Origin: an uncultured Rhodospirillaceae bacterium
Lineage (GTDB): Bacteria; Pseudomonadota; Alphaproteobacteria; UBA9219
Direction of reading: 5' to 3'
DNA: 64,000 nt
Assembly (NCBI GenBank): GCA_964652235.1
Contig: CAZZDK010000005.1
Coordinates: 29,922-93,921, forward strand
Of this stretch, positions 1 through 64,000 are shown one piece after another. Position 1 is the first letter of the stretch; each line of letters opens with the position of its first letter. The notes beneath the pieces were generated by a model. The model saw only the letters and a program-made list of their open reading frames with translations, was not told the origin of the DNA and ran no database searches. The position numbers were made by a program, and so were the translations under genes.

Positions 1-11
1 GACAACCTCTT

Positions 12-842
12 TCATGCGGCCTCGCGAATTTTTTGCAGAAGCTTCGTGAAAAGCTCTTCATATTTTGGCAAGGCGTCGATGATCGTCTGTCCTTTAGCGT
101 AAGTCTCGGCAATACGGCGGTCATCAGGAATGGTGGCCAGAAGCGCGATCTTCTCGGCTTCAAGATAGGGGCGAACAAGCGCGTCTTTCTCTTCTGCGCG
201 ATTGATGACGACACCGAAAGGCAACCCTAGTTCGCGCACCACATCCACGGCAAGGCGAAGATCGTTCAATCCAAAGGGCGTCGGCTCGGTCACCAACACG
301 ACAAAATCCGCTTCGCGCAGCGTGGCTATAACAGGACATGAGGTCCCGGGCGGCGCATCGATGATGACGAGATCGCCTTGCGCCTCTTCTTTGACGGCGC
401 GAATAAGCGGCGGGTCCAGCGCAATGCCAATATCGAGTTTACCCTGAACAAGCGTGATCGCGCCGCAAGAGAATATTTCGACAACGCCGATCCGTTTGTC
501 GATTTCATGAATGGCTTTTTGCGGACAAACACGCATGCAGCCTCCGCAACCGTGGCACATCTCATGCGAGATCACCGGAACAGTCCCGAAAGAGACGATA
601 GCGTTAAAGGCGCAAAAATCGCTGCACATGCCGCAGCCGTCGCATTTGGCTTCATCAACCTCAGGCACAGGGATTGTCACAATGCGCTGGCGGATAAGAT
701 CGCCCCGCAAAAACAAATGCGCGTTCGGCGCTTCCACATCGCAATCCAGCAAGCGCACAGGAATCTTCGCCGCCAGAGCCAGATTGATAGCCAACGTCGT
801 TTTCCCTGTCCCGCCTTTACCGGATGCGACAGCGATTTTCAT
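12..842 (-). CDS. MinD/ParA-type P-loop ATPase with inserted 2x[4Fe-4S] ferredoxin domain
   Basis: Deviant Walker A SGKGGTGKT; CxxCxxCxxxC and CHGCGGCMRVCP motifs. A further gene, probably the usual paralog (MKEVV...), starts at 15 and runs off the left edge. Confidence 0.85.
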   Translation of the reverse strand: MKIAVASGKGGTGKTTLAINLALAAKIPVRLLDCDVEAPNAHLFLRGDLIRQRIVTIPVPEVDEAKCDGCGMCSDFCAFNAIVSFGTVPVISHEMCHGCGGCMRVCPQKAIHEIDKRIGVVEIFSCGAITLVQGKLDIGIALDPPLIRAVKEEAQGDLVIIDAPPGTSCPVIATLREADFVVLVTEPTPFGLNDLRLAVDVVRELGLPFGVVINRAEEKDALVRPYLEAEKIALLATIPDDRRIAETYAKGQTIIDALPKYEELFTKLLQKIREAA

Positions 843-1177
843 GCCGCCGTGATTTCCGGCAGCTCTTCAGCTTCAAATGCCGCCAAGGCGTCGGCCACAG
901 AAACATTTTTGGCCGAATGGATTTTGACGTTTGCTTGCTTCAACGCATTGAACGCCTTCGGGCCGCAATCACCCGTCACCATAACTTTGACTCCGGCTTT
1001 GACGATGGTTTCCGCTGCCTTGATGCCCGCGCCTTGGCCTGCGTCAGCATAAGCGTTTTTGATTGCTTCAGCCTCTTTTGTTTGCGTGTCATAGATCAAA
1101 AAGAACGCGGCGCGACCAAAGCGGGGATCCATCGGCGCGGATAAATCCGTGCCAGTTGTTGAGAAAGCTATTTTCAT
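839..1177 (-). CDS. NifB/NifX-family Fe-Mo cofactor-binding-domain protein
   Basis: RFGRAAFFLIYD and GAGIKAA motifs; 112 aa; coupled to neighbouring genes. Confidence 0.8.
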   Translation of the reverse strand: MKIAFSTTGTDLSAPMDPRFGRAAFFLIYDTQTKEAEAIKNAYADAGQGAGIKAAETIVKAGVKVMVTGDCGPKAFNALKQANVKIHSAKNVSVADALAAFEAEELPEITAA

Positions 1178-1497
1178 TTCTTTTTTCCTTTGCCTGTTAG
1201 GGGCGGTTCAATCCGCTCAAAATCGCCGCCTTCGATTTCCAATGCGCCACCTTCGATAATTGCCTTGGCGATGGCCTTGCGAGCGCTGGAGAGAATGCGC
1301 GAGAAAGTCGGGCGCGAGATGCCCATTAACTTCGCAGCTTCTTCCTGTTCCATATTTTTATAGTCGGACAGATGCAGGGCTTCGTATTCCTCGTCCTTCA
1401 GCTTGACGACTTCCAGATCGCAAAGAGGGATCCCGCGTGGCTTGAAGAACCGCGCCATTGGGCTTGAGCGAACAAGGCGGCATTTGCGAGGGCGCAT
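1174..1497 (-). CDS. DUF134-type HTH DNA-binding protein
   Basis: FFKPRGIP...EEYEALHLSD...QEEAAKLMGISRPTFSRIL pattern. Confidence 0.8.
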   Translation of the reverse strand: MRPRKCRLVRSSPMARFFKPRGIPLCDLEVVKLKDEEYEALHLSDYKNMEQEEAAKLMGISRPTFSRILSSARKAIAKAIIEGGALEIEGGDFERIEPPLTGKGKKK

Positions 1498-1500
1498 GAT

Positions 1501-2199
1501 TTAGATCCATTCCCCGATCATGGCGACGCCGAGGCCAAGGATAAGTAAACCCGCGATCAGATGCAGATAACGGATGTTTTTATCCTTCCAATCTTGCACG
1601 TCTTCAACGCGGCTGAGGCCCATATAAACCACCAGTGTGATCAGCAACATCGGCGAGATGAAGATCACGTTATAGAGAAGCAATGTCGGCAAGGTTTTGA
1701 TGATGTCCATGACCGACAGCAATCCACCTAAAATAATATAGGGACCGATGGTGCAAGGCAGAAGAAACAGCGTGACCAAAAGGCCAACGACAAAAGCTCC
1801 TGCAGGGGACGTGACTTTTGCGATCAACGCCTTGACCTTGGGTCGCCAACTGACGGGCATTTCTGTGCCAAAACTGCCGACTTTGTAGGCGAAGAAATCC
1901 TTGATCTGAAGCGCACCCAAGATGACCGCAACGCCGCCAAGCCCTTTATAAAGGAACGGGCGCGCCCATGTGATCTCCTGAACGAGTTGGAACGACTTGA
2001 TAATGAACAAGCCGTAGATCAAATACATGATGAACACGGCCAAGCTGAACGAAAGCCCAGCCCAAATGATGTTCGCTTTCTTATGCGGATTATAAGCGAT
2101 GATGGACACCAGCAGCATCGTAAGCACCGCAAACTCGCAGGGGTTTACGGCATCGACGAGCGCGAGCGAGATAACTTTTCCTAAAGAAACTTCTTCCAT
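1501..2199 (-). CDS. CcdA/DsbD-like transmembrane electron-transfer protein
   Basis: About six hydrophobic segments with two Pro-Cys motifs (NPCEFAVL, LPCTIGPY). Confidence 0.7.
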   Translation of the reverse strand: MEEVSLGKVISLALVDAVNPCEFAVLTMLLVSIIAYNPHKKANIIWAGLSFSLAVFIMYLIYGLFIIKSFQLVQEITWARPFLYKGLGGVAVILGALQIKDFFAYKVGSFGTEMPVSWRPKVKALIAKVTSPAGAFVVGLLVTLFLLPCTIGPYIILGGLLSVMDIIKTLPTLLLYNVIFISPMLLITLVVYMGLSRVEDVQDWKDKNIRYLHLIAGLLILGLGVAMIGEWI

Positions 2200-2210
2200 A
2201 ACAACCTCCT

Positions 2211-2888
2211 TTAATCACGCAGCAAAAGCCAACCGTTGAAGGCACAAGCCTTTGCAAAAATAACCTTGTCGTCCGACAGGGCGACTTCTTTCTCGGCGAC
2301 GGGCGCGCAACCTTGCGGCTCTGTCCCATCGACCACGAACGATTTGATCGCGTCGCTTTCCTGTGACGCCATGTCCTTGCGGATCGCCACGCGGTTCTTA
2401 AACCAAATCTTCGGTAAACGTGGCAAATCAGCCAAAGGCAGCGACATAAAAGGACGCGCTCCGGCAGGTAGAACCACGCCGTTGCCCTTGTTTTTGGCAA
2501 TCAGCGAATCCAGCGATTCCAGAATGGGTGTATCGCCCACGACCGCGCCGCCTTTTTTACCTTCGGTCACAACCATCGGCACGCCCAGTCCTGTATTAAA
2601 TTGTTTGTCATAGGCCATCAAAAGCGGAGCGTTCGCGTTGTCGCGATAAATCTCATATTCGATGACCAGTAGACTGCCTTGCCGAATTTTCTGTTTCAGC
2701 AAAACAGGATCGACATTCGCGCAATGGGGACAGCCGATGCCGGTGAAATACACGAAAGAAGTCACATCGCCCATCAAGGGCTTCGTAATGTTTGATGCTT
2801 GTGGTTCCGCCGCCTGTACGCTACCAACCGAAAAAATGAATGCAAAACACGTGCAGACAAGAACATGCCTGAAAGTCGCCTTCCTCAT
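2211..2888 (-). CDS. Exported thioredoxin-fold protein
   Basis: Signal-peptide-like N-terminus and CPHC motif; directly upstream of the CcdA-like gene. Confidence 0.6.
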   Translation of the reverse strand: MRKATFRHVLVCTCFAFIFSVGSVQAAEPQASNITKPLMGDVTSFVYFTGIGCPHCANVDPVLLKQKIRQGSLLVIEYEIYRDNANAPLLMAYDKQFNTGLGVPMVVTEGKKGGAVVGDTPILESLDSLIAKNKGNGVVLPAGARPFMSLPLADLPRLPKIWFKNRVAIRKDMASQESDAIKSFVVDGTEPQGCAPVAEKEVALSDDKVIFAKACAFNGWLLLRD

Positions 2889-3105
2889 GCCTAAGATCCT
2901 TTCAACGCCATCAATCCCACTTATGAACAGGCGTTCATAATGTTCCGCTCGTGCTTAAGTGTCAAGGGAGGCCTTTGGTCAACAAACAAGAAATCAATAA
3001 CCCCTTATAAAATCGTAATAAATGAATTTGATGCAGACAGAACGCATCACCCGCAAACCATTTGAGCGAAAACGAAAAAGTGGGTTAAGTCATTGACGAA
3101 TTAGG

Positions 3106-3133
3106 AACTGGACTTTTTTCCAAAAGTCCAGTT
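3106..3133. repeat. Perfect 12-bp inverted repeat AACTGGACTTTT-ttcc-AAAAGTCCAGTT
   Basis: Read directly; the ACTGGAC core recurs at ~3200-3208 (minus) and 3424-3433 (plus). Confidence 0.8.
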
Positions 3134-3288
3134 ACCACAGAGAGAAGTGGCCCAGAGAGAGGGCAAAAAGGGCGTTTGGGGGGAATATCAGGGGCGCGGA
3201 GTCCAGTTACAAAATGCGAAAACGCCGCATTTCCTTGCGTTTTTGTGCCACGCTTACAAAACAGAGAATCCGGTTTTGTAACAGTAAT

Positions 3289-3311
3289 TGGCGGAGGGAA
3301 CGTGACTCGAA
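3289..3311 (-). other. tRNA-Ser-like 3' remnant, putative att site
   Basis: Minus strand reads TTCGAGT-CACGT-TCCCTCC-G-CCA, the exact spacing of T-loop, T-stem, acceptor strand, G73 and CCA; there is no 5' half. Confidence 0.5.
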
Positions 3312-3517
3312 ACGAACATGCTCTGAATTAATGCATTGATTTTGAACGATTCCCGTCAGAGCCGCCGGGGTTTCGTGGCCAAAGGCCGTTATGTGAAAGT
3401 GCGCCTCGACCATCGATAACGCTACTGGACTTTCTATTAAAATTACTCAACCCTTTTGAAGGGCATTGTCGCACAGACTGCACAACTTTGGCACAACATT
3501 GGACAGTAAAAAACCTT

Positions 3518-4288
3518 ATGAGAATTATCAGTTTCAGCGACCTTCATCTTGAATTCGGGTCCGACATAAAGCCGCCTTCGGCGAACGATGCCGATGTGAT
3601 GGTTCTTGCGGGCGATGTCCTTTCGTTGAAGAAATATCTTCCCTTTGAGCGTTATCTTGAAAACTGGAAAAAGCCGGTTCTGATCGTCATGGGCAATCAC
3701 GAATACTACACACGAACCCCTATGGACGAGGAAGAAAAGAAGTTTACGGCGTGGTTGGCCGAAGATCACCCGAACGTCCATCTATTGCTGAACAACGAGA
3801 TTTCCATCGGCGGCGTCAATTTTTTCGGCGGCACGATGTGGACGGATTTTGCAGGCGGCGATGAGATGGCCATGAACTCCGCGCAACGTCAGATGAACGA
3901 TTTCCGTTTGATAAAAACCGCCGAAGGAAAGACGTTGGGGCCTTCAGATACGATCATCTACCACGAGACTTTCTTAAAAAAGCTGAAGACGTGGCTCGCC
4001 AAGGATATGTCGGGGCCGCGCGTGATCATCACACATCATTCGCCGGTGCTTAATCCGAATACCCGATACAAAGAAAGCCCCTACATGTACGCATTCAACT
4101 CGCTGGATATGACGGATATCATCAGGAAACATCGACCAGATTTGTGGATTTATGGTCACACGCACGAGTGCGACGACCAAACCATCGGCAAAACCCGCAT
4201 CATCTCGAACCAGCTTGGTTATCCAGATAAAGCCGGCGGTTATGAATGTGCCGGATTTGATGAAGGCGGGAAGCCCGTCGATTTGTGA
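3518..4288 (+). CDS. Calcineurin-like metallophosphoesterase
   Basis: DLH, GD, GNHE, HH and GHTH metal-binding motifs. Confidence 0.85.
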   Translation: MRIISFSDLHLEFGSDIKPPSANDADVMVLAGDVLSLKKYLPFERYLENWKKPVLIVMGNHEYYTRTPMDEEEKKFTAWLAEDHPNVHLLLNNEISIGGVNFFGGTMWTDFAGGDEMAMNSAQRQMNDFRLIKTAEGKTLGPSDTIIYHETFLKKLKTWLAKDMSGPRVIITHHSPVLNPNTRYKESPYMYAFNSLDMTDIIRKHRPDLWIYGHTHECDDQTIGKTRIISNQLGYPDKAGGYECAGFDEGGKPVDL

Positions 4289-4494
4289 CCCGTTTTTGCA
4301 CGAAAAATGAAGACGTTACCCCGTTGAGCGAGAACATTTTGACAAACCCGCCATTGTTCTTTAATTGAACCCAAGTCCCACCCGAACAAAGAGGGATCAA
4401 AGATGGCTGGTGACACCACCATAGCCCACATCTGGCTACGCACCATAACGTCTATTCCGGACGAACCTCTCTTTTCTGTTTCTACCATTCCCCC

Positions 4495-4515
4495 GCGCCG
4501 AAAGGCGCTTTTTTT
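4495..4515 (+). terminator. Intrinsic terminator / attenuator upstream of pyrE-like gene
   Basis: GCGCC-GAAA-GGCGC followed by T7, ~35 nt before the ATG at 4550. Confidence 0.65.
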
Positions 4516-4549
4516 ATGCCCCAAATCACAACCCGCGAAAGGAGCGAAA

Positions 4550-5188
4550 ATGACCGAACAAGAATTCTTGGAAATACTGAGAGAGACAGGCGGCTACATC
4601 ACCGGAAGCCATATTGTCGCGACGTCCGGAAAGCATCTTGATGCTTATTTGAATAAAGACGCGATTTATCCCCATACCAGCGCTGTGTTGGCGGTGTGCA
4701 AGGCCATGGCTGAATTGTTCGCGAACGAGAACATTGAGGCGGTTGTCGGACCATCGCTGGGCGGGATCATTCTTTCACAATGGACGGCATATCATCTCAG
4801 CGAAATCACGGGCAAAGAAGTCCTTGGCATCTATACCGAGAAAAACGCGGAGAAAGATCAAATCCTGACGCGAGGCTATGACGCTCTCGTTCGCGGGAAG
4901 CGGGTTCTGGTGGTCGAGGATATTCTCACGACTGGTGGGTCGTTGGCGAAAGTCGTTCGCACCGTCAAGGCAGCCGGAGGCACGGTCGTTGCGGCCTGCG
5001 CGATGGTCAACCGCGATCCGGATAAAATCGATGATGTCGTCATCGGCGCGCCGCTCAAAACTTTGGCTTCTCTTCGCTTGCCTTCATGGGATGAGGCCGA
5101 TTGCCCTATGTGCAGAAATAAAATGCCGATTAACGTGACGGTTGGCAAAGGGCGTGAATATCTGGCGAAGAAAGGAGCGGCTCAATGA
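4550..5188 (+). CDS. pyrE: Orotate phosphoribosyltransferase-like type I PRTase
   Basis: TSGKHLDAY N-terminal motif, PRPP-binding VVEDILTTGGS, RBS AGGAG; an in-frame upstream ATG exists at 4403. Confidence 0.7.
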   Translation: MTEQEFLEILRETGGYITGSHIVATSGKHLDAYLNKDAIYPHTSAVLAVCKAMAELFANENIEAVVGPSLGGIILSQWTAYHLSEITGKEVLGIYTEKNAEKDQILTRGYDALVRGKRVLVVEDILTTGGSLAKVVRTVKAAGGTVVAACAMVNRDPDKIDDVVIGAPLKTLASLRLPSWDEADCPMCRNKMPINVTVGKGREYLAKKGAAQ

Positions 5189-5832
5189 AAAATGCGCAAA
5201 ACATTCTCTTCGATCTCGACGGCACAATCAGCGATCCGAAGCAAGGCATTACCAAAAGCATCGCATATGCTTTACAGGAATTGGGGCATGCGCCGCCGCC
5301 ACTTGAAGAACTGACGGCCTTCATAGGCCCGCCTCTGAAGAATGCCTTTGAGGAAATGCTCGGTAGCGCCGAGCAAGCCGAAAAGGCTCTGTCCCTCTAT
5401 CGTTACCGATATAACGAAGAAGGACGCGGGATGATCGAGAATATTCTTTATCCCGCTATTCCAGAAACGCTTGCCGCCTTAAAGAAAGTGGGAAAACGCC
5501 TTTTTATCGCGACCTCGAAACCGCACATTATCGCAACAAAGGCCGTTCATCATTTCGGTTTGCTTGATCTCTTCTCAAAAATCTACGGCCCAGAACTTGA
5601 CGGCACGCGCAACGACAAGGGCGAGTTGATCGCTCATCTTCTCGCCAACGAAAACATCGCGCCGGAAGATGCCGTCATGATCGGCGACAGAAAGCACGAC
5701 ATCATCGGCGCGGCCAATAACGGCGTTTCCGGGATTGGCGCTCTGTGGGGCTACGGCTCGGCGGAAGAATTGCGAAAGGCAGGCGCAGCAGCACTTTCCG
5801 AAAAGCCAGAGGACTTACTGAGTCTATTCTAA
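5185..5832 (+). CDS. HAD-family phosphatase
   Basis: FDLDGT, ATSKP and MIGDRKHD motifs; ATGA-coupled to the PRTase. Confidence 0.85.
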   Translation: MKNAQNILFDLDGTISDPKQGITKSIAYALQELGHAPPPLEELTAFIGPPLKNAFEEMLGSAEQAEKALSLYRYRYNEEGRGMIENILYPAIPETLAALKKVGKRLFIATSKPHIIATKAVHHFGLLDLFSKIYGPELDGTRNDKGELIAHLLANENIAPEDAVMIGDRKHDIIGAANNGVSGIGALWGYGSAEELRKAGAAALSEKPEDLLSLF

Positions 5833-7028
5833 GCCGTGGCCTTTTCAGCCTTGTAAAGCTTGAAATAGACCATTGCCGTGGGCGCGGTGATAAGCAGAAT
5901 GACAAGCAAGGATTCCGCCGCGCCGAAATGGTCGGCAAGAACGCCCGCGAGGATTGATCCAACGCCGCCGACCAGGGCCCCCGCAAAGGAAATCAGCGAT
6001 CCCATCGTCGAGCGCTGGGCGGCGGAAAAGTTTTCCTGTTTCAAAGCGCCGTCCGCCGTCATTCCAACGGCATAGGACAATTGCGTCGTCAGCATCAAAA
6101 TTGGCGAGAAGAACGTGGCCATCGCATAGGCGATGCCGGAGGCGATATAGGAATAAACCGTCGCGCCGAGAAGCGATTTCATCAGGCCAACCCTTTTCGT
6201 GATGCGCCCCGCGCACCAGAAGGAAACGGCCCCGAGCCCGTTCTGTCCCGCGCGATAGAGGGGCGTCAGCCATGCGGGCCAGACGGCATCGACGAAACCG
6301 GGTGTGAAGTTATGCGCCGCATCGCCCATGCCGCGCTTGATCGCGCCCGCGATGGCGAGACCGCGAAGGCGCGGATTGCGGATAATTAGTTTAAGCGCCT
6401 CTTTCATGTGCTTTAGATTTTCGACGCCTTTGGCTTTATGCGTGGGTGGCTCAACTAAGAACAGTGTCATAAGAAAAGCGCTGAAAACGGGAATGATAGA
6501 GAGAGCGACGAGATGCTTGTAGCCAAAGCCAAGATAAAGCAACGCCATCGCTATAACGCCTGAAAGAGCAAGCCCAATTTGCGCCATGGAATAAACGCGC
6601 CCGATCATCTTGGCCGCTTCTTTCGTGCGGCGATAATGAAGCAGCGTCTCATAGAGCAACGCATCGTTATTGCCCGAATACATGGAGTTTGCAAAGCCGA
6701 TGCAGAACGCGCCCGCATAAAGGAGTGCAAGGCCAAAAGAAACATGAAAAGAAAGAGCCAACAAGATGATGCCCAAGACCTCGGCGATTGAGCCAAGAAT
6801 GAAAGTCATGAGCCGCCCGATCTTGTCGGAGAAAACGCCGGTCGGGATTTCGAGAAGCGCCTGCGACACGCTCATGACGGCAAAAACGCCCATCGCATCG
6901 GCGAAGGATCCCGTGACTTCACGGTACGCCAGCACGGCCACAGGATAGAATAACTGCATAGAGCCGAAAAGCGCGTTCCAAGGCAAAAGATGAAGATTGC
7001 GGCGAAGATTGTTGGGTTTATGCGTCAT
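5829..7028 (-). CDS. MFS exporter (paralog A)
   Basis: 399 aa, ~12 hydrophobic segments, motif-A-like GVFSDKIGR. Confidence 0.85.
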   Translation of the reverse strand: MTHKPNNLRRNLHLLPWNALFGSMQLFYPVAVLAYREVTGSFADAMGVFAVMSVSQALLEIPTGVFSDKIGRLMTFILGSIAEVLGIILLALSFHVSFGLALLYAGAFCIGFANSMYSGNNDALLYETLLHYRRTKEAAKMIGRVYSMAQIGLALSGVIAMALLYLGFGYKHLVALSIIPVFSAFLMTLFLVEPPTHKAKGVENLKHMKEALKLIIRNPRLRGLAIAGAIKRGMGDAAHNFTPGFVDAVWPAWLTPLYRAGQNGLGAVSFWCAGRITKRVGLMKSLLGATVYSYIASGIAYAMATFFSPILMLTTQLSYAVGMTADGALKQENFSAAQRSTMGSLISFAGALVGGVGSILAGVLADHFGAAESLLVILLITAPTAMVYFKLYKAEKATA

Positions 7029-7921
7029 GTCTTGCCTTCAACTCTGTAATCCTCTTTCAGCAGCGCAAGCCGCCAGTCTGCGGCGCGGGTAAAGCCGAGT
7101 GATTGATAAACACGAATGGCATCGGGACGCGAAGCGAAAAGCGTCGCTTCACGCAAGGCGGGACGTTCCTGCATCAGGACTTTGAGGCCGTGCCCTGTCA
7201 CCAACCGCCCATAGCCTCGATTGCGCAGCTCAACAGGCGTCCAGACGGGACCGATAATGACCGTTTCGGGAATGTTGCCGCCGATGCCGCAGAAGGAGAC
7301 GGGATTGCCCGCGTTTTCCAACATGAAGGTTTGTTTGCTCTTCAGCCAATGATCAACTTCCTTCTCGACCGAGGCTTTCAGGTTCGGTCCCGGCTCGGCA
7401 TTGTTGGCTTCGATGTTGAAAGCCATGCGCCAGTCGATCAACAAGGCGCGGTCTTTGTCTTCCGCCAACCGCAAAGAAAGACCTTCCAGCAAAGGCGGTA
7501 ACCGCATGTCCTTTAGATCGAGACGAAAAAGCCAGTCGTCGCCATATCTGCGAAAAGCTTCCGGCGGAAGGGCAAGAGCCGAAATAACGGCATCGACGTG
7601 CGACGCGAGGCCAAGAATAGCCTCAATCTTGCCGCCTCGTTTTACAATGGCGGGCCGAATCGCTTTTGCCAGCGCGGGCAGACATGCGGGATCCTCGGCG
7701 AAGACGAGGACGGTCGGAAGCCATGTGTAGGTGATAACGCCGACAAGCCGATCACCATCGAACGCGCCGAAATATTCAGCCTGCAACGGCTTGCCTTCAT
7801 AGATAAGCCCCGCCGCAACGGCGTTCGAGCGCAGGTAATACGTCTCCGCCGTGTGCGGGGCCAGAAAGGCGTCAAGCGTGGCGGCGTCTGTGGGGAACAA
7901 GGGACGAGTTGTGATGATCAT
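7025..7921 (-). CDS. GNAT acetyltransferase (two-domain)
   Basis: C-terminal VWTPVELRNRGYG and VYQSLGF acetyl-CoA motifs. Confidence 0.8.
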   Translation of the reverse strand: MIITTRPLFPTDAATLDAFLAPHTAETYYLRSNAVAAGLIYEGKPLQAEYFGAFDGDRLVGVITYTWLPTVLVFAEDPACLPALAKAIRPAIVKRGGKIEAILGLASHVDAVISALALPPEAFRRYGDDWLFRLDLKDMRLPPLLEGLSLRLAEDKDRALLIDWRMAFNIEANNAEPGPNLKASVEKEVDHWLKSKQTFMLENAGNPVSFCGIGGNIPETVIIGPVWTPVELRNRGYGRLVTGHGLKVLMQERPALREATLFASRPDAIRVYQSLGFTRAADWRLALLKEDYRVEGKT

Positions 7922-7936
7922 AGTTATCCTTACTTA

Positions 7937-8821
7937 TTAAAAAGCTAAAGTCGGTTGAAGCATAAATGGGCAATCTACGTCGAGCCTTCCGCGAACCATA
8001 AGAACATTCTTCTTCCGGCACGGGGCTTCCGTTCCCTTCCATGCCAAAAGATCAGAAGGAAAGTGCGTTTCAATTTTTTGTGGAGCGCAATCCAACGCGC
8101 CAAGGATTTGGGCAAGCGTCGGTATTTTCTGACCAACAATGTCGAGGAGACAAAGCGTGCCGCCTTCTTTATGTCGAAGTGCGACAATCACCTGCAGGGC
8201 AGGAAGATGGTAGAGGCACAGGCCTTCTGTGCCCATCGCGTTCAAAACAAACATGCCCGGAAGACCGCAGATCGACGCGACGCTCGATGCAGGACTGCGT
8301 TTCAGCAACATTTGTCGCAAGAGATCCCGATCCTTTTGGGACTCCCAAGAGAGCTTATAGGCGCAGGCTTCGCCGACAGCCTCCGGCGGCTTGCCAACAA
8401 AGAAATGCTCCTGCACGCTGCGAAAACCGAAGGGAAGATAGAAGTCCGGTATTGATGTGTGCAGCAAAACCAAATCCGATTGCTTATCACACCAAGCCAA
8501 GGCGCGGTCCAAAAGATCGCGGCTTAGCCCGCGATGACGATAGATTGGACGTGTAGCAACAGACTGAATTCCCAAGGCCTTCACCTGACTTCCGGAAAGA
8601 AGCAGGGGCACATTGATCGCGCTGGCATTGGCAACGCAGTTTCCTTTTTTGTCGAGATAGGAAAAGGAACGATAGGTCGGCTCAAACAGGCCAAAAGTTC
8701 TCAGTGGTTCAACGTCCAAACCAAAGGTATCCGCAAGAAGTCGCATAACCGATTGGAAAACAGGCGCTTCGTCGTCGTTATTTTCCTGATATGCAAGTTC
8801 TGTTGATACCGTTTTGCTCAT
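7937..8821 (-). CDS. GNAT acetyltransferase, Eis-like architecture
   Basis: IQSVATRPIYRHRGLS and FYLPFGF motifs plus a C-terminal extension. Confidence 0.75.
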   Translation of the reverse strand: MSKTVSTELAYQENNDDEAPVFQSVMRLLADTFGLDVEPLRTFGLFEPTYRSFSYLDKKGNCVANASAINVPLLLSGSQVKALGIQSVATRPIYRHRGLSRDLLDRALAWCDKQSDLVLLHTSIPDFYLPFGFRSVQEHFFVGKPPEAVGEACAYKLSWESQKDRDLLRQMLLKRSPASSVASICGLPGMFVLNAMGTEGLCLYHLPALQVIVALRHKEGGTLCLLDIVGQKIPTLAQILGALDCAPQKIETHFPSDLLAWKGTEAPCRKKNVLMVRGRLDVDCPFMLQPTLAF

Positions 8822-8860
8822 CTGATCCTGCTTATCACGCGATATATGCTCGATCAGAGA

Positions 8861-9652
8861 TTATTGTCGCCCTAAGGCCGTCAGGCAAGATTCAAATTCT
8901 GCCGATAAGTCTGTGTCCTCAGACCCTTCCCTCGTAAAAAACGCTCCGCCGACCAAGTAGCAATTATTGGTGAAAAAGGCTTTGCCTTCGGCTTTCATAT
9001 CGTGGATCCGTCTTTGGACGACATCCTGTCTGCTGTACACGCCAAAGGACATTTTGGTGATTTGGAAATCCGTTATTTTGTATCCAAGGCTAGAAGCATG
9101 CCGCAGCAGATCCTTTGGATTTGAGTAGCTGGAGACCAGCAACAAGACGTTTGGGCACCCCGTCGACAGAAGTGCCTTGCTGATATCGATGCCGTCTTCC
9201 CCACCGCAAAGATCTGGCAACGTCAAAACACTCCTGTCAAGGGCCGGAAGATAAGGCGGGTTGGCAATTAGATACTCGGCGTCGACTGCGCTATCGGCGG
9301 CAAAAAACGATTGATGATGAACCGTGTATTGTCTGGACAGGCCAAATTCTTCGATCAAGGATATTGCCGTTTCGACAGCCTCGCCGTTGATTTCATAACC
9401 CTCAACGGGTCCCAGATAATTGGAGTTGATAAGCGCCGATATGACGGGTTCGCCCGTGCCGGACCCAAATTCTACAATTTTTGAAATCTTGTCGTTGTCC
9501 TGAAGCTTGTTGAACACAAGCTGTTCAAGCGCACCTGAATAACGTCTCGACTCTTCCGGGCAAAAGAATTTTTTGCGCGTGTCGTTAAAGGTCGTTCGCG
9601 CAGACGGTTTCTGAAAAGCCAAATGTTCGGCAGCATGATGTGTAAAATGCAT
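8861..9652 (-). CDS. Class I SAM-dependent methyltransferase with NPPY motif (HemK-like amine N-MTase)
   Basis: VEFGSGTG SAM-binding loop and LIANPPY motif. Confidence 0.75.
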   Translation of the reverse strand: MHFTHHAAEHLAFQKPSARTTFNDTRKKFFCPEESRRYSGALEQLVFNKLQDNDKISKIVEFGSGTGEPVISALINSNYLGPVEGYEINGEAVETAISLIEEFGLSRQYTVHHQSFFAADSAVDAEYLIANPPYLPALDRSVLTLPDLCGGEDGIDISKALLSTGCPNVLLLVSSYSNPKDLLRHASSLGYKITDFQITKMSFGVYSRQDVVQRRIHDMKAEGKAFFTNNCYLVGGAFFTREGSEDTDLSAEFESCLTALGRQ

Positions 9653-10374
9653 TACTTTTTCTTTCTCTCATTAGATTGTGTCGGTGCCGATGCTTCAGTA
9701 GCCTGTGGCTCTTTTGACATGTTCCAAAAAGCGTCAAACTGTTTGCGATAAGCATTCGTAATTGCGGGAAATTTATGTAGAACGATTGTTGGGGCCGGTA
9801 TCGTCTGAAAATCCATGATGGCCAAACATTCCCCATAAATATAGAACGGGACTGGGGAAAATAGTTCTTTCGATATCCATCGATACTCGTTGTAATCCGA
9901 AGCGATAAAATTCGTGTCGCCCTCGCACAAGATAGCAAGAACCTTTATGTCTTTCCTTTCCACGACAAGATCGGTCATCCGCTTGCGATGAGATATGGAA
10001 AAGTCCTTGCCCATTGCCCAGAATAGATTTTCGTCGATCCCAAGCTGAACGATTGTCCCGCCATGTTTGCGAGCATATTCGTATACGCCATCAAAAAAAC
10101 GGCGAAGACCTTCTGGCCCAACCAGAACCTCAACCCCCTGAGGCTTCAAGCGAACGCCAAAATTGTCCGTAAATTCGACGCCGTTTTCATCGAAAACGCG
10201 GATAATGTCCTTTAATGTGCCATCCCGAGGCTGAACAGCCTCATCCTCGATTTTATTGATAGTGTCGCGAGTCAGTCCTGCTTGCTCAGCTAAATAGGCA
10301 GCCGACCACTTTAAAAGCCCGCGCCCAGCTCGTATTTGACGTCCCACAGACATAAAACCTCCCAAAACATGCAA
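9652..10374 (-). CDS. XRE-family HTH regulator with ~170-aa C-terminal domain
   Basis: QIRAGRGLLKWS...LAEQAGLTRDTINKIE; TAATG-coupled to the downstream MTase. Confidence 0.8.
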   Translation of the reverse strand: MHVLGGFMSVGRQIRAGRGLLKWSAAYLAEQAGLTRDTINKIEDEAVQPRDGTLKDIIRVFDENGVEFTDNFGVRLKPQGVEVLVGPEGLRRFFDGVYEYARKHGGTIVQLGIDENLFWAMGKDFSISHRKRMTDLVVERKDIKVLAILCEGDTNFIASDYNEYRWISKELFSPVPFYIYGECLAIMDFQTIPAPTIVLHKFPAITNAYRKQFDAFWNMSKEPQATEASAPTQSNERKKK

Positions 10375-10431
10375 TTTGCGCGATTATCGCATAGCTATGG
10401 TTAATAATCTATGTTTATTTTATACACCAGA

Positions 10432-10582
10432 GCTACCAAATATCGGTACATTCTTACATATTATGGGTAACCGGCATAATTTCAACATGTTTCTTTTAGT
10501 TTCGGCATATTTATTTCCTGCATTATGCAGATTTCTATTGCTTTCGCCCCAACCGTCCGGTACATTGCCAAAATACGGTAGC
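10432..10582. promoter_or_regulatory. Divergent promoter region with two operator-like inverted repeats
   Basis: TACC-aaatatc-GGTA (10434-10448) and TGCC-aaaatac-GGTA (10566-10580) in an AT-rich intergenic region. Confidence 0.5.
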
Positions 10583-10622
10583 CCAAGGGCGTTTTTGAGG
10601 GCTTTTTCAAACGGAGGGGTTA

Positions 10623-10994
10623 ATGTTCGATTTTAATACATCTTATAAGAATTACGACGAACAGTTTATTCAAGATAACGCCCCTCATGGCCATGAGGCC
10701 ACCGTTTTTGTCTTCCCTTATAAGTCAAACGGGATCGTCCCAGTTACCCCCGGAGACGACATTATCGACCGCCGCATGAATGCGCCCCTTTGCTCCGACG
10801 AAATGCGCGCCGTCTTGGACATGATTAAATACCGCGCCAAGCATTTGAAACAAGAGATTTGGGTCGCCACGGCAACGTTTTTGACGACGATGGGCGTTGA
10901 AGAGATGGAAGACCTTTGCCGATGCGATTTTGTCCGCGCCGTTGAATACCTTGTCAATCTCGACATCCCAGCTCAAGCGCAAAGCGCAATGTAA
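10623..10994 (+). CDS. Small protein, ORF6C/antirepressor-C-like domain (tandem paralog 1)
   Basis: RBS GGAGG; C-terminus ...DFVRAVEYLVNL resembles the next ORF and ORF6C domains. Confidence 0.5.
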   Translation: MFDFNTSYKNYDEQFIQDNAPHGHEATVFVFPYKSNGIVPVTPGDDIIDRRMNAPLCSDEMRAVLDMIKYRAKHLKQEIWVATATFLTTMGVEEMEDLCRCDFVRAVEYLVNLDIPAQAQSAM

Positions 10995-10996
10995 GG

Positions 10997-11344
10997 GTGT
11001 CAACAATGAAACCAGCCAAACCCCAAACACAGAAATCAGCCGAAGACATCTATGCCGATGCAACGGAAGGGCGTGACATGTCCTCCGCCGATCTTCGCTT
11101 GTTGACTGCCGGACTTACCGCCCTTCGAAAGGCGAATGAAGAACCCCTGAACAAAGTCGAATTTCAAGCTATTTGCGGCATGATCGCCTACGTCGCACAC
11201 GATCAGAAGGTCGGCGAAGACATCGTCGGCGAGATCATGACTTCTCATTTTGGAGTGGAAAGCGTAGCGGCGCTGCCCTCACGGCTTTACCAGAACGCCA
11301 TAGAATATCTGGTTGATTTGCAGATAAGCAACATTATGAACTGA
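10997..11344 (+). CDS. Small protein, ORF6C/antirepressor-C-like domain (tandem paralog 2)
   Basis: HFGVESVAALPSRLYQNAIEYLVDL pattern. Confidence 0.55.
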   Translation: MSTMKPAKPQTQKSAEDIYADATEGRDMSSADLRLLTAGLTALRKANEEPLNKVEFQAICGMIAYVAHDQKVGEDIVGEIMTSHFGVESVAALPSRLYQNAIEYLVDLQISNIMN

Positions 11345-11353
11345 TGGTATGAA

Positions 11354-12109
11354 ATGTCAGAAGTTTATCTCATCACCGGCGCGCAAAGCAGAATGGCGCG
11401 CTCATTATTGAAGTGGTCGCGTGAGCGTCTGGCCCATGAAGCGAACGTTTCTCGCGGCACGATCCGTATCTTTGAAGACGACCAACCCATTCGTGAATCC
11501 ATCGTTCTCGACATCCATAGCGTATTTGACGCTAACGGCGTGGAATGCTGCCCGGACGGCAGCGTGAGGCCGCGCTCCGACAACATTATGGACTTCCGAG
11601 GCATCGGCGGATGTGACCGCTTCTTTGCTGAGATTGAAAGAATGCTGAAGGAAAGAAATACAGGCATAGTCTGTCGTATCGGAAGCCAAAAGATGCTGAC
11701 GCGGGTTACGGGGCGAAACGGCATCACGAACTTCGACCGACTGGAAAACCTGAGCAAAATTGCATCGGTGCGCTGCCTGCTGCTTGACCAAAGAATTTAT
11801 TTGCCGGGAAAACCGTCCTTTGAGGTCAGGGTTTATCCGGAGGTCCGCCCCAGCATAATCGCTTCCGAGTTTGCTTTTGGGGACAAGGCCACTTTTGCTA
11901 TAGATCAGGACGACCGCTATAATTTCTGTCACCCAGCTTATATGGTTCTTGAGTATCCGAGCCTTGCAAAAAATATGTTTGATCATTTTGAAAAACACTG
12001 GTCTGAGGCCACACCTTACCTGCCGTCCAAAAAGGTCGCGTCGAATTTGAGCCATCGAGTACCGACCGCCGCTGACTTCGACGAGCCAAAAAGACAGGCT
12101 TGTTACTAA
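11354..12109 (+). CDS. XRE-family HTH regulator with long C-terminal domain
   Basis: QSRMARSLLKWSRERLAHEANVSRGTIRIFE; same architecture as 9652-10374. Confidence 0.75.
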   Translation: MSEVYLITGAQSRMARSLLKWSRERLAHEANVSRGTIRIFEDDQPIRESIVLDIHSVFDANGVECCPDGSVRPRSDNIMDFRGIGGCDRFFAEIERMLKERNTGIVCRIGSQKMLTRVTGRNGITNFDRLENLSKIASVRCLLLDQRIYLPGKPSFEVRVYPEVRPSIIASEFAFGDKATFAIDQDDRYNFCHPAYMVLEYPSLAKNMFDHFEKHWSEATPYLPSKKVASNLSHRVPTAADFDEPKRQACY

Positions 12110-12450
12110 GGCATCCTTCTTCCAAACAAAAAAACATCATTGACCTATGCCGCCATTTGCGAAATTGGCGGCATGGGCTATGTCTTCTGTTTTCTGCTCG
12201 CCCCATCATTCTAATCGCTCTGCCGGAAAGGCTTCCGACGAAGACGCCTTCACGCCGCCCCGCGTCAACGCGAACTAGCCCATTCTCAAAGAAAAAAACG
12301 GCCAGAATTTTGACCGAAAAGGCCAAAAGAAAAATTCGGCCAAATTAACCGCCTGAAAACGAGCAAATTGGCCAAATTCACTCGTGGAATCGCGTGCGCA
12401 GGATATCGATACTCGCCTCATTGATTGAGCAACATCAATGAGAGAATTAA

Positions 12451-12747
12451 ATGGCGAACACAAACACAGCAATTGCCTTACCTTTTGCGGAACAGCAAGA
12501 GCCAAAGGCACACCAGTCGGCGCCGGAAGCCATCGCCGTTGAAATTCTTCAAGGCAATTTCTCATCGGATGCCGAGCGCGATGCGTTTACGCAGACCGTC
12601 AAGATGCATGGGGTCACTTTCCTGTATCTCGGCAATTCCCCTCTGCCAGAGCCTTCTTCGCGCGACCTAAACACAATTGAGAGATTGGCTCGCGTGTTAT
12701 CGCGTTTCTGGCCGCAGGCCTTGGTTATCGGAGGCTGCCATGAATAA
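12451..12747 (+). CDS. Hypothetical protein
   Basis: 98-aa ORF heading a tightly overlapping + strand gene run. Confidence 0.5.
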   Translation: MANTNTAIALPFAEQQEPKAHQSAPEAIAVEILQGNFSSDAERDAFTQTVKMHGVTFLYLGNSPLPEPSSRDLNTIERLARVLSRFWPQALVIGGCHE

Positions 12748-13174
12748 GAACGAACAAATGCGCCTCTGCCTCATGCTGGCGTTTCAAAGCATGATTTCGC
12801 AGGGCGAGAACGCCAAATCAAAAGAAGCCGCCCAGCGAATTGTCGCCCTAGCCAGACTTATGGACGAGTTTTGCGATCTGCACCTTAAACAAACATTCCC
12901 CGAAAAGACTATCGAGCTTGCCGAAGACAAGTGGACAACAAAGATCGACGCCGCGCTCAACATGCATATTGAAGATCTGCAAAAGCGCGAAGAAACGCAA
13001 TTGCCCGAAGATCGGGAAACCCTCATCCAATTTTATGATCGTCTCCAGCAGCGCAAGTCGCGCCAGAAACAATGGCTGTTCTATGCGGAAGCTTCGACGG
13101 AACAATTGGCCGATCTGGTGCTGAAATATCTCGACGAGGAAATCGAGGACAGAAAAGCGGGAGGGTATCAATGA
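12740..13174 (+). CDS. Hypothetical helical protein
   Basis: GGAGG RBS; overlaps both neighbours. Confidence 0.6.
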   Translation: MNKNEQMRLCLMLAFQSMISQGENAKSKEAAQRIVALARLMDEFCDLHLKQTFPEKTIELAEDKWTTKIDAALNMHIEDLQKREETQLPEDRETLIQFYDRLQQRKSRQKQWLFYAEASTEQLADLVLKYLDEEIEDRKAGGYQ

Positions 13175-13542
13175 CCCCTGCAAATCCAATCGTATCCAAC
13201 AGCATGCCATCGACATTCCGTTTCGCAACGATCACACCCGAACAGATGCGGGCCGCCAGAGGCTTGTTGGGCTGGTCACGCAATAAGCTTGGTCAAAAGG
13301 CTGGCACGTCTGCGGAAACGATCAAAAACATAGAACATGGGGTCTATTCGCCGAAAAAGGAAACTCTCGCGGCAATTGTCGAAACATTCCTGCGCAACGG
13401 CATCCAATTCGTCCATTACGAGACGCTTGTCACGGTTCCCACAGGAAACGATGCCGCAGGCGAGCTGCAGGCCCTTTCTTATGCCGGAGCGGTTCGCGTG
13501 ACCCCCTTCGTTCCAGAAATTAAGGAGGAAGGCCGTGATTAA
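13171..13542 (+). CDS. XRE-family HTH protein
   Basis: ITPEQMRAARGLLGWSRNKLGQKAGTSAETIKNIE. Confidence 0.8.
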   Translation: MTPANPIVSNSMPSTFRFATITPEQMRAARGLLGWSRNKLGQKAGTSAETIKNIEHGVYSPKKETLAAIVETFLRNGIQFVHYETLVTVPTGNDAAGELQALSYAGAVRVTPFVPEIKEEGRD

Positions 13543-13807
13543 AGCAAACAAGCATCGCTGCATAGTCGATCAGATCACGACAAAAACGGATAAGAAATTC
13601 GAACCCGTCGCCCGCATGGCCGACATGATTGTCGAGATGACATTGGAAACGGGCACATGCGAACAGCAAGACCTTCTTGCCGAAGGTTTCTCACGCCAGG
13701 ACATCACGACCATTTGGCACTTCGCCAACGCATTGGCAGCCATTGAAATCAAGTGCCGCGCAAACGGCATCGGTTTCTCTTATGAACGGGAGACCCGTTA
13801 TGCCTAA
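13535..13807 (+). CDS. Hypothetical protein
   Basis: 90-aa ORF, GAGGA RBS, overlaps both neighbours. Confidence 0.55.
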   Translation: MIKANKHRCIVDQITTKTDKKFEPVARMADMIVEMTLETGTCEQQDLLAEGFSRQDITTIWHFANALAAIEIKCRANGIGFSYERETRYA

Positions 13808-14312
13808 AGTATCCTCCGAATTGCTACGGATCGACCCACAGGACGAAAGCGATCCCAAGTACGTTAAAGTCCTCGTCTTTGACGATCAGAACCGCGTGCT
13901 GACAGTCAAAAGCGGGAACCGTTTTGTCCTACCTGGCGGACGCGTGGAGTGGGACGACGACGATGCCGAGGCCGCCGCACGACGCGAGGCATTTGAGGCC
14001 GCGAACATCGCCCTCGGCCCCATGAGGCCCGTAACGATTATCAAGACAAAAGATCATGACGGCCAAATCGCTCAAACCATCGTCTTTGTCGCAAGAATGA
14101 CAGGTGAAGGAGCCACTTGTCCTGGGCAACAGCAAGCCCACCGCTTTATGAGCAAAGAAACGTTTTTCAGAACATCCGGCGGGCAAAGCGACCTTGTCCG
14201 GTCGTTGGTCGATACTGCCCATCGGATCCTGATCTCAGAGGAAATCAAGGATGAGCACGAGGAAACGACATTATGCGGAAGAGAAAAATACAACAGCCGA
14301 TCGCTACTTTAA
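13800..14312 (+). CDS. NUDIX-like hydrolase (degenerate Nudix box)
   Basis: LPGGRVE...AAARREAFEAANI; the canonical EExG is altered. Confidence 0.7.
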   Translation: MPKVSSELLRIDPQDESDPKYVKVLVFDDQNRVLTVKSGNRFVLPGGRVEWDDDDAEAAARREAFEAANIALGPMRPVTIIKTKDHDGQIAQTIVFVARMTGEGATCPGQQQAHRFMSKETFFRTSGGQSDLVRSLVDTAHRILISEEIKDEHEETTLCGREKYNSRSLL

Positions 14313-14370
14313 AGGAAACGGGTTCAAGCGAGAGAATTTCAACGAGAAAACTGAGGAAAGGATATAAGTT

Positions 14371-15336
14371 ATGGCGATAGAGAAACTTCAAGCAATCAAG
14401 GATTATGACGCGCTAAACGTTAGCAGGGTTATTTATCCCGACTACCAGTGCAATTGCACCAAGGCGTGGACGGGGTCGGATCAGTTGGTCGTTTTCAAAG
14501 CGTCAAAGATGGGCATAGAAAAAATCTATGAAGGAGAGAACCATCCCGAAATTGAAAAAACAGTTTCGGTTCTAGCCCGTCTTGCCGGGGCGGAAATTAC
14601 AGATAAAGTCATCGTCGCCGGAGGACACACGGTCGTTAATTTGAAGGACAGATTTAACGTTGGACAGGAAGTCGTAAAATCCGCCGATTTGGCGCTTGGG
14701 CTGATCGCGCATTTGCAGGAAGAGTTCGGGAAACGAGCTGAGTTCTTTGTGCCGCTGAACGACTTCTACATGGAAAAAGATGCCGGAACCGATGAGGGCA
14801 ACGCGAACGCTTACAGGAAAGAAGCTGTTTCGCCATACATCATCCCTCCACAAATCAACGATTTGTTGCTCCGCTATTCCGCAAGGCTGGGCAGACAGAT
14901 TGACCTGCATTACTGCAGCGAAAAAAACATGGCTGATCGGTTCAAGCGGCACATCAAGAGCAAAAAGAAAGACGGGAACGGCCAGTTCGTTAAGAACGGC
15001 AATGATTGGGAAATGGTCGTGGGGAACGAGCGGATTGTCGTCTTAACAAACGACAAACCCAACTGTGCCGCAGGCAATGCCGCGACATTGCGAGCCATCC
15101 GGTACGATATCGCCAACAACAAAGTGAAGGACAAGTTCACTTCGCACATCGGCATCTATCCGCTTTGTTCCATAGACAACGTTTTGGACGGGCATAAGCT
15201 TGCGACAGCGTTTTATGGTCTTGATTTGCCAACGTACTTTGCCTTCTGCGGTAAGTCCTGCTTCGACATCGAGACGAGACGCCCGGACAGGGTTGGAACC
15301 AAGAAAGATGTCAAACCGTTGGAGTTCGTTCGTTAA
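14371..15336 (+). CDS. Hypothetical protein, 321 aa, family not recognised
   Basis: Long ORF with GAGGA RBS; alternating beta/alpha pattern. Confidence 0.65.
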   Translation: MAIEKLQAIKDYDALNVSRVIYPDYQCNCTKAWTGSDQLVVFKASKMGIEKIYEGENHPEIEKTVSVLARLAGAEITDKVIVAGGHTVVNLKDRFNVGQEVVKSADLALGLIAHLQEEFGKRAEFFVPLNDFYMEKDAGTDEGNANAYRKEAVSPYIIPPQINDLLLRYSARLGRQIDLHYCSEKNMADRFKRHIKSKKKDGNGQFVKNGNDWEMVVGNERIVVLTNDKPNCAAGNAATLRAIRYDIANNKVKDKFTSHIGIYPLCSIDNVLDGHKLATAFYGLDLPTYFAFCGKSCFDIETRRPDRVGTKKDVKPLEFVR

Positions 15337-15398
15337 AGCGTTGTCATTTGGCAGGAGGAATCTTACGCTTGCTTTGTTGTTACAGAAAGGCTGCAAAC

Positions 15399-16109
15399 AT
15401 GGACATTAAGTTGCTCGCGGTTGGATCAAGGCCTTGGGAACTTTGGCTGGGCTATTGGGGGCTGTCGTATCTTGTCGACGGGACGATCCTCTTCGATACC
15501 TTCGCCAACTATCGCATGCTGGAGTGGAAGTTTCGCAAGTCGCAGGTCGATCCTTCGGCAATTCAGTCCGTCGTTCTTTCGCACGATCATTGGGATCATG
15601 CAGGTGGGCTGTGGGCATTTCTTGAAAAGCATCCCGGCGTTGACGTTTATCTTCCGGCAACAGCTAAGGATGCCGTCAAACGTCGTGTCATCGCTGCCGG
15701 AGGCAATCTCATCGACGCGCCGGGGATCAAAACGCTGAAAGAGAACATCCTGCTTTCCGAAGAGATGATCGGCACGTTCAATGGGAAGTCCGTTGCAGAG
15801 CAGTTTATCATGATAAAGGCCGAAAAGGGTCTTGTCGTTTTGGTTGGCTGTTCTCACCCCGGTATCGTTGCCATCGTCAGAAAGGCAAAAGAAACGTTTG
15901 GCTCGCCCATTTACGGCGTCATCGGAGGCCTTCATCTTATGCATGCCAAGACGGACGAAATCTATGCCTGCGCCAACGAGTTAAAAAACGAAGGAATAAG
16001 GATGGTCTCGCCGACACATTGCACGGGAAGAAAGGCTGAAAGGGTTTTTCGGGGCGTTTTTGGGAAAGGTTTCGCTTCCTCTCGCGAGGGCAGCGTGCTC
16101 GCTCTTTGA
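15399..16109 (+). CDS. MBL-fold metallo-hydrolase
   Basis: SHDHWDHAGG, GCSHPG, GGLHL and PTHCTG motifs. Confidence 0.85.
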   Translation: MDIKLLAVGSRPWELWLGYWGLSYLVDGTILFDTFANYRMLEWKFRKSQVDPSAIQSVVLSHDHWDHAGGLWAFLEKHPGVDVYLPATAKDAVKRRVIAAGGNLIDAPGIKTLKENILLSEEMIGTFNGKSVAEQFIMIKAEKGLVVLVGCSHPGIVAIVRKAKETFGSPIYGVIGGLHLMHAKTDEIYACANELKNEGIRMVSPTHCTGRKAERVFRGVFGKGFASSREGSVLAL

Positions 16110-16263
16110 GACCGAACTTCCCAATTTGGGAAGGCGCGAAAAAATGGACGGAGAATGGTGAGAAGGAGCAATCCGATGGAAAGAAACGACTTTAAGCCGT
16201 TAACATCAATTCTTTCGAGAGGAAATTGATACCTAATATTCATGCATATATAGATAAATCAAT

Positions 16264-16412
16264 GCGTTAACTATGTTTTCTCGTTGATGTCAGCGTGACA
16301 AATGGTGTAGAAGCATTGAGTTTTCAGGGCATAATTTTGAGCAATTAATCGCTGCATTTTGCGAACGAAGATTTCGTTGATCAAAACGATCCGAAATCAT
16401 GCAACCAACCGG
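16264..16412 (+). repeat. Copy 1 of a ~150-bp diverged upstream duplication
   Basis: Colinear with 18131-18277 (GCGTTAAC, AAATGGTGTA, CGAAGATTTCGTTGATCAA, CGATCCGAAATCA blocks). Confidence 0.85.
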
Positions 16413-16430
16413 AATGTCGAAGGTCAGAAT

Positions 16431-18026
16431 ATGTTGCGAACCACATTTTTTGATCCCCTTACTGGAGATCCTGAGGGGCTGAATTTCGATTATTCTTTTC
16501 ACAAACTAAATGAACTGCTTGTTCAGTTAATTCACACGCAAGCCATGCAACGCATGGCATCGGTAAGCCAGCTAAGCTTTACCCACTTTTCCTTTCCAGG
16601 GGAATACAGCCGTTTTTCGCACATGCTCCAAGCCGCTCTTTTGGGCTACACGGCAATGGATAAGTTCAAGGCGAGCATCGAACTTGAAAAAAACACAAAC
16701 GAACATTTTCCAGAAGTATTCGACCAACGCATGGCCGATGCCGTTGTTATCGCCTTATTACTCCATGATATAGGTCATCCCCCATTTAGCCATACGTTTG
16801 AAAATATAATGCGTGCTCTGGGGCAAAATTTTCATCATGAAGAATGGACAAACAAACTTATCAAAGAGGATAGGCAAATCCAAAGGCTTCTTGCCGATTA
16901 CGTTGAGCGCAATCCGATGTATGGAAAGCCGTTCTTGGACGAATATGGTTGCAGCTTTCAAACAATGATCGTCGATCTCATAATGGAAAAACGTCCCGTC
17001 ATAACGAGAGTAGTCGACGGCAAAACTTTCTATTCGAGCATTTATCAAAACGCTGTTAGCGGCACCATCGACTGTGATCGACTGGCGTTTGTGCCCACGG
17101 ACAGGGCTCGCACCGAAGTCTACCCCGGCAAACAAAGCTATTCTAATAGCCAAATTCTGGATCATATGGGGGCCGGGCTTTTGTCGCTTGATGGGTATAA
17201 ACATCCTATCGTTATTCCTGTATTTGATCGTTCCGCCATTAAACAGATAGCCGCCTTTTTAAGATCGTGGCTTCTGCAATATAAGAACGTGTATTATCCT
17301 TCTGCCGGATGTTCTGCTGAAGCTATGACACGGCCTATTCTAGCCGCCTTCCTTTCTTACGCTAAAGGTGAACGCAATGAACCGCTAACGCCAACGTTGA
17401 CTCGAGGCAACCAAGAATTTGAGAAGAACCCTTTGTTTCGTTTTCTTTCGAACCCGTCCACGGAGAATTATCTGACACTGGACGATAGAGCCATAATCAG
17501 CGTTATCGAAGATATATCTCAACAAGGATATGACGTAACCCTTAAAGGGCTGGCTCGCGATATCCTTCGTCACGATCTCTGGTCAAGCATCGACCTTCAC
17601 AAACTCGCTCTGACGAACGATGATCGGAGATATCTTTTCAAAGAATTGCAACACTTGTCAGTTGGCGATGGAAATATTCTTGAAGCTGGAAAAGACTTTG
17701 TGATTGATGAGAAAAAAGAAAAATACATACCTCAAGAACAAAAGCCAACTTTGGAAAATCTTCACAAAATTGTATGGGTATTCGACGACACAGGCAAACC
17801 ACGACCACTTCATGAAGTTTCAGCGACTTTGCTTGGTGCGGTGCCAGTGAAGAAAGTTTTTATTCACGCGAAAAACGAAATTATTGTGCGGCTGACCCAA
17901 TATCTAACCGAACAATTTGAATGCGGATGTCCGCATTTATCTCAGAGAATTTTCACCAACAACCCAGAGAGATTCGAAAGAGCTAACGGAATCGGCATGA
18001 ATTCAGCAAGGCCATTTGTGACCTGA
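16431..18026 (+). CDS. HD-domain phosphohydrolase (SAMHD1/YwfO-like dNTP triphosphohydrolase family)
   Basis: SRFSHM, LLHDIGHPPFSH and DCDRL motifs. Confidence 0.75.
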   Translation: MLRTTFFDPLTGDPEGLNFDYSFHKLNELLVQLIHTQAMQRMASVSQLSFTHFSFPGEYSRFSHMLQAALLGYTAMDKFKASIELEKNTNEHFPEVFDQRMADAVVIALLLHDIGHPPFSHTFENIMRALGQNFHHEEWTNKLIKEDRQIQRLLADYVERNPMYGKPFLDEYGCSFQTMIVDLIMEKRPVITRVVDGKTFYSSIYQNAVSGTIDCDRLAFVPTDRARTEVYPGKQSYSNSQILDHMGAGLLSLDGYKHPIVIPVFDRSAIKQIAAFLRSWLLQYKNVYYPSAGCSAEAMTRPILAAFLSYAKGERNEPLTPTLTRGNQEFEKNPLFRFLSNPSTENYLTLDDRAIISVIEDISQQGYDVTLKGLARDILRHDLWSSIDLHKLALTNDDRRYLFKELQHLSVGDGNILEAGKDFVIDEKKEKYIPQEQKPTLENLHKIVWVFDDTGKPRPLHEVSATLLGAVPVKKVFIHAKNEIIVRLTQYLTEQFECGCPHLSQRIFTNNPERFERANGIGMNSARPFVT

Positions 18027-18130
18027 TCCCAACCAATGAAAATCAAGAATCAGGAGTTTTTTTAGAAACGGGGGCTGTTGAGATGTCTAAAACGGGGGGA
18101 AGCAAAAGCAAATCAGCTATGCACATCAAG

Positions 18131-18277
18131 GCGTTAACCATGTTTTTTCGTTGAGGCCAGTGTGGCAAATGGTGTAAAAAGCTCGGGAGCAGGACAAGAT
18201 TTTTTGAGTGATTAATTGCTGCGAAATATCGGCGAAGATTTCGTTGATCAACGATCCGAAATCACACAACTAAACGG
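18131..18277 (+). repeat. Copy 2 of the ~150-bp duplication, containing a perfect 14-bp palindrome TCGTTGATCAACGA
   Basis: Read directly; palindrome at 18241-18254. Confidence 0.85.
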
Positions 18278-18295
18278 TACGATAAAGGACTGAAC

Positions 18296-19408
18296 ATGCA
18301 TATATGTCTTGGTGTTTGTGGCATAGGAAAAGGACATTCGAGCAGGCAGCTGCAACTTGCAACGGAGCTTAAGGCCTGCGGCCATGAGCTTACTGTGTTG
18401 GGATATGGGGAAGCTATAGATGTATTTCGAGCCAATGGCTTTCCGATACGAGAGATTTGGCATCCCTATACGGGAGAAGGCAAAGGTTGGGCACAGATTA
18501 AGCATATGGTGAAATATAACTATAGCCGCGCAGTCCCTGGCTTGGTTCGTGATATTTCTGTTTTATTCAAATTAGCAAAGGGCAACTATCCTGACCTATT
18601 CGTTTCTGATTATGAGCCGGTGAGCGCACGCTTCGCTTATCTTAGAAACAAGCCGTTAATTTTATTCAATCAACACGGAAAGTTTCGGCATTGGCCATTT
18701 GCCCCCATAGATTCTTTTAATGCCGAAGGAGAAAAGAACAGGCTTGAGTTGTTTTTTCCTAAGTTTACGAAAAGTTTCGTTGTCTCTCTATTTCCTCTTC
18801 CGAAACATACGGATGAAAGGATAGACGTTGTCCCTCCGCCTATTCCTAGCGAGTTAAGAAGCGGAGAAACCACAACGACAAATAACATTGTTGTGTATTT
18901 TTCGCAGCACCCAGATAGAAATACTGCCCAGAGTTTAGAGGAGATGTGCGGAATTTTCTCTTCAGAACCAAAATACAATTTTATTGTGTATACTAAGCAA
19001 AATATAGATGACAAGCGTTACGGCAACGTTAGGTTTAAGAAACCGAGCAGAACGGAGTTCATACAGGATCTAAAATCCTGTGGTGGAGCCATCTCAACCG
19101 CAGGCTTTACGCTGATTTCTGAAATACTGTTTTTGGGCAAGCCGATTTTTTGTATTCCTTTGCCAAACTTCGATCAAGTGTACTGCTCAAAATATATTGC
19201 GGAGCAAGGCTTCGGATCTACAGACAGAATGCTTACAGAAAACAACCTCCGGATGTTCCTAGAAAACCTCGGTTCGTATCGAAACAATATGAAGAACGTT
19301 CGGAACTTCTTTGACCAAAAAGATCCTATCAAAACGGTAGTCGGGTATATCGAAGGAATAAAGCACGATAGCCGCCTACCTAGGTACAACTTAGCAAGGA
19401 GCCCATAA
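18296..19408 (+). CDS. GT-B glycosyltransferase (MJ1255/GT1_3-like)
   Basis: GIGKGHSSR N-terminal loop and ISTAGFTLISE C-terminal motif. Confidence 0.75.
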   Translation: MHICLGVCGIGKGHSSRQLQLATELKACGHELTVLGYGEAIDVFRANGFPIREIWHPYTGEGKGWAQIKHMVKYNYSRAVPGLVRDISVLFKLAKGNYPDLFVSDYEPVSARFAYLRNKPLILFNQHGKFRHWPFAPIDSFNAEGEKNRLELFFPKFTKSFVVSLFPLPKHTDERIDVVPPPIPSELRSGETTTTNNIVVYFSQHPDRNTAQSLEEMCGIFSSEPKYNFIVYTKQNIDDKRYGNVRFKKPSRTEFIQDLKSCGGAISTAGFTLISEILFLGKPIFCIPLPNFDQVYCSKYIAEQGFGSTDRMLTENNLRMFLENLGSYRNNMKNVRNFFDQKDPIKTVVGYIEGIKHDSRLPRYNLARSP

Positions 19409-20536
19409 ATGGAAGAAAATAAGAGCGAGGTGTTTTATACAGACGCTGAAAACAATTACGGCAATGGGAAACCATTTTTCGAACACGACTGCAGGCCATA
19501 CCAGGTGACGATCAAACCTACAATGTCTTGTCCCGCAAGGTGTGCCCATTGCACGCCAAGGCAGAAACGTTTTCCTGAAGGGGCCAAGATTCTAGGCTTG
19601 GACGGCTGGAGAGACGTCTTTAAAGAACTAAAATCTTTAGGCAGCAAGTCGATCTGTATAAGTGGGGGCGAACCCATGATGTACAAAGACATTTTTGGAC
19701 TTGCTTCGGCAGCAAAGGAATTGAGCCTTCGCGTAAGCCTTAACACTTCTGGATGGTTTTTCCATAAAGAGGAAAACCTTCGGAAGCTCGCGGAGTCGGG
19801 CGTTTCTGGCATCCACCTGTCCATAGATTCTCCAGAGGCGAAAACCCATGACAGTTTAAGAGGACTTCCCGGCCTTCATGAGCGGGCTGTAAGTTCGGTG
19901 CACAAGCTGCTATCGATAAAACCAGACATGTTAATTAATGTTCGCATGATCCTCCATAGATACACCTATCGCAGCATTCCAGAAATGTTGACCCTTGCCT
20001 ACAATTGTGGGGCGACTTCTTTGTCTATCGACCATATTCAACATGATCGGGAAGCCCAGAAATTCTTATTGTCATCAGAACAAATACAAGAGTTTAGATC
20101 CAAGGAGATGCCGAGAATTATTGAGACAATAAACAGTCTTCCATTTGAAAATGAAGCCTTAAGAGCATTAAGCGTCAAGCAAGTTGGCAGCTTTTTTAGC
20201 CCAAAACTTGCAACAAATGCTGACTACGAGAACGGAATATATTGGAAAGATCAGAACATCAGGACACACTGCACAGTTCCATCTTCATTTATGATCATCG
20301 AGGGAGATGGCACTATTTTGCCCTGTAATCCCGTCGAATATACGAGACATCCGTTGATGGGAAATCTGAACAACTCAACGATTAAAGACATGTGGGCGTC
20401 GGACGTATGGGAAGAGTTTAGAAAGAACAAGATGGATTATTGCACTCAATGCACGATGAACCAATCAAGGATGATTCCGTTTCGCAAAATGAGTGCCCCG
20501 ACCCATGTTAAGCGTGCTTCCGCAACAGCGGGTTAG
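19409..20536 (+). CDS. Radical SAM enzyme with SPASM/twitch domain
   Basis: CPARCAHC, SGGEP, and C-terminal C...GTILPC...GNL...CTQC. Confidence 0.9.
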   Translation: MEENKSEVFYTDAENNYGNGKPFFEHDCRPYQVTIKPTMSCPARCAHCTPRQKRFPEGAKILGLDGWRDVFKELKSLGSKSICISGGEPMMYKDIFGLASAAKELSLRVSLNTSGWFFHKEENLRKLAESGVSGIHLSIDSPEAKTHDSLRGLPGLHERAVSSVHKLLSIKPDMLINVRMILHRYTYRSIPEMLTLAYNCGATSLSIDHIQHDREAQKFLLSSEQIQEFRSKEMPRIIETINSLPFENEALRALSVKQVGSFFSPKLATNADYENGIYWKDQNIRTHCTVPSSFMIIEGDGTILPCNPVEYTRHPLMGNLNNSTIKDMWASDVWEEFRKNKMDYCTQCTMNQSRMIPFRKMSAPTHVKRASATAG

Positions 20537-20587
20537 ACAAATCCTTGGAGATTGAGCAAGACCAGCGTCCACTATAAGGAAGAATCT

Positions 20588-21505
20588 ATGGAAGAAAGAA
20601 TTTCTATAGTTATACCGACAAGCAACAGGCTGTCTTCGCTGTCCTTATGTCTTTCTTGCATTGATCGACAGACCAGCGCGTCTCTCGACAGAGTTGTCGT
20701 TGTTTATCATGACGTGACGCATATTCCGGATAAGCGCCTGTTCAGGACAATCGCGGATAAAATCGTTTACTTAAGGTCGGGCGATGTTTCGTCGGGGCAA
20801 AAGCGCACGATGGGAGCAAACATCGTATCAAGTCCATTCATAGGATTTCTTGACGATGATAGTTTTATCAATGACTCTTGGATAAACGAGGCTGTGGCCG
20901 GATTTTCTGTTTCGCCCAGGGCCGAGGCCCAACTTGGAAAATTGGAATGGTATAGACGCGATAACGTGACCGCATGGAAATCCATTCTTCCTGAACTCCG
21001 TCAAAAAACCTATAATTACCGAAACGATATTTTTCTTGATCCGTTGTACAAGGAAAAACTGGCGCAAGGGTTGCGTTGGGATGTTCCTCTGGGCGATATG
21101 GGATTGGCGGATCATATTTCGACAGGCAATTGCGCGTTTCGCACGCGCTGCTTTTTGGATATGGGCGGCTTCGACCCTGAGTTCAAAGTTTATTACGACA
21201 AGGAATTTGCTTTCCGGCTTCTTTCAAGCGGCAAGCCCATTTTGTATAATCCCAAAATGATTGTCAGGCACGATCACGACCCTTCATTTCTTGTGACCTT
21301 AAGAAAGAGTCTGTTCACGCCAAAATATGTTGAAATGTTCAAACGGAAACACAAGGACAGGCCTTGGGAAAAGTTTTTGAGGGAACACGCAACATATTTT
21401 GCCGAAAAGGAAAAGAACTTCCAGGCCACATTGACTGTCAGGGAACGGCTGATAAACGCGGCAATTAGGACGAGCAATAAAATTGGAAAGGCTTTATCTT
21501 TATGA
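20588..21505 (+). CDS. GT2 (GT-A) glycosyltransferase
   Basis: ISIVIPT, FLDDD and GGFDPEF motifs; alternative TTG start at 20552. Confidence 0.85.
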   Translation: MEERISIVIPTSNRLSSLSLCLSCIDRQTSASLDRVVVVYHDVTHIPDKRLFRTIADKIVYLRSGDVSSGQKRTMGANIVSSPFIGFLDDDSFINDSWINEAVAGFSVSPRAEAQLGKLEWYRRDNVTAWKSILPELRQKTYNYRNDIFLDPLYKEKLAQGLRWDVPLGDMGLADHISTGNCAFRTRCFLDMGGFDPEFKVYYDKEFAFRLLSSGKPILYNPKMIVRHDHDPSFLVTLRKSLFTPKYVEMFKRKHKDRPWEKFLREHATYFAEKEKNFQATLTVRERLINAAIRTSNKIGKALSL

Positions 21506-22272
21506 AAAGAGCAATCATTAGACTGGACGATGTTGGCGGTTCGGATTGGCAAACATACTTCGTCATTCAACTCTGCATTTTACATCGACTGCCGATATCA
21601 TGCCAGGTTGTCCCTAAATGGATAACGTCTGGAATATCGAGTTATCTCAACACCCTCATAAAAAATTATCCCGATATGATCGAGATCGTCCAGCACGGCT
21701 TCCAACATAAGAGCTATGCCGCTGTTGGCGCAAAGAACTTTGAGTTTGGCTTCCATAGGAACTATCAGGAACAGCAACTAGACATCCAAGAAGGAAAGCG
21801 GTTGCTTCAACAGCACTTTCCTGTTGGCCTTACTCCCTCTTTTACTCCGCCATGGGACGTCTTGAATCAGGATGCAATAAAAGCGCTTTTGGCAAATGAC
21901 ATCACTTCATCAACCGGGAACAAATATACTTTTGAGAAAGCGCGAGCCCCCGAAGGGTTTACAGCCATCTATTGCGATTACGACACCAGCATTAGAATTG
22001 GCCCAAACAGGGTGCAACGCGATATCAGCGATGTGATTAACCCGATAATGAACTGTGATCAAGACGCCTTGGGTATAGTAATGCACGGGAAGGAACTGGG
22101 GTCAGTAGAGGCGACCATAAACTTGATTGTCGCACTAAAATCTTTAGAAAACGCCAACTTCAGTTTTTGTCTTATCAAGGATATTCTGGCAGATGCGGCG
22201 CCATCAGCAGATCCGATTAGGTCTCGAACGCCGCCAAATCAGAAGAGGCGTCTTCTTGGTTGCGATTCATAA
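21502..22272 (+). CDS. Polysaccharide deacetylase / NodB-like (DUF2334-type)
   Basis: RLDDV, QHGFQH, FTPPW and VMH motifs. Confidence 0.75.
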   Translation: MKRAIIRLDDVGGSDWQTYFVIQLCILHRLPISCQVVPKWITSGISSYLNTLIKNYPDMIEIVQHGFQHKSYAAVGAKNFEFGFHRNYQEQQLDIQEGKRLLQQHFPVGLTPSFTPPWDVLNQDAIKALLANDITSSTGNKYTFEKARAPEGFTAIYCDYDTSIRIGPNRVQRDISDVINPIMNCDQDALGIVMHGKELGSVEATINLIVALKSLENANFSFCLIKDILADAAPSADPIRSRTPPNQKRRLLGCDS

Positions 22273-22351
22273 GCAGAAACACCCATAAGAAACCACGCTT
22301 CAAACAACAAGGGAACAACTGGGCGAAGCGGGCTCAGACGGAGTATCTAGA

Positions 22352-23248
22352 ATGCTAAGCTTGTCAAAAGATGACGATAGAATGGCTAAATCATATCACG
22401 ATGGACGACCGGGGTATCCCACTGCTTTGTTCAAAGATGCCCAACGTATTTGCGGGATTTCTAAAAAAAGCCATATCCTTGAAGTTGGGGCGGGAAGCGG
22501 CCACTCGACCGTTGGGTTAGCAGGTATTGCCGCGCGACTTACTGCTCTTGAGCCGAATGAGGCTTTTGCGAGATTGGTTCGAAAACATACAAAGGGTTTC
22601 CATAATGTTGATGTTATAAATACCGATTTCGGTCATTATACAACTAAGGCCAAATTCCGCGCCGCATTCGCGTTCATGTCGTTTCATTGGATAAAAGATG
22701 TCGATAAATTTGAAAAATTTACAAAACTTCTTCAGAAAAATGGAAGCCTAGTTATTGTTTGGCAGTATTTCATGCAACCAGCATCGCTTGTCATGAAAGA
22801 AATTAACGACGTTATGTCAATGGAACTTGGCTCATTGCACGAGACAAGTAAACATAACGAAGATCAACTTCGGCTTCTCACAGGAAGAGACGAAGAACTG
22901 CTCTCAAACAAGCATTTTTACGTAGACTGCTTTAAAAGCTATATGAGCACTTTTAGTCTTGCTGCGGAATCCTACTGCGCTCTTCTGGAAACATTTTCTG
23001 AGGTGGAGTCCCTCTCTAGCGATAAAAAAGCGGATCTGTTCAAAAGGATTCGCCCCCTAATGCTAGAGGCTAAATCCTTACCTATGCCCGTGCTGACGGA
23101 CATGATTGTTTGCAGAAAGAATCATGGTGCAAGGTTTGAGCAAGGCGATTTGATCGGAAATTGGGAGGTTTGTAAAAGAAGGGAAAGGAAAGAGGAACTC
23201 AATCGGTTATTAGGCAATGGTTTTAATTTAACCCTCACACGAAGCTAA
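22352..23248 (+). CDS. Class I SAM-dependent methyltransferase
   Basis: RPGYP, LEVGAGSG, LEPN and SFHW motifs. Confidence 0.85.
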   Translation: MLSLSKDDDRMAKSYHDGRPGYPTALFKDAQRICGISKKSHILEVGAGSGHSTVGLAGIAARLTALEPNEAFARLVRKHTKGFHNVDVINTDFGHYTTKAKFRAAFAFMSFHWIKDVDKFEKFTKLLQKNGSLVIVWQYFMQPASLVMKEINDVMSMELGSLHETSKHNEDQLRLLTGRDEELLSNKHFYVDCFKSYMSTFSLAAESYCALLETFSEVESLSSDKKADLFKRIRPLMLEAKSLPMPVLTDMIVCRKNHGARFEQGDLIGNWEVCKRRERKEELNRLLGNGFNLTLTRS

Positions 23249-24444
23249 GCTGTGGCCTTTTCGGCCTTATAAAGCCTAAAATAGATCATCCCTGCAGGCG
23301 CGGTAAGGAGCAAAATGATGAGCAGGGATTCCGCAGGGCCGAAATGATCGGCAAGGACGCCAGCAAGTATCGCCGCAAGTCCACCGATAAAAGACCCTGC
23401 CAAAGAAATTAGAGATCCCATTGTTGAGCGCTGAATGGCAGAAAAGTTTTCTTGCATAAGCGCACTATCTGCGGTCAATCCTATAGCATAAGATATTTGT
23501 GATGTTAGCATCAGCGCCGGTGAAAAGAGCGTTGCCGTCGCATAAGCGATGCCTGAGGCGATATAGGAATAAACCGTTGCGCCGAGAAGCGACTTCATCA
23601 ACCCGAACTTTTTCGTAATGTGTCCGGCACACCAGAAGGAAACGGCTCCAAGAGCGTTCTGTGCTGTGCGATAAAGTGGCGTCAGCCATGCAGGCCAAAC
23701 AGCGTCGACGAAGCCAGGCGTAAAGTTATGTGCGGCATCGCCTAGCCCCTTTTTAAGGGCTCCGGCCATGGCTAGTCCACGAAGGCGTGGATTCCGGACA
23801 ATCAATTTGAGAGACTCTTTCATATGGACAAAATTCTTGACGCCTTTTGCCCTTTGGAACGGAGGCTCGACAAAGAAAAAGGACATAATAAATCCACTGC
23901 AGACGGGGATAACTGAAAGAGCAACGAGATGTGAATAGTTTAGCCCCAATAATAACAAAGCACTTGCAAGAATGCCGGATAAGGCAAGACCAATTTGCGC
24001 CATGGAATAAATGCGTCCGATCATCTTGGGCATTTCCCGAGCGCGTCGATAATAGGAGAGCGTTTCATAGAGCCTAGCATCATTGTTTCCAGAGAACAGG
24101 GCATTAGAGAGGCCAATAAAGAAAGCGCCCGCATATAGAAGCAAGAATCCAAAAGACATGTAAAAAGAAAGGGCCAACAAAACAACTCCCAGAGTTTCTG
24201 CCCCAGACCCCAGAATGGACGTCATGCGCCGTCCGACCTTGTCGGAAAGAACCCCTGTTGGAACTTCGAGAAGGGCTTGCGAAACGCCCATCACAGCAAA
24301 AACACCCATCGCGTTTGCGAACGACCCCGTGACTTCGCGGTAAGCCAAAACGGCTACTGGATAAAATAATTGCGTGGACCCCAGAAAAGCGCCAAGAGGC
24401 ATGAGATCAAGATTGCGGCGCAGATGATTTTTCTTTCGTTTCAT
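23245..24444 (-). CDS. MFS exporter (paralog B)
   Basis: 399 aa with long blocks identical to 5829-7028; ATGA-coupled to the GT4 gene. Confidence 0.85.
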   Translation of the reverse strand: MKRKKNHLRRNLDLMPLGAFLGSTQLFYPVAVLAYREVTGSFANAMGVFAVMGVSQALLEVPTGVLSDKVGRRMTSILGSGAETLGVVLLALSFYMSFGFLLLYAGAFFIGLSNALFSGNNDARLYETLSYYRRAREMPKMIGRIYSMAQIGLALSGILASALLLLGLNYSHLVALSVIPVCSGFIMSFFFVEPPFQRAKGVKNFVHMKESLKLIVRNPRLRGLAMAGALKKGLGDAAHNFTPGFVDAVWPAWLTPLYRTAQNALGAVSFWCAGHITKKFGLMKSLLGATVYSYIASGIAYATATLFSPALMLTSQISYAIGLTADSALMQENFSAIQRSTMGSLISLAGSFIGGLAAILAGVLADHFGPAESLLIILLLTAPAGMIYFRLYKAEKATA

Positions 24445-25550
24445 GGAGTCAATCGATTGTTACTGGAGTTAAGAAGTCGATTCAAAGCTTGTTCCCAGAG
24501 GCGGCCTTTATGCTCTACACTACGTGTTGGCTGTCTTGACTCTTCGAAAGCTGCCTTTGAGAAAGACTTGTACATATCTTCATCATTCCATAACTCCCGA
24601 ACTCTTCTAGCCCAATCTTCTGCGGACGCATCTGCAGGCAGAAGGATTCCCCCTTTACCAACCGCTTCTGGAAGCCCTCCTCTGCGATATGCTATAACAG
24701 GTATTCCACTGATAATCGCCTCGGCAGCTACGCGCCCATAGGCCTCTTCCCAGAGGCTTGGAACGATCAATATCTTTGCCGCTTCGTACACTGGCCGCAT
24801 ATCAGCTTGTGCCTTCATGAAAGACACATTCGGTAGATGATCGAGTTTTTTAAATAGATCATCACGCATCTTTTTCTCAAGCGGCCCAGATTCCACAAAA
24901 AGAAAAGGTATGTCCGGGCAAAGGGTTGCGACCCTTAAGGCAATATCTACGCCCTTCCGAGGCGTGGGGCTTATAAAAAGAACCTTTTCTTGCCTAGATG
25001 AAACCCTGTACTTTTCTTCATCAATAATAGGATGAATTACAGTCGGACTCACAGGGAAGTGAGCCGCATACCTAAAAGCTGTAAATGCTGAATTGGCGAC
25101 ACAGTGAACAGAACCTAGTTTGCTTAGGTCACCGCCGTGGGCATGGAATTCAACATCTTGAAAATTCATAATGAAGGGAACATTGGCGTCTTGAATGGAA
25201 AGAGCCATAGGAACAGATCGAACTGAAAGCACGATTGCTGCATCGGGGTTTTCCGACCTAACAACGCCTCCTACAGATTCCCAGGGAATATTGGCGCGCC
25301 AAACAGGATATGCGCCCATGCTGTAATCTTTTGCCGCGCTTACCCCTATAAAAAACTTGCGAACTTTTGTTTCTGCGTGTGCTTTATATCCCAACCATCC
25401 GCTGGACATAAGACCGGCAAGAACGGCAACGCGGTGTCCCCTTGACAGCAAAGCACGGCACAACTGATCGGCTGAGCTTTGCAGGCCCCCTTTCATTTGA
25501 GGGAGGTATTTATCTCCCGTAACGATAAGAACTTTCATGATCTTCTGCAC
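24441..25550 (-). CDS. GT4 glycosyltransferase
   Basis: PSLWEEAYGRVAAEA (ExxxxxxxE) and RGGLPE motifs; likely ATG start at 25538. Confidence 0.85.
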   Translation of the reverse strand: MQKIMKVLIVTGDKYLPQMKGGLQSSADQLCRALLSRGHRVAVLAGLMSSGWLGYKAHAETKVRKFFIGVSAAKDYSMGAYPVWRANIPWESVGGVVRSENPDAAIVLSVRSVPMALSIQDANVPFIMNFQDVEFHAHGGDLSKLGSVHCVANSAFTAFRYAAHFPVSPTVIHPIIDEEKYRVSSRQEKVLFISPTPRKGVDIALRVATLCPDIPFLFVESGPLEKKMRDDLFKKLDHLPNVSFMKAQADMRPVYEAAKILIVPSLWEEAYGRVAAEAIISGIPVIAYRRGGLPEAVGKGGILLPADASAEDWARRVRELWNDEDMYKSFSKAAFEESRQPTRSVEHKGRLWEQALNRLLNSSNNRLTP

Positions 25551-25693
25551 TCCCGAGATAAGTCCCTACGTCTTCCTCAAAATCAAGCTGTTTCTCATTG
25601 ACGCGCCGCTTAAGAAAGATACAGCGGAATTTACACATAGTTCAACAAAAACCTTTCCCAAAAGGGTTCCACCCAAGGGTTGATTCTGGTCAG

Positions 25694-26443
25694 TTATCCT
25701 TGCTTAAGATTAAGGGTCGAATCCGCAACCCACCTCTTCCGTGACGATTGATGCCATCCCGTCCGCACGGTATAAGGCCGGCAAATGCGGCAGGTATTGA
25801 AAGGCTCATCACGCTGCATAAATGCGCCGATCTTTTCTTCGGTCGCTCCTTCTAAACACAAGCCATCCACACCCCAGGGCAAGCCCATTAGCTTCTGCGG
25901 ATAGAATGTCGATTGAGAACAGAGATAGAAATAGGCATCGTGAACTGTGAAGCATTTTTTGCGCCACGGACAAGCATAGAAACTGCTTCCGTCTGGAACA
26001 ACATCAAGCTGTTTAAAAAACTCAGAGGTGGGGCGCATATCCAACTCAAACCCATATTTCTCGGCCTTCTTTTGGGCTAGCTCCAAATTTTGGGGCGGGG
26101 TGTTAGGATAGACGGACAACCTCAAGGTCTCCAATGATCCCCAGAAATCGTCTTTCATACGATGAAGCAGAAGGCCGTTTGTAAAAAGTCTGTGCCCCTT
26201 ATCAATACGAATATCCGTTATCATTCGCATGATGCTTGCGATTTCTTTATGCAGCAACGGTTCTCCGCCGACTATGTGCACGGCTCCAACCGACATAAAA
26301 GGCTTTAGCGCGACAAGGTCACGCTTAATCCTGTCTAGGGATCTGATTTCGGGAGCGTACAGGGGGGATGCGTGAGAACAGGATGCGCAGCGATTGTTAC
26401 AATGAAGCACAACATTCACGTCCAGATTATCGACATAAATCAT
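25694..26443 (-). CDS. Compact radical SAM enzyme with C-terminal Cys cluster
   Basis: CNNRCASC, GGEPLLH, TNGLLL, then CPWRKKC...C...CRIC. Confidence 0.85.
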   Translation of the reverse strand: MIYVDNLDVNVVLHCNNRCASCSHASPLYAPEIRSLDRIKRDLVALKPFMSVGAVHIVGGEPLLHKEIASIMRMITDIRIDKGHRLFTNGLLLHRMKDDFWGSLETLRLSVYPNTPPQNLELAQKKAEKYGFELDMRPTSEFFKQLDVVPDGSSFYACPWRKKCFTVHDAYFYLCSQSTFYPQKLMGLPWGVDGLCLEGATEEKIGAFMQRDEPFNTCRICRPYTVRTGWHQSSRKRWVADSTLNLKQG

Positions 26444-26570
26444 AATATTTGTCCGAGATCATCCGTTAAATCATGGCGTAATTGTACGATCAAAGCCGTA
26501 TTTACGTCAACTACCTCACGCCTCGCTTTGCTTGGGATATGAAGCAAAATAGATAGCAAAATAATGCGGT

Positions 26571-26592
26571 TTATGGTAAACATTAACCATAA
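26571..26592. promoter_or_regulatory. Near-perfect palindrome in the bidirectional rSAM2/ileS promoter
   Basis: TTATGGTAAA-CA-TTAACCATAA (1 mismatch); contains TTAACCAT. Confidence 0.45.
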
Positions 26593-26789
26593 TATATGGT
26601 GGCCCACTGAAAATTTTCTGATGGTTCAGGAGGCTGTTCTGCGAAACTGTTTTTTTTGTAAAAAGATTTTGTTTTTCCTTGCTTGCATAAGCCGCTCACA
26701 AATGTATAAAAGCGAAAATTGCTTGTAGGTTGCTGCGGCGCCTCATTTACATAATAGCGGCTAGCGCCCACAAAAAAACAGGAGAACAT

Positions 26790-29636
26790 ATGTCCGAAGT
26801 TGATTACAAAAATACGTTAAACCTTCCTGTAACGGATTTTCCTATGCGCGCGGATTCCTCTCAGTCTGAACCGCGCCGCGTTGGCCTTTGGCTTGAGGAG
26901 AACGCTTACGACCGCCTCAGAAACGCTCACGAAGGCGACGAAACCTTTATCGTTCATTGCGGCCCTCCTTATGCGAACGGCAAACTTCATGGAGGACATT
27001 TAGCTCCTTGCATGCTTAAGGACATTGTCGTTCGAAGCAAGAGTATGGCTGGCTTCGATACACCTTTTGTTCCCGGATGGGACTGCCATGGGCTCCCCAT
27101 CGAATGGAAAGTGGAGAAGGAGCTTCAAGCGCAAGGCACCAAGAAGTCAGAGGTTACGCGTGCCGAGTTCAGGCAACTATGCAGGGAATATGCGTCGAGA
27201 TGGATCGAAGAACAGAGAAACGATTGGCAGCGCATGGGCTGTCTTGCCGATTGGTCAAACCCGTATTTGACGATGGACTTTTCCACGGAAGCCAACATCA
27301 TTCGCCAGCTTGGCCGGCTTGCGCAAACAGGCCTTCTATACAAAGACTTTAAACCCGTTATGTGGTCCCCCGTCGAGCAAACAGCGCTTGCGGAGGCAGA
27401 GATAGAATATGAAAACGCTAAAGCCAAAGCCATCTTCGTCGGCTTCGACCTAGTTTCCGCCGACAAGGAAGCTCTAGTCGCGTGGACGACTACGCCCTGG
27501 ACTCTCCCCTCAAATAAAGCTTTGGCTGTTGCCCAAGACATCACTTACGTTGCGGTCCAAGCACAAAATACGGATGAAACATCTCAGATCGAAAAGGACA
27601 AACTTTACTGGGTGGCTGAATCTCGCGTTGCCGCCTTTGCGAAAGCTGCCGGGATTAGCGAATACGAGATCGTTAAAAAACAACAAGGGAAATCGTTTGT
27701 CGGTCAGCTGTGTAAGACGCCCCTATATGACGAAACAGTTCCGGTTGTTTTGGGAGAGCACGTGACTGCAGAAGACGGAACAGGTATCGTCCATATTGCT
27801 CCCGCGCATGGTTTAGAAGACTTTTCTGTTGGAAAACAAAACGGCCTTGTGCTTGAGGGCTACATTGATGAGAAAGGCTGTTTTACTTCCTCGGTTCCCG
27901 CGCTAGCTCATACGCAGAAATCATTGGCTGGCCTTAAAATGGTTGAGGCCGAACCACTCATTTTGGAGGATCTGCGCGCCACAAAAACGCTTCTGCGAGA
28001 AGAATCCATTAAGCATTCGGTTCCCGTCTCATGGCGATCAAAGGCTCCATTGATTTGCCGCACGACGAGCCAATGGTTCGTGTCTATGGACACTCCCTAT
28101 TCCGACGATGAAAAGACGTTGAGGCAGGGAGCGCTCGACGAGATTTCCAAGGTTTCTTGGTCGCCCAAAGACGGCGGCAACAGAATTAGGGGCATGGTTC
28201 AAGACCGCCCGGATTGGTGCATCTCCCGCCAAAGGCTGTGGGGCGTTCCTATCTCAATTTTTCAGGTGCGATCCACTGGCGAGTATGTTCTGGATCCAGA
28301 AGTTTTCGAGTCTATCGCACAAGCGGTAGAAAAACATGGCATTGACGCTTGGGACGAACTTCCAACGGAAAAGTTGCTGCCTGAGGGATGGCTCAAAAAG
28401 CGTGGCATCGCCGCCGACGATCTGGTGCGCGAGAAAGACATTTTAGACGTCTGGTTCGACTCCGGTTCTTCTTTCTACCACGTTTTAAAGCAGAGGCCCG
28501 AGCTGTCTTTTCCGGCCGATCTCTATTTGGAAGGGTATGACCAACATAGAGGCTGGTTTCAATCAAGCTTATTGCTGGCAACAGCTACAGAAAACGCAGC
28601 TCCATACAAAAGCGTTTTAACGCACGGCTTTGTCGTCGACAAACACGGAAAGAAAGTTTCTAAATCCAAAGGAAATGGCGCTGATGCCGTTGAGTCGATG
28701 GACAAATACGGCGCCGATGTGTTGCGACTTTGGGTCGCATCGGCAAACTACAAAAGCGATCTGCGCTTTGACGACAAAACCATGAAAGACGTGACAGAGT
28801 CTTATAGAAAGATACGGAACACTCTGAGGTACCTGATGGGAAACACCTCAGATTTTGATCCGAAGAAGGACGCGGTCGCTTATGCCGATCTTCCGGAAAT
28901 GGAAAAGTGGATTCTTGCCAAGTACGCCGGTGTAAGCCAGACAATGCAGGATTGTTACTCTTCTTATGATTTTCAAAAAGCGTTTAAGTCCGCCTTGGAT
29001 TTCTGCAAAAACGAGCTATCCAGCTTCTACTTGGACGTAAGAAAAGACACACTTTATTGCGAGGAGCCATCATCTTCGACGCGCCGTTCCTGCCAAACGG
29101 TTCTGAATCACTTGTTGGATGGACTGACGACACACCTGACTCCGCTTATGCCGTTTACCTGCGACGAAGCATGGCGGTTGCAGCATGGGGAAAACGCTCC
29201 TGTCTATTTGGAAAGATTCAAGCCTTCGGCTCCGGAATGGGGTGATCAAGATATCCTTGCGAAATGGGAAAGGATTGGTTCTCTCAGGGAGCAGGTCAAC
29301 ACGACGTTTGAGGCAAAGATTAAAGAGGCAACTAATCTCAAAAACAGGACGACGGTTGCTGCCGAAATAGAGGCGCCATCACAGCTTATCAAAGATATGG
29401 AAGGACTTGATGCTGCTAACGTTCTCCAGTTTGCTTCCGTTAGGCTAAAACAATCGGATGATATCCAAGTGGCGTTTTCTTTGTTTGATGGTAGCAAGTG
29501 CCCACGCTGTTGGAAGAGCTTTGAGGCCTTAGCCGATGATCTTTGTGGACGTTGCTCAGATGTCGTTGCAAAGCTTGCAGTTAGGCCAACAAAAGGGCAA
29601 GAGCAATCTCCGCCTACGAAGCAAGCCAAGCCTTAA
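26790..29636 (+). CDS. ileS: Isoleucine--tRNA ligase, type 1, with divergent catalytic signatures
   Basis: YKNTLNLP, PPYANG, GWDCHGLPIE, WTTTPWTLPSN, GTGIVHIAPAHG, DWCISRQR, DVWFDSG, C-terminal CxxC..CxxC Zn finger; AGGAG RBS before 26790. Confidence 0.93.
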   Translation: MSEVDYKNTLNLPVTDFPMRADSSQSEPRRVGLWLEENAYDRLRNAHEGDETFIVHCGPPYANGKLHGGHLAPCMLKDIVVRSKSMAGFDTPFVPGWDCHGLPIEWKVEKELQAQGTKKSEVTRAEFRQLCREYASRWIEEQRNDWQRMGCLADWSNPYLTMDFSTEANIIRQLGRLAQTGLLYKDFKPVMWSPVEQTALAEAEIEYENAKAKAIFVGFDLVSADKEALVAWTTTPWTLPSNKALAVAQDITYVAVQAQNTDETSQIEKDKLYWVAESRVAAFAKAAGISEYEIVKKQQGKSFVGQLCKTPLYDETVPVVLGEHVTAEDGTGIVHIAPAHGLEDFSVGKQNGLVLEGYIDEKGCFTSSVPALAHTQKSLAGLKMVEAEPLILEDLRATKTLLREESIKHSVPVSWRSKAPLICRTTSQWFVSMDTPYSDDEKTLRQGALDEISKVSWSPKDGGNRIRGMVQDRPDWCISRQRLWGVPISIFQVRSTGEYVLDPEVFESIAQAVEKHGIDAWDELPTEKLLPEGWLKKRGIAADDLVREKDILDVWFDSGSSFYHVLKQRPELSFPADLYLEGYDQHRGWFQSSLLLATATENAAPYKSVLTHGFVVDKHGKKVSKSKGNGADAVESMDKYGADVLRLWVASANYKSDLRFDDKTMKDVTESYRKIRNTLRYLMGNTSDFDPKKDAVAYADLPEMEKWILAKYAGVSQTMQDCYSSYDFQKAFKSALDFCKNELSSFYLDVRKDTLYCEEPSSSTRRSCQTVLNHLLDGLTTHLTPLMPFTCDEAWRLQHGENAPVYLERFKPSAPEWGDQDILAKWERIGSLREQVNTTFEAKIKEATNLKNRTTVAAEIEAPSQLIKDMEGLDAANVLQFASVRLKQSDDIQVAFSLFDGSKCPRCWKSFEALADDLCGRCSDVVAKLAVRPTKGQEQSPPTKQAKP

Positions 29637-29896
29637 TAAGGATCGGGCTTGAAAACGCTTTTGTCGCAGGCCGCTTTAATTTGTGCGCGTAGCACAGCGT
29701 AGTCGTGCATAGCATCGGTAGAAGCCGCTCCAGAAGGAGCGGCTTCTATTTCTTTTGCAAGCCTTTTCTGAAACTCCCTGCTATACTCCTTGATCGGCGG
29801 GCAGACGCAGGCAGGGTTAGAATTTGCCGTTCCGCAGGCGGTCAACAAGCTCAGCGCGAGTGCGAGGAGCGTCCATCGTTGCACGAAGTTGGGCAT
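29633..29896 (-). CDS. Outer-membrane lipoprotein spanin (Rz1-like)
   Basis: Lipobox LLTAC; overlaps the Rz-like gene. Confidence 0.7.
   Translation of the reverse strand: MPNFVQRWTLLALALSLLTACGTANSNPACVCPPIKEYSREFQKRLAKEIEAAPSGAASTDAMHDYAVLRAQIKAACDKSVFKPDPY
29719..29757 (+). terminator. Intrinsic terminator for ileS lying inside the antisense spanin gene
   Basis: Perfect 13-bp stem TAGAAGCCGCTCC-agaa-GGAGCGGCTTCTA followed by TTTCTTTT. Confidence 0.7.
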
Positions 29897-30056
29897 CTTT
29901 GATCTCCACGATTTTTTTGAGTTGGTCATAGCGTTCGGCAGTTCGGCCTGATTGCTTTGCGCCGAGCAAAACGGCGGCCACGGACGCGGCAAGCGCGCCC
30001 CAGCCGATGATTTTGATGAGGTTGCTGGATAACCAGCCTGAAAGGATCGTCCACAT
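29817..30056 (-). CDS. Inner-membrane spanin (Rz-like)
   Basis: N-terminal TM plus coiled coil, immediately after the endolysin. Confidence 0.6.
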   Translation of the reverse strand: MWTILSGWLSSNLIKIIGWGALAASVAAVLLGAKQSGRTAERYDQLKKIVEIKDAQLRATMDAPRTRAELVDRLRNGKF

Positions 30057-30718
30057 CAGCGCAGGCCTTTCCGATGGTCATCAATGCGCGCCCAGATCAT
30101 CACGCCGATGCCAATCAGCGTGATGGCCAAAAGTAGCCATTTGGCGACATCGAGATACGGCACGAGCATTTGGAGGCTGTCGCAGGCTGGGGCAATTCCG
30201 TCCTGTACAGCCTGTAGCGCCCCAAGGCCAACGGTTGCCGCCGTGGCGGCCTTTCCGCCCTTTACGGTGCGCGTGTGTTGCAAGTTCTTGGGCGGAGGCT
30301 CCACACCTGCCAGAACCAAGGCCTTGTCGATCTGTGCGCCTGTGTAGGGCTGCTGGCCGTTTTCATGCTTGATGATGGCTTCGACAATGGACTTCAGATC
30401 GGCGTAGGCGTGCATGTCGAGAGCTTGGTCTGCGGGAAACCCCGTGTCCGCCGAAACGGCCCTCACATAGGCCGCTGTGTCGTTTTCGTTTGGAGGTGCC
30501 CAGCGTTCGATGATCTGCTGGATCGTGCGCAGACCGTGTTTAATCCGATAAGCGATCAAGACCCTTGCCAATGCACGGATCCCGTAGATCGGGCTTTTGA
30601 ACATGAAGAAATCGGGATCCGTCTGCTGGTCGGCCAGTCCTTGCCATTGCGTTTCCGTTTTGCGCAGATTGCCAGGGTTGTTGTTGCGAATGCCTCGCGG
30701 GGGCGTTTTATTAGTCAT
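30056..30718 (-). CDS. Lysozyme-fold endolysin/virion protein (RGIRNNNPGN family) with C-terminal hydrophobic segments
   Basis: RGIRNNNPGNL, IIERWAPPNENDT and IIKHENG motifs. Confidence 0.75.
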   Translation of the reverse strand: MTNKTPPRGIRNNNPGNLRKTETQWQGLADQQTDPDFFMFKSPIYGIRALARVLIAYRIKHGLRTIQQIIERWAPPNENDTAAYVRAVSADTGFPADQALDMHAYADLKSIVEAIIKHENGQQPYTGAQIDKALVLAGVEPPPKNLQHTRTVKGGKAATAATVGLGALQAVQDGIAPACDSLQMLVPYLDVAKWLLLAITLIGIGVMIWARIDDHRKGLR

Positions 30719-30740
30719 TGTGCTTCCTTTCGTTTGGGCA

Positions 30741-30770
30741 AAGAAAAAGCCGCCCGAAAGCAGCTTTCGG
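30741..30770 (-). terminator. Probable terminator hairpin upstream of the endolysin gene
   Basis: GC-rich stem followed by TTTTTCTT on the minus strand. Confidence 0.45.
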
Positions 30771-30806
30771 TGTACAAAACGTGATGTTTCTCGTAAGTTC
30801 GAGGTT

Positions 30807-31268
30807 ATGGAAATCAGAGACGCCAAACCGGAAGACGCCGCCGCGATTTGCGATGTCCTGCGTCAGTCCGTCACAAACTTATGCATCGGGGATCACAAGA
30901 ACGACCCAGCCATCCTTGGCGCTTGGCTCGGCAACAAGACGCCGGAGACGCTGAAAAGTTGGATCGAGGATACTTCAAGCCAAATGCTGGTGGCGACCGA
31001 AGGCGATGAGGTTCTCGCCGTGGGAGGCATCATGGATACGGGCGAGATCACGTTGAACTATGTCCTGCCTTCGGCACGCATGCGCGGCATAAGCAAACGG
31101 ATGGTTCAGGCACTTGAAGCACGAGCGAAAGAGTCTGGCGCAATAGCCTGCACGCTTAACAGCACAGGCACAGCACGGCGTTTTTATCTGGCGATGGGCT
31201 ATGCCGAACAAGAACCCAAGACGGGCATGTTCGGAGCTATCGTTTACCCGATGTCGAAACCCCTTTAA
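30807..31268 (+). CDS. GNAT acetyltransferase (moron)
   Basis: YVLPSARMRGISK and ARRFYLAMGY; antisense to the late operon. Confidence 0.85.
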   Translation: MEIRDAKPEDAAAICDVLRQSVTNLCIGDHKNDPAILGAWLGNKTPETLKSWIEDTSSQMLVATEGDEVLAVGGIMDTGEITLNYVLPSARMRGISKRMVQALEARAKESGAIACTLNSTGTARRFYLAMGYAEQEPKTGMFGAIVYPMSKPL

Positions 31269-31271
31269 TAT

Positions 31272-31574
31272 CTATGACCCTTTGCTCGTCCACCAGCGAA
31301 GGACATTGTCGAGCACAAATCCGGCGATGGCCCCAAGCGTCAGGATCACGGCAAAGCCGCCTTTCCAGCGGTTCGCCAAGCGGTCGAGGGTGTCGAGCCG
31401 AGAGTCGATTCCATCCACCTTGGTTTTGAGTTCGGATACGGCAGCGATAAGGCTGGCAACTTGCGCTTCTAGCCGCCCGATGCTGCGGAAGTATTCGATC
31501 TGTTCATTTGGGCTCATGGTAAAACTCTCCTGATCCTGTCCGTTAGGCACAGGCTGCGTTTGTGTTTGAAGCAT
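31272..31574 (-). CDS. Coiled-coil protein with C-terminal TM, holin-like candidate
   Basis: Position near lysis genes and single TM; function inferred. Confidence 0.5.
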   Translation of the reverse strand: MLQTQTQPVPNGQDQESFTMSPNEQIEYFRSIGRLEAQVASLIAAVSELKTKVDGIDSRLDTLDRLANRWKGGFAVILTLGAIAGFVLDNVLRWWTSKGS

Positions 31575-31577
31575 GGT

Positions 31578-31787
31578 CTATCCCGCGACGATGATAATGA
31601 GCGGCTGCTGGGCTGTTTCGGCTGGCGGCGCGGCGTTGGCGCGCAAGACCTCGACCGCTATGTGGCTTATTCTGGCAGAGCGCGAGGCTGGACGACGCGC
31701 AACCTCGATAACCGTTTGCGTTGCACGCGCCTTGGCAATCGTCGGTTTGCGGACAACCTCAACAGCTTCTTGTGTGACGCGCAACAT
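31578..31787 (-). CDS. Small tail-associated hypothetical protein with three internal repeats
   Basis: RVTQEAVEVVR / RATQTVIEVAR / RISHIAVEVLR. Confidence 0.55.
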   Translation of the reverse strand: MLRVTQEAVEVVRKPTIAKARATQTVIEVARRPASRSARISHIAVEVLRANAAPPAETAQQPLIIIVAG

Positions 31788-32812
31788 TAGGCTTGCACCT
31801 TATAGCCGAACTCGGCGGCATTGATTTCGGCTTCTGTCCAGTTAGCGGAAGTCGCTGGATTTTGCGCCCAGACTTGCCTGTGATCGACGTAGGAATCCGA
31901 AAGCGTCATGTCCGCGCCTTCATAATTGGTGGAGCCAACACGGGTTACGGCCCTGAGAAGCCTCGTGCCCGCATCATCCTTACGGGCCAAGACGTTCGCC
32001 TGAACGCCAAGGACGGAAGCGTTGAGAGTCGAAAGATCGGCAAAGGTGAAGGTATCGATGTTTCCCGCCGTATCGCTGACATTGTAGGTCGTATCCTCGT
32101 CCGGCGAAGCATCGTCCACGTTTTCCCAATTGTTCGCGCTGCCGGTCGGCGTAAATTGCGCCGATGCCCCCGCGCCAGATGGAAAGAGCGTGTCCACGCG
32201 CACGTCGCCAAGAAAGTCGTTTCGGATGCTGCCGGTGCCGTCGCACATATAGAAATCGTCGTAATAGACAATGGCGGCGGACGGCATGCCGTAAAGCCGG
32301 ATCGAGTTCGCTGTGGCGATAGAGGACGATGCTTTTGTGTCCCCCGTGAAGGTCGCCCAGACCTCGCCGTTGACCCGCGCTTCGAAATATCCCCCGCTGT
32401 CCGCGATGGTCAGCTTGCATTCGATAAAGTTCCATGCGCCAACCGACAATGCGCCAGCAGACGAAGCAAGCAAAGTGCCGCTGGTCGTGCCTCGGTAAAG
32501 AGCCAAGGTTCCCGTGGTCGAAACGCACAGGCTGGCCTGCACATTGCCTGTATTGTCGCGGAACTGAAAGATGGAGCCTGTGCTGGTCGGAAACGTGCCG
32601 AGCTTCACGGCTGCGCCGACGATCCAAGTCGCCTGATCGTCCAGCGTCTTAGTGACGTAACCGGAGCTTGAATAAAGCTTGATCCCGTTGCTGCCGGAGC
32701 GGCGACCAGCATCCAGCGAAACATAGCTGCTGGAGCCTGTTTCCACGTATTTGTAAAGAAGCTGGGCAACGGTCGTATAGTGGTCGAACCCGTCGATAAA
32801 GCGTAAGGACAT
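31787..32812 (-). CDS. Tail fibre / lectin (LamG-like) structural protein
   Basis: Beta-rich, Ser/Thr/Gly-rich, located in the tail distal region. Confidence 0.55.
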   Translation of the reverse strand: MSLRFIDGFDHYTTVAQLLYKYVETGSSSYVSLDAGRRSGSNGIKLYSSSGYVTKTLDDQATWIVGAAVKLGTFPTSTGSIFQFRDNTGNVQASLCVSTTGTLALYRGTTSGTLLASSAGALSVGAWNFIECKLTIADSGGYFEARVNGEVWATFTGDTKASSSIATANSIRLYGMPSAAIVYYDDFYMCDGTGSIRNDFLGDVRVDTLFPSGAGASAQFTPTGSANNWENVDDASPDEDTTYNVSDTAGNIDTFTFADLSTLNASVLGVQANVLARKDDAGTRLLRAVTRVGSTNYEGADMTLSDSYVDHRQVWAQNPATSANWTEAEINAAEFGYKVQA

Positions 32813-32825
32813 GTTTGTTTCTCCC

Positions 32826-33551
32826 TTAAATGCGAAGGCCTGCCAGCGCGAAGCCGATGTCGGATAGCGTGTCGTCGGGCGATGACGGCGCAACGAGCGA
32901 CAAGATGTCGCCCGCCGCGAAGTCGGTGGTGTTGAGACATGTGAATGTGGCGCTGGTGGCCGAGGCCGCGAAGATCATGGAGGCAAACTCGGCTCCGTTT
33001 TTGCGGATTGAAAAAGCCACCGCCGCCGTAGCCGCCGTTGCGGCCACGCCTTTGCTCTGAGGCATGCCGGAAAGAAAGCGGACGGCGCGTGGCATGGGAA
33101 AGCGCATGATGACGGCGCTGCCTGCGGGCTTGCCTGCATAGCTGCCGCCCACGTCATAGGGCGTCGCCACGCCAGCCTCAGCCATGACAGAGAAATCCGT
33201 CCCATTGCAATAAAGCAGCCTACGTTCGCCGCTACCGACGGAAACGGCTGTGCCGGATGGCGTTTTAACAGAAATCGCGTAACCGCCTGTCGCGCCATTC
33301 TCGACGCAGAGCAGTTTCGGATGCGCGGGAACCGTGATCGTCCGCACCGCCGTCAAGGCTCCTGTAAACTTCAGCGCCATGTTGCCAAGCATCTGCGCAT
33401 CCGTTAGCGCCAGATTGGCATCGGCCAACGCAAGGCTTGTGAACTGGCACAGCGCTTTGTCCAAGGCATCGAAAGCCGAGTTGGCCGTCACTTCCTTTTG
33501 GGCTTGGCTGGCGGCTATGTGGTCTATGAGAAGATTAGGGGTAGTTGTCAT
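32826..33551 (-). CDS. DUF2793-like tail fibre protein
   Basis: N-terminal TPNL...ASQAQKEVTANSAFDALD typical of GTA-associated DUF2793. Confidence 0.65.
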   Translation of the reverse strand: MTTTPNLLIDHIAASQAQKEVTANSAFDALDKALCQFTSLALADANLALTDAQMLGNMALKFTGALTAVRTITVPAHPKLLCVENGATGGYAISVKTPSGTAVSVGSGERRLLYCNGTDFSVMAEAGVATPYDVGGSYAGKPAGSAVIMRFPMPRAVRFLSGMPQSKGVAATAATAAVAFSIRKNGAEFASMIFAASATSATFTCLNTTDFAAGDILSLVAPSSPDDTLSDIGFALAGLRI

Positions 33552-36500
33552 TACACGATGGCCTTTCCTGCATAGCCCCGCCCGATGGTGCTGTTGATTT
33601 GATAAACGGCGATGGACAGGACGTTCTGCGCCCCGCCGAAATCGGTTGTTTGATCGGCGGCACTGTAGGTTGCGCTGGTCGTGGCGGCGTTGATTGTCCG
33701 CACCACCGTGTCGCCGTTTAGAATGTCGATTTCATAGGCCTCCGTGGCCTCGTAGTTCGAGATGTCGATGCTGTCGAGCCACTCGCCGTTCCACCGCGCG
33801 CGCATGACCCAAGAAAGGGTCAGGTTGCCGAGGCCATCGCGGGTTCCTTTGATATGGACAGGCGAAAAGCAGCGCAGGCTGGCCGCGTTGTATTTGAGGC
33901 TGGTTTGTGCTGCATCGTCCCAATCCCCGCCTGTGGGGATGGCCTTGTAATAGGAAAGCTGCCCAATCTCGGTCGCGGCCATTACCATGCGGTAGAAGCC
34001 ATCCGTGGCCAGAACCACGAACCTGTCCCCGATCTTGTGCGTACCTGTGGCCCATTCCGTGCCACGTCGTCCTCGTAAGAGGCCGGAAAGCTGGTAAAGG
34101 TTTTCGGCCAGAAGCGTGGCGTTACGCCATTGGATCAGTTCGTCGCCCAATAACCCGACATTGTTCCAGTTGAGGACTTCCAGCGCCGTCTTGCTGTCCA
34201 GCGTCCCGTGAGAAAGCGCGATTTGCACGGCGTTTGTTTCGTCCCACGACCACGGGCTGAGTGGCGCGGCCAGAACGCTCGACGCCCAGCCATACGCCGG
34301 AGCCGCTTCTCCTGTTCCTATGATGCTCCACGTCAACGCATCCGGCGATTTGTAAAGACTGGCCGTCCCGTTGTTTTTGAGCGCCAAGGCATAATAAAGC
34401 CCCAGCCCATCGTCTTCGGCCCGTAGCATGGGAAGATCCATGACCAAGGCAGAGATCGGCGTAGAGATCGGGATCGGGTTAGATGTAATCGGCACGCCAG
34501 CTCCCTTGGCGTTAGACGTATAGGCAATCTCGTCCTCTGCCACCGCCTTGCAGGCCACGATGTTGTTGCCACCGAAGTCCACTTGCGTCAGGCGCAAAGC
34601 CAGCGTTGCGTCCGGCAATAGGACATCGATCACGTCCGTGGGATCAAGCCGCAGCCATTTGGGCGGCAGGTTGAACTCGAACTGGTTGCGCCCGATCCAC
34701 GCGCTGGTGAGCGTCTTGTCCGCGATCTGCGCCGCTTCGTCTGCCGACAGCGCGATGGATAGCTCGACTGTTTGTTGATCCTTGGTCGTAACAGCGTTGC
34801 CAGCGCGCGCGGCATTCTGCGTATTGCTCTGATAGTCGCGGTCGGGATCGTAATGGGTCAGGTCGATGCGTTGCGGCAGTTCAAGTTCCTGCGTGCGGGT
34901 TTCGGTCACGCGGAGCGGGTTGTCATTGGATGTTCCCTCCACCGCCCCAAGATCGTCGTAAGGGATCGTTGCCGCCAAATCCTGCCCGCGCGGGATAAAG
35001 CGCAGAACACCGTCTGTCTCAGCCGCGTCGATAAAGTACGCGCCGAGCAAAGGTTCAATGGCATCACGGGCCGAAGAGCGACGGCTCATGACATAGCCAT
35101 GCACGAATTGGCTGACTTCGTTCGTTAGGATGTCGGTTTGCTTCAGGCCCGCCCTCTCGCACAGATCCGTCAAGATGGACGATAAGGCCACATTATCCGA
35201 GCCGTAACGCTCCAACGGATATTTGACCTCTCCTTCATTGGTCATGATGATCGCGCTATGCGTGAATTTCTCGTAGCAGCCGCAAAAATGCGTGGCCGAC
35301 GTCGGCATATAGGGCATGAGGTTAATTGTCTTTTCGACCCGCATGCTCACCAGATCAACCAGCGTTGCGGTGAGATCGTTAGTTGCCCAAAGGCGTCCCT
35401 TTTGCGGAAACGCATAATCGTCCTGCAACGTGTAGCCGACCGCCAGCGAAACTCCATCCACATAGGCCGCGAACCCGTTGTTGGGATGCCATTTGACGAT
35501 ACGATGCAACTGATTGATCTTGAAGAACAAATGTCCCGTCGTGTCGTCCCAGAAGATGATGTTGGGGCGCAATCCGCCCGTCCATGCCGAGACATCCCAT
35601 TCAGCCACGTCGCCGTTGCCCAGAATATCGACTTCCACGCGGCGGATTTTGTCGGCGGCGGCTTGCCAATAGCGACCGCTGCCATCCGAGCACATGGGCG
35701 CTTCATTGGCGTAAGGGAAGAACTCGGACAGATCGGCGACCAGCCCGAAGTCAAGGTCATAGACCTTGCGCGAACGATGCACGAAAATCTTGTCGCCCAG
35801 TACGAACCCGCTGACGCTGAAGTCCACGCGCTTCGTCGTCTTGGCGACAACGGCCATCGTGTCGGGATTGCGTTTGCACAGATGCATCCCGACGCCATAG
35901 GCATCCGTGGCGTGATAAAGATAGCCTTCGCTATCGATGCCTCGAAGATCGCCATACACGTCATCCACGAGAGGCACATTGAGCGCCAGCGTGTTGTTGA
36001 CGAGATTGTACTTGAATGCGCGCGTCGAATTGACGCACAGCAAGACGCCGCGCGAGGGGTCGTTCACACCACCTTCGCGGTACATGCTGGATATTCTTGG
36101 CAAGATCACTGCGTCGCAATCCATCGCGCCGGAGGCCACAACTTCCGCGCTGATATTCGGGATGCGGTTGGCGAAGTCGGCCAACTGCAAATCTGTGAAG
36201 GTCAAAAAACACAGCCCGCGATAGCCCGGCACGTTGCCTGCGCCAAGATGCATTTCCATCGTGCTGTCGGGATGTTGGTCTTCTGCGCCTGTATGAACGC
36301 GGATAACGCCGGGGTATTTCTCGGTCGCTTGCGTGTTGCTGGCCGTTGCGTCGTAAATGAGCTTGGTGTCCGCCCACACGCGCCGAACGGTTGAAACAGG
36401 CCCCGCGCAAAGCCCGACCGCGAACGAGACCGAATAGGTATAGGTCGTGCTGGTTGAACTTCCGCCGCCGCCTTTGCCGCCGCGTTGGGTCTGGACATGG

Positions 36501-36763
36501 CGGGTTTCTTTGAGTGGCGTCGACCAAATGACGTTGCCGGACACGCGCATGGTTCCATAAACCAGCTGGATCGTGCCGCCATAGGTGGAAGACTGAACCG
36601 ATAAATCGCTGAGGCGCGAGCCTTCTGTATTTGATCCTTTACTGCCGCCAAACAGCAGATTGCCAAGGACGACCCCGCCCATCCAGCCGATGGACGCGCC
36701 AATCCCGATGGCGGAAGTCAACCCTGCGCCAACCAGTCCCAAAGCTAGGACAGCCATATACAA
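33551..36763 (-). CDS. Central tail / host-specificity baseplate protein (GTA megatron / gpJ-like)
   Basis: YGTMRVSGNVIWS, YRGLCFLTF, RIPNISAEV and GLLRGRRGT blocks; 1070 aa. Confidence 0.85.
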   Translation of the reverse strand: MYMAVLALGLVGAGLTSAIGIGASIGWMGGVVLGNLLFGGSKGSNTEGSRLSDLSVQSSTYGGTIQLVYGTMRVSGNVIWSTPLKETRHVQTQRGGKGGGGSSTSTTYTYSVSFAVGLCAGPVSTVRRVWADTKLIYDATASNTQATEKYPGVIRVHTGAEDQHPDSTMEMHLGAGNVPGYRGLCFLTFTDLQLADFANRIPNISAEVVASGAMDCDAVILPRISSMYREGGVNDPSRGVLLCVNSTRAFKYNLVNNTLALNVPLVDDVYGDLRGIDSEGYLYHATDAYGVGMHLCKRNPDTMAVVAKTTKRVDFSVSGFVLGDKIFVHRSRKVYDLDFGLVADLSEFFPYANEAPMCSDGSGRYWQAAADKIRRVEVDILGNGDVAEWDVSAWTGGLRPNIIFWDDTTGHLFFKINQLHRIVKWHPNNGFAAYVDGVSLAVGYTLQDDYAFPQKGRLWATNDLTATLVDLVSMRVEKTINLMPYMPTSATHFCGCYEKFTHSAIIMTNEGEVKYPLERYGSDNVALSSILTDLCERAGLKQTDILTNEVSQFVHGYVMSRRSSARDAIEPLLGAYFIDAAETDGVLRFIPRGQDLAATIPYDDLGAVEGTSNDNPLRVTETRTQELELPQRIDLTHYDPDRDYQSNTQNAARAGNAVTTKDQQTVELSIALSADEAAQIADKTLTSAWIGRNQFEFNLPPKWLRLDPTDVIDVLLPDATLALRLTQVDFGGNNIVACKAVAEDEIAYTSNAKGAGVPITSNPIPISTPISALVMDLPMLRAEDDGLGLYYALALKNNGTASLYKSPDALTWSIIGTGEAAPAYGWASSVLAAPLSPWSWDETNAVQIALSHGTLDSKTALEVLNWNNVGLLGDELIQWRNATLLAENLYQLSGLLRGRRGTEWATGTHKIGDRFVVLATDGFYRMVMAATEIGQLSYYKAIPTGGDWDDAAQTSLKYNAASLRCFSPVHIKGTRDGLGNLTLSWVMRARWNGEWLDSIDISNYEATEAYEIDILNGDTVVRTINAATTSATYSAADQTTDFGGAQNVLSIAVYQINSTIGRGYAGKAIV

Positions 36764-36789
36764 ACCTCAATGTCGTTAAGATGGATCGA

Positions 36790-37272
36790 TCAGAAATTAT
36801 CGATCTTGATCGCTTGCTCGTCCGGCAACGGCTCTTCGAATGACTTTTTGATTTCTTCGAATCTTGCCAAATTACTCTCGGCAATTGCCCCCTGCCGCTG
36901 CTTAAGGCGTGAAATCAAAATCTCATCGGGCGCATAAACATAATAGTGGCGAAACGCCGCATGAGCGGCTTTAGCGATCCCCCTGGCATGTTCTCGCGAA
37001 GGAAGGCTCCAAAAACCAAGATCCATAACAACATTTTTGCCCTGCGCCAGAAGCTCCTCGGCGCTTTGCCAAATGGTTTGGACAGCCTGCGCGAAACAGC
37101 CATCCCAATTCGCTTCCAGTTCTTCCGTAAGAAAGTTTTCAAAACACCATTCATCGGCGTTCATCCGGACGGCGTTTTCCTCTTTCGCCAAATTCTTGGA
37201 AAAAGTCGTTTTCCCTGCGCCAAGAAACCCTTGGACAATTATTAAAACGGGCTTTTGCTTGACATCGGCCAT
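36790..37272 (-). CDS. AAA_33-type P-loop kinase (moron)
   Basis: GFLGAGKTT, ADEW and VVMDLGFW motifs; inserted between NlpC/P60 and the baseplate gene. Confidence 0.75.
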   Translation of the reverse strand: MADVKQKPVLIIVQGFLGAGKTTFSKNLAKEENAVRMNADEWCFENFLTEELEANWDGCFAQAVQTIWQSAEELLAQGKNVVMDLGFWSLPSREHARGIAKAAHAAFRHYYVYAPDEILISRLKQRQGAIAESNLARFEEIKKSFEEPLPDEQAIKIDNF

Positions 37273-37304
37273 GATTCTTTCCTTTCAGAGCAAGAGTTTA
37301 AGTA

Positions 37305-37733
37305 TCATTGCCCCGCAAAGCAAGGATACCGATACGCGGCAACGATCCGCCGCCGCCAGCTTTCGTCCAGCGCGTGTTCAACCACTTTGCCCACGCCGGA
37401 ATAGCTGTGGATGATGCCTCTGTCAGTGATGATTGCCACATGCTGCGGTTCGCGGCCCCATGCCATGAAGTAAATGTCTGCCAGCATCGCTTCGGCCACG
37501 GGAATTTCGACCAGCCACGTCGCCAAGCCTTCGCGCATGCGGCGACTGTTGGGGAGCATGGAATAATTGGCGAAGGCCTGCGCCTTCGGCGATGACGGAT
37601 CGTAATCGACCAGCTTCAAAGCCGTTCCGACACCTTTGATCAGACCGATGCAATCGCATCCGGCCCCTTTGACCGAGGCTTGATGATGAAAAGGCGTGTC
37701 GAGCCATGCGCGGGCTTCGGCGACCGCATCCAT
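37305..37733 (-). CDS. NlpC/P60 tail peptidase
   Basis: WLDTPFHHQ, GCDCIGL and QHVAI motifs. Confidence 0.9.
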   Translation of the reverse strand: MDAVAEARAWLDTPFHHQASVKGAGCDCIGLIKGVGTALKLVDYDPSSPKAQAFANYSMLPNSRRMREGLATWLVEIPVAEAMLADIYFMAWGREPQHVAIITDRGIIHSYSGVGKVVEHALDESWRRRIVAAYRYPCFAGQ

Positions 37734-38587
37734 GCGAGAGGGGCTATTTTTTCATCGGGATAACTTAAAACGGCATCTGTGCCGGGGACATGCGGTTCTC
37801 CGCGAAAGTTCGCGGCATTGTTGTATTTGGAGCAACATGTCGAGAACGACTTGTCGCATCCGGGCTGAACAGCATAAGTGTCGCCCACATCAATTTCGGA
37901 CGGCATGGGCAGGAACAGATCAAAAACGCCAGTCGCATAGGAGCGGACTTCCATCTTGCGCCCCGCGTTCGCGCCGCTTGTCCATGTGATAAGACCGCCC
38001 GTCCAGTAATCGTCTACCTCGGTTCGAGCGGTGTCGGTGAAGCCATAGCGACCTTCTGCCACCGTGACCGCGCTGGCCACCGTCAAGGCAGCTAAATCGA
38101 TCTTGCAACGCGTATCGCCAAGATCAGCGCGGCAGTTGGGCGTGTAAAGCTCGCCGATTTGCTGCGAAAGCGCCTGCGTCAGGCCGCGCAGTTCTGCCTT
38201 AAAGATCGTATCCTTCAGCTCGACCTGACCGATGGTTCCGCGCTTCATGATGATCTTGCCTTGCGAGAGCGCGTTCCAGTTGACCAGAAAGATTAGCACC
38301 TCAGCATTGTCCCAAATCCCCGCCCGCAGATCGGGCGCGGCCAGAGCCTCGCTGTCCAGTCCGCTTTCGATGTCGAGATTATCGACCGACAAATCCGAAA
38401 TCGTATGGATGGCCGAACGCGTGTAGCCCGTTCGTGCTTCATAAACGATGCCGTCGATGGTCAGATCGCGGTCAAAGTCGGTGAAGCCGAACACCACCCC
38501 GTCCTTGCGCGTGACTTTCCAACAGGTCGCAAGCGTGGTCGTCTCGCCTGCGATGTGCGCGGCAAGCTGTGAGGTCGCTGTTTTCAT
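37640..38587 (-). CDS. DUF2163 baseplate hub protein
   Basis: TTLATCWKVTRKDG...GCDKSFSTC...NFRGEPHVPG; the C-terminus appears extended over NlpC/P60. Confidence 0.85.
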   Translation of the reverse strand: MKTATSQLAAHIAGETTTLATCWKVTRKDGVVFGFTDFDRDLTIDGIVYEARTGYTRSAIHTISDLSVDNLDIESGLDSEALAAPDLRAGIWDNAEVLIFLVNWNALSQGKIIMKRGTIGQVELKDTIFKAELRGLTQALSQQIGELYTPNCRADLGDTRCKIDLAALTVASAVTVAEGRYGFTDTARTEVDDYWTGGLITWTSGANAGRKMEVRSYATGVFDLFLPMPSEIDVGDTYAVQPGCDKSFSTCCSKYNNAANFRGEPHVPGTDAVLSYPDEKIAPLAWMRSPKPAHGSTRLFIIKPRSKGPDAIASV

Positions 38588-38590
38588 GAG

Positions 38591-39190
38591 CTATACACGG
38601 ATCTCTATAACGGGAATGTCCGACCATTGATGCAGGTCGAATTGCTCAATGCTGACGGCCATGCTGTCAGTGTCAAAACGCACAGGCACGTCAAACTCAA
38701 AGTCTGCCGTGACCGCCACACCTTGTGCCGGAGCAATACTGAAGGTCAAAACGCCCGTGGCCGTGTTGATCGACCAGCCGGATGTTTGTTTGACCCCGCC
38801 GAGGTAAGGCACGAGCGTCCCTAAAACGGGTTTTGTGATTGTGCGGGTCTCAACGCCAGCGCCAGAGGTATAGCTTTTGACAAGCTGAAAGTCCTTCGTC
38901 GTTCCGTCGCCTGCGCCGAGGGCTTGGGCAGTTGCCTTATAATCCGTCCAGTCCTTAAACCTGAAACCATAAGCCTTGCCTTTGCGCGCACGAAAAAAAG
39001 CGATCAGCGTGTTAAGCTGAGCCTGATGCTTCAGGCCGGACGCCACGTTCCATTTCAGCCGTGCTGCCGACCAGTTGGCGTTGCGCTGCTCATAGCCTGA
39101 AGCCATCGAGACGACCGATGTCAGATATTCCGGCCCGCCCGATGCTCCATAGGCGATGTCGGGAGGGAATTGGACTTCATGGAAGGTCAT
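38591..39190 (-). CDS. DUF2460 distal tail protein
   Basis: FHEVQFP, GYEQRNANWS and FDVPVRFDTD motifs. Confidence 0.9.
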   Translation of the reverse strand: MTFHEVQFPPDIAYGASGGPEYLTSVVSMASGYEQRNANWSAARLKWNVASGLKHQAQLNTLIAFFRARKGKAYGFRFKDWTDYKATAQALGAGDGTTKDFQLVKSYTSGAGVETRTITKPVLGTLVPYLGGVKQTSGWSINTATGVLTFSIAPAQGVAVTADFEFDVPVRFDTDSMAVSIEQFDLHQWSDIPVIEIRV

Positions 39191-39258
39191 TCAGCGTGTT
39201 CCTTTCTTCCATTCTTATGCTATGATCCGGTTGAATAATTTGCCTTTTGGAACCGCAC

Positions 39259-39729
39259 ATGAGCTTTATTATCCAGCCCCTCACAAAAGACAAAGGACAG
39301 GCCTGCAGGGCCATCCTTGATGCGTTGCCTGAATGGTTCGGCCTTGAGGATGCGAAGGATCGTTACGTGCTCGGCGTTGAGGAAACGACCTTTCTTGTTT
39401 GCCGAAATGAAACGTCATCGGAAACCGTGGGCTTTCTCTCCTTGAAAGAGCAAACCGGGGCTGCCTCCGAAATCTATGTCATGGGCCTCCGCCCCGAATT
39501 CCATCACCAAGGGCTGGGCAGAAAACTTGTCAGCGAAGCGGAAAGGCTAGCGCGAGAGTCTGGCAAAGCATTTCTTTCGGTCAAAACGCTCGCGCCTGAA
39601 CATCCGGATACGCACTACGCGATCACGCGAAAGTTTTATGAAGCCCTCGGGTTTAAGCCTGTCGAAGTTTTTCCGACCCTGTGGGGAGAAGACAACCCAT
39701 GTTTGCTGATGATTAAGGGATTGAAATGA
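39259..39729 (+). CDS. GNAT acetyltransferase (moron)
   Basis: MGLRPEFHHQGLG, LSVKTL and TRKFYEALGF motifs. Confidence 0.85.
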   Translation: MSFIIQPLTKDKGQACRAILDALPEWFGLEDAKDRYVLGVEETTFLVCRNETSSETVGFLSLKEQTGAASEIYVMGLRPEFHHQGLGRKLVSEAERLARESGKAFLSVKTLAPEHPDTHYAITRKFYEALGFKPVEVFPTLWGEDNPCLLMIKGLK

Positions 39730-40193
39730 ACGCGCCTGTCACCATCGATTACCTCGAAAACCATCCAGACTTTATCCCCGTCTGCGCCAGTTGGGCTTTC
39801 GGACAATGGGGATGCCAGTCGGGAGGATCATTCGAACGCGCAAACAAGCGTTTTACTGAAGGCGCGAACAAAACCGATATTCCTTTGACTCTTGTAGCCA
39901 TCGCAGACGGCAAACCCGCAGGCATGATCAGCCTTTGGGTAAGCGACTTTGACGGGCGTCCCGACCTTTCTCCGTGGCTTGCCTCCGTCTATGTCCATCC
40001 GTTCCACCGCAACAAAGGCATCGCTTTATCACTTGTAAAAAGGCTTGAAGCCGAAGCCCTGCGGCTCGGTTACAAAAAGCTCTATCTCGTGACCGAAGAG
40101 TCAAAAGGTCTATATGAAAAGAATGGCTGGCAGGAGATGGAACGCGTGCAAACCCATTATGGCAATGCGGCTCTAATGACGAAGGCACTATAG
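39726..40193 (+). CDS. GNAT acetyltransferase (moron)
   Basis: WLASVYVHPFHRNKGIA and LYEKNGW; ATGA-coupled to the previous GNAT. Confidence 0.85.
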   Translation: MNAPVTIDYLENHPDFIPVCASWAFGQWGCQSGGSFERANKRFTEGANKTDIPLTLVAIADGKPAGMISLWVSDFDGRPDLSPWLASVYVHPFHRNKGIALSLVKRLEAEALRLGYKKLYLVTEESKGLYEKNGWQEMERVQTHYGNAALMTKAL

Positions 40194-40198
40194 GGTCG

Positions 40199-40795
40199 TT
40201 ACTCCGCTTCCAGAAATGAACGAAGCGATATAGTGTCGACAAACTGATGTGCCCGCCAGCCGCGCGTTCTCGCTGCTTCGACATTCTCCAGCACATCGTC
40301 GACAAACCATATTTCACCCGGCGGAACCTGCAGGTCTTTTTCAATGTGGCGATAAAACGCATCATTTGGCTTCAACGCGCCGATTGCGCTGGAAGCATAA
40401 ACCTTCCGAACGCTTTCAGGAAAAACGTCCTGAAAATGCGCGGCTCTAATCGGATCCTGATTGGTTGCAATATAGGATTCATAGCTTCCGAGAAGAGACG
40501 CCACTTCATTATTAATCGTGTCGCACTTTGTGAGCCAATAGGACAAGAAGTCATCGACAGGAACTTTGACTCTGTGTCGGTCAAAGACCTCTTGCATATG
40601 CTGACGGGTATCTCTTCTTCCCCTAATGACTTCTTGCCATTGATCTGAGAAGATATCTTCAATTGTGTCCAGCGCAATGCCAAAATCCTGCGTCAAAGTT
40701 ACAGACCAGATAAACTCGCCCCTGTCATTAAAGGTGCGGAAGATGACGCCATCCGCATCCCAAACAACTACTTTGGACGATCTGTTCTTTGGCAT
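40199..40795 (-). CDS. HAD-family hydrolase (moron)
   Basis: WDADGV, ATNQ, KPN and FVDD motifs; start re-called at 40795. Confidence 0.8.
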   Translation of the reverse strand: MPKNRSSKVVVWDADGVIFRTFNDRGEFIWSVTLTQDFGIALDTIEDIFSDQWQEVIRGRRDTRQHMQEVFDRHRVKVPVDDFLSYWLTKCDTINNEVASLLGSYESYIATNQDPIRAAHFQDVFPESVRKVYASSAIGALKPNDAFYRHIEKDLQVPPGEIWFVDDVLENVEAARTRGWRAHQFVDTISLRSFLEAE

Positions 40796-40829
40796 GACGG
40801 GGCACCTTATATGGCAAGACACCTGTAGA

Positions 40830-43361
40830 TTATAGATTCCTCCTCGCTCGCTGTATACCCCGCGCAGCCTCCGCAGAAACCTGCGCTTGGCTGGCGCGGA
40901 AGCTGTTCGCGTCCGGTGTCGTGATATGCATGACGACATTGATGCCTGTGGAGCGGCGCTGCCGGTCTTTTCTGGAAACGACTTCCTCGCCTCGTTGAAG
41001 AATGGCGGGCACTTCATCCGGCTTAAGCCCAGCGATGCCGCCGCCGTGATAGCGCGGCGCTCCGGCAAACACGAAAGCCGGAACTTGGCGCGAAGGAGCC
41101 GCTTCGCCAGCCACGCCGCCTTCATGGAAGATCGAGCTGAATATCTCATCCATAAAGCCGCCGCTTTCCATGCTGCTGCCCATCCATTTGGCCAGCGGCC
41201 CCGTGATGGATTGCTGCACCATCATGCGGGTGATGTCGGCAACGATGCTGTTCGCAAGATCGTTGAGGCTGTTGAGGCTGATTTCGCCGGACGTGACCAT
41301 GTTCACGATGGCGTCTTCGGTCGCTTTCATCGCCTCGCTGAACGCTTCTTCGACAGCGTCCGCCGTGTTTTCGGCTTCTTTCTGGTAACTGCGAAAGGCG
41401 CGGATGGCTCCGGCTTGCCCGTCCGTGCGACCAGCCAATTGCTCGTCATAAGCCTTGTCTTTGGCCTTATTGAATACTTCCTGACTGATCGCGCCCGCAT
41501 TGAGCATTTCCGTGAGGCGCTGGATTTGATCAGCGTAGGCTTCATCGGCCCCGCGCGCGCCATCCGTGATCTGCTTGCCTTCCTGCCTCAGCTTGTCGAG
41601 TTTTTCCTGCGCCTGCGTCTGATCGTAAAGCGCGGCTGCCATTTGTTTCGTGCGCTCGACTTGCTCTTGCGTCGCCGTTTCCGGCAACTTTGCCACGGCA
41701 TCGGACACGAACGCCTTGCGCTTATCAGACAGCTTATCCATCTGCTGTCCAAGATCGGCGATGACTTTCTCGGCTGCGGCGAAGGCCTTTTCATCGAACA
41801 ACTGCGCAGCAAGATCGCTCGTCTTGCTTTTGTCGGCATCCGTCGCCTTGTTCGAAAGCCGTGAGACAGCTTGATCGATAAAGGCCTGCCGTTCATTGCC
41901 GATGCCGAGCAATTTTTGCTTTAGATCGTTGATGACCTTTTGGTTCGCATCCGCTTCTTTTTGCGCGGCCTCGTTGATCGGTTTTTGAATGGCATCAATC
42001 TGGCGTTTGGCAAGCTCTTCGGCCTGTTTGATGGCCGTATCGACCGCGCCCGTGTTGCTGCCGTCCGTTTCGCGCAGGGCGTTCAGGTTTGTTTTTGTCT
42101 TCGCCAGCTCGGCATTGATCTTGGCAATCTTCTCTGCGGGATCGTCCACCAGCTTGCCCAGAGCCTCGTCAATATTTTTGCGCGCGGTGATCAATAGATT
42201 AGCGCGGCCTTCCTTTTCTGCCGCAAGGCGTCCTGCTTCCGCCTTGGCGCGTTCTGCCGCCTCGGCTTCCTCTGCCTTGGTCAGTTTTTCGATCTCGGCG
42301 CGAAGTTCAGCAGCTTTCTTTTGCCGGACTTCCGTGTTGCCCTTGTATGCGGGCTGAACAACGGAGGGCAGACTTTGCAGCCAGTCCAGCTCCTTTTGAA
42401 CCTCGGCCAATTCGTTCTTGGCCTGCCGCAACTGAACGGACAAGGGATCCTTGCTGAACCATTCGGTTGTGACCGCGAAGGTGGTGGCTAGTTTTTGCAA
42501 AGCTCCTTGCGCGACGCCGGAAACGGTCTCGGTCTGGCCGATGGCCTCCAGCATGTTTTTCCATGTGACGGAAAGCTGATGCGCCGCACCTGTGACCCCC
42601 GTCGCTTCGGCGGCCCCCGTTCCGCCAACCGCGCCAGCGAGCTTGTCCAGAATGATCTTCTGCGCCTCAGCGACCTTTCCAGTCTCGACCATGCTCTGCA
42701 GCGCGTTTTTCTCTTCGTCGGAGAATTTCCCAGTGGCTTTTTCCAGAGCGCCCAAACCATCGACAGGGTTCTCAAGGGCTTTGCCCAGCATCAAAACCGC
42801 TGCCGACAAGTCTTTGCCGTACACGGACGACAGATCCTGCGCCAGCGAAATAGCGCGCGTGAAGGTCTCACCGGATACGGAACGGAAGGTCGCCAGAACG
42901 GAGGCGGCGTTCATGACCCCTTCGGCGGTGGTCAAGGTTGTCGCTTCCATCTTATCGGCGAAGTCGCTAATTTCTCGCGCGGTCAGGCCGGAAGAACTGC
43001 CTGTGGCGCGGAGGACGGCCTGAAGTCGGTTATAAGACTGCTCTGCCTCTGCGGCTTCCTTAATGCTGGCCGACAAACCAAGCGTGACCGCTCCAAGGGC
43101 CGCCCCAACCGCAATCCCAATGGGGCCAAGCGCAGTCATTGCAGAACCAAGCGGCCCGATCCGGCCAGAAAGGCCAATGGCCGCGCCCTTTACGTCGTTG
43201 GCTGCGGCATTTACGGCCAAAAGGCCTCTGGAGGCAGGCTTTCCGGCAAGCTCGATCTTCTTGAGCGACTTTTCGCCGGACTCGCCGATCTCCTTCAGCT
43301 CGGCCTTGACCTTGCCGCCTTCCATGACGGAAAGACGGATGGCAAGATTGCGTTCGACCAT
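40830..43361 (-). CDS. Tail tape measure protein (lambda family)
   Basis: 843 aa, Ala-rich coiled coil, C-terminal FHEGG...DEVPAILQRGE. Confidence 0.9.
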   Translation of the reverse strand: MVERNLAIRLSVMEGGKVKAELKEIGESGEKSLKKIELAGKPASRGLLAVNAAANDVKGAAIGLSGRIGPLGSAMTALGPIGIAVGAALGAVTLGLSASIKEAAEAEQSYNRLQAVLRATGSSSGLTAREISDFADKMEATTLTTAEGVMNAASVLATFRSVSGETFTRAISLAQDLSSVYGKDLSAAVLMLGKALENPVDGLGALEKATGKFSDEEKNALQSMVETGKVAEAQKIILDKLAGAVGGTGAAEATGVTGAAHQLSVTWKNMLEAIGQTETVSGVAQGALQKLATTFAVTTEWFSKDPLSVQLRQAKNELAEVQKELDWLQSLPSVVQPAYKGNTEVRQKKAAELRAEIEKLTKAEEAEAAERAKAEAGRLAAEKEGRANLLITARKNIDEALGKLVDDPAEKIAKINAELAKTKTNLNALRETDGSNTGAVDTAIKQAEELAKRQIDAIQKPINEAAQKEADANQKVINDLKQKLLGIGNERQAFIDQAVSRLSNKATDADKSKTSDLAAQLFDEKAFAAAEKVIADLGQQMDKLSDKRKAFVSDAVAKLPETATQEQVERTKQMAAALYDQTQAQEKLDKLRQEGKQITDGARGADEAYADQIQRLTEMLNAGAISQEVFNKAKDKAYDEQLAGRTDGQAGAIRAFRSYQKEAENTADAVEEAFSEAMKATEDAIVNMVTSGEISLNSLNDLANSIVADITRMMVQQSITGPLAKWMGSSMESGGFMDEIFSSIFHEGGVAGEAAPSRQVPAFVFAGAPRYHGGGIAGLKPDEVPAILQRGEEVVSRKDRQRRSTGINVVMHITTPDANSFRASQAQVSAEAARGIQRARRNL

Positions 43362-43723
43362 TACTTTAAGCCCTCATTAACCTTTGCGTTGATCGCCGAA
43401 ACCATGCCGGACTCGCAGGAGGGGAGAAGTTCGGCGACGGCTGCGACTTCGTGACCCAAGGTTTCTGCGATCTTTAGCGCGGCGTTCATGTCGACGCCGA
43501 TGACGGCAAGTTGCGCCGTGCGAAGCTGTCCGGCGCACCGAAGCGCGACGTCCCACGCTTCCCAGCCTTCCATTGTTTGCGGCTCGTTTGCGCAGTAGGG
43601 GCAAAGCTCGCCGTCTTTGTTGGGTTCGCCCTTGCTGCACGGAAGCCCCGCATCCGCGCAGGAGGCGCAGTATTCCGGCCCGCCGCCGTAGTGCCATTTA
43701 CAGCGGGCCTCTAACCGTTTTTT
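43361..43723 (-). CDS. Tail assembly chaperone GT extension (reached by -1 frameshift)
   Basis: Open -1 frame KKRLEARC... continues from the slippery site to the TMP start. Confidence 0.7.
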   Translation of the reverse strand, partial: KKRLEARCKWHYGGGPEYCASCADAGLPCSKGEPNKDGELCPYCANEPQTMEGWEAWDVALRCAGQLRTAQLAVIGVDMNAALKIAETLGHEVAAVAELLPSCESGMVSAINAKVNEGLK

Positions 43724-44058
43724 TCCTGTTCCAAAATGAGCGTCGGGCCGAGATAGAGCCGCTCGAAAGCGTCCGCGATGGGCCACAAGTCCATCAAGGC
43801 GGAAACCGCTTCGCGCGTGACTTCGGCGAGGTTGTCCTCGCTGTCGCCAACGCCCTCCCAAGCGATAATGGCAAGCTCGGCCAGCTTTTTGATCAGCGCG
43901 GCGCTGCGAACACCCGCATCGGCGTCCGCGACCGCTTCCTTTAAGGCCGTGACACGCGCGGCCATGACCAGCGCGGTCGTCGCGGGACGAACATGCACGC
44001 GCACGCCGTGGCCAAGGTCGAGCCAATACGGCTCGCGCCTCAATTCAAGACGGATCAT
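43711..44058 (-). CDS. Tail assembly chaperone (gpG-like)
   Basis: Lies between tail tube and TMP; ends in G AAA AAA AC slippery run. Confidence 0.8.
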   Translation of the reverse strand: MIRLELRREPYWLDLGHGVRVHVRPATTALVMAARVTALKEAVADADAGVRSAALIKKLAELAIIAWEGVGDSEDNLAEVTREAVSALMDLWPIADAFERLYLGPTLILEQEKNG

Positions 44059-45000
44059 TTAGACGTACTCCTCGATATCGTTGGTTAGCGTGACGGTGAG
44101 CATTTTGCCAGCCGTGGTGTTTTTGGCGGCCTGCCAATTAAAGCTGGCCTGCACGCCGCCGGGGCCGGTGATAGAGAGTTTCGGCTTGGGCAGATAAACC
44201 TCGTGCGCCGTGAACAGGATCGAGCGGTCGGCGTCGATGGTGTAGCCGAAGGTCAATTCCACAGGCGTGTTGTTCGTCGCGGCGTCGATGAGCGTCGTAT
44301 CGGCAAAACGCACGTCGATGGATCCCGTGAGCGCCGCGACCGTTGGATCGGCTCCATCGATCTTGCCGTCATCGCGGATCGTCTCGATCTTTTCGAGGTT
44401 GTTGGTATAGGTCAGCTGAGCGCCCGTGACGTTGCCCAATTGCACGCCGTCTTTTTTGACAGCGCCTTGGAACTGGTTGAAGCGCGTCATGGCAAGTTCG
44501 CTGGGCGTACCGCCTGCGCTGGCCGAAGCACGGCTTTCGCCTTGCGCGATGCAGTTGATGGTGGCGCTGGCTCCGCCCGAACGCGAGAACGTGATCTGCA
44601 TCGAGTTGGCACGAACGCCCATGTTCATAAAGAACGCCGAAGCCTCCGGCATACCTATTTCCAAGGACATGCTCGGAAGCGTGGCCAAACCCGACCCATA
44701 AGCGTGAACATACGGCCCCGTGCCGCTGGTTGTCGGCGCGCCAAGCAAGGCCTTGAGCCAATGTCCAAAATTGCGCAGATCGACGGGCACAACCACGTCG
44801 CCCTCGACGTTGATCACGTCGCGCATGGGCTGCGAGGGGTCGCGGCCTTGGCCCAAAAGATCGGAGGCGATCAAGCCTTGCTCCGACCCCAGCGCCGAGG
44901 AGATAAACGGAAACCGAACGAAGTTCCCGCTTGGAGGGCTGCCGTAGACCGTTTCGATTTTACCCAATAGCTGCGCATTCGCGCCATAGGCACGTGCCAT
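44059..45000 (-). CDS. Major tail tube protein
   Basis: MARAYGANAQ...; position and Phage_tube_2-like pattern. Confidence 0.85.
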   Translation of the reverse strand: MARAYGANAQLLGKIETVYGSPPSGNFVRFPFISSALGSEQGLIASDLLGQGRDPSQPMRDVINVEGDVVVPVDLRNFGHWLKALLGAPTTSGTGPYVHAYGSGLATLPSMSLEIGMPEASAFFMNMGVRANSMQITFSRSGGASATINCIAQGESRASASAGGTPSELAMTRFNQFQGAVKKDGVQLGNVTGAQLTYTNNLEKIETIRDDGKIDGADPTVAALTGSIDVRFADTTLIDAATNNTPVELTFGYTIDADRSILFTAHEVYLPKPKLSITGPGGVQASFNWQAAKNTTAGKMLTVTLTNDIEEYV

Positions 45001-45030
45001 GATGATCCTCCAGTTATGTGATGAAAGGGT

Positions 45031-45462
45031 TCAGCCCAATTGGCTGTCGGTGGTGTAAATCAGCTCAATCGGCACGATGGCCGCCTTAATGTTCGCTGCG
45101 CCTTCGATCACGACCGAGCTTGTGTCGGCGGCGTGAGGCGTCACGCGGTCGCACAGACCGCCGAGCGTTTGATCCGCGATCAAAGCGGCTGCGATGGCTT
45201 GAAACAAAGCGTCCATCATCTGATCGCGCTCTGCCGCTGTTCCTGCCTGAACAATGACCTCCAACGATGCGATGTGCTGCCAGTAATAGGAAAGCGGCGA
45301 AAGGATCGTCTCGGGCTCGCCAGGGTCGCCGTCGCGCAGGATGAGAAGCCCTTCAGGCAGTACCTTCTCCGGCAGCGTTTCATTACGCAAAACCTTTGGG
45401 CCAGAAATGGTTTGTAGTGTTTCAAACAAGGCTTGCAGAACCATTTCCCGTTGTGTCAGCAT
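45031..45462 (-). CDS. Tail terminator / completion protein
   Basis: Position; LRDGDPGEPE...Y.H...EV motif. Confidence 0.65.
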   Translation of the reverse strand: MLTQREMVLQALFETLQTISGPKVLRNETLPEKVLPEGLLILRDGDPGEPETILSPLSYYWQHIASLEVIVQAGTAAERDQMMDALFQAIAAALIADQTLGGLCDRVTPHAADTSSVVIEGAANIKAAIVPIELIYTTDSQLG

Positions 45463-45498
45463 GAGGTGTCTTTCCGTTACGTTTCAAGGAATTGGTTC

Positions 45499-45996
45499 AT
45501 GGTTGCCAAAGAAAACATTCATATTCGCAAGGTTTCATCCCTTGCCGATTGCGAATCCATGTCGGTCTTGGCAGAGAAGCTTGCTCGCCATCACAACGAA
45601 GATTTGCGTCCCGATCCGCAAAAGCTTCTGGCGGACAAAGACTGGTTTTCGGCGGCTCTAGCCTCGATTGATGGCAAGGATATCGGTTTCGTTGGTTGGC
45701 ACAGGCTCTATGCCTGTCAATCGGCCACACGTTATTTCGAGCTGCAAAATCTCTACGTTGAGCCCGAATTCAGAGGACAGCTTGTGGCAGTCAAACTTGT
45801 TCTGGAGGTAGTCTTGGACGCCTTCGACAAAGGCGGAACGATAGGGATCGGTGTCCGCAAGGACAACCTTTCTGCGCTGGAGTTTTACAAAAAACTTGGC
45901 TGCACGGTCATTGATCGCAACGACCTCTGGCGTTGCCGCTGGAACCAAGAGAAAATGCGTGAGTTTGCTTCGTGGGCCGAAGAAATGTTCGCATAG
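45499..45996 (+). CDS. GNAT acetyltransferase (moron)
   Basis: LYVEPEFRGQ and ALEFYKKLG; wedged antisense between two neck genes. Confidence 0.8.
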   Translation: MVAKENIHIRKVSSLADCESMSVLAEKLARHHNEDLRPDPQKLLADKDWFSAALASIDGKDIGFVGWHRLYACQSATRYFELQNLYVEPEFRGQLVAVKLVLEVVLDAFDKGGTIGIGVRKDNLSALEFYKKLGCTVIDRNDLWRCRWNQEKMREFASWAEEMFA

Positions 45997-45997
45997 C

Positions 45998-46654
45998 CTA
46001 TTTCTCTGTAATCTCCTGCCAGTTTTGAACGACAAAGCGCGGCAATGCGTCGTTCCATTTCTTTTCGGCGCTGCCGATATCGAAGCGTTTCTTGATCGAG
46101 ACTTGCGGAACCAGCAGAAACATGATCGCCGTGGTCAGGCCGCGACCCGTTCGCATGGCCGTTGCGCTGGCCTTGGCAAAACCGCCGCGCTTGCCTGTTC
46201 GCGCGCGCATGTTGTCGGCGACCAGCAAGGAAACGGCACCGTGCCGATAAATGAACCGAAGCCGCTGCCCACGAACCTGCTCCCATGAAGCAGGCGTGAT
46301 CTTCTTGCCCATCGCGTATTTGCCCGCCGCAGGGGTCGGGATCGCCAGAAAGAAGCCCTTGCTGGATTTGATGATCGCGCCCCGCGCATAGACGTTCACG
46401 ATGTTCGGGGCTTTGCTGAACACAAAGCCCGCCGCGTTGATGCTGGCCTGTCCTTGCGGAAACACCATGCCGCGCCATGTGTTCGCTAACCTCTGGCCAA
46501 GTCCGGCGCTTGTGATCTGCCCGCGCAATTCCAGCTTGAGACCGTCCGTCGCTTGCCGCACGCCTTGCGTGACCGCACGCTCTGCCGCCTTGGTTTCTTG
46601 GGCCATGATCTTGGTCAGGCTACCCTGCAAGGCAGCCGCAAGGCGCAAGCTCAT
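45998..46654 (-). CDS. Neck/tail-completion protein (DUF6441-like)
   Basis: LKLELRGQITSAGLGQRLANTWR; position. Confidence 0.7.
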   Translation of the reverse strand: MSLRLAAALQGSLTKIMAQETKAAERAVTQGVRQATDGLKLELRGQITSAGLGQRLANTWRGMVFPQGQASINAAGFVFSKAPNIVNVYARGAIIKSSKGFFLAIPTPAAGKYAMGKKITPASWEQVRGQRLRFIYRHGAVSLLVADNMRARTGKRGGFAKASATAMRTGRGLTTAIMFLLVPQVSIKKRFDIGSAEKKWNDALPRFVVQNWQEITEK

Positions 46655-46968
46655 GCGGGCCTCGTGTTCAATGTCCAGATCAACCGCAAGGCATCGGCAA
46701 TTGGCTCGCCCTGCACGACATAATTCCGGCCCCCGATCAGGAATTGATCGTCCTCTTCGGGATCCTGTATTTCGATGACGCGCACGAGAAGAATGAGCGT
46801 TTCGGAAGCGATCCGAGCCTCGCCAAAAGACGCGACTTCGTCCGGTCGTTTCAGGATCACACGCACATCGGATCCAGCTCCGCCCGATGCGGGGAGATAG
46901 ACCGCATCGGCGGCGATGTTCGGATCCGCGAACAGATCGTCCATCGCCGCCGAGAAAGCGTCTTCCAT
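46651..46968 (-). CDS. Head-tail joining protein
   Basis: Position after the major capsid gene; LFADPN motif. Confidence 0.7.
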   Translation of the reverse strand: MEDAFSAAMDDLFADPNIAADAVYLPASGGAGSDVRVILKRPDEVASFGEARIASETLILLVRVIEIQDPEEDDQFLIGGRNYVVQGEPIADALRLIWTLNTRPA

Positions 46969-46971
46969 TGC

Positions 46972-47991
46972 TTACGTGCTGCTCATCAGCTGCACCGCGA
47001 GGCGGGGCCGCTTGTTAATCGGCAGGATCGAGGATTCCGTGCGGATCTCGATAGCCCCACCGTCCGGACGCGCCAACTGACGGGCATAGATCGGCAGACC
47101 GATGGTATTGACCGTCTCGATAAGGTTGGCAGGCGCGCCGTAGGTGACGAAGGTGTCGAGTGTGCCCAAGGGGAACGCGATGCCTTCGCCCGCCGGAACG
47201 AGCGTTTCCGCCGCGCCGGTCGAAAGCGTGACCGTGGCCGAGTATTCCTCGAACACAATGCCTCCGAACGGGAAGCGGCGACGAGCATCTTCGCGCAGAG
47301 GCTGCATGCCCGAGGCGTAGAACTTGTAGGCTTCTACGACCTTGGGATGTCCGATCAACTTGTCGAAGAACTCCGGCGAGACAAGCGCGAGAACGGAACT
47401 CATGCTCTCGCCCTTCAACTCCGTTTCGATCTTGCGCAAAACGTCGCGGATAATCGCTTGAATATCCGAAGCATCGTCGCCGAAATCGAAGTCCACGGAC
47501 AGGCGCGTGAGGCCGAACTCCGTGAAGTAGTTGTAAAGCGTAGTCCCCGCGCCGTCCCGCACCGTGCCGCGAAGCGCATTGATCTCCATGAACTCGCGGG
47601 TCTGGGCGTGCTTGGCGCGCATGCGGGTCAGCTTGCGTTCCATCAGAACGGCAAGCGGATCGCTGCTGTCCGCGCTGCCGAACCCGCGCACGCCTTGGAT
47701 GTCCTGCGGAGTGATGTTGTCGTCGTGCGGGATCCACGGCACGGTGAACGAGCGCATCGACCGGCTGTCGCGGTTGGCGACGGTCGAAGGCCCGCCCAAA
47801 GGCACGGTCGGCAGAAGGTTCAACACGCCTTCAGCCTGTTCGATCAGGACGGAACGCTGTGTGATGCCTTCGAACCGAAACAGGCCCATCTGGCCGAGGC
47901 GCGTGTAGATGTTCGGCAGGATGTTGATGGCCTGCGTCATTTCCGCAAGCGAATAGCCGCCTGCGTCAAAGGGATTGATGATGACAGTCAT
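46972..47991 (-). CDS. Major capsid protein (lambda gpE family)
   Basis: 339 aa; LTQAIN-like N-terminus, GAPA...ES..LP C-terminus. Confidence 0.9.
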   Translation of the reverse strand: MTVIINPFDAGGYSLAEMTQAINILPNIYTRLGQMGLFRFEGITQRSVLIEQAEGVLNLLPTVPLGGPSTVANRDSRSMRSFTVPWIPHDDNITPQDIQGVRGFGSADSSDPLAVLMERKLTRMRAKHAQTREFMEINALRGTVRDGAGTTLYNYFTEFGLTRLSVDFDFGDDASDIQAIIRDVLRKIETELKGESMSSVLALVSPEFFDKLIGHPKVVEAYKFYASGMQPLREDARRRFPFGGIVFEEYSATVTLSTGAAETLVPAGEGIAFPLGTLDTFVTYGAPANLIETVNTIGLPIYARQLARPDGGAIEIRTESSILPINKRPRLAVQLMSST

Positions 47992-48015
47992 AAGTTTCTC
48001 CAGAGGTTAGACATG

Positions 48016-48040
48016 AAAAAAACCGCCTTGAAGGCGGTTT
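48016..48040 (-). terminator. Intrinsic terminator between the decoration and major capsid genes
   Basis: 9-bp stem AAACCGCCT/AGGCGGTTT with T7 on the minus strand. Confidence 0.6.
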
Positions 48041-48062
48041 CGGGTGGGATATGAGAGGTCGC

Positions 48063-48452
48063 TTAGGCCGTGTCGCGGACGACAAGGCCGTGACTTGCAA
48101 GCTGGACGATCTTGGCCGCTTTCTCCGCCGCCAGATCGACGCTGGCGTCATAAGCCAAACGATCTTTCGACAGAATGATGGGGCCGCGAACCGCGACGAG
48201 ACCGACGGCATCCGCCGCTGTCGCGTCAACGATCTCCAGCAGAACGGCGCAGGCGTTTTCTGCGCCTTCGTCGCCCACGACCTCGGCTACAGGCGAAGCG
48301 CGATACTTGCCGGAAGCCGTGATCTTGCCCAGCACCGTGCCGATGGCATAGGAAGCGCCGGATTTGAGAGTCACGAACTCGCGGCTATAGCGCGGTTCAA
48401 GCTCGTATTTCACGAGATCGCCAAGCGTGGGGTTTTGCGTCAATGCAGTCAT
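48063..48452 (-). CDS. Head decoration protein (gpD-like)
   Basis: YSREFVTL...GTVLGKIT; position. Confidence 0.8.
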   Translation of the reverse strand: MTALTQNPTLGDLVKYELEPRYSREFVTLKSGASYAIGTVLGKITASGKYRASPVAEVVGDEGAENACAVLLEIVDATAADAVGLVAVRGPIILSKDRLAYDASVDLAAEKAAKIVQLASHGLVVRDTA

Positions 48453-48485
48453 GTTGAGTTTCTCCTTCGGGTTTGATGGTTAGGG

Positions 48486-49799
48486 TTACGCTTTGGCCTT
48501 ATCAGCCGCAGCGCGGGCGCGGCGGACGATGGGGCTGTCGGCAGACGTGGCTGTGGGGGCTGTCGCCGCTGCAACAACGCCGGTCGCGTTCGAACGCGCG
48601 GCCAACTCGTCGAGCACGGCGCGTCGCATGGCGTCGGGTTTCAGTCCCTTTGCCATCGCTTCGGCCACGTCGAGCGTTACGCCCAGTCTTGCGGCTTGTG
48701 CGGCGATTTGGGCCATTTCGGCGTAGCTTTCGCGCACTTTTTGCGTGACTTTCGCCTCAATCGCGGCTTGATCCGCCGTATCGGGGGCCGGTTCGGCTGC
48801 AGGTTGCGGCGGCGTAGGCGCAGGATCCGTTGCCGGAGCGGCGGGCGGCTGCTCGGGTTGCGGCGTTTCAACCTGCGTTTGCGCTTCGATTTTCTGAGGA
48901 TCGGCATTCATGAGTATGTCCTTTCGGCTTGTTGAGAGTTGAGAAAACGTCGACATGACGGAAGACCCCAAGGCGGCAAGCGCCGCCTCGCGGCTCATCA
49001 CGGCATCGGCAAGCTGAGCGTCGAGCGCGGACGCGCCGCGATAGACGCCTGCTTCGGTGCCGCGAACAGTTTCGGCCTGAAGGCCGCGATTTTTCGAGAC
49101 AAGAGCGACGAAGGCGGCATAAAGCCCATCGACATCGGCCTGGATTTCCTCGCGCGCGCGGTCGGCCAAAGGCTCATGCGGATTGCCATCGACCTTGCGT
49201 TCGCCCGCATAGATGAAGTTCCATGCAAGACCGGCTTGTTCGTCCGCGCCGCTTTCATCGACATGGACGGCGACAACGCCGATGGAACCGACTTCCGCCG
49301 TTTGCGTCAAAACGATCTTGTCGGCGCACGACGCGATGGCATAGGCCGCCGACAATGCGCCCTCATGGGCCAAAGCCCAGAGCGGCTTGCCATATTGCGC
49401 CTTCAGCGCCGCAATCTTGTCGCACAAATCAAAAAGGCCCCCGACTTCGCCGCCGGGGGAGTCGATCTCGAGCAAAACGGCTCGGGCGGACGGATCGGCA
49501 AAGGCGCTTTCGATGTTCTGCCCGACTTCCGCATAGCTGGTAAGACCGCTGAGAGCCGCAAAGTAACCGGAGCGCGTGACAAGCGTGCCAAAGACCGGAA
49601 CAACGGCCACGCCTTCGGATGTGATCTGCAAATCCCCGTCGTCACCGGGCGCGTTCTCGCCGCCCAGCGTCAAGGTCTCGCCGCCAGCTCCCGTCAGGCG
49701 CGGGCCGAGGACGGAAAGCAGCACGTCGAGTTTGGGCCGCGCCAGCATCAACGGCGCGCCAAACACGCGGGCGGCAATATGCGGAAGATCGTTCATCAT
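48486..49799 (-). CDS. S49 capsid maturation protease with scaffold tail (gpC/Nu3-like)
   Basis: DSPGGE, SAAYAIAS, VGSIGV and KVDGNP motifs; Pro/Ala-rich C-terminus. Confidence 0.9.
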   Translation of the reverse strand: MMNDLPHIAARVFGAPLMLARPKLDVLLSVLGPRLTGAGGETLTLGGENAPGDDGDLQITSEGVAVVPVFGTLVTRSGYFAALSGLTSYAEVGQNIESAFADPSARAVLLEIDSPGGEVGGLFDLCDKIAALKAQYGKPLWALAHEGALSAAYAIASCADKIVLTQTAEVGSIGVVAVHVDESGADEQAGLAWNFIYAGERKVDGNPHEPLADRAREEIQADVDGLYAAFVALVSKNRGLQAETVRGTEAGVYRGASALDAQLADAVMSREAALAALGSSVMSTFSQLSTSRKDILMNADPQKIEAQTQVETPQPEQPPAAPATDPAPTPPQPAAEPAPDTADQAAIEAKVTQKVRESYAEMAQIAAQAARLGVTLDVAEAMAKGLKPDAMRRAVLDELAARSNATGVVAAATAPTATSADSPIVRRARAAADKAKA

Positions 49800-51292
49800 G
49801 TCGTTTGCTGTTCCTCAATGGGTTGGTTGTTTTGCTCATCCTGCGGCGCATCAGGCTGCGGCGCTGGCAAAGCCTTCGTTTCCTGAAAGGAAATCCCCAG
49901 CTGCGCTTCTTGCTGCCTTTCCGCCGCGATCTCGGCGTTGACCTGCGCGATGTCGTAGCCGCGCTCGGCGATGGCCTGCGTCCGGCTTTTGAGTCCTGCG
50001 TTGATCTGCGCGATTTCGGCATTGGCATCCTTGAGCGGATCGACCCAGTCCCACTTGGGCGGCAACCAGTCGCAACCCAGATAATCCGCACGTTTGGCCT
50101 CAAAGTTGCGGATCGTCAGCGCGCCCGACAGAACGGCCATATCCATCCAGCGTTCCCAAACGCGGCGGCACAACTGCCAAACCATGACCGAGTGCTGCCA
50201 CGCGCCCACGCGCCGCCGAAACTCGAGCAAAGCCATACGGGAGTTTGAATAGTTCGCCTTCAGCATGTCGCCGGAGACGTAGGCGTAAGGCACGCCCGTC
50301 GCTGCCGAGATTTGCAGGATCGTGCGGTATTGAAACGGCTCATAGGTCTGGCCGACATCGGCTGGCGACGAGGTTTGAACCTCTTCGCCGGGTTCCAGCA
50401 TCGTGACCTGACCCGGCTGCACGTCCATGATGCGTTCGCCGTTTTCGTCTTCTTGCTCCGCCGTATCGAACGGTTCGTTCGGCGCAGGCGTCGTGATGAA
50501 GAGCGCGTACATGGCCGCGACCTTCTTGCGGTCAAGTTCCGCATCGTCATACTGATCCAGAAGAAACAGCTTCACGATAGCGGGAGCCAGACGCGAGACG
50601 CCGCGCAACTGGCCAGCATCTGCCGCATCCATCAGATGCATGACATTTAAGGCCGGGATGCGCACCGTTTCGCTTGTCAGGTCTGGTTGCGTCAGGTCGC
50701 CGGGATGGCGGCGCAGGAAATGATACGCCACGCGCCGCCCGTTGCCGTCGAACTCAATCCCGCACCGGATGACGTTGCCGCTCGCAAGTACCTCGTTTTT
50801 GGTCAAAGGCAGCATTTCTGTCGGCAGAAGCTGTAATTGAAGCGGCACCGGCAAGCCAAGCGATGGAGAAACGGGCCGAAAGACGAAAAACGTCTCGCCC
50901 GTGATGAACATCTCCCGAGCGGCGCGGCGTTGCAGGCCGTAAAAGTCAGTCAGCCCTTCCGCATCGGCGTAATCCGTCCAGCTGCACCACAGTTCCATGA
51001 CACGGTTTTTAAGCCGCGCGTTGGCAATCTTGCTCGACGGGGTAATTCCGTCGCCTACGGCGTTACCCGTCCAGCTTTCGGCTGCGTTTGTGGCATAGCC
51101 GTTGTTCCGAACAAGATAACGTGCCCGCGCCGTAATCGTAGGCCCGGCACTGACCAGAAGCGTGTTCAGATGGAGGCGCGAGGGTTGAAACGTCCGTAGG
51201 CGCCTGTTGCCTTGGGAGGCCTCGAAGCCCCCCGTCGAGAGCGAGCCAAAGGCCCCGCGCCAGACGCGCGTGATGTTTGATAGCAGCCCCAT
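49796..51292 (-). CDS. Portal protein, lambda family
   Basis: RARYLVRNN, ANYSNSR and WVDPLKD motifs. Confidence 0.92.
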   Translation of the reverse strand: MGLLSNITRVWRGAFGSLSTGGFEASQGNRRLRTFQPSRLHLNTLLVSAGPTITARARYLVRNNGYATNAAESWTGNAVGDGITPSSKIANARLKNRVMELWCSWTDYADAEGLTDFYGLQRRAAREMFITGETFFVFRPVSPSLGLPVPLQLQLLPTEMLPLTKNEVLASGNVIRCGIEFDGNGRRVAYHFLRRHPGDLTQPDLTSETVRIPALNVMHLMDAADAGQLRGVSRLAPAIVKLFLLDQYDDAELDRKKVAAMYALFITTPAPNEPFDTAEQEDENGERIMDVQPGQVTMLEPGEEVQTSSPADVGQTYEPFQYRTILQISAATGVPYAYVSGDMLKANYSNSRMALLEFRRRVGAWQHSVMVWQLCRRVWERWMDMAVLSGALTIRNFEAKRADYLGCDWLPPKWDWVDPLKDANAEIAQINAGLKSRTQAIAERGYDIAQVNAEIAAERQQEAQLGISFQETKALPAPQPDAPQDEQNNQPIEEQQTT

Positions 51293-51293
51293 C

Positions 51294-51506
51294 TTAAAGC
51301 CCCTTGCTGCCCGACGTCAGGACACGACGGCGCGGTTTGCCGCTTTCGAGAACGGCGATACGTTTTTCCAGATCGGTAATGGCCGAAGCCATTTCGGCAT
51401 CCGTCGCGTAGGAGATACGGCGGCCCTCGACATCGATGCTGCGCACCCCGCGCCAGCGCGCGGCGAGCAACGCCTCAAGGCGCGCTTTCATGTCGTCAAG
51501 GGTCAT
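51294..51506 (-). CDS. gpW-like head-to-tail adaptor
   Basis: 70 aa between terminase and portal; GRRISY motif. Confidence 0.75.
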   Translation of the reverse strand: MTLDDMKARLEALLAARWRGVRSIDVEGRRISYATDAEMASAITDLEKRIAVLESGKPRRRVLTSGSKGL

Positions 51507-51510
51507 TGGC

Positions 51511-53475
51511 CTATCTCAAATAAGATGAATGAAACGTCCGCCGTTTGCTTGGCGGCTTGCGGCGCAACACGCCTGCGTTGCGCGGATACTCTTCTGTATC
51601 CGCGATCTCTCGCTCTTCCGCCGCGACTTGCGCTTCAAGTTCTTTCCACCGCGCTTCCGAAAAGCGGTCGATACCGACAATCCAAGCGGCTGCGCGAGCG
51701 TAAACGCGGCAGTCGAGAGCTTCGTTGCGTTCCCGCAGTTTCTGCCATTCCAACCGCGAGAAACCGCGTTTTGTTTTAACGGTGACAAGTTGCTCCGCCG
51801 TCAGTTGTTTGATCCATTCGCTGTCGATGCCTTCGGGCAGATGCACCGTGCCGGGCGGAAACAAAGCGCCGTCCTCGATCTCTTCGGCTGTCGGGCGGAC
51901 AAGGCGCAGGAAACGATAGGTCTCTGTTTTGAACGTCGACCCCGCGACAATCCAGAGCTTCGCGCCACGTCGGATTTTGCGTCCGCCTTCGCTGACATCC
52001 ACATAAGTCGGGCCGGTCACAGGGCTGGCGCGGTTGAACCCTTCCGCGCCTTTGACGGCCATAACCTGAGCGCCGCCCATCTTGCGCGTCCACGCATAGA
52101 CGGCAGGAGCTTCATAGCCGGAGTCCACAGCCAGCTTGCCAATGGTCAGATGCGGGCCGTTTTCATGCGGCCATGTTTGCGTCAGCAGTTGCGCCAGCGC
52201 ATCCCAAGCAACAGGATCGTCCGGCCCGCCGGGAATGACGATGTGATCGACAAGCCAGCTTTCAAAGCCGCGCCCCCACGCCCAGACATCGGCTTCGATG
52301 CGGTCTTTTTGAACGTCCGCGCCTGCGGTCAGGAACAGGCCTCCTTTGGGAACTCTTCCCAGACGATAGGGCTCGCGACGCTCGCACAAGATTTGCCAAT
52401 CAGGCGCTTCGCCGCTTTCGACCCATGTCTCGCCGAGCACGCTGTTCTTGAAGCCTTTCATCGCCTCGTCATTTCCCTGCGCCACTTCCCAATCGCGGGC
52501 AATGCGCTCCCAGCTCAGCCAGCCGTGCGGCGAATACAAGCTGGAGATATGGTAACCAACTGTCAGCGGATCGGCGCTGACAGCCGTCGCGCGCCATTCC
52601 CCATGCTCCAGCATGAAGGTTTTATGGCGCTCATTGATCTGCGCCTCGCAATGTTCGCAGTGATAGGCGACCGTTTCCGGTTTGCCTTTCTCCCAGTGCA
52701 GCCTTTCGAACTGCAAAACCTGCTTGTGGCTGCAAAACGGGCAAGGGATGAAATATTTGCGCTTGTCGCTGGCCTCGTATTCGCGCTCGATGCGCGAGAT
52801 GCCTTTGATTGTCGGCGTCGAGCACAAGAATACTTTGCGTCGCCACGCGAAGGTGCGCGTCCGAGCTTCGGCCAGCGCGACAGGATCGCCTTCTTCGCCT
52901 GCGCTGGCGGGATAAGCGTCCACTTCGTCCAGAAACAGATAGCGCGCGGGCATTGAGCGCAAACCGACTGCGCTGTTCGCGCCCGTCATGACCAGAATGC
53001 CGCCGGGAAACTCTTTCGATAAAATCGTATTGCCGCTATCCCGCGCCCGCGCAGGCGCCACGCGCTCGCGGAGCACTACGCTTTCCTCGATCAAAGGATC
53101 GATGCGCTGTTGGCTAAAACGCCGCGCAAGCTCGACGGTCGGCTGCACGGCCAGCATTGGGCCGGGAGCGTGATGGATGACATAGCCGATGAAGTTATTA
53201 CCGCACTCAGATCCGCCGAGCTGCGCCCCTTTCATCAGCGCAATGCGCTGATACGGCGAGGACGGCGACAAGGAATCCATGATCTCGCGCAAGTATGGCG
53301 TACGGCTCGTGCGCCACGGCCCAGCCTCGTTTGCGCCGCGCGGCGATAAAATACGGTTTTCGTCCGCCCAGCTCGAAACCGTGTGGTTTGGATCCGGCGT
53401 AAGCCCGTCCATCCAGCCGCGCAGGATCGCATCCGCGCCATCGAACGAGGCGAGCGTTTCATTTATGACGATCAT
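51511..53475 (-). CDS. Terminase large subunit (GpA family)
   Basis: RTPYLREIMD, KGAQLGGSE, LDEVDAY, STPT and NEALDCRVYA motifs. Confidence 0.95.
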   Translation of the reverse strand: MIVINETLASFDGADAILRGWMDGLTPDPNHTVSSWADENRILSPRGANEAGPWRTSRTPYLREIMDSLSPSSPYQRIALMKGAQLGGSECGNNFIGYVIHHAPGPMLAVQPTVELARRFSQQRIDPLIEESVVLRERVAPARARDSGNTILSKEFPGGILVMTGANSAVGLRSMPARYLFLDEVDAYPASAGEEGDPVALAEARTRTFAWRRKVFLCSTPTIKGISRIEREYEASDKRKYFIPCPFCSHKQVLQFERLHWEKGKPETVAYHCEHCEAQINERHKTFMLEHGEWRATAVSADPLTVGYHISSLYSPHGWLSWERIARDWEVAQGNDEAMKGFKNSVLGETWVESGEAPDWQILCERREPYRLGRVPKGGLFLTAGADVQKDRIEADVWAWGRGFESWLVDHIVIPGGPDDPVAWDALAQLLTQTWPHENGPHLTIGKLAVDSGYEAPAVYAWTRKMGGAQVMAVKGAEGFNRASPVTGPTYVDVSEGGRKIRRGAKLWIVAGSTFKTETYRFLRLVRPTAEEIEDGALFPPGTVHLPEGIDSEWIKQLTAEQLVTVKTKRGFSRLEWQKLRERNEALDCRVYARAAAWIVGIDRFSEARWKELEAQVAAEEREIADTEEYPRNAGVLRRKPPSKRRTFHSSYLR

Positions 53476-54008
53476 GCGCGAAGGTCGATCTTGATGTCAG
53501 CGAGTTGTCCTAAATGCTCGCGCACGAACTTCTCAAGGGCGGTTTGCACAAGGTGCGTGTCTACGCCGATCTCGGATGCCAAAGCCGCCGCCACGCGGGT
53601 CGGCCACATTTGCCAGGCATCACGTTCCTGCCGCGCAAGTTGATAAACAAGCACTGTCGCCAAAGAACGGTCGATCAGTTCCCCTTTAAGTTTTTGAACG
53701 CGCAGTTTGCGCTCTTGGGCTTTGAGGACTTCATTCGCGGTTCGCGCCTGAACAAAATTGCCCCCGCCGCTGACCGCGTGCCCTGCCTCTTGCAAAGTTT
53801 CTTGCATCGATTGGATGGCAACCTTTGGGACACGTTTCTTGCCGCGCACCTGAGACGGATCCGTATTAACGCGCAATGCGGCAAGCGCTTTCTCGGGGTC
53901 GATTGTCCCATCGGCTTCAGGCGAGATGCGCCCCGATGCGATAGCTTTTTGCACCGCGCCGCGACTTTTGCCCCACCGGTCGGCGAATTGTCGTTGACTG
54001 ACTCCCAT
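53472..54008 (-). CDS. Terminase small subunit (Nu1-like)
   Basis: N-terminal HTH SQRQFA...VQKAI, coiled coil LKGELIDR; ATGA-coupled to TerL. Confidence 0.8.
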   Translation of the reverse strand: MGVSQRQFADRWGKSRGAVQKAIASGRISPEADGTIDPEKALAALRVNTDPSQVRGKKRVPKVAIQSMQETLQEAGHAVSGGGNFVQARTANEVLKAQERKLRVQKLKGELIDRSLATVLVYQLARQERDAWQMWPTRVAAALASEIGVDTHLVQTALEKFVREHLGQLADIKIDLRA

Positions 54009-54092
54009 ATGTCATTTTCCTGCGCCCCAGCGTCCCCGCGCTGCGATCATCAAATGATCGGAAGTAGCCGAAGAAAGCCATCTGATTGCTCA

Positions 54093-54129
54093 TAATTGAG
54101 TGGATAAACGCTGCGAATGAAGCGTTCAT
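54093..54129 (+). promoter_or_regulatory. Repeated 37-bp upstream element, copy 1
   Basis: TAATTGAGTGGATAA-N13-AGCGTTCAT. Confidence 0.7.
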
Positions 54130-54165
54130 GCCCTTGTTAAACCATAAGTTCTAAGGAGAACGCGC

Positions 54166-54552
54166 ATGTCCAAAAAGACCACAAAACAAGGCAAATCCAA
54201 GCCTAAGACCATCGTCAAGGCCGCGATCAAAACCAAGGCCCAAAGCAACGGCAAACCAACCAACGATGAGGCGTTGTCCGCGCCGATGCAGGCTGGACTC
54301 GCCGCAGTCGCCGCCATGAATCCGACAAACGATGCGCCTGCGCGGGAGACGAAACTCACGAAGGTTATCGAACTGTTAAGCCGCCCCGAAGGCGCGACCA
54401 TCGAGCAGCTTGTCGACGCGACGGGCTGGCAAAAACACACGGTGCGTTCGGCGATATCTCACGCGCTCGGCAAGAAACGTGGTTACCTAATCGTTTCCGA
54501 AAAGCCGAAAGACGGCAAACGCGTTTATAAAGTCGCACCGCCTAAGCCATGA
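54166..54552 (+). CDS. DUF3489-type winged-helix protein
   Basis: ETKL...LLSRPEGATIEQLVDATGWQKHTVRSAIS. Confidence 0.85.
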   Translation: MSKKTTKQGKSKPKTIVKAAIKTKAQSNGKPTNDEALSAPMQAGLAAVAAMNPTNDAPARETKLTKVIELLSRPEGATIEQLVDATGWQKHTVRSAISHALGKKRGYLIVSEKPKDGKRVYKVAPPKP

Positions 54553-54564
54553 AACGATCCGTGC

Positions 54565-54597
54565 GCGCCGGTTGATTATCTAACAATCAACCGGCGC
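54565..54597 (+). terminator. Perfect 13-bp hairpin after the DUF3489 gene
   Basis: GCGCCGGTTGATT-atctaac-AATCAACCGGCGC. Confidence 0.6.
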
Positions 54598-54621
54598 TTA
54601 TCTTCGCAATCATATGATCTC

Positions 54622-54658
54622 TAATTGAGTGGATAATCTTGCGACGAAGAGCGATCAT
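54622..54658 (+). promoter_or_regulatory. Repeated 37-bp upstream element, copy 2
   Basis: TAATTGAGTGGATAA-N13-AGCGATCAT. Confidence 0.7.
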
Positions 54659-54695
54659 CACCATGTAATGAGAAACGCATTTATTGGAGGTCATT

Positions 54696-55013
54696 ATGCA
54701 AAACAACAACCCGCTTCCCACCGCAAACCCTCAGTGGGGCTTTTGGGGAACAAGCGTCCGCAGCGACTACGATGCGCCGATGGTTTGGAAGGCGATGAGC
54801 AAACTGCTTGCGGAGCGTTTCGATCTGACGCCTGAACATACGCGCGATCTTCTTGATGCGCGGTTCGGTCGCCATCTTGCCGACGAGTTGAGCTTCATCA
54901 AAGGCGGCCCTGCGAGTCCCGAAGCGATTGCCGAACACATCGACAACATTTTGAAAAACAGGAGCTGGCGGAATTACTTCCGTAAAGCCATCAACGATAC
55001 CAAAGCAGCGTGA
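54696..55013 (+). CDS. Phage hypothetical protein
   Basis: GGAGG RBS; PTANPQWGFWGT...LDARFGRHLAD. Confidence 0.7.
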   Translation: MQNNNPLPTANPQWGFWGTSVRSDYDAPMVWKAMSKLLAERFDLTPEHTRDLLDARFGRHLADELSFIKGGPASPEAIAEHIDNILKNRSWRNYFRKAINDTKAA

Positions 55014-55020
55014 GGCGACC

Positions 55021-55530
55021 ATGTCTGAAGAACTTTTCGTCCGCTTTGCCCGCAAGCCTTTCCGCTTTGACGAGGTCGAGGCAGCCGCCAGAGACACCGA
55101 AGATCTGGGCAGCCGTGTATCAATCGTGGAAACCAAAGAACTGAGCACGGAAGACTACGATAATTTCATCGCAGCCCCGCTTCGTGACCGCGAGTGGCTT
55201 GCCGGAAAAGGCGGATACCTCAACAAGAAGCGTCAAGTCGTCGCCGTCACCGCGCCGGAGCGGCAAACACTTTATGTCGATCCATCAGGCTCAAGCTACG
55301 GTCGTTATGTCGGTCTGCGTGTTTCGACCCCCAGCTGCCGCTATCCGGAAGTACAGGTTCGCCTTTCTGGACGAGACGGCAACGCTTTTGCCATCCTCGG
55401 ACATTGCCAGCGTGCCGCCCGGAAGGCCTACCTGCCGGAAGATGAAATCAAGGCGTTCATCGCCGAGGCCAAGAGCGGCGATTACAACCATCTCCTAACC
55501 ACCTGCATGCGCTGGTTCGATTGCGTTTAA
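55021..55530 (+). CDS. Two-module phage hypothetical protein
   Basis: N-module VRFARKP...DPSGSSYGRYVG; C-module GRDGNAFAIL...SGDYNHLL. Confidence 0.65.
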   Translation: MSEELFVRFARKPFRFDEVEAAARDTEDLGSRVSIVETKELSTEDYDNFIAAPLRDREWLAGKGGYLNKKRQVVAVTAPERQTLYVDPSGSSYGRYVGLRVSTPSCRYPEVQVRLSGRDGNAFAILGHCQRAARKAYLPEDEIKAFIAEAKSGDYNHLLTTCMRWFDCV

Positions 55531-56756
55531 GGCTGCGAGACCAACTCAGCTTTCTTGCCAGTAAACGCCTCCCAACGCTGGACGATCACATCGCAGTATT
55601 TGGGATCTAATTCGATCAGCCGCGCCTGCCGTCCCGTCTTCTCGCACGCGATGAGCGTGCTGCCGGAGCCGCCAAAACAATCCAAGACGATATCGCGGCT
55701 CTTGCTGCTGTTGCGGATGGCGCGTTCGACCAGCTCGACGGGTTTCATCGTCGGATGCAGATCGTTTTTCCTCGGCTTATTGACGAACCACACATCGCCT
55801 TGATCGCGCGCGCCGCACCAAAAATGATCCGCGCCTTGCTTCCAGCCGTAGAGGATCGGCTCGTACTGGCGTTGGTAGTCTGAACGGCCCAGCGTAAATG
55901 TGTTCTTGGCCCAGATCACAAAGGTCGACCATTTCCCGCCCGCCGCAACGAAGGCCTTCTGCAGCGTGTGCAATTCGCTCGACGACATGCAAACGTAGAT
56001 TCCGCCTTTGCAGACCGCGATCATATTCACGCAAGCGTCGTAAAGGAACGTTTCGAATCCTTCGCCAAGATTGTCGTTCATGATCCTGCGGTCATTGCCG
56101 CGCAACTTGTCCTTGGCCGTGTTGCCGTAATCCACGTTATAGGGCGGATCCGTAAACACCATATCGGCCAGCGCGCCGTCAAGGACGCGCTCGACGTTTT
56201 CAAGGATCGTGCTGTCCCCACAAAGCAAGCGATGGTTGCCCAGCACATAGACATCGCCGAGCTTTGTGACAGGCTCGACGGGGGCTTCAGGAACAGCATC
56301 GTCATCCGTGTTACCTTGGGTTTCATTCAGCCCTTCCAAAAGCTCCGCCAGTTCTTTATCCGAAAAACCGATGACGGATAGATCAAAATCCAAATCCGCA
56401 AGCGCGCCAAGCTCCGTTTTGAGCAGTTCGTCATCCCATCCTGCTTCAAGCGCCAGTTGATTGTCGGCGATGACATAAGCGCGTTTCTCTTCCTCGGTTA
56501 AGTGAGCGAGGATAATGACGGGAACTTGCTTTAGGGCGAGTTGCTTGGCGGCTTGCAAACGCCCATGACCCGCGATGACGTTGGCCGCTGCGTCGACCAA
56601 GATGGGGTTCACAAAACCGAAGCGCGCAATGCTGGCGGCGACTTTTGCAATCTGTTCTTTCGAGTGCGTGCGCGGGTTGTTGGCATAAGGCACAAGAGCT
56701 TCCACATCCCAAAGCTCGATCTTGCTGGCTAGACTATGCGTCGCTGAAGAGGTCAT
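55527..56756 (-). CDS. ParB-domain N6/N4 DNA methyltransferase
   Basis: YANNPRTH...IAGHGR (ParB), TDPPY, HPTMKP and FGGSGST motifs. Confidence 0.92.
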   Translation of the reverse strand: MTSSATHSLASKIELWDVEALVPYANNPRTHSKEQIAKVAASIARFGFVNPILVDAAANVIAGHGRLQAAKQLALKQVPVIILAHLTEEEKRAYVIADNQLALEAGWDDELLKTELGALADLDFDLSVIGFSDKELAELLEGLNETQGNTDDDAVPEAPVEPVTKLGDVYVLGNHRLLCGDSTILENVERVLDGALADMVFTDPPYNVDYGNTAKDKLRGNDRRIMNDNLGEGFETFLYDACVNMIAVCKGGIYVCMSSSELHTLQKAFVAAGGKWSTFVIWAKNTFTLGRSDYQRQYEPILYGWKQGADHFWCGARDQGDVWFVNKPRKNDLHPTMKPVELVERAIRNSSKSRDIVLDCFGGSGSTLIACEKTGRQARLIELDPKYCDVIVQRWEAFTGKKAELVSQP

Positions 56757-58104
56757 TTTGTTCCGGTTTCTGTGATGGCTTCAGTTGCCAAAGTGCAAAA
56801 CGCATAAGCCGCGACCAACGGCACCACGCCGTTGCCGCAAAGTCGGAGTCTGTCCACCCGATAGGCCATCCCATCAGCCATTCGACAAACAGCGGGTTTA
56901 AGACTGGCTGGGATTCCTTCCCATCCGGCGTGATCGGCAGGGGCTGGCGGCCAGATTGGTACGCCATCGGATGTGCCATCATGGAAAGATTGACCTGTTT
57001 CCCCATGGCCATTCGTCTTTGGATGCAAGGGTTCGAGATATTGCCCCGCTCCCTGTAATCCGTCGATTGAGGCGTCGGCCATGCTTTGCTGGCCTCGGTC
57101 AGGCTGAGCCCGTGATCCGAGCTTGTGCTTCCGGGTTCCTGAGCGCGCGGCGTTGGCCATTGAACCTTTGCAATCCGGTAACGAGCGCCGCTTTTGGCTT
57201 TTTCTAAATCCTGCCTCGTGTAGGGAAACCCCTCCGGCTGCAGCACCGTCTCGGCCAAACTCGGTGTTCGCAGAACATTGCGCCCGTCCTTGCGGATCAT
57301 CTTCTCCGGTGGCCGCGCCCGCTGCACGAGCGAATCCGTTGCCGTTGCTGTCGGCCATAGAGCCGTCTGCGCCGTGAGCGACCCGAAGCACCGATCCGTT
57401 CGGTCGCCGTTGCGCTTTATGAAGCTCTCCTGTTTCTCGCTTGTCTCCTGCGCGCGCGGGGTCAGCCAAAGCTGCGCGCTCACTTCCAGTCGCCCCTTCG
57501 GGTTCCCAGCCGAGATCTCTTTGCGTGATGCCCCGTTCGCCGAAGACACCCTCACGGTAGGCCAAGATGAACAATCGCTCGCGCTTGTGAGGCGCGCCGA
57601 CTTCCTCCGCCGTAAACAAGCCTGCCTTAACGCGGTAACCCATGCGTCGAAGGTCATCGTGGACGCGGCTAAACCCCAATCGTAAATGTCCGCCGACGTT
57701 TTCGAAGAAACAGAGGGGCGGTTTGATCTCGTGGACGATGCGGGCGATGTCCGGCCAGAGATGGCGCGGGTCTTTGTCGCCGAGTTGACGGCCTGCAATC
57801 GAGAATGGCTGGCATGGATAGCCGCCGTGGACGATATCCACCACGCCGCGCCACGCTTTGCCTCGGAAGGTTTTAACATCGTCCCAGACAGGCGCGCGAT
57901 CCAAGGCCTCGTTTTCCATCCGACCCACGAGCGTGGATGCGGCGAAACTTTCCCGCTCGACGTAACAAACAGTTCGATAGTCTGGCAGCGCAAGGTGGAG
58001 GCCAAGGTCGAGCCCGCCTGCGCCCGCGCAGAGCGAGAGGCCGAACAACGCCCGCCCTTTTGGGCATGCGCAATCGCCTCCGGCGGAAGATAAAGCCAGA
58101 CCAT
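56734..58104 (-). CDS. Alternative-frame (beta) subunit of the C5 MTase with W-P-T-P repeats and motif IX
   Basis: 456-aa open frame on the same strand; WPTV/WLTP/WPTA/WPTP/WPTP repeats and LNPLFVEWLMGWPIGWT. Confidence 0.7.
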   Translation of the reverse strand: MVWLYLPPEAIAHAQKGGRCSASRSARAQAGSTLASTLRCQTIELFVTSSGKVSPHPRSWVGWKTRPWIARLSGTMLKPSEAKRGAAWWISSTAAIHASHSRLQAVNSATKTRAISGRTSPASSTRSNRPSVSSKTSADIYDWGLAASTMTFDAWVTALRQACLRRRKSARLTSASDCSSWPTVRVSSANGASRKEISAGNPKGRLEVSAQLWLTPRAQETSEKQESFIKRNGDRTDRCFGSLTAQTALWPTATATDSLVQRARPPEKMIRKDGRNVLRTPSLAETVLQPEGFPYTRQDLEKAKSGARYRIAKVQWPTPRAQEPGSTSSDHGLSLTEASKAWPTPQSTDYRERGNISNPCIQRRMAMGKQVNLSMMAHPMAYQSGRQPLPITPDGKESQPVLNPLFVEWLMGWPIGWTDSDFAATAWCRWSRLMRFALWQLKPSQKPEQNDLFSDA

Positions 58105-58108
58105 TCAA
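56753..58108 (-). CDS. C5-cytosine DNA methyltransferase, catalytic (alpha) frame
   Basis: Motif I SLCAGAGG, IV GGYPCQPFS, VI FFENV, VIII RERLF, X LCGNGVVP; no motif IX. Confidence 0.88.
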   Translation of the reverse strand: MNGLALSSAGGDCACPKGRALFGLSLCAGAGGLDLGLHLALPDYRTVCYVERESFAASTLVGRMENEALDRAPVWDDVKTFRGKAWRGVVDIVHGGYPCQPFSIAGRQLGDKDPRHLWPDIARIVHEIKPPLCFFENVGGHLRLGFSRVHDDLRRMGYRVKAGLFTAEEVGAPHKRERLFILAYREGVFGERGITQRDLGWEPEGATGSERAALADPARAGDKRETGELHKAQRRPNGSVLRVAHGADGSMADSNGNGFARAAGAATGEDDPQGRAQCSANTEFGRDGAAAGGVSLHEAGFRKSQKRRSLPDCKGSMANAARSGTRKHKLGSRAQPDRGQQSMADASIDGLQGAGQYLEPLHPKTNGHGETGQSFHDGTSDGVPIWPPAPADHAGWEGIPASLKPAVCRMADGMAYRVDRLRLCGNGVVPLVAAYAFCTLATEAITETGTK

Positions 58109-58285
58109 TTCAAACCTCTGTTGTTACGAAAAGCTGGCTTCCCTTTGTCAGGAGTCCAGGCAGGAATCCGCCTCCACGGGGCGGTTTAACTCTTTGTTTT
58201 CCATGAGATAATTGGGTTGCGTCCGCAGCCACAACATGTGAGGTGGCTTCCCGCTTTCAGCCCCTACATGTAGCGAAGTCCCGGG

Positions 58286-58324
58286 CTCTTGCCGCCAGCA
58301 TACGTTGGGGCCCACACAGGACCC
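58286..58324 (-). other. Candidate lambda-like cos site
   Basis: GGGTCCT (identical to lambda cosQ) followed 20 nt later by TGGCGGCAAGAG (cf. lambda cosN GGGCGGCGACCT). Confidence 0.45.
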
Positions 58325-58359
58325 GCAAGATTTTAGAGAGACAGCGAAGCGACGGGCAT

Positions 58360-58536
58360 TTAGCCGTTGTCTTCGAGTGCGTCCGCCGCGACGAGGTGCT
58401 TTGTCGTCGGGTCGTCGACGCGGCTCAAGCGAACGTGGATGCCTGATGGCCAGACGAGAAGTTCTTCGATCTGCCACAGCTTTCCGCGCGCGCTGCCGCG
58501 CTGGAACGTTTGACCGACTTCAATTTCTTTTTTCAT
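58360..58536 (-). CDS. Small hypothetical protein
   Basis: MKKEIEVGQTFQRG... 58 aa; start inferred. Confidence 0.4.
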   Translation of the reverse strand: MKKEIEVGQTFQRGSARGKLWQIEELLVWPSGIHVRLSRVDDPTTKHLVAADALEDNG

Positions 58537-58667
58537 ATTCTTTTGATCCTCGGGGCTCGCCCGCTCGCGCCTCTCCCGAGCATGACGAGAACATATGTCA
58601 TTTTTGCCGTTTTTGTATCGCCCAAAAATGTTTCTGAAACACTTTTTTACCAGCTTCGCAAAAACCG

Positions 58668-59105
58668 TCATAATTTACCGCCGTAAAGACTTGCCAACAA
58701 CCTTGTCCGCGCGGGGACACGCTGTGACCTGTCGTTCAATCTCCATGCGATAACGCAAAGAGCGTAAATCCAATGCCGGTGTGCCGTGATGCGAGCAAGG
58801 CCGACGCTCCAACAAATGTGCTTCCAGCGCTCACCGTATGCCCGTAACCACACGATCTTTGCGTCGATGGGATCGAGGCCGATCGTCCAACCAAGCGTTT
58901 CTTCCATGCGGCTGATGGCGGCGGCGGACGGATACGGACGCTTGAGGCGTGGCGGCTCTTGTCCGACCAGATCGCCGAAATCGTGGACGATGGTCGGCCA
59001 GACGTTGAAATACCCACGCACCTTGACGGGGGGCATGCGTTTCAAAACGTCTGCAGCCTCGACAAGACGTTCTTCGACCAGCGATGCGGTCCATTTCTCA
59101 GTCAT
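58668..59105 (-). CDS. DUF6362-type late-gene regulator (Q/sigma-like HTH)
   Basis: VEERLVEAA...AISRMEETLGW...WKHIC; position at the early/late boundary. Confidence 0.7.
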   Translation of the reverse strand: MTEKWTASLVEERLVEAADVLKRMPPVKVRGYFNVWPTIVHDFGDLVGQEPPRLKRPYPSAAAISRMEETLGWTIGLDPIDAKIVWLRAYGERWKHICWSVGLARITAHRHWIYALCVIAWRLNDRSQRVPARTRLLASLYGGKL

Positions 59106-59304
59106 GCCGCGCTCCTTCCGTTTTGCGTTTGCCGTAAAGTTTCTCGCCGAGTTGCTGGATCAACTCTCGCTCAGGCCAGGACAGGCGGTCGTCGTCGGCC
59201 TTGACGACGAGAATGCCTTCGCTGTTCCAGCCTTCGCGTTTGACACGTTCAGGGTCTGGGCGCTCGCCGCCAAAACCGCGCGGAGTCCATTTCATGCCGC
59301 TCAT
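59098..59304 (-). CDS. Small phage hypothetical protein
   Basis: KREGWNSEGILVV...DDRLSWPERELIQQLGEKLYG; overlaps both neighbours. Confidence 0.65.
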   Translation of the reverse strand: MSGMKWTPRGFGGERPDPERVKREGWNSEGILVVKADDDRLSWPERELIQQLGEKLYGKRKTEGARHD

Positions 59305-59783
59305 GACGCGCCTCCGTTCTCCAAAGCCCAATCGAGCAGTGCTAGCGCGTCCGCTTCGTTGTCGTCGGCGGGATCGAAACCTTTCGCTTTGATCGCGGCG
59401 ATGACGGCCTTCTTGTCGCCGTTGCCTTTGCCGGTCGCATGTTTCTTGATCGTGCCGACGGGCACGCCTTGATACGGAATGCTGTGATGCTCGCACCACG
59501 CCGTGAGATGCGCGAGAAAGCCTCCGTAAGCGTGGGCCGCATCGACACCGACATGCCGTCTGACCTCCTCGAAATACACGGCATCGATGCCGCCTGCTGT
59601 TTGCTTGATTTCCGTGAGCCAATGTTTGAAGCGCAAGAAGCGCATCCCGCCGCCCTCGAACCGGCTGGGCGCAAAATGTTGCGTGCCGCTCGCGATCCCT
59701 CCATCGCGTTGACGTAAGGCCCATCCCGTATGCGTCCCGAGATCGAGCGAGAGGATGGATGATGTGGTTTTGTTTTCGGTCAT
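59301..59783 (-). CDS. RuvC-like Holliday junction resolvase
   Basis: LSLDLGTHTGWA, YFEEVRRH and DDNEADALAL motifs. Confidence 0.85.
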   Translation of the reverse strand: MTENKTTSSILSLDLGTHTGWALRQRDGGIASGTQHFAPSRFEGGGMRFLRFKHWLTEIKQTAGGIDAVYFEEVRRHVGVDAAHAYGGFLAHLTAWCEHHSIPYQGVPVGTIKKHATGKGNGDKKAVIAAIKAKGFDPADDNEADALALLDWALENGGAS

Positions 59784-62754
59784 GGCAGCGCCTCCTTAAG
59801 CCAGTCAGGTGTTTCTTGATCGTCGGGGGAGTGTTTGGGAGATGCGGGCGAACACTCCCCGCGACACTCCCCTGTGAAAGTCTCGTCGGGACAAGGACTT
59901 GGGGAATGTTGGGAGTGTGGGGAGTGTTTTTGGGCACCTTCCTCTTGCGCACGCGCGTGCCCGCGCACGTGTAAGGGGGAGGAAAAACACTCCCCACATT
60001 CCCCACACTCCCCAGCATTCTGATTTTGTTGACCGTTTTTGAGGGGAGTGTTTGGCGCCGACACTCCCCCTTGAGTCCCAACACTCCCCGCTGCCTTGTG
60101 TTGATGGGAGTGTGGGGAGTGTTTTTCTGTGACCGTCGCGCCACAGTCGGGTTTCTCGCACAGAACGAGAGCCCATCGCGCCGCCTGATGGCGAATGCCC
60201 AAAGCCTCGACCCGAACGGCGATGTGTCCCAAATCGAACATCCGGTCGCGCACGCGGCGCAGGGCTTTGCCGAGCCGGATCTTGCGCGAATGGTCGCCGC
60301 CTGCACCGAGCGGCAAGGCCGGTTCGCTGACGAGCGCGAGCTCGTATAGATCGCCGCTGCCAACCTCCGCCGTGCCGAACCTGTCCCACCAGAGTGAGAC
60401 GAAACCGCGCCACATCGCGCCTTCGGCGTCCGAGGCTTCCATCATCTCGTCGATGTTGGCGAGGAAGCCGTCGATGGCCGCGACCTGTAAAATGCCACCC
60501 ATGACGCGCGACCAGTTCTCGTAGCTGCCGATGATCTCGGGGTTGGCGGGACGTCCTGCCGCGATCCACGCTTGGCAGAGCGTCAGGCAGGCCGATACCA
60601 GACTTGCGCGGTTGGCGCGAACCCAGACCATGAGATCGGGATGCCGAAAGCCTTGGCGGCGCGCGGGTTTGTCGACATGGGCGTCGAGCCGGATGCGGAT
60701 GAGGCGCCGCGACATCTCGTTCGAGAACTCAGGGTTGTTGCCCGTCGCGATCCAAACGCAGCGAATAGGAAGCCGCGTCATTTCCGAAACGCCGAGGATG
60801 CGGTCTTCCCAGAAAGGAGCCGTGAGTGCGGCGGCAAGCGCAGAAGAGTCCAGCGTGCGTCGCAGATTGTCGATAAGAACGAGCGCAGGGATTTGGCGAA
60901 GCTTGGCGGTGAGACGCTTGCGCCATTCCTCGTCCTCGCTGCCCTCGGTCATGACGCTCGCGCCGGAGCCCGTCAGGATAGTCGCGATGGCGTCGACCAG
61001 AAGCGTCGCGCCTGTGCCTGGCGTAGGCTTTTCGATCAGGTGCAGCGGCGTTGGCCCCTCGATCATGGTGCGGACGAAGCCGAGTAGCAGCAAGGCCACA
61101 GCGTGTGCCCGTTCAGCCTCGCTGACGAACGGAAAATCCCCCATCAGATCGTCGAGGATCAGCGTGCGCGCTGCGGCAATTTCTTCTTTCGTAGGACAAC
61201 GCGGCACAGGCGGAACGGTGAAGCCCGATAACGGGTGGTAAAGCAACCGCGCGTCCGGATGATAACCGGCGTCGGTGATCAATTCGCCGTTGCGTCCGAA
61301 CACGGGCGCGGTCACAACGCCTGCCAAGACGGGTAAAACGGGATCGGGCGTTGCGAGCAACGCCTTGACCAGAGATGATGGCGGATGGGCAGGAACAAGC
61401 TGGTTGTTGGCGGAGAGCTTGCGCCAGTCGGCGATTTTGGCCAGCATATAGCGCAACCGCTCGTCCGTAAGGCCGCGCACCATGGGCAACCCGTCGTCGT
61501 CCGGCACGACCCAAGACGGCACGCTGCCCACGCGATAGAGCCAAGGCGAAAGGTTGGAGTTGTGAAGCAACAGCCACGTCTGCCGCGCGGCGCGGTCAAG
61601 GTTGCCTTCGTCCGTGCGATGCAAAGGCAGCGGGCTTTCCGGATCCGCAAAACCTATTGGCAACCCGCGTCTGGTCGCGTTGTCGGCTTTGGGCGCCAGC
61701 AACGATGTCCGCTCGTGCGTCCGTGCCGCTTGAAGGCAACGCTTGATGCCATCCGAGCCCTCGCGTCGCAAAGGTCGTTAAAATCCTCACCTTCCTTGTC
61801 CGGCACGGCAACGGCGCATTCGCGGCCTTCGGCCAGAAGCCTGTCCGCCAACGCCTCTGCCGCTCGTTGTCCTGCGCCGGACGCATCGTTGTCGGCGAAA
61901 ATGACGATGCGCTTGGCTTCGAGCGGCAGACAAACCTGTTCCAGACCTGGCGCGGAAAGAGCTGCCCAGACAGGCAGCTCGGGGCGCGCCGTCATAACGG
62001 CAAGGCCAGTTTCAATTCCCTCGCTAAGCCCCAGAATGCCTTTATCTCCGATGGGCGCCAGTCGAACCGCGCCGCCCGCCGTGCGCCCCAGCATTTTCTT
62101 CGCCTTGGAAACGTCCGCCTTGCCGGAGCCGTCGGGTTTCAGATAGGTGCGATGCAACGCCTGTTGTTTGCCGTCCGCATCGCGCACGATGGCGACCATG
62201 GCGGGATAGCCGGTCTTGGTATCCCAATGCGCAAGGTCGGGGTGAAAGAGAAGATCGGGCGTTGCAGGGCAGCTCAGCCCTCGCGATTCAAAATAGGTCT
62301 CAATGAGCGTGTCGTGGATTGATTGCGTTCGGGACAGAATAATATCGATCTCGCGCGCGCTGTCTTTTTCGGGCTTCGAGACGGACGCGGGCATCTGTTT
62401 TTGCGGCGCGGCCTGCGACCAGCCGACAAGCTCGGCGGCGTAGGCGAACAGTTCTCGCCCCGTGAGACCTGTCGCCTGTTCAAGGGCGCTGAGCGGCCCG
62501 CCGCCTTTCTGGTTGCCGTCGAAGTCTTTCCAATCGCCCGCGTGTTCGCCTTTAAGCGTGATGACACAGGAGCCGATTTTGCGCGGGGCGTCGCCGCGAA
62601 TGTTGGCAAGCCGCCATTCGTCCTCTTTGCGCATGCCGTTAGGAAACAACTGCGGCACCCAGCTTTCTGCCCGTTCGCGCAGCCGTTCGGCTATGGCGTC
62701 CAGATCGTAACGAACCGTCGGCGTTGGCGGTAAAACGTCGTTCAGGTCAATCAA
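59780..62754 (-). pseudogene. TOPRIM primase-helicase fusion split by a 1-nt frameshift at ~61770
   Basis: The 5' frame has EGIETGL, FADND and DFNDL; the 3' frame has a P-loop-like GTGATLL and VLIDNL; adding one T at the TTT run joins them (DFNDLLRREG). Confidence 0.65.
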
Positions 62755-64000
62755 GGATCACCAAGCCTTTCTCGGCTCGCGTGATCGCCGTATAGAGCCA
62801 GCGGGCGCGGATTTCCGGTTTACGGTGTCCGAACTTGTCGTCGAACACGATCACGTTTTCCCATTGCGAGCCTTGGGATTTGTGGCAGGTGATGGCGTAG
62901 CCCCAGACGGTCTCGATAAGGTTTTTGATCTCGCGCCAATCGCGGTTCGAGCGTTGCGGGTCGTAATGGACGTGATCGTCGAAATGCCCTTTGTAAAAAC
63001 GCTGTCGTCCCGGAAGCTGCTGTCCGTCTTCCGTTCTGGCCTCCGCGCTGAAGCGATAGGCGTCCTCGTCGCGGATATCGGAAAGTTCGAGGAACATGCC
63101 GTTGACGATGCCGAGATCGTGTCGGTTCTTAAGGCAGATGATCTTTTCTCCGCGACCTGTCGGATAGGCCTCCTCAAAACCCGCCGCCCGTTTCATGCCA
63201 CTGTTAAGACGGATGCGCGTCGCGTTCAGGCCGCAAAGGACTTGCCCACCGTTCAGCATTTGATCAAACGTCACGTCGCGCTGCGGCATCTTCCATACGA
63301 AATCATCGTACTGGCCGAAGGGGATGGCGATGTTCTGCCGCGCCATGGTGGCGAGGCGGATGATGGCACTTTCTTCCGCCTGTCGGTGAATCTCCGTCAG
63401 CATCACGTCTGGCACCGTATCCGTGAACGCCCCTTCGCCTTTGATCGGCGGCAACTGACCGGGATCACCCAAAACAAGGATCGGCGTGCCGAAAGCGAGC
63501 AGATCGTTCGCCATTTCCTCGCCGACCATCGAGACTTCGTCGAGCACCAGAAGATCGGCGTCGCGCACAAGGGACTGTTCGTTCAAAACGAAGCGTGGCG
63601 TGTGGATGTCCATAAGCCGCAGCTCAAGACGCTTGATCTGCGTCAGGGCGAAGGTGCGCTCGGCTGGCCCCATCTGGCCGACTCTCGCGACAAGATCGGC
63701 TAGCTCCTTCTCGACGCGCTCGATCTCCTGCGGCGTCGCTTCCGACACGCGGTAGATCAAACTGTGGATCGTCGAAGCTGGCGTTCCCTTGCGCGTCATG
63801 ACGAGAGCGGCCTTGCCGGTGAACGCGCCGTAAAGAACGCCGCCGTCGCAGAAGTTCTGTTTGTCCAGCGTATCCAGCCCAAGCTCTTCGACGACATGGC
63901 GGACGATGGTGGTCTTGCCCGTGCCCGCGTAGCCGAACAGGCGGAAAACTTGCTGCTCTTTCGTGCGGCTTGTGAACCATTCGCTGATCTTGCGGATCGC
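62747..64000 (-). CDS. RecD/Dda-like SF1B helicase (5' end outside the window)
   Basis: GYAGTGKTT, AFTGKAA, LDEVSM, GDPGQLPP, TCHKSQGS and YTAITRA motifs; frame is open to the window edge. Confidence 0.92.
   Translation of the reverse strand, partial: AIRKISEWFTSRTKEQQVFRLFGYAGTGKTTIVRHVVEELGLDTLDKQNFCDGGVLYGAFTGKAALVMTRKGTPASTIHSLIYRVSEATPQEIERVEKELADLVARVGQMGPAERTFALTQIKRLELRLMDIHTPRFVLNEQSLVRDADLLVLDEVSMVGEEMANDLLAFGTPILVLGDPGQLPPIKGEGAFTDTVPDVMLTEIHRQAEESAIIRLATMARQNIAIPFGQYDDFVWKMPQRDVTFDQMLNGGQVLCGLNATRIRLNSGMKRAAGFEEAYPTGRGEKIICLKNRHDLGIVNGMFLELSDIRDEDAYRFSAEARTEDGQQLPGRQRFYKGHFDDHVHYDPQRSNRDWREIKNLIETVWGYAITCHKSQGSQWENVIVFDDKFGHRKPEIRARWLYTAITRAEKGLVILD

Follow-up and report, generated by a model that had tools for sequence, protein, structure and literature searches.

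A Divergent Type-1 Isoleucyl-tRNA Synthetase Gene Between a Mosaic Island and a Lambda-Like Prophage: A Candidate Inhibitor-Insensitive Spare Enzyme

Introduction

Canonical type-1 isoleucyl-tRNA synthetases (IleRS1), such as those of E. coli, S. aureus (1FFY) and P. megaterium (8C9E), have in common the order of their domains, their length, the two signatures HxGH and KxSKS, a CP1 editing domain (TTTPWT, GTGxVH...D) and a C-terminal zinc finger. All these features are also found in the product of an ileS gene located in a window of 64,000 nucleotides (the whole stretch of DNA that was analysed) from an uncultured Rhodospirillaceae bacterium. The window enzyme differs from the canonical ones by substitutions across the protein that it shares with its clade, to which this copy adds Tyr583.

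A parallel pattern is offered by the type-2 enzymes (IleRS2), which, with the mobile MupA and MupB and the producer-encoded MupM and TmlM, are housekeeping enzymes in some bacteria and mobile extra copies in others, and which lack the inhibitor contact made by Asn70, as does the clade of the window enzyme. However, the latter has a type-1 C-terminus with a zinc finger, and its carrier is a prophage-linked island instead of a plasmid. To our knowledge, every characterised mobile or producer-encoded inhibitor-insensitive IleRS (MupA, MupB, MupM, TmlM and SbzA) is a type-2 form. Type-1 enzymes, in turn, have been reported to be intolerant of changes in their signature motifs (PMC10485003). Taking both points into account, a remodelled type-1 lineage would be new in two ways: as what appears to be the housekeeping enzyme of a few uncultured bacteria, and as cargo on phages and beside antibiotic or immunity loci.

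Aminoacyl-tRNA synthetases (aaRS) encoded as immunity genes in biosynthetic gene clusters (BGC), such as those of tiarin clusters or AcmD in ascamycin, are also comparable, with AbmK and AgnB2 as further examples. As in the window, an extra-looking aaRS lies beside a specialised cluster with an exporter; however, the tiarin cases are defined by a housekeeping duplicate, and the cluster adjoining the window ileS is of an undescribed type. VlmL and AcmD supply aminoacyl-tRNA to their pathways. SbzA, from the SB-203207/8 pathway, resembles the window enzyme in being an additional IleRS of full architecture, encoded by biosynthetic genes and with slightly modified signature motifs, but it resembles IleRS2, with 37.6% identity to the IleRS of T. 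thermophilus, and has a degraded KMSKS loop that reads AMSKA, whereas the window IleRS1 keeps KVSKS. Finally, an auxiliary translation role has been proposed for the aaRS genes of huge phages, among which IleRS is physically linked to phage DNA, as it is here. These IleRS are only 33-40% identical to the window enzyme and come from contigs of 150-560 kb (genomes of 150-630 kb), whereas the carrier in the window is a lambda-like temperate siphovirus, and ileS is flanked there by its own promoter-like site and terminator hairpin.

The ileS Gene and Its Product

The ileS gene (26790-29636, forward strand, as are all the motifs described below) starts with ATG, with AGGAG just 5' of the start codon, and encodes a full-length IleRS of 948 amino acids. 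It was assigned by the TIGR00392 ileS model (854.1 bits against a cut-off of 621.4) and by structure alignment, in which the product aligns end to end with the solved type-1 enzymes 8C9E (699 bits) and 1FFY (676 bits), whereas the type-2 structures 8C9D and 8C8V score only about 349 bits. Identity to canonical type-1 enzymes is about 40% over the full length, and the C-terminal domain is of type 1, with a Cys4 zinc finger (CPRCW and CGRC, 29499-29555).

Re-reading of the open reading frame confirmed the motifs that an earlier note on this DNA had reported, including the intact zinc finger. The HIGH region, HCGPPYANGKLHGGHLAPCMLKD (26955-27023), contains HGGH at 26988-26999 (H67-G68-G69-H70, with H67, G69 and H70 canonical); EGYDQ, which includes Tyr583, lies at 28530-28544; and KVSKS (K622-V623-S624-K625-S626), a variant of KMSKS in which both lysines and both serines are kept, lies at 28653-28667. 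The class I signatures are present, with differences at X and Met only, neither of which is a catalytic position. In the CP1 editing domain, TTTPWT (27486-27503, residues 233-238), GTGIVH (27777-27794, residues 330-335) and D344 are invariant across the clade. The protein is best explained as a working type-1 IleRS in which the activation site, the editing and anticodon-binding domains and the zinc finger are intact, and its conservation, together with the purifying selection described below, suggests that it charges tRNA-Ile.

In metagenome X3, a variant of ileS (93-99% identical) has 36 codons changed synonymously and 11 non-synonymously, and all 11 non-synonymous changes lie outside the catalytic core. 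These data support an intact gene under purifying selection that is not decaying, as the earlier note had argued on other grounds. An inactive or decaying paralogue might be suggested by eight private substitutions at near-invariant columns and by the truncation of the closest relative (P0009, 61% identical, also with HGGH); however, the frame is open over its full length, no catalytic, editing or zinc-binding residue is missing, and decay or relaxed selection was rejected on the 36:11 ratio with its untouched core, so that such a paralogue is barely credible.

The gene appears to be equipped for its own expression. A promoter-like sequence, TTGCAT-N16-TATAAA (26683-26710, forward strand), which would serve ileS, is found in the AT-rich 347-bp spacer on its 5' side; it was not called by the consensus scan because the final base of the -10 hexamer is A. 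On the 3' side, 80 nt past the stop codon, the terminator scan identified a hairpin with a 15-bp stem followed by a T run (29717-29750, forward strand). A search for a leader RNA upstream of ileS gave no Rfam match anywhere in the 64-kb window. In cDNA-labelled runs, contigs cover ileS and hardly its neighbouring genes, which indicates that the gene is probably transcribed; these are contigs, not reads, and DNA carry-over is possible.

A Rare Subclade of Type-1 Enzymes

The departures from the canonical motifs are real. Of 74 canonical IleRS1 sequences, 67 have I or M at position 68, 64 have N at position 73, 69 have M at position 623, and all have S or T at position 583. However, most of these departures are not peculiar to the window gene. 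Twelve sequences (P0001-P0012) carry the clade motifs and form one group in a neighbour-joining tree, with a HIGH signature that reads HCGPPYANG-x-LH-[G/A/N/S]-GH-L-x-P and a KMSKS signature that reads K-[V/L/I/M]-SKS (position 623 being V in eight, L in one, I in one and M in two). With respect to canonical enzymes, D57 is changed to C, the hydrophobic X of HxGH to G, A, N or S, A71 to L, N73 to P, K74 to N, S or C, and M623 to V, with about a dozen further clade-changed positions across the protein. Judged from this alignment, the variants in the HIGH flank and in KVSKS are shared derived traits of the whole subclade, Tyr583 being the sole flagged residue that is private to the window gene within it. 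One unrelated IleRS1 (P0137) has EGYDQ as well, and the corresponding residue of IleRS2 is Ile (EGIDQ in 8C8U).

The earlier note had proposed that the adenylate pocket was specially rebuilt in this gene, by changes clustered there. Comparison and tree against IleRS1 bore out that the motifs are non-canonical, but placed them across a monophyletic subclade of 12 members, some of which lie in housekeeping neighbourhoods. Nor are the changes clustered, since column analysis gives 18 clade-defining substitutions scattered from residue 57 to residue 882, and the eight changes private to the window enzyme (e.g., Y411V and H310T) are all outside the adenylate site.

The clade is very rare, with only about two representatives among 1.84 billion 50%-identity clusters and one match to its motif in 185,579 GTDB genomes; in this genome scan, the motif was absent from BF4_69 and AnMBR.bin438, which are relatives of the host. 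The window protein itself matched no recorded entry, and the GTDB species representatives include no genome of the host species. Scanning of IMG/VR, JGI metagenomes, GenBank phages and PLSDB plasmids for clade members gave only relatives of at most 47% identity. The best explanation for these sequence data is a rare, deeply diverged IleRS1 branch, in every member of which the helix following HIGH and the KMSKS loop appear to be remodelled.

In P. megaterium IleRS1, the side chain of Asn70 bonds mupirocin, an interaction made in type-1 enzymes only (PMC10485003). The equivalent residue is Pro73 in the window enzyme and Pro in 12 of the 12 clade members, and it is Gly in IleRS2 (8C8U). Thus, the clade pocket would be without one inhibitor contact, and its affinity for the inhibitor may be reduced. 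With this loss, the proposal of the earlier note that the changed segments touch the inhibitor site is retained in part; its analogy with the altered HIGH motifs of type-2 enzymes is not. Hyper-resistance in IleRS2 is caused by a GXHH-type motif, in which positions 1 and 3 of HxGH are swapped (G/A-x-H-H; Brkic et al. 2023, PMC10485003). HGGH has His first and Gly third and keeps catalytic positions 1, 3 and 4, and therefore it is not an altered motif of the GXHH type, so that a hyper-resistant IleRS of this kind was ruled out. Membership in MupA or MupB was also discarded, with scores of 321 bits for MupB and 289 bits for MupA against an NCBIfam exception-model cut-off of 1900.

Four clade members (P0003, P0004, P0005 and P0008) are found in housekeeping-like neighbourhoods with rsmB, dnaX, ybaB, radA, der, dnaA, rpsT and hisS, and therefore the clade motifs need not signal resistance. 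The earlier note had accepted that its reading would fall if the same variants were normal in housekeeping IleRS of the lineage, and these loci come close to that situation. They also favour a simpler reading, according to which ileS would be the only and ordinary housekeeping IleRS of the host, the lineage either using this subclade as a matter of course or having exchanged its original enzyme for it, and the prophage and the island being there by coincidence. The strong purifying selection, the probable transcription and the integrity of all domains are in agreement with this, but the presence of the clade motif in a single GTDB genome, and in neither BF4_69 nor AnMBR.bin438, argues against it, as does the genomic context.

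Island and Prophage

The host backbone is represented by genes for a MinD/Fer4 ATPase, a NifX-like protein, a DUF134 protein, a membrane protein and a thioredoxin-like protein (12-2888, reverse strand), which are syntenic with those of metagenome-assembled genomes (MAGs) of uncultured anaerobic Alphaproteobacteria (71-95% amino-acid identity to L052; also L051 and L053). This synteny stops near position 2900, before the island, which is absent from the relatives of the host. Accessory segments follow (3488-16109) that are mosaic in depth and identity and whose presence varies between samples, with genes for a phosphoesterase, an orotate-PRTase-like protein, HAD, MFS, two GNATs, a methyltransferase, three XRE-type regulators, NUDIX and MBL proteins. 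PHROGs was used to explore a phage-like identity of the island genes, and gave weak regulator matches only; an anti-phage defence island was also rejected, PADLOC returning only generic radical-SAM, dGTPase-like and weak candidate-system (PDC) matches.

The segment next to ileS (16359-26443, identified with Pfam and NCBIfam) has a low GC content (0.455) and encodes an HD hydrolase, a GT1_3 glycosyltransferase, a radical-SAM/SPASM protein, a GT2, a DUF2334 protein, a methyltransferase, an MFS exporter, a GT4 and a short radical-SAM protein. The GC3 of ileS is 0.52, differing from the 0.60-0.71 of backbone and phage genes, and sample X4 contains the cluster, ileS and the phage but neither the backbone nor the other island segments.

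On the other side of ileS lies a lambda-like siphovirus prophage (30056-64000, reverse strand, identified with PHROGs and Pfam), which runs from the endolysin through tail, head, TerL, ParB-methylase and replication genes and continues past the window end. Its TerL is about 60% identical to those of Rhodobacter phages. A related phage-like element (L001; TerL 57%, ParB 58% and TerS 38% identical) carries an IleRS 55% identical to that of the window. These findings, together with the loss of synteny before the island, argue against a lone housekeeping enzyme, which is considered unlikely.

The lysis module ends in a spanin-like lipoprotein ORF (29633-29992, reverse strand) that is convergent with ileS, overlapping its stop codon by 4 nt, and the N-terminal part of which lies in a segment of very high metagenome depth. 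In samples X3 and X4, a depth jump and contig ends at 29760-29840 mark the island/phage junction, into which the ileS contigs of both samples run; the ileS hairpin sits just on the island side of the jump. In X3, the phage segments are covered 10-100 times more deeply than the ileS segment. A phage moron or cargo gene would be an independent transcription unit of deviant composition within a prophage or at its border, variably present among related phages; ileS is a candidate, having its own hairpin and promoter-like site and a GC3 of 0.52 against 0.68-0.71. A GNAT acetyltransferase gene is located on the opposite strand within the lysis region (30807-31268, forward strand), and one X3 contig skips it (joint 30748->31282). 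Within the 64-kb window, att-like direct repeats between the candidate island borders, the prophage ends, an integrase and tRNA genes were not found; because the window holds no att sites or integrase, that the island belongs to the phage is something we infer.

The direct adjacency of ileS to the lysis end, the IleRS of the related phage-like element and the IleRS genes of huge phage contigs (PMC7162821) might suggest an auxiliary translation gene of the phage, which would sustain isoleucine charging during infection or induction, for instance under host translation shutdown or a defence targeting charging. However, the huge-phage enzymes are distant (33-40%, as mentioned above), and relatives outside phages occur in antibiotic and immunity contexts. 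Moreover, since ileS faces the late operon in convergent orientation and brings along a promoter-like site and a terminator, it looks like cargo whose expression does not depend on the late genes, and not like a lytic-cycle gene, making a phage translation function very unlikely.

Proposed Role

Taking this context into account, we propose, with about an even chance of being right, that ileS encodes a spare, inhibitor-insensitive and horizontally acquired IleRS, whose most likely role would be target replacement. According to this proposal, the gene would not be the ancestral housekeeping copy but cargo, inserted where the mosaic island, of low GC content, meets a temperate phage at its lysis end, and provided with its own promoter-like site and terminator hairpin. 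The host would presumably have a second ileS, and the spare enzyme would keep charging tRNA-Ile when an inhibitor mimicking Ile-AMP blocks the host enzyme. This inhibitor could be made by the glycosyltransferase/radical-SAM cluster next to the gene, in which case ileS would confer self-immunity, or it could come from competitors, in a case of lysogenic conversion. The genomic context fits either an accessory or resistance copy or a biosynthesis-linked one. If the proposal is true, it would represent a second, independent route to target-replacement resistance; if the enzyme proves as sensitive as canonical IleRS1, the finding would be that of an ordinary divergent synthetase moved by horizontal transfer.

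There may be a connection between ileS and the product of the cluster, ileS being 347 bp from this 10-kb set of GT, radical-SAM, methyltransferase and MFS genes. Its radical-SAM/SPASM protein has only 13 homologues among 5.8 billion proteins. In MAGs of gut Clostridia, 10 loci have the GT1_3 and radical-SAM/SPASM core 1-5 kb from a MetRS gene, with both orientations represented, an adjacency that may in part be due to common ancestry of these MAGs; three related loci (L138, L143 and L147) show no aaRS. The Clostridia relatives of the cluster carry a UDP-glucose dehydrogenase, an epimerase and an AsnB-like gene, like polysaccharide loci, and a surface glycan could be what the adjoining cluster makes, as no signature of inhibitor biosynthesis is recognisable in it. 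The radical-SAM proteins give only low scores with the model of the blasticidin enzyme BlsE (52 and 26 bits; cut-off, 400), and a nucleoside-antibiotic reading of the cluster is a lead only.

The recurrence of this core beside a class-I aaRS of another specificity is also what might be expected if ileS were a biosynthetic partner of the cluster, acting as a dedicated supplier of Ile-tRNA or, like SbzA, as an Ile-tRNA-dependent isoleucyl transferase. SbzA is itself an extra IleRS copy that has kept its full architecture and is both a resistance protein and a transferase (PMC12945691, PMC6331615). In an AlphaFold 3 model its Tyr565 stacks on the substrate, and this residue may correspond to Tyr583; judged by spacing from 8C8U, the position would be 566, one residue off. 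The island is, in addition, rich in nucleotide-handling enzymes (PRTase-like, HAD, NUDIX and HD). However, SbzA combines its degenerate AMSKA with weak charging, and the KVSKS loop of the window enzyme, not being degraded, argues against membership in an SbzA-like transferase group. Selection has conserved the editing and anticodon domains, we identified no partner with tRNA-dependent transferase function, and most clade relatives do not lie beside a GT1_3 and radical-SAM/SPASM cluster. Thus, a biosynthetic partnership seems rather unlikely, and target replacement is preferred.

Loci of the Clade Relatives

Relatives of the window enzyme show a recurring association with inhibitor-related loci. 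One of them (P0007) adjoins a LeuRS gene and an S66 peptidase, S66 being the family to which MccF, the immunity protein for microcin C, belongs. The truncated closest relative (P0009) has as neighbours a YcaO gene, two nitroreductase-family genes, a precursor with 'LQ', a GNAT and a LeuRS. Tiarin (tfx-like) clusters are defined by a pair of proteins of nitroreductase type (TfxB/TfxC) and a precursor in which a conserved Gln follows the target residue, and the aaRS that they encode have been proposed as immunity genes (bioRxiv 10.64898/2025.12.02.691738). The P0009 locus (L047), whose precursor reads ...ALLQGGGS, is, by its gene content, of tiarin-type RiPP architecture. In the window itself a tiarin cluster was ruled out, as it has no homologue of the L047 nitroreductases or YcaO and no TfxB/TfxC or precursor genes.

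A broader scheme, speculative and at present doubtful, would bring these loci together. Thus, GT1_3 and radical-SAM/SPASM clusters would make undescribed sugar or nucleoside mimics of aminoacyl-adenylates, each cluster carrying for its immunity a matching class-I synthetase that is insensitive (IleRS here, MetRS in gut Clostridia), and the IleRS version would be spread by temperate phages. The HxGH-L-x-P clade would be a naturally inhibitor-insensitive type-1 lineage, repeatedly recruited as a mobile immunity gene beside tiarin, HIT and MccF-family loci, and would correspond, among type-1 enzymes, to IleRS2 and MupA. Against this, proteins of the S66 and HIT families are also known in ordinary housekeeping functions. 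A cassette of DUF6014, HIT, nucleotidyltransferase and IleRS genes is common to two clade members (P0002 and P0011). The remodelled lineage would thus be of use for resistance-guided mining, since it leads to the first three genes of this cassette and to the uncharacterised cluster type of the window.

Identity and lineage of the synthetase

The ileS open reading frame (26790-29636, plus strand) begins with an ATG preceded by AGGAG and encodes a protein of 948 amino acids, in which all the motifs claimed by an earlier note can be read at their coordinates. This protein exceeds the cut-off of the ileS equivalog model TIGR00392 (854 bits vs 621). Over residues 5-927 it aligns with two solved type-1 IleRS, 8C9E from P. 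megaterium (699 bits) and 1FFY from S. aureus (676 bits), against about 349 bits for type-2 structures; the enzyme is therefore of type 1 and complete, with activation, CP1 editing and anticodon-binding domains and a C-terminal Cys4 zinc finger. A MupA or MupB protein is ruled out, as the score is 321 bits with the MupB model and 289 with that of MupA, where the cut-off is 1900.

The closest relatives, retrieved in a search of 5.8 billion proteins, reach 55-61% identity at most. The eleven nearest of them (P0002-P0012, 48-61% identical to the window protein) join it in a single group of a neighbour-joining tree, the clade, in which P0009 is its sister and P0007 comes next, these three sharing HGGH. 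All eleven carry HCGPPYANG-x-LH-[G/A/N/S]-GH-[L/M]-[I/V/A]-P-[N/S/C]-x-LKD in the HIGH region and K-[V/L/I/M]-SKS-x-GNG in the KMSKS region. Columns were counted over 120 IleRS sequences, including 74 canonical IleRS1 and the 12 clade members. Position 68, the X of HxGH, is I or M in 67/74 canonical enzymes and G, A, N or S in the clade; position 73 is Asn in 64/74 and Pro in all 12 clade members; position 623 is Met in 69/74 and Val in 8/12. At position 583, Ser or Thr in every canonical sequence, the clade has Ser (eight members), Thr (one), Val (two) and, in the window protein alone, Tyr. The resulting EGYDQ also occurs, together with a normal KMSKS, in P0137, an unrelated IleRS1 that a profile search picked out among 1.84 billion cluster representatives.

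It had been proposed that this gene has a rebuilt adenylate pocket in which the changes cluster. Alignment and tree against IleRS1 instead make the motif variants a lineage trait, nothing special to this gene, the HIGH-flank and KxSKS variants being common to the whole clade. Column analysis gives 18 clade-defining substitutions that span residues 57 to 882, and the eight changes that only the window protein has at near-invariant columns (23, 212, 310, 359, 411, 664, 686 and 845) all lie outside the adenylate site, so that the claim of clustering fails. Judged from these comparisons, ileS belongs to a deeply diverged lineage and is no local rebuild. The clade is very rare: of 185,579 GTDB genomes, one contains the degenerate DNA pattern of its HIGH region, and at the 50% clustering level about two representatives remain.

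Inhibitor contacts and gene maintenance

Four mupirocin contacts are made by P. megaterium IleRS1 and absent in IleRS2, namely those through the backbone of Pro56, the side chain of Asn70, stacking by Phe586 and the amide of K597 (Brkic et al., PMC10485003). In the alignment with 8C9E, three of them are retained in the window protein as P59, F614 and K625, and Asn70 is replaced by Pro73, as in all twelve clade members. The IleRS2 structure 8C8U (HVGH-ALGR, EGIDQ) has Gly at the Asn70 position and Ile at that of the window's Tyr583. It is plausible that affinity for Ile-AMP mimics would be reduced throughout the clade. The inhibitor-pocket reading survives in part: a real mupirocin contact is lost, and the motif variants belong to the lineage without being concentrated in the pocket.

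The GXHH swap gives hyper-resistance in IleRS2 and is not tolerated by IleRS1 (PMC10485003); an altered HIGH motif of this type is ruled out, HGGH retaining the first, third and fourth positions of HxGH.

The gene recurs, with 93-99% identity, in metagenomes from hot springs, sludge, landfill and wastewater. Against the variant of sample X3 it has 47 changed codons, 36 of them synonymous and 11 non-synonymous, which bears out the view that it is not decaying; the 11 non-synonymous differences are all placed either at the periphery of CP1 or in the C-terminal domain. Two cDNA-labelled wastewater runs have contigs on ileS and hardly any on the adjoining cluster, which is weak evidence of ileS transcription.

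Genomic surroundings

In the window, only 12-2888, which contains a MinD/Fer4, NifX-like and DUF134 operon, looks like host backbone. It is syntenic with uncultured anaerobic Alphaproteobacteria MAGs (71-95% amino-acid identity) until the synteny stops near 2900. Operons of this DUF134-NifX-like-MinD/4Fe-4S ATPase type are found mostly in strict anaerobes; for the stretch 12-1497, Alphaproteobacteria MAGs of anaerobic bioreactors and biofilms provide the best matches. A lambda-like siphovirus prophage, on the minus strand throughout, occupies 30056 to the window end, and its TerL shares about 60% identity with the TerL of Rhodobacter phages.

Between backbone and prophage lies a 27-kb accessory stretch (the island) whose last gene is ileS. 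This gene is preceded by an AT-rich 347-bp spacer with a promoter-like site, is followed by a hairpin with a 15-bp stem (29717-29750), and converges with a phage spanin-like gene with a 4-nt overlap. Its GC3 is 0.52, with 0.41-0.49 in the adjoining cluster and 0.60-0.71 in backbone and phage genes. Metagenome contigs reveal that the accessory stretch is a mosaic. Those of sample X4 contain 10.2-22.9 kb and 25.6-29.84 kb plus the phage and lack the backbone and 3-10.2 kb, and sample X7 matches 3.3-13.9 kb at about 100% identity vs 92-97% for 14.3-29 kb. In X3 and X4, ileS contigs continue into the conserved phage junction, and the depth in X3 is about 10x on the ileS segment and 100-1000x on the phage. 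A gene lending support to phage translation is one reading of ileS; we hold it improbable for a gene convergent with the late operon and with a promoter-like site and a hairpin of its own. On the best reading, ileS encodes a working IleRS of type 1 from a rare lineage and would have been horizontally acquired as phage-linked cargo.

Several observations concern the island and its border. The roughly 190 nt at 29760-29950, encoding the spanin-like lipoprotein N-terminus, reach 200-1000x in X3 with flanks at about 10x; they coincide with the island/phage junction and appear conserved across many phages of those communities. A GNAT acetyltransferase gene (30807-31268) lies on the opposite strand within the phage lysis region and is skipped in one X3 contig (joint 30748->31282). 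Tiarin clusters use GNATs for immunity, and so do microcin-C-type clusters. Two MFS paralogues of 399 aa (76% identical) occupy separate island segments, both on the minus strand, at 5829-7028 (GC3 0.66) and 23245-24444 (GC3 0.49), the second being absent, with its adjacent GT4, from the X4 variant. Three XRE-type HTH paralogues (33-43% identical over aligned parts) lie at 9652-13542. One of them (9652-10374, minus), distantly similar (25%) to a regulator of the IleRS-carrying element L001, is divergent from a series of small ORFs on the plus strand, an arrangement reminiscent of the immunity switch of phages. Nucleotide-handling enzymes are unusually abundant in the island, with orotate-PRTase-like (134 bits, slightly below the cut-off of 150), HAD phosphatase, NUDIX, MBL-fold and dGTPase-like HD proteins at 4403-5832 and 13677-18026; both its radical-SAM proteins match the BlsE model weakly.

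Loci of the relatives and proposed role

Four clade members look chromosomal and housekeeping: P0003 and P0004 (the latter on a 1.46-Mb contig) adjoin rsmB, dnaX, ybaB, radA and der, P0005 adjoins a LeuRS-like gene, dnaA, rpsT and hisS, and P0008 has a chromosomal neighbourhood. By their example, ileS could be the host's sole housekeeping IleRS, which we judge distinctly unlikely for a gene that lies beyond the synteny with related MAGs and that X4 has without the backbone. P0002 lies in the phage-like element L001, whose TerL, ParB and TerS are 57%, 58% and 38% identical to those of the window prophage, with two further proteins matching it. P0002 is preceded by a DUF6014-HIT-nucleotidyltransferase trio, and so is P0011, with 44-62% identity between the trios. 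The genes that flank P0007 encode a TauD-family dioxygenase, a LeuRS-like protein and an S66 peptidase, of the MccF family.

P0009, the closest relative, adjoins genes for YcaO, for two proteins of the nitroreductase family and for a peptide of 64 aa containing ...ALLQGGGS..., in a locus (L047 1-12445) that also encodes a GNAT and a LeuRS and is built like the recently described tiarin RiPP clusters. In tiarin clusters, the encoded aaRS matches the residue before a conserved Gln, and every such aaRS has a housekeeping duplicate (bioRxiv 10.64898/2025.12.02.691738); by this rule, the 'LQ' of L047 predicts a LeuRS-targeting product. The P0009 IleRS breaks off near residue 725, immediately ahead of an MFS gene fragment related to the window MFS genes.

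The genomic context of ileS is compatible with resistance or biosynthesis. Most likely, it would encode a spare, inhibitor-insensitive IleRS, acting either in self-immunity for the adjoining cluster or in lysogenic conversion. The clade parallels IleRS2, which does housekeeping duty in some lineages and acts in others as a mobile resistance gene, and we rate ileS as the type-1 and phage-linked equivalent of spare synthetases that are mobile or BGC-encoded. From the original interpretation, a living enzyme with one inhibitor contact lost is kept and the rebuilt pocket is abandoned.

It was also observed that a four-gene cassette of DUF6014, HIT hydrolase, nucleotidyltransferase-like protein (about 280 aa) and IleRS recurs in L001 (7408-12829), the phage-like element, and in L133 (145-5617), where its neighbours are argG and argH; between the two loci, identity is 43-62% for the cassette proteins and only about 50% for the IleRS. 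A LeuRS-like gene adjoins a clade IleRS in three loci (L017 7403-12802, L132 and L047), one housekeeping-like and two accessory.

The adjoining cluster

The cluster at 16359-26443 contains glycosyltransferases of the GT1_3, GT2 and GT4 types, a radical-SAM/SPASM enzyme and a short radical-SAM protein, together with an HD hydrolase, a methyltransferase, a DUF2334 protein and an MFS exporter. Nothing specific came from PADLOC, PHROGs or Rfam, and the SPASM enzyme has only 13 homologues at E<1e-20, none of which is named. The radical-SAM/SPASM gene translationally abuts that of GT1_3, and this core is present in 14 related loci (two by protein look-up, twelve by genome scan), of which 13 belong to low-GC (24-31%) gut Clostridia or Mollicutes MAGs and one, L147, to an Anaerolineae MAG of 54% GC. 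Some are flanked by serine recombinases. In 10 of the 14, a 527-aa MetRS, with motifs PYANSSLHLGH and KFSKS and 47-100% identical to that of the reference locus L134, lies 1-5 kb away in either orientation. The core thus adjoins a class-I synthetase in two unrelated settings, which argues for a functional link. However, the low-GC loci carry UDP-glucose dehydrogenase, epimerase and AsnB-like genes, like glycan loci, three (L138, L143 and L147) have no aaRS within reach, and the MAGs may share ancestry.

For the spare-enzyme reading, the extra aaRS copies AcmD and SbzA are precedents (PMC12945691, PMC6331615). A rival reading makes ileS a dedicated Ile-tRNA supplier or an SbzA-like transferase for the cluster, which seems unlikely. 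For the spare, inhibitor-insensitive IleRS, interest would be considerably greater if the cluster-synthetase pairing marked a new inhibitor family.

Ten gut Clostridia MAG loci (L134, L136, L137, L139-L142 and L144-L146; GC 24-27%) share a cluster of AsnB-like, radical-SAM, UDP-glucose dehydrogenase, epimerase, GT1_3, radical-SAM/SPASM, dNK-like and YdjC genes, with the MetRS close in every one and the radical-SAM/SPASM protein fused to a methyltransferase in some.
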